Shown here in pieces: positions 1-36,024 of a stretch of DNA of 36,024 nt. The notes beneath the pieces are model-generated. The model saw only the letters and a program-made list of their open reading frames with translations, was not told the DNA's origin and did no database searches. The stretch's first letter is position 1, and each line of letters begins with the position of its first letter. The stretch is from positions 1 through 36,024 of the forward strand of contig CANQSC010000002.1 of NCBI GenBank assembly GCA_947626445.1, in the 5' to 3' direction. Position numbers and translations under genes: made by a program. Source of the stretch: an uncultured Bacilli bacterium (GTDB taxonomy: Bacteria; Bacillota_I; Bacilli_A; RF39; UBA660).

Positions 1-13
1 AATTTTTTCTTCA

Positions 14-793
14 TTATATTTCAAACCCTCTTTCATTATTTAAATAATTATCATCATTAAATCTTGTTTGAAGATCCATGTAACCAACTATTTTATACTC
101 ACCATCATTTATATCTATTACATCCTCTAAACCTAATCTTTCAACTTCTAACTTAAACTTTTCAAAATCTTCATTTGTATATTCTTCTGAATAAAAATCG
201 TTCCAATCTTCTTCTGATATATGACACATTCCAGAATCAGCCGCACATACACCAGTATAAATTTCTTGTAATAAATTAGAACACTGACTAATTTTTGGTA
301 ATTCCAAATATTTATCAAAATCATTATAAAGTAATTGTTTTAAAGAATTTTTTATAAATTGTTCATTCATTTTTGAATCTTTATCACCTTTTGAATACCT
401 AATATCTGTTTCTTCATAACTTTCAATAATATTTGCTAATGATTTTTCATCTTTATATAATATTGCATTACAATATAAATAATCATCATCAATCCAAGTA
501 TTTAATATTTCTATACTTCTGTGTAAATAGTTTTCGTTGTACCATATTTCAAATTTATTCCATTCTTCTTTTTTATACAAAACATCATCTAATAAAACTA
601 TTCCATACTGTTTTTTTAATCTCTCTGACTTCTCATATAATTTATCAACTTCTACATCTTGTTTACTCATTTCTTTAAAATACTTATTTAAATCTTTTTG
701 ATTACAGATAGTTTCTAAATATTTTCCTATAGAATCATATTTTTTATATCCTATATTTTTTCTAATATTTTCATAATCTTGTAATATACTCAT
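14..793 (-). CDS. hypothetical acidic protein, 259 aa
   Basis: Uninterrupted 780-nt ORF. ATG at 793 has AAGGGGGA (minus-strand reading of 801-808) 7 nt upstream. No motif recognised. Confidence 0.6.
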   Translation of the reverse strand: MSILQDYENIRKNIGYKKYDSIGKYLETICNQKDLNKYFKEMSKQDVEVDKLYEKSERLKKQYGIVLLDDVLYKKEEWNKFEIWYNENYLHRSIEILNTWIDDDYLYCNAILYKDEKSLANIIESYEETDIRYSKGDKDSKMNEQFIKNSLKQLLYNDFDKYLELPKISQCSNLLQEIYTGVCAADSGMCHISEEDWNDFYSEEYTNEDFEKFKLEVERLGLEDVIDINDGEYKIVGYMDLQTRFNDDNYLNNERGFEI

Positions 794-899
794 TTAAAAT
801 TCCCCCTTATTGCCAAAACAAAAAGACCATTACTGATCTTTTGTTATTTTTTTCTATCTTAAAAGGAATATCATTTTGATACTCCTCTTAATAATTAAA

Positions 900-1175
900 T
901 TACTTATTAACAACTTCTTTTAAAGCAGTTCCAGCTTTAAAACTAACACCTTTGCTAGCAGCAATTTTAATTGTTTCACCAGTTTGAGGGTTACGACCAG
1001 TTCTTGCTGCTCTTTCAGATATTTTAAAAACTCCAAATCCTGCTACTGTAACTTTTTCACCTTTTGCTAATTCATCTTTGAATAAATCAAAAGTAGCATT
1101 AAATACTTTTTCAGCATCTGCTTTTGATACATCAGCATTTTTAGCAATTGCTTCAATCATATCAGACTTTTTCAT
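900..1175 (-). CDS. hup: HU-family DNA-binding protein, 91 aa
   Basis: MKKSDMIEAIA...GFGVFKISERAARTGRNPQTGETIKIAASKGVSFKAG carries the HU/IHF beta-arm signature (R-x-G-R-N-P-x-T-G). I start it at ATG 1175 (GGGAGGTG 5 nt upstream) rather than the track start at 1190. Confidence 0.9.
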   Translation of the reverse strand: MKKSDMIEAIAKNADVSKADAEKVFNATFDLFKDELAKGEKVTVAGFGVFKISERAARTGRNPQTGETIKIAASKGVSFKAGTALKEVVNK

Positions 1176-1248
1176 CAATACACCTCCCATCCTAAGCCTA
1201 CGCTTTCAACAACATTTTAACATATTATTATATTTTTAAATAAAAAAA

Positions 1249-2691
1249 CTACATATTTTTTTCATATTCATTATCGGACAACATTTCATAAAATTGTTTT
1301 GCAGCATCTTCTGAATCTTTTGACAATCTTCTTAAAGCGTTAGACATTTTATCATGATTTTTATAACTCCCATAAATAAAAAAATTTTCTAACAATTTTA
1401 ATTTAAACTTCTTTCTATTATTTTGATAGTATTTATTACTTTTATCTTTATAAATAATAATAGCAATTTCTCCTATCACATCTTCAAAAGATATTTTATC
1501 AGTTTTCTTATTGGCCTTTCCTTTATTATAATGATAATTATATAAAGCATGATTAACGATTGCATTTAAAATATAATTATCTGTTTTTTCTAGTTTTGAT
1601 TGAATCATCTTATTATCAAAAGCACTCTCAAAACCAACATTTGAAATATTATTTCTTTTATCAATATCTAAAAATATATCATTAAGTTTTTCTATTGATT
1701 CATCAATTTCTTTTTTAGATAACTTTAATTCATTTTTAGAATCAAATAATTTATTTTTGATTTCATTTGTTAATTTTCGTATTTCTTTTCCAATTTCATT
1801 TTTTGGTAAAGAACCATATTTAATATATTTTTTATCTATTTCTCTTATTTGTTTTAATAAATATCCTAATCGAACAATATTTTCTTCTAAATCTAAATCT
1901 GAAATATTTTTCAAAGTAAAATTTCTATCTTTAGGGTTAAAATAACTTTGTAAATGTTTTAAATCTTCATTTATTTTAATAAGTGATGGCCTATATAATT
2001 TACTTCGTTCAATAGCAAGTGATACTTGTCTTTTCATAAAATTATTTTCATTATCATTTAATTTCAGTTTATATCTATGACCAAGTTTATTGTTTTTCAA
2101 TTTATAACACTTATTTTTTTCAACCCAAGCAATATGAAAATGATAATTATTTTCTCTATCACAATGAAGAGATACAACCCACTCCAAATTTTTTTCTGGA
2201 TCTTGATAACCAGAATATTTTAAAAACTTAGGCATTATTTTGGTAGTAATTTCTTTTTGTAACTCATCAATTGAAATATTTTCATCAACATAATCTTGAT
2301 ATAAAGATAACACTGCAAGATTTACATTACTATCTTCTAAATAGTTAGACCAACTTTTTTGCATTTCTAAAACTATATCATCAGTTATAAAACTTCCATC
2401 TTTTAGCATTGCCATTTTTTCCCTTCTCATTTTATTTCTTGTCATAATATCTTCTGATTTTTTTCCACCCATAAAATAATCAAGCATTGATGACTTTGCT
2501 TTCTTTTCATCTCGACTATAATCATAAAAACCACAAATATATTTTTTTAATTCTTTTCTGTAATGATTCTTATCTTTGCATTTGATATAATACCAATCTC
2601 CATTTTTATGTTTCTTATAAATTTTTAAATTATTAGAAGGATTATTTACTGAGTAATAAGGATGGTTTATAAATACAACTTTAGATTCCAT
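1249..2691 (-). CDS. conjugative relaxase / mobilisation nuclease, 480 aa
   Basis: Three-histidine relaxase motif H-C-D-R-E-N-N-Y-H-F-H (HxDx5HxH) is encoded at 2132-2166. The gene is TAATG-coupled to an upstream RHH gene and sits next to a palindrome-rich candidate oriT. Confidence 0.75.
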   Translation of the reverse strand: MESKVVFINHPYYSVNNPSNNLKIYKKHKNGDWYYIKCKDKNHYRKELKKYICGFYDYSRDEKKAKSSMLDYFMGGKKSEDIMTRNKMRREKMAMLKDGSFITDDIVLEMQKSWSNYLEDSNVNLAVLSLYQDYVDENISIDELQKEITTKIMPKFLKYSGYQDPEKNLEWVVSLHCDRENNYHFHIAWVEKNKCYKLKNNKLGHRYKLKLNDNENNFMKRQVSLAIERSKLYRPSLIKINEDLKHLQSYFNPKDRNFTLKNISDLDLEENIVRLGYLLKQIREIDKKYIKYGSLPKNEIGKEIRKLTNEIKNKLFDSKNELKLSKKEIDESIEKLNDIFLDIDKRNNISNVGFESAFDNKMIQSKLEKTDNYILNAIVNHALYNYHYNKGKANKKTDKISFEDVIGEIAIIIYKDKSNKYYQNNRKKFKLKLLENFFIYGSYKNHDKMSNALRRLSKDSEDAAKQFYEMLSDNEYEKNM

Positions 2692-2918
2692 TATTTTTTA
2701 GACAATATAAGTTCATCTAATTTATTTAAAATTTCTGTTTGCATATTTTTAATTTCCAAATTTTCTTCTAACTTTATTAAACCTAATTCTAAAAGTTCAA
2801 CTAAAAAATCATTTATAAAACTGTAATTAGTTTTTTTAAATTTAATGGAAATTATTTCATCAAGTTCTGTAGGTAAACTTATACTTCTCCTTTTAAAATT
2901 TTTTATTCTCTCACTCAT
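2691..2918 (-). CDS. ribbon-helix-helix (CopG/MobC-like) relaxosome accessory protein, 75 aa
   Basis: N-terminal KRRSISLPTELDEII has a beta-strand plus helix RHH pattern. The stop overlaps the relaxase ATG. Confidence 0.55.
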   Translation of the reverse strand: MSERIKNFKRRSISLPTELDEIISIKFKKTNYSFINDFLVELLELGLIKLEENLEIKNMQTEILNKLDELILSKK

Positions 2919-2921
2919 AAA

Positions 2922-3242
2922 CTAATCCATAATTTTGTCTAAATAAAAATTATTATTCTGATAAAATCTTAAAAGTCCTTGCTCAGTTTTTACATCTTGA
3001 TCAACTGGAAATTCCATATTTGCATAAAATTGTTCTAACAATTTTTTTTGAATATTTTCTCTATAAATTATTCTATTTAATTTGTTATTTATATCTAGCA
3101 ACAAATCATTTCTTGAATCTAATTTTACTGCAAGTGCAATACATTTTCTAATTGCATCTGATTTACTTTTGATATTATTCTGTTTCATAAATTGCAATAA
3201 TAAAAGATTATCTTTTTCATATAAATTGACACTAAATTTCAT
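2922..3242 (-). CDS. second RHH-like small protein, 106 aa
   Basis: MKFSVNLYEKDNLLLLQFMKQNNIKSKSDAIRKCIALAV has an RHH-like pattern. The start is reset to ATG 3242, which has AGGGGGA 8 nt upstream. The track start at 3311 has no SD. Confidence 0.5.
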   Translation of the reverse strand: MKFSVNLYEKDNLLLLQFMKQNNIKSKSDAIRKCIALAVKLDSRNDLLLDINNKLNRIIYRENIQKKLLEQFYANMEFPVDQDVKTEQGLLRFYQNNNFYLDKIMD

Positions 3243-3299
3243 GATTAAAATTCCCCCTTTTTTTAAAAATAGACATTTTTTTAAGGTCAACAGGATATG

Positions 3300-3395
3300 G
3301 GAATGCACCACGAAATTTCAAAATCCTTTAAATTAAAGGATTTTTCATTGTCGTTGTTGCACCACCAACACTTTTCGCACTTGCGAAAAGAACCT
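3300..3395. promoter_or_regulatory. candidate oriT / relaxosome binding region
   Basis: Contains a 25-nt perfect palindrome at 3320-3344 flanked by direct TGCACCAC copies (3304-3311 and 3358-3365). A 20-nt perfect palindrome follows at 3371-3390, and its minus-strand reading contains AAGTGCG. This is the only locally GC-enriched patch, and it lies directly upstream of the RHH-RHH-relaxase operon. Confidence 0.45.
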
Positions 3396-3484
3396 TTTTA
3401 TTGGTTTATAGGGTTCAAAATTGTAATAAATTTCTTTTTAATCCATATTTTAAAAGAAATTTTTATGAACTTTTTTTGAACCAA

Positions 3485-3949
3485 CTAACTGTTTTCCTCT
3501 TTTTTTCTATATTCAAGTTCTGCACCAATTTCTTGATTATTCTTGCTAAATTTTTCATTAATTTCTTCTAATTCTTTTTTGTATTCTTCATTTAATCTTT
3601 TAACTTCGGCAACTACTAATTTTAATTTTTTTTCACGATTTAATCCACTCATAATTTTCTTTTCATCATAATTTTTTATATCTTGCTCACTATTATAGTC
3701 ATAAAAAATATAATTAAATTTCCCTATTTTATTATCATAAACAAGTGTTATATTTTTGGCAGAAGTTTTAAATTCTAAATTAAAAAATCTTATCTTATCA
3801 ATGTTATCATTTTTTAAATAATAAACATCAAATTCAACTCCATAATGTTGTTTTACTAACTCCAATTTTTGTTTATATTTTAATTTTATTTTATCTTTTT
3901 CATTAATTTTTTGGTTCATTTTTTCTTCTAAATTGCTATTTTGATTCAT
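3485..3949 (-). CDS. hypothetical Lys/Glu-rich protein with likely coiled-coil ends, 154 aa
   Basis: ORF is ATGA-coupled to the upstream gene. No recognisable motif. Confidence 0.55.
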   Translation of the reverse strand: MNQNSNLEEKMNQKINEKDKIKLKYKQKLELVKQHYGVEFDVYYLKNDNIDKIRFFNLEFKTSAKNITLVYDNKIGKFNYIFYDYNSEQDIKNYDEKKIMSGLNREKKLKLVVAEVKRLNEEYKKELEEINEKFSKNNQEIGAELEYRKKEENS

Positions 3950-4152
3950 TATTTATCATCACTTTCTTGTGTATTTACACATATATATTTTTCAAAATAC
4001 TCATTAAAAGCATTTAAAAAATCTTCTTTATTTTTATATTTTCCTGACATTCCACCACCGTTTCCCAAATAATCATAATCAATAACTTTAACAAATTTTT
4101 CATCTAAATTAAATTCTATATTTATCGTAACTTTTCTTTTTTTCTTTCTCAT
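3949..4152 (-). CDS. hypothetical protein, 67 aa
   Basis: Short ORF overlapping both neighbours by 1-4 nt, which suggests operon coupling. Confidence 0.45.
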   Translation of the reverse strand: MRKKKRKVTINIEFNLDEKFVKVIDYDYLGNGGGMSGKYKNKEDFLNAFNEYFEKYICVNTQESDDK

Positions 4153-5138
4153 AATTCATAATCACCATCCTTTTGTTCTTCCATTTTTTTATCTATTATT
4201 AACTTAAAATTGTCATTGAAATAATTATAATTTTTTATGAAAATATCTTTATGATTTATCAAAGCATCATTCAAATCTTTACATTCTTCTGTATTAAAAT
4301 TAGATATTAAAGTTGTAGAAAAAGAACTAATATTCATATTTTTTAGTTCTTCTTTTACTATATCTTGATACATTAGTCCTGCCTTATCATTATCAAAAAC
4401 AAGCACTAAAGTACCTTTAAAATTTTTATCTTTTATAACTTTTAATAATCTTTTATAATTAGGAAGTCCATTTAGTGCAATAGTCTTTACACTAGGATCT
4501 ATTGTTTCTAATGATAAAGAATCTATAATACTTTCTGTTACATATATTAAATCTTTTTCATCCATATTATTTAGTAATTCTTCATTCCATAAATAACTTG
4601 TTCCTTTAGATTTTATTTTACTATCTCCTATAACACTTCTTGCAAAATAGCAGTTTTTATTAATTGGAAATATTACCATTTCTCTTTTATCATCAAAGCC
4701 TATATTATACTTTTTTAATAATTTTGAATCTATTTTTCTATCACTTAAATAATTAGTCTTTGTTATTTTTTCAATACATTTTTTATAATAATTCGTAAAA
4801 TCAACAACATTATTTTCTGTTTTCACAATATCTGCTTTTTTAAAAACTATATTTGAAATATTTGGATATAAACTTTGGGCTATTTCTAATTTATCTCTAA
4901 AAGAATTAACTCCATAATCTTGACCAATCAAATCAAAAATATCATATTTAATTCCACAACTAAAGCAATGACATATATTATATTTATCTGTATAGTTCAT
5001 ACTAGGATGCCTATCTTCGTGAGTAGGATTTAAACAAGTAAACTTATCTTTTAAATTCATGATATTATGCTTTCTCATTAAATAATCTGCAAGCATTGGT
5101 TTAAAATCATCTATATCCTTTCTACTAATTAAAGACAT
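4149..5138 (-). CDS. DNA primase, DnaG-like with CHC2 zinc finger and Toprim domain, 329 aa
   Basis: Zinc-finger pattern CLNPTHEDRHPSMNY...CHCFSCG. Toprim-like Glu in YVTESIIDS and DxD in VLVFDNDKAG. Confidence 0.8.
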   Translation of the reverse strand: MSLISRKDIDDFKPMLADYLMRKHNIMNLKDKFTCLNPTHEDRHPSMNYTDKYNICHCFSCGIKYDIFDLIGQDYGVNSFRDKLEIAQSLYPNISNIVFKKADIVKTENNVVDFTNYYKKCIEKITKTNYLSDRKIDSKLLKKYNIGFDDKREMVIFPINKNCYFARSVIGDSKIKSKGTSYLWNEELLNNMDEKDLIYVTESIIDSLSLETIDPSVKTIALNGLPNYKRLLKVIKDKNFKGTLVLVFDNDKAGLMYQDIVKEELKNMNISSFSTTLISNFNTEECKDLNDALINHKDIFIKNYNYFNDNFKLIIDKKMEEQKDGDYEL

Positions 5139-6088
5139 ATTTCCTCCTGCTTTTCTTTTGATTTATAGTTAGAGTCCTCATAAATAGTTTTCTTTCCATA
5201 AGTTATTTTAACAATATCCTCATAATGAAAATCAGTCCACCTGCCAAAAGTTTCTTCGTACAAATTTCTTTCGGTTACTTTTTCAATATTGTAACAAGAC
5301 AAATAAGAAGAATTATAACTATTTTTTAATGCAGCAGCATCATATTTAAAGGTTTGTTCAATCCCATCTTTATTAATTGTTATATTAACTGTTACACAAT
5401 TATTATCTTTAACAGCATCAACAATACTTTTTATTTTATGATACGGATGTTCTAAATTATCTTCGATTCTCTTTAATGCTTTTCTCTTTTCTTCAGTTAC
5501 AGTTAATCCTTTTAAAATTGATGTAACATTATCTAGGATAAATTCTCTAGTTTCTTCTTCTAAAAATGTATTCTTATCTGTTAAATAATCTAATAAATCT
5601 TTAGGTTTATCAGTAGAATATTTTTTATACGAATCTTCCAAAGTTAAAGATGTTTTACCATCCATAAAATCAGTTAATACATCTTTATCTTCGATTTCTA
5701 TAGCTATTTCTACATCTTCAATTTTAAATATATCATCTTTACTAGAATCAATTATTTCTTTTATTTTATCATTCATATCTTTATTTATCATATTATATAA
5801 TTCAGATGCACTAATAAATTTATTGTCATTATAATTCCAATTCAATAATTTGGCTCGTAATGAATATTCTAAATCAAAAAGTTTATCATTCTCTTTATCA
5901 TAAATACCGCTATATTTAAAAGGAGAACTTAAATCAAAAAGTTCCCCTCTATAATTATCTAATACATATAATATATCTAGTTTATCATTGCATTTAATTC
6001 TATTTACTATCATTTTTGAATCATCGTTATAACTAAATGTTTCTGTAATTCTATTACTTTTTAAAAAATCTAAAAATTCTTGTTCCAA
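5129..6088 (-). CDS. hypothetical acidic protein, 319 aa
   Basis: Long ORF overlapping the primase start by 10 nt. No motif recognised. Confidence 0.6.
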   Translation of the reverse strand: MEQEFLDFLKSNRITETFSYNDDSKMIVNRIKCNDKLDILYVLDNYRGELFDLSSPFKYSGIYDKENDKLFDLEYSLRAKLLNWNYNDNKFISASELYNMINKDMNDKIKEIIDSSKDDIFKIEDVEIAIEIEDKDVLTDFMDGKTSLTLEDSYKKYSTDKPKDLLDYLTDKNTFLEEETREFILDNVTSILKGLTVTEEKRKALKRIEDNLEHPYHKIKSIVDAVKDNNCVTVNITINKDGIEQTFKYDAAALKNSYNSSYLSCYNIEKVTERNLYEETFGRWTDFHYEDIVKITYGKKTIYEDSNYKSKEKQEEICL

Positions 6089-6123
6089 AACTATATACCC
6101 CCTTAATTTAAAAATTATTATTT

Positions 6124-6369
6124 TTATTTAGTATTATCAACATTAAATCTAGTTACAATTTCTTTCATCAATAATTCTTTAATTGCTAAAATATGTTTAT
6201 CAATTTCATCTTTAGAATTATCTTTTTTCTTTTCTAACTTTACTATATCTTTATTTATTGAATTAATTGCTTCATCAATAATTTTGTTTCTTTGTTCATA
6301 TAATGCAACTTTTGATTGTAGTTCTTGCATATCATTTATTAACTTATCAAAATTCATAGTCATCACCAT
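6124..6369 (-). CDS. hypothetical coiled-coil protein, about 77-81 aa
   Basis: ORF overlaps the end of the upstream gene. The real start may be ATG 6357 (MNFDK). Confidence 0.45.
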   Translation of the reverse strand: MVMTMNFDKLINDMQELQSKVALYEQRNKIIDEAINSINKDIVKLEKKKDNSKDEIDKHILAIKELLMKEIVTRFNVDNTK

Positions 6370-6655
6370 TACTAGATAGTTCTAAATCTTTTGGTTCTTC
6401 ATGTAAATCAATATTGTAAAATATTTCTTTATCAATTATACGAAAAAGAGATTCCTCTAATATATAAGACAAATTTTCTAATTTTTTTGTATCATATTTA
6501 TACAATACCTTATCATCACCAATATTTTCATCAACAAAATCAAGTTCTTTTGCAACTAATAAATATTTTGCTATATCTCTAATTGATAATTCATTTAATT
6601 TTTTATCACTTAATTCATTAAATATATCTTCAAAATCATAAAACGTATCATTCAT
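6347..6655 (-). CDS. hypothetical highly acidic protein, 102 aa
   Basis: ORF with a 4-nt overlap to the upstream gene. Asp/Glu rich. Confidence 0.5.
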   Translation of the reverse strand: MNDTFYDFEDIFNELSDKKLNELSIRDIAKYLLVAKELDFVDENIGDDKVLYKYDTKKLENLSYILEESLFRIIDKEIFYNIDLHEEPKDLELSSNGDDYEF

Positions 6656-7182
6656 AACTCTATTTCCTCTCTATTTAATTTTTTACTATAATAATTATTA
6701 ATCTCATCACACCAATCTTTTTCACTAATAAAACTAGAAGTACATTGCCAATCAACTATATCAAATACTATATCTGCAAATAAATTTATTAACTCATCAT
6801 CAAAATCTTTTGCCTCAATTGTATGCACAATACCATCTTTTTGATATATATAATAGTATTCTTCATATTCTAATGTTTTTCTTATTTCTTCTTTTATTGA
6901 GTTTGCAGTAGAGATTCCACCTTCATTTATTAATTTTTCTTTATTTTCATTTACATAATCAACAAATAATAAATCATCAAAACTACTTTCTGCAATATAG
7001 CAAACCTCATTTGGGTAATTTTTAAAATTATTATAATCTTTATAACAATAGCCGTTGAAAGTCCCAGATTGTAAATACATCTGCTGATTATCATACTTGG
7101 ATTTTGAATCATTTATTTTCACAATACTTCCTACATTTGCTTCATAAATAGTAGAAAATGAATTTCTATATAAATAACTCAT
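6652..7182 (-). CDS. hypothetical acidic protein, 176 aa
   Basis: ORF in the operon context. No motif recognised. Confidence 0.55.
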   Translation of the reverse strand: MSYLYRNSFSTIYEANVGSIVKINDSKSKYDNQQMYLQSGTFNGYCYKDYNNFKNYPNEVCYIAESSFDDLLFVDYVNENKEKLINEGGISTANSIKEEIRKTLEYEEYYYIYQKDGIVHTIEAKDFDDELINLFADIVFDIVDWQCTSSFISEKDWCDEINNYYSKKLNREEIEL

Positions 7183-7313
7183 ACTTCAATATCCTCACTT
7201 TTATCACTATTCTTAATTATTTTCTCTTGTAATTTTTTATTTTCTAATAATTTCAATGAATCGACAATAGTCTTTTTATCTAATACTTCTTTTGTTTCTA
7301 TCATAAATTTCAT
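7179..7313 (-). CDS. possible micro-ORF, 44 aa (MKFMIETKEVLDKK...SEDIEV)
   Basis: Hand translated and below the ORF-track cutoff. Its TGA overlaps the ATG of the 176-aa gene (ATGA). It overlaps the other micro-ORF in a different frame. Confidence 0.25.
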   Translation of the reverse strand: MKFMIETKEVLDKKTIVDSLKLLENKKLQEKIIKNSDKSEDIEV

Positions 7314-7407
7314 CTTCTTCTTTTGAACATTTACTGGAAATAATTAAACTATAATATAAAAAAAGAACAATTAAACTAATAACTATTCCTAATAAAATAA
7401 ACATCAT
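7276..7407 (-). CDS. possible single-pass membrane micro-protein, 43 aa (MMFILLGIVISLIVLFLYYSLII...)
   Basis: Hand translated. GGAGGAATTA (minus-strand reading of 7411-7420) lies directly upstream of the ATG at 7407. Hydrophobic N-terminal 24 aa followed by a charged tail. Confidence 0.35.
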   Translation of the reverse strand: MMFILLGIVISLIVLFLYYSLIISSKCSKEEDEIYDRNKRSIR

Positions 7408-7422
7408 TTTTAATTCCTCCTT

Positions 7423-7848
7423 CTAATATTCATAATCCAAGTCATTATTTCTTATTTTTTCAAGAATATTTTCATATAAATTATTTACTGTTTCTTCAAA
7501 GCCAAACCATGCCAACAAATTTTTATTTGAGTAATTAATTATTAAAGGATCTTCCTTATCAAATTTATCACCAAATAATTCTTCCATAGAGCAACCTGTT
7601 CCAGATATTATATTTGATAAAATATCATTAATCTCATCTTTATAATCATCAAAAAACTTAATGGTATCATCATAATAAATAAGCCCACCTATCATTCCTG
7701 ATACGCATCCATACTGTTGCAATTCTTCCATACTTCTTAATAAATCATCAGTAGACTCATAATCAACACTTTCATCAATATAGTAATCAATTACATGATT
7801 AGTAAGTCTATTATTACCTTTTAAATTTTCTAAAAAATCTTTAATCAT
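7423..7848 (-). CDS. hypothetical acidic protein, 141 aa
   Basis: ORF overlapping the upstream HTH gene by 8 nt. No motif recognised. Confidence 0.55.
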   Translation of the reverse strand: MIKDFLENLKGNNRLTNHVIDYYIDESVDYESTDDLLRSMEELQQYGCVSGMIGGLIYYDDTIKFFDDYKDEINDILSNIISGTGCSMEELFGDKFDKEDPLIINYSNKNLLAWFGFEETVNNLYENILEKIRNNDLDYEY

Positions 7849-8065
7849 TTACTTCACCATCTTCTAAATAAAAATAAATTGATGTATCTAAAACATCACA
7901 AATATTTAACACTTCAAAAAAATCTGGATTAGTATTGATTCCATTTTCTATATCTGCAATTGTTTCTCTATCTACATGAGATAATCTCTCTAATTTACCA
8001 CGAGACATTCCCCAAGATAGTCTTTCATATTTTAATTCTTTTCCAAAATTCTTTTTCCATTTCAT
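7841..8065 (-). CDS. XRE-family helix-turn-helix transcriptional regulator, 74 aa
   Basis: LKYERLSWGMSRGKLERLSHVDRETIADIENG matches the HTH_3 pattern (helix, turn, recognition helix, then I-x-x-I-E-x-G). Confidence 0.75.
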   Translation of the reverse strand: MKWKKNFGKELKYERLSWGMSRGKLERLSHVDRETIADIENGINTNPDFFEVLNICDVLDTSIYFYLEDGEVND

Positions 8066-8093
8066 TGTCTACTCCCCCTTTATAAAAAGAAAA

Positions 8094-9095
8094 TTACAAG
8101 TCATTTTCTTCATACTTTGTAAAATCTATATAAGCCATTGCATCTAATAAATTACCTTCACTATCTTTTAAACCTAAATGTAAATGCGGTCCTGTTGATG
8201 TTCCTGTTGTTGAAGTTCTACCTAATAAATCGCCTTTTTTTACTATCATTTGTTCTCTCATATTAAACGGTTGGCTTTTATATTGAAGATGCCAATACAT
8301 TGCTGTAAAACCATTATTGCAAGTTACCATCATATAATTTCCAGTAGAATTACCAGATTCTTTATATGGAAGATCGTTTGCTTGGGTATTGGTTACATTA
8401 GATATAGTTCCATCACACATACTATAAAAATTTGTTCCAATTGGTACTGCTAAATCCCAACCAGAATGAGCATCGTTTAATTGCTGTGATTCACTAAGGT
8501 CTACACTTCTTTGTTCAAAAACAATTGATGTTATTTCAAAATCTTTCTTTAATGGAAACGAAAAAGGAAGTGGATAATATACTTCATCATAAGCACTACT
8601 TTCTGTAATGTCTTTACCATCAACTGTGCATAAATCTATAACATCAATCGCAACACCATTTTCATTTACACCATTTTCTAATGTAAATGTTGGAATATTA
8701 GAGTTACTTTTTAAGTTTTTACAAATAGTTTTAATTGGAATCATTTGTTTTTCTTCTGCATTTATATTGTCTAAATATGCTTTATCCCATACTTCATAAC
8801 TTAATGTAGAAGTATCTAAAATATTGTTTGTTCTTTGAAGATAAAATACTATTCTTTCTAAAGAAACATAGCCTTTAGATAACAAGTATTTATCTAATAA
8901 ACTTCTATATCTTTCAGCATATATTTGATTATTAATAACAGTAGAATTTGCTCTCATTTGATTTACTTGTTCTTCAACGTATGCCTCACCAACTTTATAA
9001 CCACACACTGCTGCAACAACAAGAAATAAAAAAGTTAATATTGAAGCAACCGCAACTGCAACTATAATTATTTTTATCTTAATAATTTTACCCAT
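8094..9095 (-). CDS. membrane-anchored M23 (LytM-type) peptidoglycan hydrolase, T4SS-associated, 333 aa
   Basis: N-terminal TM segment IIIVAVAVASILTFLFLVVAAV. M23 metal ligands HSGWD (HxxxD) and GPHLHLG (HxH, encoded at 8173-8193). Directly downstream of the VirB4-like gene. Confidence 0.85.
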   Translation of the reverse strand: MGKIIKIKIIIVAVAVASILTFLFLVVAAVCGYKVGEAYVEEQVNQMRANSTVINNQIYAERYRSLLDKYLLSKGYVSLERIVFYLQRTNNILDTSTLSYEVWDKAYLDNINAEEKQMIPIKTICKNLKSNSNIPTFTLENGVNENGVAIDVIDLCTVDGKDITESSAYDEVYYPLPFSFPLKKDFEITSIVFEQRSVDLSESQQLNDAHSGWDLAVPIGTNFYSMCDGTISNVTNTQANDLPYKESGNSTGNYMMVTCNNGFTAMYWHLQYKSQPFNMREQMIVKKGDLLGRTSTTGTSTGPHLHLGLKDSEGNLLDAMAYIDFTKYEENDL

Positions 9096-11578
9096 TATTC
9101 ATCACTACTTGAAGATGGGCAATCGTCTGATTCACCCATATAATAAAGTTGAAGTGGTGTTGCAAAAACATTAATTCTAAGTCTATTTTTATTAGTTATA
9201 TTGACTAAAAATTGCCCCTGTCCACATCTACTTAAAAACGATTTTTGAGTTTCAGTTAATGGAGTATTGGCATATATTTTTTCGATAGCCCCTATATCAT
9301 TATCCTTTAACATACCAGTAATTTGATATTGGCAATTTCCAAATAAACTAGAAGCATGTCTTAAAACTCCTGCTGAACTTGTTAAATCTAAAGGTTGTTG
9401 TGTTGCTACAACTATTCCAGCATTGTATTTTCTAAGTCGTCTACTCATTTGACCGAAATATTTTAATAACGTTGGATTATCTTCATCAATAAAATAATGA
9501 AATTCATCTACAACAATTAACAAATTTTGCTTTTTATTCTTCTTATCATTTTTCTTTTTATTATCAACAATTTCATTACTCAAATAAGTAAGTAAATTAA
9601 TCATTTGAGTATTGATTAATCTTCTGCTTGAATTAAATAATAATTCTTGCAAATTAAAAACGACTAGATTATTACTTAAATCAATAGTCGTTATACCATT
9701 ATAAAGATTTCCATCTTGACCTGTTACCATTCTTTTTAATAGAACTTCAATGTTAACTAAAATTCTTTCTAATTCATCTGTTTTAGTATTTTTTTGTTGT
9801 TCTAGTAAATAAGCATATAAATCAGAAAATATTGGATAATCTTTTGCACTCATATTTTCAAATTCTTCTAATGTTGTCTTTTTAGTTATACCTCTACTAT
9901 TATAAAATTTCTCTACAATATCAAGTAACACTACTAACTCTTTTTCGGATATATCTTCAAAAGCAGTAATAAAGAAATTCTCTAAAAATCCTAAATGTTT
10001 TCCAAGAATAGATGTTTCACCATCATCATCTGTTGAAACATATCTTATCTGTAATGGATTAATGAGTGATTTACTTGATAAATCTATATATTCTCCACCA
10101 CATCTATTGGTAAGTTTTTCAAGTTCATTTTCTATATCAAAAAGAAAAAGTTTAGTTCCTCTTGCAAATTCATTTGTAATAAGCAATTTAAGAAGAAAAC
10201 TTTTCCCCGAACCAGTTGTACCAATAACACTCATGTTATGACCAGTTCTATTTTTGGTTAAAGCAAATTGATCAAAAAATGTAGGTAGTCCATAATTAGA
10301 ATCTTCTCCTATTAACCAACCTGTTGAATCATTGTGATAATTTTCTGTAAAGAAAAATGCTGAAGCCAAAGTAGATGTTGGCAAATACATTGCATAATCT
10401 GATAATCCTTTATCAGTTAATTCAAAACCTTGCCATGCTGACAGTTGCCTTAATGTAGGCACATCAACTTTAATTTGATATAGTTCTGCATTTGTTTTTA
10501 TTTCTTTTAATATTTCATCGCGTTGTTTTTTATTTCCAGATATAGCTAAAATAACTGATACTTCTTTTACTTTTTCATCATTTGAAGATATTTGTTCTAT
10601 CAATAATTTATAGTTATTCATAAGTGATTGCATCTCTGTTACATCACTTAAATTTTTAGAAGAATTAAAATCGGCTAAAACTGCTTTAAAACTTGAATTT
10701 AAAACATTTAATAATTTTGATTGTTCTATTGTATCTTTAATTGTTACACTTGCTTTAACATTTGGTAAATTAATAATTCTGTCTAAAAAGCCATGTTCTA
10801 TAAATAATGGATAATTTTTAATTGATACCATCTGTATATCTTCGTTATCTACTTTAAGATATGATGGCATTTCTGATATTCTTAGTGGCGATAATAAGTC
10901 AACAAAATCATAATACATTATTTGATCTAAATTAGTATTAGAATAATACATATTTGCCAACACTTTTATTAATCGTTTTTTATTATCAATTAACTCAATG
11001 TCAAGTTTAGGGACAATAGAATCACAAACTCCTTCAAAATCTTCTTTTGCTTTATCCAAAGCCTCTTTATTTTTAGTAATGATTGCAAAATAATAGGAAC
11101 TAGCTGATGTCATATTTTCTCTTTCAATCATTTCAATAAAATTATGATTATTGATTAACAAATTCATTCTTATTTTATTATCGCTATTTTCTTCAATTAA
11201 CTTCTCATAATTATCTTTATTAATATTAAGATTAATTTTTTCATCAAATTTATAGGCTTTTATAACAAAAGGCAATCGATATAATTGTGATAAAGTATGA
11301 AAGAATATCTTTTGTTCATTATCATTTGTAAGAGATAAATCTATTGGACTAACTTTATAAAGTAATGCTACTTGATTTGTTTTTAATTTTATAAGTCCGT
11401 TATCTGTTATTTCTTTAACATTGATAAAAATTTGAGAATTTTGAATTTTTTTCTTTAAAACATTTTTACTAAGGTATAAATCTTTTTTCTTTTCCTTAAT
11501 TTTCTTAACATTTTTTTCTTCTTTTTTCTTTTTTCTTAATTCACGAGTTTTTAATCTTTCCTCAATATTTTTAATAAT
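9095..11578 (-). CDS. virB4: VirB4-like T4SS ATPase (TcpF / Tn916 Orf16 / PrgJ class), about 827 aa with N-terminal extension
   Basis: Walker A GTTGSGKS (10201-10224) and Walker B LLIVVDEFH. The frame stays open for 101 codons upstream of the track TTG start at 11275. That stretch encodes ITDNGLIKLKTNQVALLYKVSPIDLSLTNDNEQKIFFHTLSQLY, which is typical of Gram-positive VirB4 N-termini. The only SD-spaced start is ATT 11578, with GGAGG at 11586-11590. Confidence 0.8.
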   Translation of the reverse strand: MIKNIEERLKTRELRKKKKEEKNVKKIKEKKKDLYLSKNVLKKKIQNSQIFINVKEITDNGLIKLKTNQVALLYKVSPIDLSLTNDNEQKIFFHTLSQLYRLPFVIKAYKFDEKINLNINKDNYEKLIEENSDNKIRMNLLINNHNFIEMIERENMTSASSYYFAIITKNKEALDKAKEDFEGVCDSIVPKLDIELIDNKKRLIKVLANMYYSNTNLDQIMYYDFVDLLSPLRISEMPSYLKVDNEDIQMVSIKNYPLFIEHGFLDRIINLPNVKASVTIKDTIEQSKLLNVLNSSFKAVLADFNSSKNLSDVTEMQSLMNNYKLLIEQISSNDEKVKEVSVILAISGNKKQRDEILKEIKTNAELYQIKVDVPTLRQLSAWQGFELTDKGLSDYAMYLPTSTLASAFFFTENYHNDSTGWLIGEDSNYGLPTFFDQFALTKNRTGHNMSVIGTTGSGKSFLLKLLITNEFARGTKLFLFDIENELEKLTNRCGGEYIDLSSKSLINPLQIRYVSTDDDGETSILGKHLGFLENFFITAFEDISEKELVVLLDIVEKFYNSRGITKKTTLEEFENMSAKDYPIFSDLYAYLLEQQKNTKTDELERILVNIEVLLKRMVTGQDGNLYNGITTIDLSNNLVVFNLQELLFNSSRRLINTQMINLLTYLSNEIVDNKKKNDKKNKKQNLLIVVDEFHYFIDEDNPTLLKYFGQMSRRLRKYNAGIVVATQQPLDLTSSAGVLRHASSLFGNCQYQITGMLKDNDIGAIEKIYANTPLTETQKSFLSRCGQGQFLVNITNKNRLRINVFATPLQLYYMGESDDCPSSSSDE

Positions 11579-11599
11579 ATTCTAACCTCCTTCTATTTA

Positions 11600-11863
11600 T
11601 TATTTATAAAAATAATAATGCTTATCTTTAAACAAGTATTTAACAAACAAAAAAAATAATTTATACATTCTATTACATTTGCTAAAATCCATTGGTATTA
11701 GCGATAAAACTCCTAAAGAAATGATTACAATTGCTATAGTATAAATTTTAAGTAAAAATAAAATTGTAAAAATCAACCCAAAAATACTTCCTATAAGTAA
11801 ATCTTCAAATTCTAAATTAAATAATCCTAAATTTCTTTTTATACTTTTTAATGTTATATACAT
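11600..11863 (-). CDS. small two-TM protein, VirB3/TcpE-like, 87 aa
   Basis: Two hydrophobic helices (LLIGSIFGLIFTILFLL and IAIVIISLGVLSLI). Its position directly upstream of VirB4 matches Gram-positive T4SS loci. Confidence 0.5.
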   Translation of the reverse strand: MYITLKSIKRNLGLFNLEFEDLLIGSIFGLIFTILFLLKIYTIAIVIISLGVLSLIPMDFSKCNRMYKLFFLFVKYLFKDKHYYFYK

Positions 11864-11880
11864 ACCTTTTCATCCCTTCT

Positions 11881-13545
11881 TTAAATTCTATCTGATTCAT
11901 TTCCATAATCACTAATTTTAGGTCTTGAACGATAACGAACACTACGTGGATTTCCAATATTTTTGATGCTATTAAATGCCCCATCAAAGCCATTTTTAAT
12001 ATTGTTAATTCCTTCTTGCGCAAGAGATAGTCCGCCTTTTATATAATCAACATTATATTTATTATTAGTAAAGTCCCATTTACTTGCAGCATTTTTAATA
12101 TTTCCTTCACCACGAGACTCAAGCATTCTACCATAAGCACGTGCAATTGGATTTCCACTTTGCTGTAAATCCGCACCCTTCATCATTTGACCCAAACCTT
12201 TGCCAACTTTATCATTCATTCTTCTGGAAATACTAGCATTCATATTTGGATAAGCACCAGCTACACCATGATACATTCCTTTTGCTGTTTGTCCTGCCCC
12301 CTTTGCAAGTTGACCAATTCCTTTTCCTACTTTAACTGTTCCTTTAGCAGTTGCTATTCCAGCACCAATTGTTCCCATTCCTAAACCTGCTGCAGCTGCT
12401 ATTCCTCCACCTAAACCACGCATAGCCATCATCATATCACGACCACTATTTGCTGAAACATTTTCACCAATGAATCTATTAAGTGAAGTACATCCAGTCA
12501 TAAGCATCATTGCACATCCTAAATATAAAACCGATTGGGCAACTACCTTGGTAAAATAACTCAAATTATTTATATCTGTACTATTTTGAATTGCATTAAA
12601 CATAATTGAAGTTAAACCAATTAGTAACATCATAGCACCAGCTTGTAAAACTAAAGAAGTTAATTGCTGATATAAAGCTGATCTTTGTTCTTTTCTTCCA
12701 ACTGAGGTTGCTATGACAAGTGGCGATATAACCATTAAAAAAGCCAGTTCTAATTGCCTTCTACCAAGCATCAAAACTGAAAAACCAATTGCAAATAAAA
12801 AAATTGCTCCTATAACTATTCCAAATAAAAAGTTATAATTGAAAGCATAATCTTCACTATCATTCCAAATTCCCGGTTTATATATTCCACACCTATAAGA
12901 AAATGCACCACTATCCGAGACATCTGTAGCTGTTATTGTTTCATTTCTAACTAGACCTTCAAAATCTTTCATTGTACTAGCAGATGAAGTGTTTGCATAT
13001 CCTTCTAATTTTTCTTTTAAACCTTTAACATTCTTTTTATCCACTGAATCACCACCACTAACTTTATAGCATGACTCATTGATAGATAAATAAGCAGTTT
13101 TCATCTTATCACCTATTGTAGAATTAGCTGTGTTAAAGTTATTATAAATAGCATTTGATAAATTTACCCCTATATTGATACTTGTATTAAATATAAGATA
13201 TATTGAAAATATTAAAAAGCCGCATTTAATTATTTCTTTTACTAACTCAAATAAAGACTGCTCGTTACTATCAGCATCCAATATTCTAAAAGTTAATTTC
13301 CATACAGAAAATAAAAACAGTACTGCAAACGCGAGTATAAAAAAAGCATTAAATATTTTAGTAAATGGAGAATTATCAATATTTTTAAGCATTTGTATAA
13401 AATTTAAACTATTTATACTATGGGCGACATCATATAAAACATCTATTGTTTTAAAGATAATATTGACAATTCCCATTCCTAAACCTCTTAATATATCAAG
13501 TACACTATATTTAATATCACTAGCTATACTTAATGTATAAATCAT
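11881..13545 (-). CDS. polytopic membrane protein, VirB6/TrbL-like channel component, 554 aa
   Basis: At least six hydrophobic segments and a Gly/Lys-rich C-terminal tail (GKGIGQLAKGAGQTAKG, KVGKGLGQMMKG). AGGAG lies 5 nt upstream of the ATG. The call rests on synteny with VirB3/VirB4. Confidence 0.55.
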   Translation of the reverse strand: MIYTLSIASDIKYSVLDILRGLGMGIVNIIFKTIDVLYDVAHSINSLNFIQMLKNIDNSPFTKIFNAFFILAFAVLFLFSVWKLTFRILDADSNEQSLFELVKEIIKCGFLIFSIYLIFNTSINIGVNLSNAIYNNFNTANSTIGDKMKTAYLSINESCYKVSGGDSVDKKNVKGLKEKLEGYANTSSASTMKDFEGLVRNETITATDVSDSGAFSYRCGIYKPGIWNDSEDYAFNYNFLFGIVIGAIFLFAIGFSVLMLGRRQLELAFLMVISPLVIATSVGRKEQRSALYQQLTSLVLQAGAMMLLIGLTSIMFNAIQNSTDINNLSYFTKVVAQSVLYLGCAMMLMTGCTSLNRFIGENVSANSGRDMMMAMRGLGGGIAAAAGLGMGTIGAGIATAKGTVKVGKGIGQLAKGAGQTAKGMYHGVAGAYPNMNASISRRMNDKVGKGLGQMMKGADLQQSGNPIARAYGRMLESRGEGNIKNAASKWDFTNNKYNVDYIKGGLSLAQEGINNIKNGFDGAFNSIKNIGNPRSVRYRSRPKISDYGNESDRI

Positions 13546-13553
13546 ACTAGCTC

Positions 13554-13934
13554 CTATTTCAATGTATCAATAACAAAGTTAATAATACTTGGAACTAATA
13601 TAAGTAAAGCTACACCACCTAAAGTATAAAGAATCGTTTTCTTACGTCTTTGTTTTGTCTCATCATCGCCAATAATAAATTGAATAACAAAAACAATTAA
13701 AGCAATAAATGAAATAACAATTCCAAAAATTTGAACTTTAGTAGCTAAATTTTTAATAATAGCCCCTAATGAATCAATGGTAATATTTCCGCCCTCAATT
13801 TTTTCTACTGCATAAACAGAAGGTATATTACTTACTAAACCGATTATAAAGGTAAATATAGCTATCATTTTTAAATTAATTTTATCTTTTATTTTATTTA
13901 ATTTGTTTTTCAAAAATATCCCCCTTTTCTTCAT
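13554..13934 (-). CDS. small secreted/membrane protein, VirB2/TrbC pilin-like, up to 126 aa
   Basis: Signal-like segment IAIFTFIIGLVSNIPSVYA followed by two hydrophobic helices. Directly upstream of the VirB6-like gene. Start is uncertain, because TTG 13913 has better SD spacing. Confidence 0.45.
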   Translation of the reverse strand: MKKRGIFLKNKLNKIKDKINLKMIAIFTFIIGLVSNIPSVYAVEKIEGGNITIDSLGAIIKNLATKVQIFGIVISFIALIVFVIQFIIGDDETKQRRKKTILYTLGGVALLILVPSIINFVIDTLK

Positions 13935-13943
13935 CTATAATTA

Positions 13944-14537
13944 TCACAATTCCTTATTACTATCTTTTTCTTTTAGTGAATCATAATAATCTAGTATCAT
14001 TTTTAGATTATTTTTAAGTAACTCTGATTCTTCATCTTCATACTTAGTTTTTAAATCTTCAATCAATCCTTTATTTTCTTTATTAAATGTATAAACACCA
14101 TCATATAAAGTACAAGCTGTATTGTTATCAACAATTAAATAACAAATACCATCTTCTAAACCTTTTTTATTCTTTCTATTTTCTTGGTCTTGTTCTTGAA
14201 CTAATTTATCAAGACTTTCAAGAGAATATCTTGCCGAAGGTATATTTACATCACTTGTTCTTAAAACGATTGCAACAATATCTAAATCCACATCAGATAC
14301 CTCCCTATCAAATTTAAATCCTAATTTTTTTGCCGCCTTTTCATCAAGTTTTAAATAATCATGTTTTGACATATTGGAATTGATAGATGAGAAAACAGAT
14401 ATTTTGTCTATATCTGTTTTCATGTAAACATCTAACTTTCCATCATTGTTATTACCATAAAACTTAAAATCTAAATTATACATATTATATAATTCTAATA
14501 ATTCAGCTAAACTATATATCTTATTTTTATCAATCAT
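13944..14537 (-). CDS. hypothetical protein, 197 aa
   Basis: ORF in the operon context. No motif recognised. Confidence 0.55.
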   Translation of the reverse strand: MIDKNKIYSLAELLELYNMYNLDFKFYGNNNDGKLDVYMKTDIDKISVFSSINSNMSKHDYLKLDEKAAKKLGFKFDREVSDVDLDIVAIVLRTSDVNIPSARYSLESLDKLVQEQDQENRKNKKGLEDGICYLIVDNNTACTLYDGVYTFNKENKGLIEDLKTKYEDEESELLKNNLKMILDYYDSLKEKDSNKEL

Positions 14538-14540
14538 AAA

Positions 14541-14918
14541 TTATTTAACCATTTCTTCTTCATTTACTTTTTTATTTTCTGTTTCTTGTGTTTTTGCATT
14601 TGCAATATGTTTATATGTTTCTACAATAGGATTAAAAGTATGTATTTTCTTGCCTTTTCCAATTTCTATTTCTTTATCATTAAAGTAACCTTCTAAACAT
14701 ATAATTGCTCCTTGCTTACTAAAACTACAAACTCTTTCGGCATCTTTATTCCATAAAGCATAATTAAGAAAATCAGTAACTTTTTTTCCGTCCTTATCTT
14801 TATAATTCCTATCAACTGCAAGAGTAATATTAGCCACTTTATTCCCATTTCCTACTTCTTTTATTTCTGGATTTTTTACTAATCTACCCATTACACAAAA
14901 CTTATTAATACTATTCAT
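14541..14918 (-). CDS. ssb: single-stranded DNA-binding protein (OB fold), 125 aa
   Basis: CVMGRLVKNPEIKEVGNGNKVANITLAVDRNY...TDFLNYALWNKDAERVCSFSKQGAIICLEGY aligns to the canonical SSB pattern (GRLt.dPe.r......va.ftlAv.R....dF....vW...Ae.....kKG..v.veG). Confidence 0.8.
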   Translation of the reverse strand: MNSINKFCVMGRLVKNPEIKEVGNGNKVANITLAVDRNYKDKDGKKVTDFLNYALWNKDAERVCSFSKQGAIICLEGYFNDKEIEIGKGKKIHTFNPIVETYKHIANAKTQETENKKVNEEEMVK

Positions 14919-14996
14919 TTTTCATTCCCCCTTAACTTTTTATTTATAGTAATAACAAAATCTATATAAAAACCAAACCCTTTCTATTCTTATATT

Positions 14997-17900
14997 TTAC
15001 TTTCTATTCTTTTTTCTAGTTGAAATAATAATTAAACTTGTTCCAACAAATACAATAATACCTGCAATAATATCAATATAACTATTTGATAAAGTATTAG
15101 GCACTTCTATTTCTTCTAACTCATTTACTAAAGTTTTTTCAATCACTGCACCATCTTTTGTTACATTAAAATAAATTTTTTCATCAGTTAATTTATATTT
15201 ATCGGCACTCTTTAATTCTTGAAAATAGTATTCGCCATACTCAAGTTCTAATTCAATATTACCATTTTTATCTGTAACATAAGCATTTATAAGAGTTCCA
15301 TCTTTCTTATATACCCCGATTGTTACACCTTCTATTGGCTTTTTATTTTCATCCACTTTATGTAAAATTATTTTAGAAGTAATAATTTTATCTTTCATAG
15401 TCGTTTTAATAATTTCGCCATTTTCTTTAATACTAAAATACATTTTTTCAGTATTTAAAGTATATGGTATTGGAGCATTTTTTTCTAATATATAATAATC
15501 ACCATATGGGATTTCTTCTATTACTATTTTGCCATTTTCATCAGTTGTACCTGTGTATATTAATTCATCTGTATTCGCATCATGAATTTCTATTTCAGTA
15601 TTTGGAATTGGTTTTTCAGTAGAAAAATCTTCTTTTGTGAATTCTAATCCTCCAGTAATTATTTCATCTTTCATTACAGCATTAACGATTTCACCATCAA
15701 TTCTAATTTCAAAATATACTGGTTCTTCGTTTAATAAGTAACCTTTTGGACTGCTGGTTTCCACTATTCTATATTTTCCATATTCGATATTTTCAATTAA
15801 AATTTTACCATTTTCGTCAGTTTTACCTTTGTAAACTAATTCATTTGTATCAATATTATAAATTTCTATTTCAGCATCAGGTAGTGTTTTTCCAGTTTTT
15901 AAATCCTCTTTAGTAAATAGAAGCCCACCAGTTATTTTTCTATCAGTCATCACCGCTTTATAAATTTGTCCATCTTTGGTAATTTCAAAATATATTGGTT
16001 CTTCGTTTAAGACATAACCATTTGGTGCGATTTTTTCAACTATTTTATAACGACCATATTCTAAGGCTTTTACTACAATTTTTCCGTTTTTATCAGTTAC
16101 ACCTTTAAATACTAACTCATTAGTATCAGCATTATATATTTCTATTTCAGCATTTGGTAAACTTTCACCTGTCGCAATATCTTCTTTGGTAAATTCTAAA
16201 TCGCCTTCATATTTTTTATTAGTCATTTTTGCTTTTACTACTTCGTTATTTTCTTTAATTTCAAAGTACACTTTTTCTTCATTTTTACGATACCCTGTTT
16301 TAGGCTCGTGTTCTAAAATATAGAATTTACCTTTAAATAAATTTTCAACAACAATTTTTCCATCTTTATCTGTTACACCAGAATATATTAATTCACCATT
16401 TTCAGTATAAATATCAATTGTTACTCCCTCAATTGGCTCACCAGTAGTTAAATCAGTTTTAGTAAATTCTAGTTTACCTTTTTTTAAATAATTTTTGTTT
16501 GTAAAAGACTTTGAAATAATTGGTGTATATTGGTCTTGATATTTTAAATCAACTTCATATACTTTTTCATCTAAAATATATTTATCTAAAGTTTTTAATT
16601 CTTTTAATGTATAATGACCTAATTTAATATTTTCAATTCTTATATAACCATTTGAATCGGTTGTATATTCTTGGATTAGATTACCTTTATCATCAAATAA
16701 ACCAAATGTCACATTAGGTAATGGAGCATCAATATATATAAAATTTCCATCTTTTATTTCAACTTTTTCGCCAATTTTATAAAGCTCAATTAATCCTTTT
16801 ACTTCTTGGTTAGCAAACTCTAAATCTAAAATATCTTCTTCCAAAGTTTCATCATAAACTATTTTAGATTTTTCGTTTATTTCAAACTCTAAACCGTTAC
16901 CATTCCAAACATAACCTTCAATTGGTTGGTCTACTTCTTCAAGTCGATATTTGCCTGGATATAAAATGTCTAATGTTATAAATTCACCATTGTTATCCGT
17001 TTCAAATTCACAATATTCTGCTACATCAGGATACGTTCCTTTTTGACAAACATATTTATTATTAGTAATATCAAAAATTTTAAATCTTATTCCTTTAATA
17101 GGTACTTCATTTCCATCAGTATCAACTTTCTTAACTCTAATTTTTGCTGAATATGGTTCATTTAAAAGGGTTATATATTCATTTTCTTTACTTTTTTCTG
17201 TAACAGAAAAATCTATATCTCTTGTTAATTTATAACCACTCATACCTTTAGTTTGGCGAATAATATAATCATCAAATGGAATTTCTACATAAGCTGTAGC
17301 TGATTCATCTATTACTAAAGTTGCTACTACTTTATTAAATGTTTTGCTTATAATATCAAAAGTTGCTCCTACTTCAGCATTTACACCTTTTTCTGTTAAA
17401 TATGTTTTATTGATGTGTAAATTTGTTGTATAAACTTCATCTTTCGATACAACATTAATGACACCATCAGCATTATCTTTAGTAACAGTAATTCGATATG
17501 TAGATGGATCTAAACGATAACCTAATGGACTAGTGATTTCTTTTACAGTATAATCACCAAGTAATAAAATTCTATCAGTTTCACCCTCACAATTATTTCC
17601 AATAGTTACCTTTGTTACAAGCCCACCTTTTGAGTCATATACTCCATATATTGCACCAGTTAATTTTGCTTTACCTTGTGGAGTACATGAATTATTATCT
17701 TTATCTAATTTTTTGATTTTAATTTTTCCTAAATAGATTTTATTGTATAAAGTTTTTGTTATTTCTAAACCTTCTTTTGTTACCTTAAAATCATATCTTG
17801 TACTATCTAGTTCATAATTTTTGCCAGCTTTTGTTTCAATTATATAATAATCACCTAATAGCAAGTCTGTTGCCTCAGCCTCACATTTTGAATCAATTAC

Positions 17901-19094
17901 TAATTTTTTTAAAAAAGTTCCATCTTTTTTATATAATGAAAATTCTGTTCCAGTTAAAGAACCCAAATTTGTAGGATTACATGTCTTTGTATCCTTATCT
18001 AATTTTTTAATTTTTAACTTTCCTAGGTACATTTTATCATATACCGTTAGACTAACTTCTGGTACTTCACTAGTAACATTAAAATAATGTTTTTCAGTAT
18101 CTAATTCATAATTTTTACCAGCTTTTGATTCTAATACGTAATAACGTCCTAATTCAAGATTATCTGCACTTGCACTACAATTTGAATCTATTACTAAATC
18201 TTTTATAAAAGTTCCATTTTCTTTATATAATTTGTAAACTGCTCCTACTAAAGAGCCTCCATTTTGAGCCTTACAAGTTTTATTATCAACATCATATTTT
18301 TTTAGTTTTAACTTGCCTCCTTCAACTGTTCCACTTATTGAAGATGTTACAGTATCAATATTACCAGTTAAAATTTGATTTTGATAATAATCAGAAATGT
18401 AATAAATTGTAGGTCTACCATACAATTCATTCTTCTTTTCTAAATTTACTGTATAATTTCCAACATTTGTAGGTGTAATTGTTAACTTATTACCATTTAT
18501 ACTAGCATTACAATTTGTACAACTTGCAACAGTAAATTTTGATAATACATTATTGTTGTCGGTAATTACTTTTGATTGACCTAATGTTAATTTTGATGTT
18601 GAACCATTAAAACTTGGCTTTTTATTGTGTTCAGCAACTAATCTCTTAATTTCGTTTCGCTCAGCACTTATATCGTATCTAGCACCAGAATCATTATAAG
18701 TATAATATCCCTCTGGTGAGTTAGTTACTGCCTCCCAAATCATAGCTTGCGTTGCTAAACGATAATCATTTGTTTGATGACCTGTATACCACCAACCATA
18801 ATAAGATATTTGAACAACTTTATCTTTTAATGTTGAACTTAATCTTGTATCATCCCAATTCCAAGATTCTCTGTATTCATATCCATAATTTGTTTCGACA
18901 TGTGGTTCTACACAAAATGTTGGTGCATTATTGACATAAAAAAATGAAGCCTGATCTACTTCATTTGAACCATCTGCCCAGTGATATGAAACATCCATTT
19001 CATAATACATTTTTAGCGTTGCAGCTTTTGTTTCATTTATTACAAAAAGACTTCCAAGCAACAACGCGACTAAATAAATAATTTTTTTCTTCAT
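14997..19094 (-). CDS. surface adhesin, 1365 aa: signal peptide, thioester domain, Cna-B/SpaA-type repeats, sorting-signal-like C-terminus
   Basis: Signal peptide MKKKIIYLVALLLGSLFVINETKA. Thioester-domain motifs FCVEP (Cys61, 18912-18914) and TQAMIW (Gln116, 18747-18749). At least eight repeats of roughly 90-98 aa. C-terminus is VPNTLS, then a hydrophobic helix, then RKKNRK. Confidence 0.85.
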   Translation of the reverse strand: MKKKIIYLVALLLGSLFVINETKAATLKMYYEMDVSYHWADGSNEVDQASFFYVNNAPTFCVEPHVETNYGYEYRESWNWDDTRLSSTLKDKVVQISYYGWWYTGHQTNDYRLATQAMIWEAVTNSPEGYYTYNDSGARYDISAERNEIKRLVAEHNKKPSFNGSTSKLTLGQSKVITDNNNVLSKFTVASCTNCNASINGNKLTITPTNVGNYTVNLEKKNELYGRPTIYYISDYYQNQILTGNIDTVTSSISGTVEGGKLKLKKYDVDNKTCKAQNGGSLVGAVYKLYKENGTFIKDLVIDSNCSASADNLELGRYYVLESKAGKNYELDTEKHYFNVTSEVPEVSLTVYDKMYLGKLKIKKLDKDTKTCNPTNLGSLTGTEFSLYKKDGTFLKKLVIDSKCEAEATDLLLGDYYIIETKAGKNYELDSTRYDFKVTKEGLEITKTLYNKIYLGKIKIKKLDKDNNSCTPQGKAKLTGAIYGVYDSKGGLVTKVTIGNNCEGETDRILLLGDYTVKEITSPLGYRLDPSTYRITVTKDNADGVINVVSKDEVYTTNLHINKTYLTEKGVNAEVGATFDIISKTFNKVVATLVIDESATAYVEIPFDDYIIRQTKGMSGYKLTRDIDFSVTEKSKENEYITLLNEPYSAKIRVKKVDTDGNEVPIKGIRFKIFDITNNKYVCQKGTYPDVAEYCEFETDNNGEFITLDILYPGKYRLEEVDQPIEGYVWNGNGLEFEINEKSKIVYDETLEEDILDLEFANQEVKGLIELYKIGEKVEIKDGNFIYIDAPLPNVTFGLFDDKGNLIQEYTTDSNGYIRIENIKLGHYTLKELKTLDKYILDEKVYEVDLKYQDQYTPIISKSFTNKNYLKKGKLEFTKTDLTTGEPIEGVTIDIYTENGELIYSGVTDKDGKIVVENLFKGKFYILEHEPKTGYRKNEEKVYFEIKENNEVVKAKMTNKKYEGDLEFTKEDIATGESLPNAEIEIYNADTNELVFKGVTDKNGKIVVKALEYGRYKIVEKIAPNGYVLNEEPIYFEITKDGQIYKAVMTDRKITGGLLFTKEDLKTGKTLPDAEIEIYNIDTNELVYKGKTDENGKILIENIEYGKYRIVETSSPKGYLLNEEPVYFEIRIDGEIVNAVMKDEIITGGLEFTKEDFSTEKPIPNTEIEIHDANTDELIYTGTTDENGKIVIEEIPYGDYYILEKNAPIPYTLNTEKMYFSIKENGEIIKTTMKDKIITSKIILHKVDENKKPIEGVTIGVYKKDGTLINAYVTDKNGNIELELEYGEYYFQELKSADKYKLTDEKIYFNVTKDGAVIEKTLVNELEEIEVPNTLSNSYIDIIAGIIVFVGTSLIIISTRKKNRK
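15101..16478 (-). repeat. five tandem coding repeats of about 273-276 bp (Cna-B-like domains) inside the adhesin gene
   Basis: Repeat starts read directly at about 16478 (GKLEFTKTDL), 16205 (GDLEFTKEDI), 15929 (GGLLFTKEDL), 15653 (GGLEFTKEDF) and 15377. The units are diverged copies at the nucleotide level. Confidence 0.8.
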
Positions 19095-19122
19095 TTCTTA
19101 CCTCCTTTTTAATTACCTTTAT

Positions 19123-19362
19123 TTAAAAATGTATCATTACATCTTTTAAAGGCGTTGCATAAATTCCCAATTTTTGTTGATATGCTACAATTTTGTCATA
19201 CAAACAAGTTAAATGTGTAGCTAACAACTGGTATCTTTCAAGTGAAATATCTAAACATGCTAATGTTCTAAAATATTCCGCATTTGAAATATTAAGTTTA
19301 CTTGCTCGTTGATTTATTATTTTTTTAAAATCATCCGACACTGATAACTTCATTTCAGCCAT
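19123..19362 (-). CDS. RHH / MobC-like small DNA-binding protein, 79 aa
   Basis: KLSVSDDFKKIINQRASKLNISNAEYFRTLAC resembles the MobC/RHH pattern (strand, helix, then S-x-S-E-Y-x-R). Confidence 0.45.
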   Translation of the reverse strand: MAEMKLSVSDDFKKIINQRASKLNISNAEYFRTLACLDISLERYQLLATHLTCLYDKIVAYQQKLGIYATPLKDVMIHF

Positions 19363-19412
19363 ATTTCATCACCTCCTTATCTTACTAATTCACTACTATT
19401 TGTAATTTCAAA

Positions 19413-19862
19413 TTAATTAAATATCTCAATATGAAAATATTTTGCTACTTTTACATAACAACTCTTTTTTCTTAAATAGATATTACTTTTATCGAGAGAT
19501 AATTTTTCTGCAATTTCTTCATCTGTATGCCTAGACAGTATCGAATAATTAAATATTATTTTTTCATCAGCCGTAAGTTTTAATCTTAATGCTTTAAATT
19601 GTTTATTCATTGATTCGATGTATTCTTTACATTCAATAATTTTTAAAGCACGTTTAGAAGTTGGGTCGCTTATATTAGAAGAAAAAATCCCCATTGAATC
19701 ACTAGATAATGGAGAACTATAAGAAACACATATTTCTTCTACCTTTGCGCTATAAGATCTATATTTTGAAAAATAATCTAATACAACTCCTTTAAGCTGT
19801 GGATAATTGTATTCATCTAACACTTCCTTTGCATACAACTTTGGTTCTTTAACTTTAGGCAT
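19413..19862 (-). CDS. ArpU / sigma-70 region-4-like transcription regulator (Tn916 Orf7-like), 149 aa
   Basis: The C-terminal TADEKIIFNYSILSRHTDEEIAEKLSLDKSNIYLRKKSCYVKVAKYF looks like a region-4 HTH. Start set at ATG 19862 (GAGGGAG SD) rather than the TTG at 19907. Confidence 0.5.
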   Translation of the reverse strand: MPKVKEPKLYAKEVLDEYNYPQLKGVVLDYFSKYRSYSAKVEEICVSYSSPLSSDSMGIFSSNISDPTSKRALKIIECKEYIESMNKQFKALRLKLTADEKIIFNYSILSRHTDEEIAEKLSLDKSNIYLRKKSCYVKVAKYFHIEIFN

Positions 19863-19930
19863 TAAAACCATCTCCCTCTGAAAATACAAAAAAGGAACAA
19901 AAATCAATTTGCTCCATAAAAATAAATAGT

Positions 19931-19956
19931 GAAAATAAAAATGAGATAGCTCATTT
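19931..19956 (-). terminator. rho-independent terminator between the two ArpU-like genes
   Basis: Minus-strand AAATGAG-CTAT-CTCATTT stem-loop followed by TTTATTTT. Confidence 0.5.
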
Positions 19957-19981
19957 CTTTAAACTTATCCCATTTTACTAC

Positions 19982-20010
19982 ATTTTAGCATGTTGTTCTT
20001 GCGTTGTCAG
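19982..20010 (-). promoter_or_regulatory. sigma-A-type promoter for the arpU-like / adhesin / T4SS transcription unit
   Basis: Minus strand shows CTGACA, a 17-nt spacer, then TAAAAT preceded by TGC (extended -10). Confidence 0.45.
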
Positions 20011-20186
20011 TAGCAACTTTTATAGCAATTTTAGTTCTAAATTTAGTCGTGCTAATTCTACATAATTTCCATATTTTATAAGGCATAGAAGAAAAAATAA
20101 ACTTTTCTAAAAAGTATTATTTAAAAATTTTGCTCAAATATTTTTTTAAGCTTTTTCTTAAAAAATGGCAAAAAAAATAACAACCA

Positions 20187-20660
20187 TTAGTCAAATAAAC
20201 TAATAGTTGCAAATACTTCTTTGGTAAATCCATCTACTAAACTAAATCGAAGAGCAAATTTAACATAACAACTCTTTTTAATTAGATAATATGTTTTATC
20301 AGTTTTACATATTCTATCTCTAATCTGCTTATCTTGCTCTCTAGCTAAAATGCTATACTTGTAAATCTTGATTTCATCATCTGTTAAGTTTGTAAGTAAA
20401 TGTTCTAACTTTCTATCAAACTCTTTCAGATAATTTACTACTTTTTCTCTTTTTTCAACAATCTTATATGTTGAATCAACCTTCTTATGATTTTTTGAAT
20501 ATTCTCTATCATCTGACAATCTATGTTGTTGTAATGATTCTAAATATTCTTGTGCTACTGCTTTCTTGTAATAATAATCATCAAATAAATTATAAACTGC
20601 TCTGACAATTGATTTAAGATCATATTCATCAAGATATTTTTTCCTAAACTCTACTCGCAT
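20187..20660 (-). CDS. second ArpU / sigma region-4-like regulator, paralog of 19413-19862, 157 aa
   Basis: LTDDEIKIYKYSILAREQDKQIRDRICKTDKTYYLIKKSCYVKFALRF parallels the paralog (KKSCYVK motif shared). Start set at ATG 20660, about 9 nt after GGGGGTGG. Confidence 0.5.
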   Translation of the reverse strand: MRVEFRKKYLDEYDLKSIVRAVYNLFDDYYYKKAVAQEYLESLQQHRLSDDREYSKNHKKVDSTYKIVEKREKVVNYLKEFDRKLEHLLTNLTDDEIKIYKYSILAREQDKQIRDRICKTDKTYYLIKKSCYVKFALRFSLVDGFTKEVFATISLFD

Positions 20661-20794
20661 TAGCAAGTTCCACCCCCTTATTGAACGAAAAAGAGAAACT
20701 ACTTGAAGTTCTAGTCTTATAAATTAAGTTATGCTAATCTAAATCACCAGAAACCCCAACATATTTACAAATAAATTGTAAATAATTGCCATTT

Positions 20795-20864
20795 ATCTTA
20801 TAACTTTTTGAAAAAATGTCAAGACCTAAACTGCATTTTTGCAGATAACATTGCATTTTTGCAG
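20795..20864 (-). promoter_or_regulatory. promoter with two 14-bp dyad operators
   Basis: Minus strand reads CTGCAAAAATGCAA (20851-20864), a 6-nt spacer, CTGCAAAAATGCAG (20831-20844), 8 nt, TTGACA (20817-20822), 16 nt, then TAAGAT (20795-20800). Confidence 0.55.
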
Positions 20865-20873
20865 TTCATAGAG

Positions 20874-20908
20874 CAAAAAAATAGGACATTTCTCATAATT
20901 AGTCCTAT
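20874..20908 (-). terminator. rho-independent terminator after the MazG/Nudix gene
   Basis: Minus-strand stem ATAGGAC...GTCCTAT with a 14-nt loop, followed by TTTTTTT. Confidence 0.45.
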
Positions 20909-21020
20909 TTATAACAAGTATAACACAACATTCTTATATCTGTATCCCCCAAAAATCTTATACTAAAACTGGTAGTTGCTCTTATACTTAGTCTAATACT
21001 TAATATGGTAGTCCATCAAC

Positions 21021-22571
21021 CTAGTTAAATAGTTTTGCCCAAAATGGTACAAAGTTTTTATCATTTTCAATTGCTGAATCATAACATTTTGCAATAATAT
21101 CTTGATTAGTATTTCTTTCAACCAGAGAACAAAGTTCGTTAAAGTATTTAGTTGTTCCTCTATTTGATTTAAAACTTTTAACTAGCATTTGTGGAATAGT
21201 TTTATTATTCGTAATTACTAATAAATATACTAAATAATTTGAAGTGTTAATGTCTGTATTAACTTTCATTACAGAATATTTTATATTGTCTTTTTCATAG
21301 TCTTTATTTTCACAAACAGTTCCATCATCAAAATAATACATATCTGGATTACTTTTCTTTTGCTTGTTAGTATATTTATATAGTTTTTTAAGTTTGTTAT
21401 TCATTAATTTAACCCCCTTCTTAATATTTATTTTTGTTAATAATGAAAGATATAGTCCATTACTAACAAATGCTTTATCTAAATCTATTATGGTAATATT
21501 AATATTTTTACCATTTTCTCTTTTCCCTTTTATCCTTTTTGTTTTGTTATTTAATAGTTTTAATAAATCATGAACATCAGTTTCAACAAATCCTATAACT
21601 TCTTCTTGATCGTAGTTTCTTAAATCTGTTACATCTATATTTAAATCAGCGATATAAAAATATTGAAATTCTTTTATTTTATAATTTTTTGATACAGTCT
21701 TATTACAAGTTCTTTCTTCGACAAAAGTTAATTTATCATATTGAATATCTAAACCAGTTTCTTCTTTAATTTCTCTTACACCATTTTTAACAGTTTCTCC
21801 TGATAATAAATGACCTCCGGCAGTAATTTCAAGAAGTGGTGCTTTATTTACTTTATTATGATTAGGATTTTTAAGTTGTAAAAACACTTTATTCTTTTTA
21901 CTATTATATATTAAACAGCCAAATACTTTATGCCAATATCCTAATTTATGAGCTTGAGTTTTTTCACAATATCCAAGAAGATTACCTTTTTCATCATAAA
22001 TATCAATGAACTCAATTTTACTAGTATTACCTTTTCTAAATCTATCCAAAAATCCATTTGCATCTTTTAACATATCATTAAATTCTTTAATCATATTTAA
22101 TTTATATTTTTTAGATATTTGATAAGTAATAATAAACAATTTATATAATCTGTCTTTAACAAAATCATAGCTTGTATTGAAGTCTGCTCTATTTTTCTTA
22201 AAACGACACTCATAAATTTCCATTACAGCTTCTGTAAGTTGTCCTAAAAGAATAGTAAGACCATTTAAATCATCATACTTATAGTTTTTATATTCTTTAA
22301 TTCCATACATGTCTATATTTAATACTCTTGCAAGATTTATTAGTTGTAAAAGAACATCCGATAATTCATCACCAAGATTGTCTATTTTTCTTTTGTTTTC
22401 ATTAACATTTTCATTTGCAAATAAGACATTATATACATGACCTAATTGAACATATAATTCATTTAAATAATCTCTTGGATTCCATTCTTTACTCTTCGTA
22501 ATATCAAAATCACTAACTAATTTTAATGCTGCATCATAATAAGTATCTAAAAATTTGATTATATCTTTCAT
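21021..22571 (-). CDS. three-domain fusion, 516 aa: MazG-like NTP pyrophosphohydrolase N-domain, Nudix hydrolase, unknown C-terminal domain
   Basis: Nudix box GGHLLSGETVKNGVREIKEETGL is encoded at 21751-21818, preceded by an IDI/YfcD-like context (AHKLGYWHKVFGCLIYN). The N-terminal LGDELSDVLLQLINLARVLNIDM resembles the MazG/dCTPase metal-binding helix, which is a weaker call. The last 130 aa or so are unrecognised. The ATG overlaps the radical SAM stop (ATGA). Confidence 0.7.
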   Translation of the reverse strand: MKDIIKFLDTYYDAALKLVSDFDITKSKEWNPRDYLNELYVQLGHVYNVLFANENVNENKRKIDNLGDELSDVLLQLINLARVLNIDMYGIKEYKNYKYDDLNGLTILLGQLTEAVMEIYECRFKKNRADFNTSYDFVKDRLYKLFIITYQISKKYKLNMIKEFNDMLKDANGFLDRFRKGNTSKIEFIDIYDEKGNLLGYCEKTQAHKLGYWHKVFGCLIYNSKKNKVFLQLKNPNHNKVNKAPLLEITAGGHLLSGETVKNGVREIKEETGLDIQYDKLTFVEERTCNKTVSKNYKIKEFQYFYIADLNIDVTDLRNYDQEEVIGFVETDVHDLLKLLNNKTKRIKGKRENGKNINITIIDLDKAFVSNGLYLSLLTKINIKKGVKLMNNKLKKLYKYTNKQKKSNPDMYYFDDGTVCENKDYEKDNIKYSVMKVNTDINTSNYLVYLLVITNNKTIPQMLVKSFKSNRGTTKYFNELCSLVERNTNQDIIAKCYDSAIENDKNFVPFWAKLFN

Positions 22572-23695
22572 TTTCTAACACCTGCCTTTAAAACAAGTGG
22601 TTTTGCTCCATTTAAAGTAGAATTATATGTATCTTTTACGATATTATTAGTTGATACATAAACTTTAACTCCTAATTTATAAGATAAATAAGAAGCATCA
22701 CTAATTTTTAAATCAGCATTTTTAAGTTCCAAACTTCCATACTTATCAAAACAGTAATTAACGCCTTTTATATCAAAACCTAATTTTTCAAGTAATAAAG
22801 AACATTTTGCTTTTATTAGTTCTTCACTTATTTTTTTATGAGCTAATCGACAACGAGTTCTTTGTTCTTCGCTACAATGATTATAATTTAAACATTCTTC
22901 TGTACCATAATATTGGGTTGATGGTCTTTTCAATTTTGTGTTTAATCCACATGTGTTAGTTTGGAAAACTTGTTGAGAATGAGTATAATTTTTATTAAAA
23001 AATTTCCAAGCATTTTCAGGCCATACACAATTTGCTTTTAAACAAGCTTCTCTATTTTCCTTTACTTCATCCCAACATTCAATTTTATCAATAAATGTTT
23101 CAATAAGTGCTAAACCTGTTGTAACTGAAATATCAGTATATTGATTTACATAATCTAATATTTCTTTTATTTTTTTAGGATTTGAATTTTGTGGTAAAAA
23201 TGGTCTGAAATAATGTATTACATCTATCCCATTTTCGTGTAATTTTTTAAAGTTATTTTTTAATATTTGTTCAGATATTCTTGGCTCTATATCTTTACCT
23301 AATCCAGAATAGCTAATATAAAACACAATGTTTTGTTTTTTTTCTTTTAATTGTTTAACTCTATCAATAACTTCTTCTGGAATATTACATTTTGTAATAA
23401 TGATTAAATCATTCATAACATTGTTTTGATCTAACACATCAAGCAGTTTTAAAAGATATTTAATGTTTTTAGAATTTACAAAAATATCTGTATTTGGAAA
23501 CAAACATAGAGGAATATCTCTATCATAATATTTATAATTCAATAATTGTTTTACTGCTTCTTCTGGTGTTGCAAGTTCTTTAGGAAAACAATTATTATCA
23601 TTTGTTGCTTGTAATAAACAATATTTACATCCATTAGGACATCCAACAATTGAATTTATTGCCAACCAACTAGAGTGCATTTCAATTACAGACAT
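22568..23695 (-). CDS. radical SAM enzyme, spore-photoproduct-lyase / COG1533-like, 375 aa
   Basis: CX3CX2C cluster motif GCPNGCKYCLLQAT is encoded at 23618-23644. It closely parallels B. subtilis SplB GCMGHCHYCYLQTT as I recall it. A Cys-rich C-terminal segment (CGLN...ECLNYNHCSEEQRTRC) could bind an auxiliary cluster. Confidence 0.75.
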   Translation of the reverse strand: MSVIEMHSSWLAINSIVGCPNGCKYCLLQATNDNNCFPKELATPEEAVKQLLNYKYYDRDIPLCLFPNTDIFVNSKNIKYLLKLLDVLDQNNVMNDLIIITKCNIPEEVIDRVKQLKEKKQNIVFYISYSGLGKDIEPRISEQILKNNFKKLHENGIDVIHYFRPFLPQNSNPKKIKEILDYVNQYTDISVTTGLALIETFIDKIECWDEVKENREACLKANCVWPENAWKFFNKNYTHSQQVFQTNTCGLNTKLKRPSTQYYGTEECLNYNHCSEEQRTRCRLAHKKISEELIKAKCSLLLEKLGFDIKGVNYCFDKYGSLELKNADLKISDASYLSYKLGVKVYVSTNNIVKDTYNSTLNGAKPLVLKAGVRK

Positions 23696-23753
23696 ATAAT
23701 CACCTCTTTTTTAATTGATGATTATTCTAACATGAATATTATTAAATTTATCC

Positions 23754-23787
23754 ATGCAATTTTACAAGTGAAAATGCAATTTTGCAA
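23754..23787 (-). promoter_or_regulatory. promoter of the radical SAM operon overlapped by two 14-bp dyad sites
   Basis: Minus strand shows TTGCAA (-35, 23782-23787), a 17-nt spacer, then TAAAAT (-10, 23759-23764). Sites TTGCAAAATTGCAT (23774-23787) and TTGTAAAATTGCAT (23754-23767) are separated by 6 nt. Confidence 0.55.
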
Positions 23788-23790
23788 TCT

Positions 23791-23861
23791 AAAAAACCTA
23801 ATTTCAATATGAAACTAGGTCTGAATGACTTAGAGCTTCTAAAGTTTTCTAAGCACCACTC
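23791..23861 (-). ncRNA. candidate small RNA of about 71 nt: conserved hairpin module plus intrinsic terminator, downstream of the abi gene
   Basis: A TATAAT at 23868-23873 lies 6 nt before GAGTGGTGCTTAGAAAACTTTAGAAGCTCTAAGTCATT. A terminator hairpin follows (CCTAGTTTC...GAAATTAGG plus TTTTTT, 23791-23819). The 38-nt module is a copy of the abi 5' leader. Confidence 0.4.
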
Positions 23862-23889
23862 ATTAATATTATATTATAAAAATATAAAA

Positions 23890-24759
23890 TTATACATTAG
23901 GATAACCCATAATTCTTAAAATGTCGTTAACATTTATTGAAACTAATTTAGTATCTAATTTTTTAATTTCTTTTTCTATTGCTTTTATAAAACTATTATA
24001 TTGTCTCTTATCTAAAAAAATTTGCATGGATTTAATCATCATATATAAATTTGTAAGATTATCTTTTGATTTATAATTTGCATCAATCTCTTTATACTTA
24101 AGGGTATACTTATCTCTATAACAGAACAAACGTTCGTTATGGGCGCAAATATTTCTAATATTGGTTAAACACCTTAATATTTGTTTTAACAATAAATCAG
24201 ATATTTTAAATTTTTTTGAAATAATTTGCCTATCATTTTGTTTTAGTAATCCATAATAACTACTAATAACTCCGAATGTTAAAACTTTATTTAAAACAAA
24301 TGGAGGAATAAATCCATAAGTATCTTTATAGTGAGTGATAGCAAGATGTACTCCATAGTTATGATTAATTTCTTTGTTAATTTTATTAATCAAGTTTTTC
24401 CTCACAGATAAACTTGCATTATTATCTAAATTATTAACATCTAAATAAGTATCTATACCATATATACTAGAAATATGATTTGCTACTAAAGATTTTATAA
24501 CTATTTCAATTTCCAAAACATATTTTAATAATATTAGTTTTAAATTTTTGTCGAAGTTATATAAAGAATATATTTCCTCAAATGAAACACTAGGTAAATA
24601 ATTATTGTTAGAATCTTTAAAATTATATTTATAACTGTTGATTATAGAGTAATAAGTATATTTTTCCAATTTTTTTAAAGCAAGCTTTCTATTTTTAACA
24701 GTAACATTTTTAGTTTCTAAATAATCTAATAATTCTTCATTCGTTTTATATTCTTTCAT
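23890..24759 (-). CDS. Abi_2 (AbiD/AbiF-type) abortive infection protein with HEPN RNase motif, 289 aa
   Basis: The N-terminal LKKLEKYTYYSIINSYKY is typical of AbiD/F. The HEPN R-x4-H motif RNICAH, within TNIRNICAHNERLF, is encoded at 24139-24156. AAGGAGG lies 4 nt upstream of the ATG. Confidence 0.8.
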   Translation of the reverse strand: MKEYKTNEELLDYLETKNVTVKNRKLALKKLEKYTYYSIINSYKYNFKDSNNNYLPSVSFEEIYSLYNFDKNLKLILLKYVLEIEIVIKSLVANHISSIYGIDTYLDVNNLDNNASLSVRKNLINKINKEINHNYGVHLAITHYKDTYGFIPPFVLNKVLTFGVISSYYGLLKQNDRQIISKKFKISDLLLKQILRCLTNIRNICAHNERLFCYRDKYTLKYKEIDANYKSKDNLTNLYMMIKSMQIFLDKRQYNSFIKAIEKEIKKLDTKLVSINVNDILRIMGYPNV

Positions 24760-24850
24760 ATAACCTCCTTAAACAAAAATGACCTAGGGCTTCTAAAGTT
24801 TCCTAGGCACTACTCGAATATAATATATCATTTTCTAATACACATGTCAA
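24760..24850 (-). promoter_or_regulatory. abi promoter plus 56-nt structured 5' leader (first hairpin copy)
   Basis: Minus strand shows TTGACA (24845-24850), a 17-nt spacer, TATATT (24822-24827), 6 nt, then GAGTAGTGCCTAGGAAACTTTAGAAGCCCTAGGTCATT. The CCTAGG/CCTAGG stem encloses a 13-nt loop. Confidence 0.55.
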
Positions 24851-24854
24851 TAGT

Positions 24855-25721
24855 TTAGCAAAATTTTTGCAAAAATTCTTTTGATGCAGGCGATAAGTTT
24901 TCTTCTATGTATGCAATAGCTATATTTTTTTCTAAAGGAATATCTAGCATTTCTAAATCTGTTGTCTTTGCTAAACTCGTCGGCAATAATGCAACACCCA
25001 ATCCTCTTTTTGCATAATCTAAAGCAGATTCATAACTTGCTGTTTCAATGGATAAGGTTCTTTCTATATTATTTTTTGATAATAATTGTTCGAACAATTT
25101 TCTCTCTTTTTTTGCACTGATAGGAAGAATTAAAGGAATATCTTTAAGATCATTTATATTTTCAAGATTATATTTATTTTTTATATATACTAAACAATAT
25201 CTTTCTGTAAATAAATCAACCATCTTAATTCCACTTGATTTTGTATAATTATCTATTTTTTCATCTATAACAAAATCAACATTATAATGATATAACTTTT
25301 CAAATAAATCTTTAGTTGATAAATTTATAATTTTAAAAGCACCTTTAGGATAATCTTTTTTAAATGATTCTATTTTATCATTTAGCACACTAATCTCTAT
25401 ATCCTCTGCTACACCTATTGCTATCTTCCCACTATTTAAATCTTTATTTTGCTTGAATGTCTTTTCTGTAATAAATAGTAAATTATAAGCTTTTTCGTAA
25501 CCTTCAAATAATGTTTTACCATCTTCTGTTAATTCAATATAATTTTTAGAATTTTTATTAATTAGTTTTGTTCCCATCAAATTTTCTAAAGATTTAATAT
25601 GTCTTGATACATTAGTAGCATCAATATTCAACTTAGATGCAGCATCATTAAAATCTTTAGATTGACCAACTATAACAAAAGTTCTAATTAAATCCAAATT
25701 CATTGACGGAGTATGAAACAT
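24855..25721 (-). CDS. LysR-family transcriptional regulator, 288 aa
   Basis: N-terminal winged HTH MNLDLIRTFVIVGQSKDFNDAASKLNIDATNVSRHIKSLENLMGTKLI followed by a periplasmic-binding-like effector domain of the expected length. Confidence 0.85.
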   Translation of the reverse strand: MFHTPSMNLDLIRTFVIVGQSKDFNDAASKLNIDATNVSRHIKSLENLMGTKLINKNSKNYIELTEDGKTLFEGYEKAYNLLFITEKTFKQNKDLNSGKIAIGVAEDIEISVLNDKIESFKKDYPKGAFKIINLSTKDLFEKLYHYNVDFVIDEKIDNYTKSSGIKMVDLFTERYCLVYIKNKYNLENINDLKDIPLILPISAKKERKLFEQLLSKNNIERTLSIETASYESALDYAKRGLGVALLPTSLAKTTDLEMLDIPLEKNIAIAYIEENLSPASKEFLQKFC

Positions 25722-25747
25722 ACTAAATCCCCCTTTAATTGTTTCAT

Positions 25748-25795
25748 ATAATATATTAAATTAATTAAAATGTCAATACAAAAACTGCATTTGTT
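25748..25795 (-). promoter_or_regulatory. lysR promoter with upstream half-operator
   Basis: Minus strand reads AACAAATGCAG (25785-25795), 8 nt, TTGACA (25771-25776), 17 nt, then TATTAT (25748-25753). The spacing and flanks (AAATGCAGTTTnnGTnTTGACATTTT) match the 20817-20844 promoter. Confidence 0.55.
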
Positions 25796-25990
25796 AAACC
25801 TTTAAACCTTTAATCACCATACAATCTATTTAACTATTAATAATAAAAAGTTTAAAACTCACAACTATTTTTTAATAATTTTATACCATTCAATTTTGCT
25901 TATAAATTTCAAGAACATATTTTAAGCTAAATTTTGTCATATATTATTCATTTTATTCAACGCCTTACATTAGAAATTATTTAAAATTTA

Positions 25991-26527
25991 TTACACAATA
26001 TTGCAATTTGTACCATCAATATTACATTTTATTGTTTGCTGTCCTTTATTACTATTATCATGATATACAACCAACAAAGTCATATTAGTATCATTTATAT
26101 CAATTATCTCTTTAACTTCAATTTCTTGTGATAAATTTAAATCCCAATTATTAATTTTAAAGTCTTGTGAATCTAAATCAATAAAACCTTTTTTTCTACA
26201 ACCAATAATATAAAGACGATTTTTATAATACTTCATTATCCTTTTAGCTTTATTATAATTACACATTTCAAATAATTGAAGCAATTCATATTGATTTTTT
26301 TCATGTTCTAAAAGTAAAGCACTACTAAATCCATCTATTTTATTGTACTCTGTAAAATCTGCAATAACAAATTTGGCATCTTTCCAACGATATTCTACTG
26401 TTTCAATATTTTCAATATTATAGTATTCTTTGTATTCCTTGTTTTTATCTTTTCTAAATATAATTAATACAAAGCAAACAATTCCAACAGCAATGCTTGT
26501 CATAATTATCATTACATTTTTTTTCAA
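25991..26527 (-). CDS. membrane-anchored hypothetical protein, 178 aa
   Basis: N-terminal TM segment MIIMTSIAVGIVCFVLIIF. TTG start lies 8 nt after AAGGAGG. No motif recognised. Confidence 0.55.
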   Translation of the reverse strand: MKKNVMIIMTSIAVGIVCFVLIIFRKDKNKEYKEYYNIENIETVEYRWKDAKFVIADFTEYNKIDGFSSALLLEHEKNQYELLQLFEMCNYNKAKRIMKYYKNRLYIIGCRKKGFIDLDSQDFKINNWDLNLSQEIEVKEIIDINDTNMTLLVVYHDNSNKGQQTIKCNIDGTNCNIV

Positions 26528-26611
26528 CTAATTTTCCTCCTTGAATACATATTTTAATATATATTAAATATTTATTCAATTGAAATGTATATAGATATGT
26601 ATGTGTATAAT

Positions 26612-28843
26612 TTAATATAATGCCCTAGAAGATCCAAGTGTACCAAGTTCAATTCCAACACTTACAAAAGCATTGAAATCTTCCCAAGCATTAGTTTCAT
26701 CATTCCAAATTTGGTCAAAATACATACACCAAGGTCTTGTTGAGCCATATTTATCTACATCAAAAATTGCTTTTAATTTATCACCCTTTTTCAAAGTTCC
26801 ACCATATATTGACCCTTTAAAAAAAGGAACAGGTTTATTAACTTCAAAAATAACGTCACTACCCCAAGAGTGCAAAATCAAATTATTATTATCTGGATTA
26901 TAAGTTACACTAAAATAATTCTCTTGATATGGAATTTCTGTATCAGTATTATCAGAATTATAATTATTTTCAGTTATATATCCACTCTTAACTTCATTAC
27001 CATTATTAAATAATACTTTGTGAATATGATCCTTTTCAAAATTAGAAGTCGCAAATCTAACATAAAATTCATTAGGATTAATAATTCCGATTTCTTTTCC
27101 ATCTACCTCATACAAATCATATGCATAAGGCAAATCAATTTCTTTAAATTTTTTTGATTCATATACTGATATACTAGATCCACTCATATTAACTAAAATT
27201 TTTCCACCATAATCAAACACATCTTCACCTATCTTTTTGTCAGAAAATTCTTCAATCATTCCTAGGTTTCTTCCAGAAAAACCATTTTTATCTACTTCAA
27301 TACTTGAAGAATTACTTTTATTATAAATAATTGTATTATCAAATTGATCAAAAGCCCAATTTTCAGGAATAGGAAAACCTAGATTTCCACTATATCCAGT
27401 TGACATATCACTTACAAAACTACTACATGAGTATCCAGCATTGCAAACTCTAGTACAAGTATTTCTTGTTGCATATATTCCTACTCTATATTTATTACCA
27501 CATCTTGTCATAAATTGAGTATACAATTCTTTAAAATATGGAATTATATAGTCTGAAACTTGGTAATCTAATACATCACAATCTACTGCAAAATAAATAA
27601 TTGTTCCAAATTGTAAATTGAGTTCTACAGCTTTATCATACGCTTCATTAGCATCATTAATAGCATTTTCAATAGTAAAATATTCTATATACGTTCCGTC
27701 CTCTTGATATATTGGAAAAATCCTTATGTTATTTTTATTTAATAGCTTTATTTCATCATGGGATAATGCTTTGCTTATTTTTTCTTCGCCAAACCATAAA
27801 TATCCAGACAAATACCTACCAATATAATCTATATTATTATCTTTTAAAACTGATATATTATTATCTGATATAATAGTCGCACTATCAATTGCTATAAAAT
27901 CTCTATTAATATCTCCGCAACTAATAAATAATGCTAACCATGTTGTTAAATTACAAATTCCATTAATAGGAATCGAATAAATTTTCTGAAAATTTAATAT
28001 TAATGAAGAATCATATTCTGAAGAAAAATCTCCTAAACCTACATTATTTAAATAAAGCCCCATTTTCATTAATATTATAAATTTTTCAATATCAGAATTT
28101 GTATATTTATTTTCATAATAATCTTTTGCAATATTATCATATGGAATATTAGGGCAACATCTTTTGGTAGTTTCACCAAAATTACCATTTGCCACATCAA
28201 ATGGTAATTTTTCTTCTGCTTGTATAGCATATATTAATGCTATATTTGTACTTCTTTGATATATGCCATCACATGGAATAAGGCCAATATAATCTTCATA
28301 ATTTCTATTTAAATATCTTTGTATCTCCTGTATTCTTTTAGTTCTATCTGAATCATCATATGAATAAAAGTAATCCATAGATAATAATGCTTTCATAATA
28401 TTCAAAGTAATTGTTGAACTATTATCATTTAATCCTGCATCCTTTTTTAATTCACGAATTGCATTACCAGTACCATTATAAAAATGCAAAGTTAAATTGT
28501 TCAATCCAGTTGAATATCCTTTACAAAACAAACATCCTTGTATTATACCATAAATATTATTCTCAGAAATATCATCATCTTCTTGCTGATGAATTCCATT
28601 TGGAAATCTTAATTCAAACATTTTACTAGTTGTCGAACCAAAATTATCTGCTGTTTCTTTAATTCCTAATTCAATTTGAAATGCTCTAGTTAATGCATAA
28701 ATAGTATCCCAACCAGTTTTTCCATTTTCCTCAATAATTTCATATCTTGGATCTGCACCATATGTTTCATTTAACCATTGTTGAACATTTAAAACTAACG
28801 GATCTCCTAAATTTTCAACATTTTTAGAATTTTTTCTAACCAT
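26612..28843 (-). CDS. two PG-binding-like repeats, a DUF1906 (Rv2525c-like glycoside-hydrolase-like) domain and an unknown C-terminal domain; no signal peptide; 743 aa
   Basis: Repeats VQQWLNETYG...GKTGWDTIYALTRAFQIELGI and IQRYLNRNYEDY...DGIYQRSTNIALIYAIQ. The DUF1906 pattern is GRYLSGY...LSHDEIKLLNKNNIRIFPIYQE...IIYFAVDCD...YRVGIYATRN. Start reset to ATG 28843, 10 nt after AAGGAG. Confidence 0.65.
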   Translation of the reverse strand: MVRKNSKNVENLGDPLVLNVQQWLNETYGADPRYEIIEENGKTGWDTIYALTRAFQIELGIKETADNFGSTTSKMFELRFPNGIHQQEDDDISENNIYGIIQGCLFCKGYSTGLNNLTLHFYNGTGNAIRELKKDAGLNDNSSTITLNIMKALLSMDYFYSYDDSDRTKRIQEIQRYLNRNYEDYIGLIPCDGIYQRSTNIALIYAIQAEEKLPFDVANGNFGETTKRCCPNIPYDNIAKDYYENKYTNSDIEKFIILMKMGLYLNNVGLGDFSSEYDSSLILNFQKIYSIPINGICNLTTWLALFISCGDINRDFIAIDSATIISDNNISVLKDNNIDYIGRYLSGYLWFGEEKISKALSHDEIKLLNKNNIRIFPIYQEDGTYIEYFTIENAINDANEAYDKAVELNLQFGTIIYFAVDCDVLDYQVSDYIIPYFKELYTQFMTRCGNKYRVGIYATRNTCTRVCNAGYSCSSFVSDMSTGYSGNLGFPIPENWAFDQFDNTIIYNKSNSSSIEVDKNGFSGRNLGMIEEFSDKKIGEDVFDYGGKILVNMSGSSISVYESKKFKEIDLPYAYDLYEVDGKEIGIINPNEFYVRFATSNFEKDHIHKVLFNNGNEVKSGYITENNYNSDNTDTEIPYQENYFSVTYNPDNNNLILHSWGSDVIFEVNKPVPFFKGSIYGGTLKKGDKLKAIFDVDKYGSTRPWCMYFDQIWNDETNAWEDFNAFVSVGIELGTLGSSRALY

Positions 28844-28917
28844 AAAAATCACACTCCTTAAAATATGAATAGAAAAATAATAATTCTATATAATTATATA
28901 TATAATCATTTTAAAAC

Positions 28918-28969
28918 TACACTACTCAATAGGCGAATAATTCGTAAATATCGCCTATTGAGTAGTGTA
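28918..28969. repeat. 19-bp perfect inverted repeat with a 14-nt spacer
   Basis: TACACTACTCAATAGGCGA (28918-28936) and TCGCCTATTGAGTAGTGTA (28951-28969), in the divergent intergenic region between 28843 and 29052. Confidence 0.9.
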
Positions 28970-29051
28970 TTTAAATGCTAAAAACAATTATTATTAAATT
29001 GCAATTAACAACTTTGATATTTCATTATTGTTTGCTAGAAAGGAGGAAAAG

Positions 29052-29474
29052 ATGAAAAAGAAAATTTTAGTAATATCATTATTATTAGCTATGATATTAC
29101 CGTTTATTAAAGTTAGTGCTAAAACTATTAGTATATATGTCCCATATGGAAAACATTATACAACAGAAACTGAAAACTTTATAAATGGAACTAATAGTAT
29201 CTCAATATATGTTGATAATTTCATTAACGAAAATGGAACAAGCATTGGAAATATTTATGATTCATCGAAATTACGAGTACAATATATAGAAAATGCAAGT
29301 ACCTATTGTATCAAGTTAGGAGATACAAATATGTCAGTGTATATCAATCGTACTGTATCACATAACTGGGGATATATGTCAGCTGGCAATAGATTTTATA
29401 GTTTTTATGCTAATATTGATGGAAAGAGCTATTATGGTATCAAATCGAATTCAGTAACAATGTCACCAACGTAG
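29052..29474 (+). CDS. small secreted protein, paralog A of an unrecognised family, 140 aa
   Basis: AGGAGG lies 5 nt upstream of ATG 29052. Signal peptide MKKKILVISLLLAMILPFIKVSA-K. Conserved C-terminal block SHNWGYMSAGNRFYSFYANIDGKSYYG..SNSVTMSP is shared with the two paralogs. Confidence 0.8.
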   Translation: MKKKILVISLLLAMILPFIKVSAKTISIYVPYGKHYTTETENFINGTNSISIYVDNFINENGTSIGNIYDSSKLRVQYIENASTYCIKLGDTNMSVYINRTVSHNWGYMSAGNRFYSFYANIDGKSYYGIKSNSVTMSPT

Positions 29475-29560
29475 AATTTAAATAAAATACTATCATCTAA
29501 TAGGTAACTTAAAACTATAAGTACATAGATAGTATTGATATTAGAAAGGAGGTATTTAAT

Positions 29561-29995
29561 TTGAAAAAACTACTTAGATTAAGTTTATTACTCCTTGTTA
29601 TTTTACCAATAGTAAAAGCTAATGCTAGAGATGCATACGATTATTATACTTCTTTAAACATAGGATATAATAGTTTCTATGAAGCTCCGCAACATTTATA
29701 TAAATCTGGAACTAATAGTATTTATATTAATGTATGGCGTACAAACTTACAAAATGGTTCTAGCACTATTACCGAAATTGGAAGATTAGGAATGCGCTAT
29801 GTGGAGGATAGTGGTACATCTTGTATTATTATTGGTACTACATCAGTCTATACTAATCCAGGTAGATCTATTTCACATAGTTGGGGAAATTTAGCCGAAG
29901 GAAATAGATACTATGATTTCTACACTAATATTGATGGAAAAGCCTATAATGGAGTTACATCAAACAATGTAGTTTTAAGCCCTGTAATTAAATAA
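29561..29995 (+). CDS. small secreted protein, paralog B, 144 aa
   Basis: TTG start lies 8 nt after AGGAGG. Signal peptide MKKLLRLSLLLLVILPIVKANA. Shares GTNSIYINV, GMRYVED..TSC and SHSWGNLAEGNRYYDFYTNIDGKAYNG..SNNVVLSP with the paralogs. Confidence 0.75.
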   Translation: MKKLLRLSLLLLVILPIVKANARDAYDYYTSLNIGYNSFYEAPQHLYKSGTNSIYINVWRTNLQNGSSTITEIGRLGMRYVEDSGTSCIIIGTTSVYTNPGRSISHSWGNLAEGNRYYDFYTNIDGKAYNGVTSNNVVLSPVIK

Positions 29996-30019
29996 TTACA
30001 AAGGTTAAACATTTATAAA

Positions 30020-31790
30020 AGGGGCTGTCCGGAAATTAAGCAATTAATTTCTTGACAGTTTCTTTTTTTGGGGCTTTACATAAGGAAATTTTTCTTCTTT
30101 TAAATTTGAAGAAGTATTCCAATAATTATCTTTTAAATTACTACCATCCAAAGTAGAAAAATATTTTCTTATATTTGCTCCTAAACACATAAGCATAATT
30201 TCACAAGAAACTTTTTTTAATCCTCGTCTTCTGATTCTATCATAATTCATATTATTTTTTATTTGCCCAAATGCACCTTCTACTTGTATACTTCTATTTA
30301 TTCTTACTTCTATTCCCTTTGGACTTTGTAAATTTTTTCTTGCTTCTTCTTTTAATAATTCGTATTCTGGTATTAATTCATATAATCTATAATCATAAGT
30401 TTTATTCTTTAAATTTTTCTTGCAAATATATGAATAATTACAATTATTGCAACCAACAAATTTATAAAGTTTACTGTTTTTATATCTTGGATGCCTTATT
30501 CCTTCAAAAGATATTTCTTTGCCAATACAAGTATTTAAACACATTATTCCATCATCAAATGTATAAAAAAGTTGAGGTCTTTTCCCATCTGCTTCGCCAC
30601 TCCATGTATAATGTTTTACATAATTTTTTATATTGTGTTCTTTCATATATTTGTAATTTTCATACATTCCATATCCGGAGTCTGCACATTCATTTTTTGG
30701 ATGTTTGTTGTAATATTTATAATATAAATCATTCATTGGAATAAAGGTATAAAAATCATCTCTATTTTGAAAAACTCCATACATAGTTATTATTCCACTT
30801 GAAACCATTACTTGAATATTATATCCGGCATGAAAATCATGACCTGTTCTAGAATAATAATCTTCTTTCAATACCATGGCTGTTGCAGCTTTATCTGTTT
30901 TATAATACGAATTTCTATTTTCACCACATGTTGCTTCTTTTTCTTCATACTCAAGTAGTTTAATTAGATATTGATATGCTAATTTATAATTTTTTTGCTC
31001 TTTACTTAATCGTTTACCCTTACCAGTTGGAATAGAGTCAACATCTATATTTTCTCTTATAATATACTCTTTTAGTAATTCATTAAATTGAAAGGATTTA
31101 ATCAATTTTTTATCTTTTATTTCAATTCCTATTTGAAGTAATAACTCTCTAATTTTAATATCTAATTTTTTATGATAAGTTGTTGGTTTCCATACAAATT
31201 TATATTTATTAGCATTTGCTTCTATTTTAGTTCCATCATTATATTGAATATCTGTAATTACATTAAGTTCTTCTATAATTGTTTTTGTAATCATAGTAAA
31301 TATTTCATATTGATATGGTAATATATATTTATTAATAAAATCTCCAATAACTGTATGCTTTGGTAAATTATTTTCCATAATATAAATTACTCTTAAATCA
31401 AAAATAAATTTATCTTCAATATCTCTAAGAGTTGCTTTAAATCTCATAAAACAATATATAATTGCTGCGAATAAATTAAATGAATTATAACCATTTCTTC
31501 CTTTATAATTTTTATCTTTATACTTTACATTTGCAACAATTTTTCCAACACCTGAATTTTCTAATAATTGCATAAATTTATCAATTTTATCAAATTCCTC
31601 ACAACATTTTTGATTATATACTACAAAAAGTGTTCTTTTTATGCTAAAATATTTCATGTGATACAACTCCTTGAACAAGATTATTGTATCATATAATATC
31701 CCTAATTTCCTAATGATTTTGGGGATTTTTTAATTTTATAAAAAAAAGAAACTGTCAAGAAATTAATTACTTAATTTCCGGACAGCCCCT
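30020..31790 (-). mobile_element. IS1182-like insertion sequence, about 1.77 kb
   Basis: Terminal inverted repeats at 30020-30062 and 31748-31790 match at 42 of 43 positions (AGGGGCTGTCCGGAAATTAAG...). Complementarity continues through flanking A/T runs, so boundaries are good to about 4 nt. A single transposase ORF fills the element. Confidence 0.85.
30044..31657 (-). CDS. DDE transposase, IS1182/IS5-type C-terminus, 537 aa
   Basis: The C-terminal IQVEGAFGQIKNNMNYDRIRRRGLKKVSCEIMLMCLGANIRKY matches the E..FG.lK......R...RG..KV..E..l.....N..K signature. Start set at ATG 31657, 9 nt after AAGGAG. Confidence 0.8.
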   Translation of the reverse strand: MKYFSIKRTLFVVYNQKCCEEFDKIDKFMQLLENSGVGKIVANVKYKDKNYKGRNGYNSFNLFAAIIYCFMRFKATLRDIEDKFIFDLRVIYIMENNLPKHTVIGDFINKYILPYQYEIFTMITKTIIEELNVITDIQYNDGTKIEANANKYKFVWKPTTYHKKLDIKIRELLLQIGIEIKDKKLIKSFQFNELLKEYIIRENIDVDSIPTGKGKRLSKEQKNYKLAYQYLIKLLEYEEKEATCGENRNSYYKTDKAATAMVLKEDYYSRTGHDFHAGYNIQVMVSSGIITMYGVFQNRDDFYTFIPMNDLYYKYYNKHPKNECADSGYGMYENYKYMKEHNIKNYVKHYTWSGEADGKRPQLFYTFDDGIMCLNTCIGKEISFEGIRHPRYKNSKLYKFVGCNNCNYSYICKKNLKNKTYDYRLYELIPEYELLKEEARKNLQSPKGIEVRINRSIQVEGAFGQIKNNMNYDRIRRRGLKKVSCEIMLMCLGANIRKYFSTLDGSNLKDNYWNTSSNLKEEKFPYVKPQKKKLSRN

Positions 31791-31824
31791 TTTTAATACT
31801 TTATATTCAAATATACAAAAACAA

Positions 31825-32622
31825 TCAATTCTTTTTTTCATTTTCATAAGACATAACATAAAATATTTCATTATTTTCATAATAACATGACACTCTTAAA
31901 TTTCGATATTGAATCGCTTTTATTAAAGATGGTTGTGTAGAATCTGAAAGTAAAAATATTGAATCTTCAAAAGTGCTATTTTCTAGTTCAAAAATATTAT
32001 ATATAACATCTGACGGCAAATTATATTTTGCTAAAAATTCAAACAATTCAAATTTTTTATTATTCTTATCAATAATTTTTATATATTTTAAATTTTCATT
32101 ATAAATTTTCACACCATTTTTATCAGTATAATAAAGAGTTCTATTTTTATCAACATCTATTTCATAATCAGTTGCTTTAAATTCTATATTTTCATATGGT
32201 TCTTTTTCAACATTCATTTTAGTCATAAATTCATCAATGCCTAATTCTAAAGAATATAATGAATATTTAACATTATTCATTCTTAAAATATTTCCATCTA
32301 TTTCAAAGCTTTTTTGCTTATTTTGAAATTTTTTTACAGCCAAATTATATATATTATCATCAATTACTCCAATACTACTTATTAAAATAAATATATCATT
32401 AGGATTTTTTCCCCTCAAATAATACATATTATTATTATCAGAAAATAAATAGTACAATTGAGTATCGTTAATATAATCATTATTATTAATAATTCTAAAA
32501 TTTAGCGTATTATTATTATTATTATTATTTTCTTTTAAAAGAAGAAAATAATATATTAAAACACCAATAATAATTAATCCTATAATTATAAATATTACTC
32601 TATATTTTTTTAAAACTTTCAA
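31825..32622 (-). CDS. membrane-anchored extracytoplasmic protein with poly-Asn tract, 265 aa
   Basis: N-terminal TM segment VIFIIIGLIIIGVLIYYFLLL followed by N7 encoded by (AAT)7. It is the last gene of the ABC operon and has a TTG start. Confidence 0.55.
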   Translation of the reverse strand: MKVLKKYRVIFIIIGLIIIGVLIYYFLLLKENNNNNNNTLNFRIINNNDYINDTQLYYLFSDNNNMYYLRGKNPNDIFILISSIGVIDDNIYNLAVKKFQNKQKSFEIDGNILRMNNVKYSLYSLELGIDEFMTKMNVEKEPYENIEFKATDYEIDVDKNRTLYYTDKNGVKIYNENLKYIKIIDKNNKKFELFEFLAKYNLPSDVIYNIFELENSTFEDSIFLLSDSTQPSLIKAIQYRNLRVSCYYENNEIFYVMSYENEKKN

Positions 32623-33590
32623 TTTATATTAAACTCCTTTCTTTTCAATAAAGCAAATACTATATAACCTATAATAAATATTAAAACTAAATATATAAAA
32701 CAAATTATAAAAATATTTTTAAATTCAATAACTAATAAGGCTTTATCAAAAAATATCTTTTTTAATATTTTTACTATTAACAATATTATAAAATTAAATA
32801 TACTACTTATAAATAAAAAAATAAAATTTTCAAATATTATAAGATTTAGTAATTGATTATTCTTATAACCTAATATATGTAATAAGTAAATATCTTTTTT
32901 TTGTTCATAAATCATTATTAAAATTGAAATACTAAAAATTATAGTCGCTAATAAAAATCCAAAAAATATTATAAAATTTATAATTTTATATAACTTAATA
33001 TAAGTATCTAATTCTAATTTATTAGAAGGATTATAGTATGCTGAAAAACCAAATTCATTCAATTCATTAATTATTTCATTAACATAATTATACGATTTTG
33101 CAATAAATTTTATATTAAAATTATTTAAATTATAAATTTGGTTTAAATGAAGTGCTAAAGATAAATTAAACGAAATTTTATTATCATTTACATAATATAT
33201 TTTCACATTTTCAGTATCTAAATTAATATTATTTGCTAATTCAAAAGGCACATATATTATATAATCTTCATTAATATTAATTAATGGTTCTATTTTATCA
33301 AAATCAATTATTTTATCATCAAAATTATTAAATAAATAATATTCAACAAATTGAATTTTACTCATATTTTTTATTTTTTTTATAAATGATTTAACATTTA
33401 AATCGTCTTTCAATTCTAAATTTATTATTCTATTTTCTTCTTGGTTAGTTATTTCACCTATTTGCATTTTTATATAACTATTAACAATTAATGTTAAATT
33501 ACACATCAAAATTATTAAAATATACAAATAAATGTATTTTTTTATACACTTTTTATTATTATAAAATGATTTAATATACTCTATATACAT
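32619..33590 (-). CDS. FtsX-like ABC transporter permease (MacB-type topology), 323 aa
   Basis: One N-terminal TM, an extracytoplasmic domain of about 170 aa, then three C-terminal TM helices. Confidence 0.6.
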   Translation of the reverse strand: MYIEYIKSFYNNKKCIKKYIYLYILIILMCNLTLIVNSYIKMQIGEITNQEENRIINLELKDDLNVKSFIKKIKNMSKIQFVEYYLFNNFDDKIIDFDKIEPLININEDYIIYVPFELANNINLDTENVKIYYVNDNKISFNLSLALHLNQIYNLNNFNIKFIAKSYNYVNEIINELNEFGFSAYYNPSNKLELDTYIKLYKIINFIIFFGFLLATIIFSISILIMIYEQKKDIYLLHILGYKNNQLLNLIIFENFIFLFISSIFNFIILLIVKILKKIFFDKALLVIEFKNIFIICFIYLVLIFIIGYIVFALLKRKEFNIN

Positions 33591-33592
33591 AA

Positions 33593-34792
33593 TTATCCTT
33601 TTGAAATATCAATAATAGATAATTTATTAATATTTTTTATTACTTTTCTATTTGATAATGTAAGAATAATTAATGTTAAAATATAGTTTATTATTACCAC
33701 TAAGAATGTTACATTTATAGTAATTTTAGATAGTTGCATATCATTTTTCAAAAAAATACCTACAAATATTTTAGCTAAAAAGTATGATAGAATAGCACTT
33801 ATTATTTCCACTATTGTTACAATTATTAAAATACTGCACTTATTAAGGTTTTTGATATCTTCTCTAGTATAACCAGTAGTTAATAATATTGAATATGTTT
33901 TATAATTATTTTCATATTGCTTTTTAAGAATTAAAGAAATAATTATAAAACTTAAAAAATACAAAATTCCCAAAAGTATTCCTGTAATGGTTATTACTTG
34001 ACTTCCTATATCTTTTTTTATAGTTTTTAATTGAGTTGTTTCTAATACTCCGCTTATATTATTAATAGAATCAATATTAGTATTCTTATCCAATAAAATA
34101 TACAACGAATAATTTTTATTTTCAAATAGTTCTGGTTGATATTTTTCATTTATTTTACGTATTGTTTCATGATTTGTATAGCAAATATTATTATCTGAAT
34201 AATCATATTTTTCATCAAAAACTCCAACTAATTTAAATTTTGTTTCCGAATTAACATTCATTGAAGGAAATAATTTAATATTTAAATTTTCATTTACTTT
34301 ATCCATTAAATTAATTTCTAAACTTGAATCGTAAAGGCCATTCTGAATAAGAGATTTTGGTAAAAAATTAGTAGGACAAATTATTTCATATAAATTATCA
34401 CTAAGATCTACACCTTTTATAATTTTTTTGCTTCCTGCTACTGTTCCCCATATTTTAACTTCTCCATCAACATTATCATTTACAAATTCTGTTGCAATTC
34501 CATATGTCATAAATTCTGGATATGTAAATACATCATTTACACCATTCACATTTTTTAACCGCTCAATCATTATACTTTCATCTATTTGCTCAAAATCATA
34601 AGTTACATTATATAATCTAAAATCATAAGATTTATCAAGCCAACTATTCCAAAAGTTGTTTAATGACATATAATAAGAAATTCCAAAAATAAAAGTTATA
34701 GAACAAAAAAGTAATAATAATATAACAATAAAGTTACTTTTATTAGAAATAATACTTTTTATTGAAAAAAAAATTTTATCTTGTTTCTTCAT
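33593..34792 (-). CDS. FtsX-like ABC transporter permease (MacB-type topology), 399 aa
   Basis: N-terminal TM FIVILLLLFCSITFIFGISYY, an extracytoplasmic domain of about 220 aa, then three C-terminal TM helices. Overlaps the ATPase gene by 17 nt. Confidence 0.65.
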   Translation of the reverse strand: MKKQDKIFFSIKSIISNKSNFIVILLLLFCSITFIFGISYYMSLNNFWNSWLDKSYDFRLYNVTYDFEQIDESIMIERLKNVNGVNDVFTYPEFMTYGIATEFVNDNVDGEVKIWGTVAGSKKIIKGVDLSDNLYEIICPTNFLPKSLIQNGLYDSSLEINLMDKVNENLNIKLFPSMNVNSETKFKLVGVFDEKYDYSDNNICYTNHETIRKINEKYQPELFENKNYSLYILLDKNTNIDSINNISGVLETTQLKTIKKDIGSQVITITGILLGILYFLSFIIISLILKKQYENNYKTYSILLTTGYTREDIKNLNKCSILIIVTIVEIISAILSYFLAKIFVGIFLKNDMQLSKITINVTFLVVIINYILTLIILTLSNRKVIKNINKLSIIDISKG

Positions 34793-35468
34793 ATAACACT
34801 CCTTTTTTCATATACAATACTTTGTCAGCAAATTTTTTAATAGAATTATCATGACTTACAACAATTACACATTTCCCTTGTAATGCTAATTTTTTTAATA
34901 AGCTAAATATAAAAAGTTCATTTTCTTCATCTAAATTACCTGTTGGTTCATCAGCTAATATTATTTTAGGATTATTAGCTAAACACCTAGCTATCGCAAC
35001 TCTTTGTTGTTCACCACCTGATAATTCTGTTGGAAAATGATTGGCACGATTTTCTAATCCTATTAATTTTAATAATTGCATTGCAATTTTTTTCCTATTA
35101 TTTTTTGCTATATTCTTATTTATATACATTGGAAGAATGATATTTTCTATACTATTCATTTTATCATTTAACAAATAATTTTGAAATATTAAACCTATAT
35201 CTTGATTTCTAATCCTTGCTTTTTCTTTTTCATCTATAAAATCAACGTCAATATTATTAATTAATATTTTACCATTATTTTTTTTATCAATCATAGATAT
35301 TATATTTAATAATGTTGTTTTACCACTTCCAGAATGTCCCATTATTGCATATAAACTACCATAATCAAAACTATAGGTTATATTATTTAATGCTTTTACT
35401 TTTATAGAATTTTTTTTATTATACTCTTTCGTACAATTTATAATTTTAATCGCATTATCTTTTTTCAT
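34776..35468 (-). CDS. ABC transporter ATP-binding protein (MacB/LolD/FtsE class), 230 aa
   Basis: Walker A GHSGSGKTT, ABC signature LSGGEQQRVAIAR and Walker B ILADEPTGNLD. Confidence 0.9.
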   Translation of the reverse strand: MKKDNAIKIINCTKEYNKKNSIKVKALNNITYSFDYGSLYAIMGHSGSGKTTLLNIISMIDKKNNGKILINNIDVDFIDEKEKARIRNQDIGLIFQNYLLNDKMNSIENIILPMYINKNIAKNNRKKIAMQLLKLIGLENRANHFPTELSGGEQQRVAIARCLANNPKIILADEPTGNLDEENELFIFSLLKKLALQGKCVIVVSHDNSIKKFADKVLYMKKGVLYEETR

Positions 35469-35536
35469 CTAACCACCTATTTTCTTTATTATAAAACTTT
35501 CTTATTAAAATATAAAGTATATTTTTAAATAGCACT

Positions 35537-35580
35537 ATTACAAAATCATATCATATATATTATATGATAGATTTTGTAAT
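35537..35580. repeat. 44-nt near-perfect palindrome between paralog C and the ABC ATPase gene
   Basis: ATTACAAAATC...GATTTTGTAAT outer arms (11 bp) plus TATCATATA/TATATGATA inner arms (9 bp) with a 1-nt bulge. Confidence 0.8.
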
Positions 35581-35590
35581 AATTAATATT

Positions 35591-36013
35591 TTAATTTTTT
35601 AATGGAGAAAATGTAACGTTTGAGGAGTAAAGACCATCATAACCTACGCCATCAATATTAGTGTAGAAATCATAGTATCTAGTTCCAGCTGACATATATC
35701 CCCAATTATGAGATGTTGTATTACCTGGATCAGTATATTCTGTAACTCTACCTAAATTGGTACAATAGGTACTTGCAATCTCAATATATTGCATGCCAAT
35801 TCTAGATATTTTATTGGTCACATGTTGCCCAAGCTGATTTATTAAATAATTTACATATATTGAAATAGTATTAGATCCATCTACATAATCTCTGCTTTTA
35901 CCAGTATGATAATTATCATAGCCAATTGTTAATGTAGAACTTTTTGCACTAACTTTAATAAATGGTAATATCATAACTAATAATAATGATATTACTAAAA
36001 TTTTCTTTTTCAT
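35591..36013 (-). CDS. small secreted protein, paralog C, 140 aa
   Basis: The signal peptide MKKKILVISLLLVMILPFIKVSA-K is nearly identical to that of paralog A. Shares SHNWGYMSAGTRYYDFYTNIDGVGYDG..SSNVTFSP with the paralogs. AGGAGG lies 5 nt upstream, at the window edge. Confidence 0.8.
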   Translation of the reverse strand: MKKKILVISLLLVMILPFIKVSAKSSTLTIGYDNYHTGKSRDYVDGSNTISIYVNYLINQLGQHVTNKISRIGMQYIEIASTYCTNLGRVTEYTDPGNTTSHNWGYMSAGTRYYDFYTNIDGVGYDGLYSSNVTFSPLKN

Positions 36014-36024
36014 CTTTTCCTCCT

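What the first reader, a model, noticed from the sequence alone, without database searches (positions are those of the whole stretch)
21021..23695. Main candidate novel system: SPL-like radical SAM enzyme coupled to a MazG-like/Nudix/unknown-domain fusion
Two genes overlap by ATGA. They have their own operator-controlled promoter (23754-23787) and terminator (20874-20908), and they sit beside an Abi gene on a mobile element. Gene 1 has the radical SAM cluster motif in the context GCPNGCKYCLLQAT. That resembles spore photoproduct lyase / COG1533 enzymes, which act on DNA bases, rather than viperin. It also has an extra Cys-rich C-terminal segment. Gene 2 fuses a MazG-like all-alpha NTP pyrophosphohydrolase-like domain, a clear Nudix box (GGHLLSGETVKNGVREIKEETGL) and an orphan domain of about 130 aa. 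Two different pyrophosphate-cleaving modules tied to a radical nucleobase or nucleotide enzyme suggest a pathway that makes, converts or destroys a modified nucleotide. One possibility is an anti-phage effector, analogous in logic to viperin chain terminators or dNTP-depletion systems. Another is a plasmid-protective anti-defence or nucleotide-sanitising function. I do not know this gene pair as a described system. The function is inference.
Basis: partly seen in the sequence, partly recalled or inferred. Interest (0 to 1): 0.85.

Follow-up and report, generated by a model that had tools for sequence, protein, structure and literature searches.

The report
LysR-gated radical SAM nucleotide-tailoring module
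A radical SAM enzyme and two pyrophosphate-cleaving partners form a widely conserved but undescribed gene module that sits, under a LysR-type switch, at the head of the transfer genes of a gut-bacterial conjugative element; it most likely reworks a nucleotide or nucleotide-sugar and shows little sign of being an anti-phage system.

Summary
Two ATGA-overlapping minus-strand genes encode a radical SAM (rSAM) enzyme (22568-23695) and a MazG-like/Nudix/orphan-domain fusion (21021-22571).

The pairing is not chance. In 84 loci from Bacilli, Clostridia, Saccharibacteria and Alphaproteobacteria, this MazG-like domain lies within 6 kb of the rSAM gene in 74. It is adjacent or fused at either end. The IDI-like Nudix is present in 53 loci. 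The orphan domain also occurs as a separate gene.

A LysR gene lies within 6 kb in 37 loci, typically about 100 bp upstream. In close relatives, paired TGCAAAWWTGCA boxes mark the lysR, rSAM and downstream sigma-like regulator promoters. The module therefore belongs to the regulatory head of a conjugative-element backbone. AbiD is a secondary insertion, seen in 5 of 84 loci.

PADLOC has no model for either gene, neighbours are rarely defence genes, and phages essentially lack the module. Relatives sit beside or are fused to glucose-1-phosphate cytidylyl/uridylyltransferases, GT2 glycosyltransferases and UDP-GlcNAc 2-epimerase.

My best reading is a LysR-gated tailoring module for a pyrimidine nucleotide or NDP-sugar. 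The chemistry is inferred. I found no description in the literature searched.

The parts
24855..25721 (-). LysR-type transcriptional regulator (288 aa). It is the conserved upstream partner and the presumed gatekeeper of the module.
   Evidence: Pfam HTH_1 3.4e-13 and LysR_substrate 5.2e-20. Members of the same protein cluster (c1) lie near the rSAM gene in 37 loci, at a median of 104 bp upstream. LysR is the most frequent Pfam family among the neighbours of 32 non-redundant loci (12 members).
23890..24759 (-). AbiD (Abi_2) abortive-infection gene. It is a secondary cargo insertion between lysR and the rSAM operon and is not a conserved part of the module.
   Evidence: PADLOC AbiD 1.9e-53 and Pfam Abi_2 7.3e-45. 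It is present in only 5 of 84 loci (cluster c33). It has its own terminator at 23794-23822. In L017 a consensus-like TTGACA/TATAAT sequence precedes the homologous gene.
23755..23786 (-). Two palindromic operator boxes (TGCAAAATTGCA at 23775-23786 and TGTAAAATTGCA at 23755-23766), 20 bp apart centre to centre, upstream of the rSAM operon. A candidate -10 TAGAAT lies at 23724-23729 and there is no good -35, which suggests an activator-dependent promoter.
   Evidence: Pattern search: 7 matches in the window against 2.3 expected, four of them in two pairs. Sequence read. Boxes occur at the same positions (-90/-70 from the ATG) in related loci. Placing the box centres at about -63/-43 from a presumed transcription start is my inference.
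22568..23695 (-). Radical SAM enzyme (375 aa). The CX3CX2C motif is at aa 19-26 (nt 23618-23641). A second, invariant four-Cys set (C249, C268, C274, C282; nt 22850-22951) may hold an auxiliary Fe-S cluster.
   Evidence: Pfam PF04055 at 43.1 bits. NCBIfam gives weak hits to PA0069 and rSAM mobile pair B. Invariant residues come from the 35-sequence alignment A5. The AF2 model has pLDDT 77 and pTM 0.83. Its best Foldseek hits are rSAM enzymes with auxiliary clusters or activases (SkfB, PFL-AE, SuiB, NifB, viperin) at TM 0.33-0.40. The family has 510 clusters at 50% identity with E<=1e-3.
22020..22571 (-). Gene 2, domain 1 (aa 1-184): all-alpha MazG/DCTPP1-like NTP-pyrophosphohydrolase-like domain, the near-obligate partner of the rSAM enzyme.
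   Evidence: Pfam MazG 16.8 bits, below cutoff. Profile A3 against PDB: 5ie9 E=1.4e-3, then 4qgp, RS21-C6/DCTPP1 and YpjD. BFVD finds an all-alpha dUTPase. Invariant acidic and basic residues: E38, R61, D68, E69, D72, E114, E118, R123, K126, R128, E163, D170. The domain is fused to the rSAM enzyme N-terminally (P0215-P0218, P0226) or C-terminally (P0222, P0246, P0254, P0261, P0265, P0267, P0271, P0273). It lies within 6 kb of the rSAM gene in 74 of 84 loci.
21423..22019 (-). Gene 2, domain 2 (aa 185-383): IDI/YfcD-like Nudix hydrolase domain. The Nudix box is at aa 252-274 (nt 21750-21818).
   Evidence: Pfam NUDIX 6.3e-9. NCBIfam gives weak hits to IPP isomerase and YfcD. Foldseek against PDB: human IDI1 1e-7, E. 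coli YfcD 2fkb 1.4e-6, DR0079 2.5e-6. The same Nudix subtype is a separate gene next to rSAM and MazG in Bacilli, Saccharibacteria and Alphaproteobacteria, and occurs in 53 of 84 loci.
21021..21422 (-). Gene 2, domain 3 (aa 384-516): orphan alpha/beta domain. The model shows a long helix, a four-stranded sheet and two helices. It is an optional accessory.
   Evidence: AF2 pLDDT is about 90 over aa 400-500. There is no Pfam hit for this region of gene 2 or for the free-standing L009 homologue, and no significant PDB sequence hit (best E=0.22). It is a separate gene in L009 and L048, is fused directly to MazG without a Nudix in L039, and is absent from 390-aa forms such as P0203.
20874..20910 (-). 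Intrinsic terminator of the rSAM operon (AAAUAGGAC...GUCCUAUUU followed by a U-run).
   Evidence: Fold at -10.2 kcal/mol, z = -2.7. The GTCCTATTTTTTT arm is visible in L012, L014 and L027.
20795..20863 (-). Second pair of the same operator boxes (TGCAAAAATGCA at 20852-20863 and 20832-20843), followed by a consensus-like promoter (TTGACA at 20817-20822, TAAGAT at 20795-20800) for the sigma-like regulator genes.
   Evidence: The same layout occurs at about +2813/+2833 in related loci, and a third pair lies upstream of lysR in relatives.
20667..20794 (-). Leader with a conserved antiterminator/terminator alternative, upstream of the first sigma-like regulator. It may be part of the same control circuit.
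   Evidence: Alignment of 11 loci. Duplex and hairpin energies, plus a compensatory change in L009. No Rfam family matches.
19413..20666 (-). Two paralogous small regulators (159 and 164 aa, with faint sigma-70 region 4 similarity). They are the first genes of the conserved transfer block: adhesin, SSB, T4SS pilin, VirB4-like ATPase.
   Evidence: Pfam Sigma70_r4_2 at E=0.087 only. Cluster c2 lies downstream of the module in 26 loci. The transfer genes were annotated.

Best explanation
The two genes are the enzymatic core of a conserved module with three activities:

1. A radical SAM enzyme of the COG1533/SPL clan with a second four-Cys site.
2. An all-alpha MazG/DCTPP1-like domain that is its near-obligate partner.
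3. An IDI/YfcD-like Nudix hydrolase.

A dispensable ~130-aa domain is sometimes added.

**Proposed mechanism.** The rSAM enzyme uses a 5'-deoxyadenosyl radical to rework a pyrimidine nucleotide-linked substrate. The most likely substrate is an NDP-hexose such as CDP- or UDP-glucose. A nucleoside triphosphate is the alternative. The MazG-like partner binds the Mg-(pyro)phosphate end of that substrate or product and cleaves it. The Nudix enzyme cleaves the nucleoside-diphosphate-X bond. Together these would release a modified sugar phosphate or nucleoside monophosphate.

**Role in this conjugative element.** The module has no dedicated nucleotidyltransferase or glycosyltransferase, so it would work on the host's nucleotide pool. 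It is switched by the adjacent LysR regulator through paired operator boxes. In close relatives the same boxes also control lysR itself and the sigma-like regulators of the transfer genes. The module is therefore part of the element's regulatory head and is not a defence cargo.

**Shown:** the domain identities, conserved residues, synteny and fusions, shared operators and neighbourhood composition.
**Inferred:** the substrate class, the catalytic roles of the MazG and Nudix domains, LysR as the box-binding protein, and any link to transfer.
For: **Coupling**
- The MazG-like domain is adjacent to or fused with the rSAM enzyme in 74 of 84 loci, in both fusion orders and across four or more phyla.
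- The same Nudix subtype is present in 53 loci.
- The orphan domain behaves as a mobile accessory.

**Likely catalytic competence**
- CX3CX2C and four further Cys are invariant.
- Acidic and basic residues of the MazG-like domain are invariant.
- E259 and E267 of the Nudix box are invariant, and R266 and E270 are nearly invariant.

**Substrate class**
- The NTP_transferase next to the MazG-rSAM fusions is a full-length homologue of glucose-1-phosphate cytidylyltransferase (1tzf, E=4e-65). Its cluster occurs in 13 loci.
- An NTP_transferase fused to the rSAM enzyme (P0240), and the one beside it on Streptomyces pFRL6, are UDP-glucose pyrophosphorylase-like.
- GT2 glycosyltransferases occur in 13 loci, one of them fused to the MazG-like domain. 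UDP-GlcNAc 2-epimerase occurs in 4 loci.
- Streptomyces homologues sit with a glycosyltransferase and HAD, or with MurA-like and aldolase genes.
- The MazG profile is closest to the dCTP pyrophosphatase type. The Nudix fold is close to DR0079 and YfcD.

**Regulation**
- LysR lies within 6 kb in 37 loci, at a median of 104 bp upstream.
- Box pairs recur at P_lysR, P_rSAM and P_sigma in close relatives.

**Element backbone**
- The order LysR, module, sigma-like genes, adhesin, SSB, pilin is kept in L008, L009 and others, at 45-85% protein identity.
Against: - There is no biochemical evidence. No characterised homologue is detectable for the rSAM enzyme: PDB sequence searches are empty and Foldseek hits are generic.
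- The window's own module lacks any nucleotidyltransferase or glycosyltransferase, so the NDP-sugar inference is carried over from relatives at 26-40% identity.
- The MazG-like domain is below Pfam's threshold and could be a non-catalytic nucleotide-binding subunit.
- The spacing in the Nudix box between E259 and R266 is one residue shorter than the canonical motif.
- More distant family members are fused to TIR, TIR-like DUF4062, nucleoside 2-deoxyribosyltransferase-like, HD and metallophosphatase domains. One sits beside a TIR-WD40 gene. That pattern fits a conflict system and keeps an immune or nucleotide-signal role open.
- The protein that binds the boxes is not identified.
- In the window itself the lysR promoter has lost the distal box.
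- The locus set came from a single peptide pattern (HY[WFY]RP..PxN) and from crude ORF calling, so the counts are approximate.
Confidence: 0.45

Rival explanations
1. Signal-processing module for conjugation. The enzymes make or destroy a nucleotide-derived small molecule that is the co-inducer of the adjacent LysR regulator, and possibly the ligand of the attenuator RNA in the next leader. Transfer genes would then be switched by that metabolite. The logic resembles the opine-responsive LysR regulator OccR driving traR on octopine-type Ti plasmids (my own knowledge, not tested here).
For: - Box pairs are shared by the lysR, rSAM and sigma-like promoters in close relatives.
- The module always lies between lysR and the transfer regulators in this element family.
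- A conserved terminator/antiterminator leader lies directly downstream.
- LysR stays with the module outside this element family as well, for example in L033-L038, L046 and L050.
Against: - This is purely architectural. No ligand or binding data exist.
- LysR regulators commonly sit beside any operon they control.
- Many relatives of the module have no LysR and no transfer genes, but have glycan enzymes.
- The box-binding protein could be another regulator.
Confidence: 0.2
2. Anti-phage defence effector. The rSAM enzyme makes a toxic or chain-terminating nucleotide analogue, as viperins do. Alternatively the pyrophosphatases deplete nucleotides during infection.
For: - AbiD is adjacent in the window and in 4 related loci.
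- The module is on a mobile element.
- Distant members of the rSAM family are fused to TIR, DUF4062, HD and metallophosphatase domains, and one lies next to a TIR-WD40 gene.
- A WYL regulator lies two genes upstream of the fusion form in L004.
- Viperins appear among the weak fold matches.
Against: - PADLOC finds nothing for either gene.
- Only 3 real defence proteins occur among 137 neighbours of 32 non-redundant loci.
- AbiD is absent from 79 of 84 loci.
- The module is a long-standing backbone component of the element, conserved at 45-85% identity in a fixed position. It does not look like variable cargo.
- Two hydrolases that would destroy an NTP product are hard to reconcile with a chain-terminator strategy.
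Confidence: 0.12
3. Anti-defence or establishment function for the conjugative element. The module would degrade or alter host immune nucleotide signals (cyclic or ADPR-derived), or sanitise nucleotide pools, so that the incoming element survives.
For: - Two pyrophosphate-cleaving domains are present.
- It lies in the same transcriptional direction as SSB and primase, which are typical establishment genes.
- Fusions to TIR and to nucleoside 2-deoxyribosyltransferase-like domains elsewhere in the family hint at NAD/ADPR-derived substrates.
Against: - Expression appears to depend on a resident LysR activator and not on an early single-strand promoter.
- Homologues in non-mobile glycan-type contexts are common.
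- Phages, which need such counter-defences most, essentially lack it.
- The need for an oxygen-sensitive radical enzyme is left unexplained.
Confidence: 0.1
4. DNA-directed enzyme. This would be an SPL-like rSAM enzyme that repairs or modifies bases in DNA, for example in the transferred strand. The precedent is phage M6 gp53, an SPL-like rSAM isomerase acting on hypermodified thymidine (PMC8989533).
For: - Weak similarity to the COG1533 clan.
- P-loop and PLP enzymes occur in some relatives (L004), as in the M6 cluster.
- SSB and primase lie nearby.
Against: - SPL is not among the top 50 structural matches.
- No SPL equivalog or PDB sequence hit was found.
- No phage homologue was found.
- The conserved partners are small-molecule pyrophosphatases and NDP-sugar enzymes. 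DNA-binding or DNA-modifying proteins are not among them.
Confidence: 0.06

Closest known systems
Spore photoproduct lyase / COG1533 clan (including NCBIfam 'PA0069 family radical SAM protein' and 'radical SAM mobile pair protein B')
   Same: It has a G-C-x3-C-x-Y-C-(F/L)-L type cluster motif near the N-terminus. These are its only named sequence relatives (E~7e-5). JGI labels two homologues 'DNA repair photolyase'. It is often on mobile DNA.
   Different: Scores are far below family cutoffs (22 bits against 360 and 410). No SPL structure appears in the top 50 fold matches. It has an extra invariant four-Cys site. Its partners are nucleotide hydrolases and NDP-sugar enzymes, with no DNA-repair context.
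Tunicamycin pathway: TunB (radical SAM C-C bond former on a UDP-sugar-derived intermediate), TunH (UDP-tunicaminyl-uracil pyrophosphatase), TunN, TunG and the TunD glycosyltransferase (PMC6105854)
   Same: The logic is the same: a radical SAM enzyme works on a pyrimidine nucleotide-sugar, and dedicated pyrophosphatases then strip the nucleotide handle. Glycosyltransferase, HAD and methyltransferase neighbours occur in the Streptomyces relatives.
   Different: Homology to TunB could not be tested because no sequence was at hand. The window has no dehydratase, epimerase, acyltransferase or glycosyltransferase. The host is a gut Firmicute mobile element and not an antibiotic producer.
Viperin and prokaryotic viperins (CTP to ddhCTP)
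   Same: Both are radical SAM enzymes acting (here presumed) on a pyrimidine nucleotide. Viperins are weak structural matches (TM 0.33-0.37).
   Different: There is no PADLOC pVip hit. The sequence family differs. An auxiliary Cys site is present. The module is coupled to two hydrolases that would destroy an NTP product. It is not in defence islands.
PolH/NikJ with PolJ (octosyl acid formation from 3'-enolpyruvyl-UMP; PMC5365060)
   Same: The pairing is a radical SAM enzyme with a phosphatase acting on a uridine nucleotide. Streptomyces homologues of the window enzyme sit directly after a MurA-like enolpyruvyl transferase gene.
   Different: PolH carries its cluster motif at C225/C229/C232. 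This family carries it at residues 19-26. The architecture therefore differs, and sequence homology was not tested.
MazG / DCTPP1 (RS21-C6) / YpjD all-alpha NTP pyrophosphohydrolases
   Same: It has an all-helical fold, an LGDELSDVLLQL helix that aligns to the MazG metal-binding helix, and profile hits to 5ie9, 4qgp, 2oie and 2gta.
   Different: It is a longer (184 aa), seven-helix single-chain version with a second acidic set (E114/E118/E163/D170). It is below Pfam's cutoff. It is found with or fused to the rSAM enzyme in most of the loci surveyed here (74 of 84), and no homologue of it was found in sequenced plasmids.
IDI-type Nudix proteins (IPP isomerase type 1, E. coli YfcD, Deinococcus DR0079)
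   Same: These are its best structural matches and its best NCBIfam hits. It shares the N-terminal extension before the Nudix fold.
   Different: The NCBIfam IDI score is 23 bits against a cutoff of 127. It keeps the hydrolase-type RE-x2-EE box. By my reading, the position of IDI's catalytic Cys (..CGHP) is Gly here (..GGHL). It is therefore a hydrolase-like member and not an isomerase.
OccR-occ-traR circuit of octopine-type Ti plasmids (my own knowledge)
   Same: A LysR-type regulator beside a small-molecule-processing operon sits upstream of the regulators of conjugative transfer.
   Different: The host, the enzymes and the regulators are unrelated. No ligand is known here. The link is inferred from shared operator boxes only.

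Membership tests
Radical SAM superfamily | CX3CX2C cluster motif and a Pfam PF04055 score above the gathering threshold | tested here: met
   C19/C23/C26 are invariant. PF04055 scores 43.1 bits against a cutoff of 29.5.
Radical SAM superfamily | Partial TIM-barrel fold resembling solved rSAM enzymes | tested here: met
   AF2 model with pTM 0.83. The top Foldseek PDB hits with probability 1.00 are all rSAM enzymes (SkfB, PFL-AE, SuiB, NifB, TokK, viperin), although TM is only 0.33-0.40.
Spore photoproduct lyase (SplB) | Match to the SPL equivalog or to SPL structures (4FHC/4FHE) | tested here: not met
   There is no SPL model among the NCBIfam hits. No SPL chain appears in the PDB sequence searches or among the top 50 Foldseek matches.
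Spore photoproduct lyase (SplB) | DNA lesion as substrate, and a sporulation or DNA-repair gene context | tested here: not met
   The neighbours are LysR, nucleotide hydrolases and NDP-sugar enzymes. The substrate itself cannot be tested with these tools.
COG1533 / PA0069 / rSAM mobile pair B clan | Score above the curated family cutoffs | tested here: not met
   22.1 bits against 360 and 22.3 bits against 410. This is a distant clan-level relationship only.
Viperin / pVip defence | Match to a PADLOC or NCBIfam viperin model | tested here: not met
   PADLOC finds 0 families for the rSAM protein. There is no viperin model. Fold similarity is only generic.
Any catalogued anti-phage system (PADLOC-DB 2.0) | HMM hit for either gene, and enrichment of defence genes nearby | tested here: not met
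   There are no significant hits: gene 2 matches only PDC-S07 at E=0.023. Three genuine defence proteins occur among 137 neighbours.
MazG (all-alpha NTP pyrophosphohydrolase) | Pfam MazG or MazG-like score above the gathering threshold | tested here: not met
   16.8 bits against 22, and 14.7 bits against 27.
MazG (all-alpha NTP pyrophosphohydrolase) | Helical fold with conserved acidic metal-binding residues (E..E / E..D helices) | tested here: inconclusive
   The model is all-helical over aa 1-185. Profile hits to MazG-type PDB chains reach E=1.4e-3 at best. D68/E69/D72 and E114/E118/E163/D170 are invariant. Activity is untested.
Nudix hydrolase | Pfam NUDIX above threshold and a Nudix box GX5EX7REUXEEXGU | tested here: met
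   36.4 bits against 21.1. The box GGHLLSGETVKNGVREIKEETGL retains E259, R266, E267, E270 and E271, with a spacer one residue short.
Type 1 IPP isomerase | NCBIfam equivalog score, and the catalytic Cys | tested here: not met
   23 bits against a cutoff of 127. The Cys position is read as Gly by eye, not from a formal alignment to IDI.
PolH/NikJ octosyl-acid synthase | Cluster motif in mid-protein (C225/C229/C232), with a UMP enolpyruvyl transferase partner | tested here: not met
   The motif is at residues 19-26 here, against C225 in PolH. The window has no MurA-like gene. Direct sequence comparison was not possible.
LysR-type regulon | A LysR regulator adjacent, plus paired dyad boxes about two helical turns apart at the regulated promoters | tested here: met
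   Pfam HTH_1 and LysR_substrate. Box pairs lie 20 bp apart at two window promoters, and at three promoters in relatives.
LysR-type regulon | LysR protein binds the boxes and responds to a co-inducer | not testable with these tools
   This needs EMSA or footprinting and reporter assays.

The most novel reading that the evidence does not exclude
A conjugative element carries its own radical-SAM-based small-molecule chemistry. The rSAM/MazG-like/Nudix trio would convert a host pyrimidine nucleotide or NDP-sugar into a new metabolite (or remove one). That metabolite would be the ligand of the adjacent LysR regulator, and possibly of the uncatalogued attenuator RNA in the next leader, so that transfer genes are switched by a self-processed nucleotide-derived signal. 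This would be a new class of mobile-element signalling and a new radical SAM reaction on a nucleotide.
Probability: 0.13. Interest if true: 0.85.

Novelty: new variant of a known kind. Interest (0 to 1): 0.62.

Why it matters
The radical SAM superfamily is vast, and most of its members have no known reaction. Here a well-delimited family comes with unusually strong built-in clues. It has about 510 clusters at 50% identity, a near-obligate MazG-like partner, a specific Nudix, and sugar-1-phosphate cytidylyl/uridylyltransferases in relatives. These clues make its chemistry directly testable with a short list of substrates.

If the reaction is a new radical transformation of a pyrimidine nucleotide-sugar or NTP, it adds to a very small set of such enzymes (viperin, MoaA, DesII, TunB, PolH).

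The placement also matters. The module sits under a LysR switch that shares its operators with the regulators of transfer genes, in an element family common in gut Bacilli metagenome-assembled genomes. That suggests a metabolite-gated step in horizontal gene transfer in the gut.

The analysis also corrects a tempting misreading. Adjacency to an Abi gene on a mobile element does not make a gene pair a defence system.

Tried and rejected
- **DNA similarity.** Megablast against plasmids and blastn against phages found nothing.
- **Single-sequence and profile PDB searches for the rSAM enzyme.** Only a designed TIM barrel matched.
- **Orphan C-terminal domain against PDB.** The best hit was DUF1851 at E=0.22, which I rejected as not significant. 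I could not fold-search the domain on its own, because fold searches take whole models and the Nudix domain dominates them.
- **PolH/NikJ identity.** The MurA-like neighbour in Streptomyces suggested it. I rejected it as membership because the cluster motif is in a different position.
- **Phage M6 gp53-like DNA hypermodification.** tblastn found no phage homologue.
- **Third homology search.** I spent it on the TIR-rSAM fusion P0292. It was swamped by TIR-domain hits and yielded only one context, L096.
- **Rfam.** No known RNA family matches the window or the leader.
- **P-loop partner (cluster c6).** There is only faint similarity to HPr kinase, so its function is left open.
- **Small Nudix (c9) against PDB.** Uninformative.
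- **Literature.** Ten searches found no description of the module.
- **Chance adjacency or housekeeping.** The synteny and fusion data exclude it.

Full report
**1. What is in the window**

The window has about 24% G+C and is part of a conjugative element. All the following genes are on the minus strand:

- a LysR regulator (24855-25721)
- AbiD (23890-24759)
- the two genes of the finding
- two small regulators with faint sigma-70 region 4 similarity (20187-20666 and 19413-19907)
- a 1365-aa thioester/SpaA-repeat adhesin
- SSB
- a T4SS pilin
- a VirB4-like ATPase
- an M23 peptidase
- a primase
- HU

Gene 1 (22568-23695, 375 aa) is a radical SAM (rSAM) protein. It scores 43.1 bits on PF04055 and carries GCPNGCKYCLLQAT. 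Gene 2 (21021-22571, 516 aa) has a Nudix domain (36.4 bits) preceded by a sub-threshold MazG-like region. The two genes overlap by ATGA. The operon ends in a hairpin with a U-run at 20874-20910 (-10.2 kcal/mol, z = -2.7). It is preceded by two 12-bp palindromic boxes at 23775-23786 and 23755-23766.

**2. The pairing is a conserved system**

- Homology searches returned 259 relatives of gene 1 and 99 of gene 2. None carries a name more specific than 'radical SAM protein', 'DNA repair photolyase' or 'NUDIX domain-containing protein'. Many pairs share the same contigs.
- Four gene-2 hits (P0215-P0218, about 560 aa) turned out to be fusions of the MazG-like domain to the N-terminus of the rSAM enzyme.
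- An exhaustive HMM search of 1.84 billion representatives with an rSAM profile found 510 clusters at E<=1e-3.
- Local profile searches then showed the MazG-like domain fused to the rSAM enzyme at the N-terminus (P0215-P0218, P0226) and at the C-terminus (P0222, P0246, P0254, P0261, P0265, P0267, P0271, P0273).
- A scan of one genome per species gave 80 further loci. They come from gut 'uncultured Bacilli', Tenericutes and Clostridia metagenome-assembled genomes, and from Streptomyces, Ensifer, Saccharibacteria and Alphaproteobacteria.

I annotated the loci with my own profiles (A3 for the MazG-like domain, 'nud' for the Nudix domain, A4 for the orphan domain). The MazG-like domain lies within 6 kb of the rSAM gene in 74 of 84 loci. 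The same IDI-like Nudix subtype is present in 53. Every arrangement occurs:

| Arrangement | Examples |
|---|---|
| rSAM, then MazG-Nudix-orphan fusion | window type, 30 loci |
| rSAM, MazG and Nudix as three genes | L033-L038, L082, L085, L087 |
| rSAM-MazG fusion, then Nudix | Saccharibacteria L079-L081 |
| MazG-rSAM fusion | L052-L056 |
| Nudix, rSAM, MazG | L057 |
| rSAM, then MazG-orphan fusion | L039 |

The orphan domain is a separate gene in L009 (42% identity, E=1e-26) and in L048. These counts come from one peptide pattern and simple ORF calling, so they are approximate. The signal is far beyond chance all the same.

**3. The proteins**

*rSAM enzyme.* Besides C19/C23/C26, four Cys (C249, C268, C274, C282) are invariant across 35 members that share 26-63% identity with the window protein. 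The AF2 model (pLDDT 77, pTM 0.83) matches rSAM enzymes only generically: SkfB, PFL-AE, SuiB, NifB and viperin at TM 0.33-0.40. No SPL structure is in the top 50. The only named sequence relatives are 'PA0069 family' and 'radical SAM mobile pair protein B' at E~7e-5, far below their cutoffs. 'SPL-like' therefore holds at clan level only.

*MazG-like domain.* The model is all-helical. The profile hits MazG-type pyrophosphohydrolases (5ie9 at E=1.4e-3, then 4qgp, RS21-C6/DCTPP1 and YpjD). A phage all-alpha dUTPase is a fold match. Invariant residues are E38, R61, D68, E69, D72, E114, E118, R123, K126, R128, E163 and D170. This pattern fits Mg-(pyro)phosphate binding.

*Nudix domain.* Its fold is closest to type 1 IPP isomerases, E. 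coli YfcD and Deinococcus DR0079. It keeps the hydrolase box.

*Orphan domain.* It is confidently folded but has no detectable relatives of known function.

**4. Context and regulation**

- **LysR.** A LysR gene of one protein cluster lies near the rSAM gene in 37 loci, at a median of 104 bp upstream. LysR is the commonest Pfam family among 137 neighbours of 32 non-redundant loci.
- **Shared boxes.** In close relatives, pairs of TGCAAAWWTGCA boxes spaced 19-30 bp apart occur at three promoters: upstream of lysR, upstream of the rSAM gene (-90/-70), and after the operon's terminator just upstream of a TTGACA -35 for the first sigma-like regulator. In the window, the rSAM promoter has no good -35. 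By my estimate its boxes centre near -63/-43, the classical layout of a LysR-activated promoter (inference).
- **Conserved block.** The order LysR, module, sigma-like genes, adhesin, SSB, pilin recurs in L008, L009 and many others. Sequence upstream of lysR is not shared.
- **AbiD.** It is present in only 5 of 84 loci. In the window it has its own terminator, and in L017 a consensus-like promoter sequence precedes the homologous gene. It is an insertion between lysR and the operon.

**5. Defence or not**

- PADLOC has no model matching either gene.
- Among the 137 neighbours, the PADLOC hits are mostly ABC ATPases and cysteine desulfurases matching generic models. Only a type I REase, a HerA and the window's AbiD are genuine.
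- tblastn finds no homologue of the rSAM protein in 50,697 phage genomes. Only 3 of 2.9 million IMG/VR contigs carry the module.
- Against this, a more distant branch of the rSAM family is fused to TIR, DUF4062, nucleoside 2-deoxyribosyltransferase-like, HD, metallophosphatase and TCAD9-kinase domains. One TIR-rSAM gene sits by a TIR-WD40 gene and a Ras-like GTPase.

A conflict role therefore cannot be excluded for the wider family. It is not what the window's subfamily context indicates.

**6. Clues to the substrate**

- In 13 loci the MazG-rSAM fusion or its split form is followed by an NTP_transferase. That protein is a full-length homologue of glucose-1-phosphate cytidylyltransferase (1tzf, E=4e-65).
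- Other family members have the rSAM domain fused to a UDP-glucose pyrophosphorylase-like domain (P0240).
- On the Streptomyces linear plasmid pFRL6 the rSAM homologue lies between such an enzyme and a glycosyltransferase plus HAD phosphatase. Two dCTP deaminases, a cytidine deaminase, a methyltransferase and a canonical MazG lie upstream.
- GT2 glycosyltransferases occur in 13 loci, one fused to the MazG-like domain (L060). UDP-GlcNAc 2-epimerase occurs in 4 loci. A second small Nudix and a P-loop protein also recur.
- Fe-S assembly genes (SufBD, cysteine desulfurase) and thioredoxins are neighbours in several loci.

Taken together, the family most plausibly acts on a pyrimidine nucleotide-linked sugar, or on the NTP itself. 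The MazG-like and Nudix partners would handle the (pyro)phosphate linkages. The tunicamycin pathway offers a known precedent for this logic: TunB, an rSAM enzyme, works with a UDP-sugar pyrophosphatase and a glycosyltransferase (PMC6105854). PolH with PolJ is another (PMC5365060), but PolH has a different architecture, with its motif at C225. Homology to TunB could not be tested.

**7. Verdict**

The finding is real and, as far as ten literature searches and four HMM libraries show, undescribed.

The best-supported description is a LysR-gated tailoring module for a nucleotide or NDP-sugar, made of an rSAM enzyme, a MazG-like domain, an IDI-like Nudix and an optional orphan domain. It is a backbone component of the regulatory head of a conjugative-element family in gut Bacilli. 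Confidence is 0.45 for the mechanism class and above 0.9 that it is a functional unit.

The most interesting open possibility is that its product or substrate is the signal read by LysR, and perhaps by the attenuator leader downstream, tying transfer to a nucleotide-derived metabolite.

Noticed in passing
window 20667-20794 (minus strand); also L008, L009, L011, L012, L014-L016, L019, L021, L027 upstream of the first sigma-like gene: The leader has a conserved hairpin, then a GGGGUUCUAGUGAU box that can pair with AUUACUAGAAC, the 5' arm of an intrinsic terminator. The antiterminator and terminator are mutually exclusive. L009 carries a compensatory change (UUUUUGGUA:UACCAAGA). No Rfam family matches. 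In the window the terminator's 5' arm is partly missing (-3.7 kcal/mol), so attenuation may be leaky here.
   Followed up: partly
window ~25771-25795 (upstream of lysR, minus strand): Relatives have two full operator boxes upstream of the lysR -35. The window keeps only a half-box (AAATGCAG) next to TTGACA, preceded by a short direct repeat (AAAGGTTTAA x2). This suggests a rearrangement breakpoint. Genes upstream of lysR are not shared with any related locus.
   Followed up: partly
P0292, P0282, P0304 (TIR-rSAM); P0281 (nucleoside 2-deoxyribosyltransferase-like-rSAM); P0343 (DUF4062...rSAM...HD); P0338 (metallophosphatase-rSAM); P0307 (TCAD9 + APH kinase-rSAM); L096:5832-8009: A more distant branch of the same rSAM family (E 1e-27 to 1e-47) is fused to immune-type or nucleotide-processing domains. 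One TIR-rSAM gene lies next to a TIR-WD40 gene and a Ras-like GTPase. I found no description of these fusions.
   Followed up: partly
L001 (Streptomyces sp. F12 plasmid pFRL6, 67366-80466); L002 and L003 (other Streptomyces linear plasmids): Full-length homologues at 30-34% identity sit in nucleoside- or nucleotide-sugar-like clusters. One cluster has MazG, two dCTP deaminases, a cytidine deaminase, a methyltransferase, a UDP-glucose pyrophosphorylase, the rSAM gene, a glycosyltransferase and a HAD phosphatase. The others have a class II aldolase and a MurA-like gene before the rSAM gene. These may be uncharacterised natural-product or DNA-modification pathways.
   Followed up: partly
L004:3-10756 (Logan SRR28204446 contig): A larger operon surrounds the MazG-rSAM fusion: a PLP enzyme, a 782-aa HAD protein, a 631-aa PfkB kinase, a WYL regulator, a P-loop protein, the MazG-rSAM fusion, a glucose-1-phosphate cytidylyltransferase-like gene and a small Nudix.
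   Followed up: partly
window 29028-29474 (+), 29561-29995 (+), 35591-36013 (-), and 30044-31678 (-): Three paralogous ORFs of 140-148 aa with no Pfam hit fall in one protein cluster. Two of them lie directly beside a DDE transposase gene (30044-31678), which marks a rearranged cargo region upstream of the conserved block.
   Followed up: no
window 14997-19094 (minus strand): A 1365-aa surface protein has an N-terminal thioester domain (TED) and 11 SpaA-type repeats. It is conserved downstream of the module in 17 loci and is presumably the mating adhesin of this element family.
   Followed up: no
L033, L034, L035, L042, L073 (downstream of the module); several of the 32 non-redundant loci: In non-conjugative contexts the LysR-rSAM-MazG-Nudix set is followed by an ABC transporter. 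Fe-S assembly genes (SufBD, cysteine desulfurase) and thioredoxins recur nearby.
   Followed up: no
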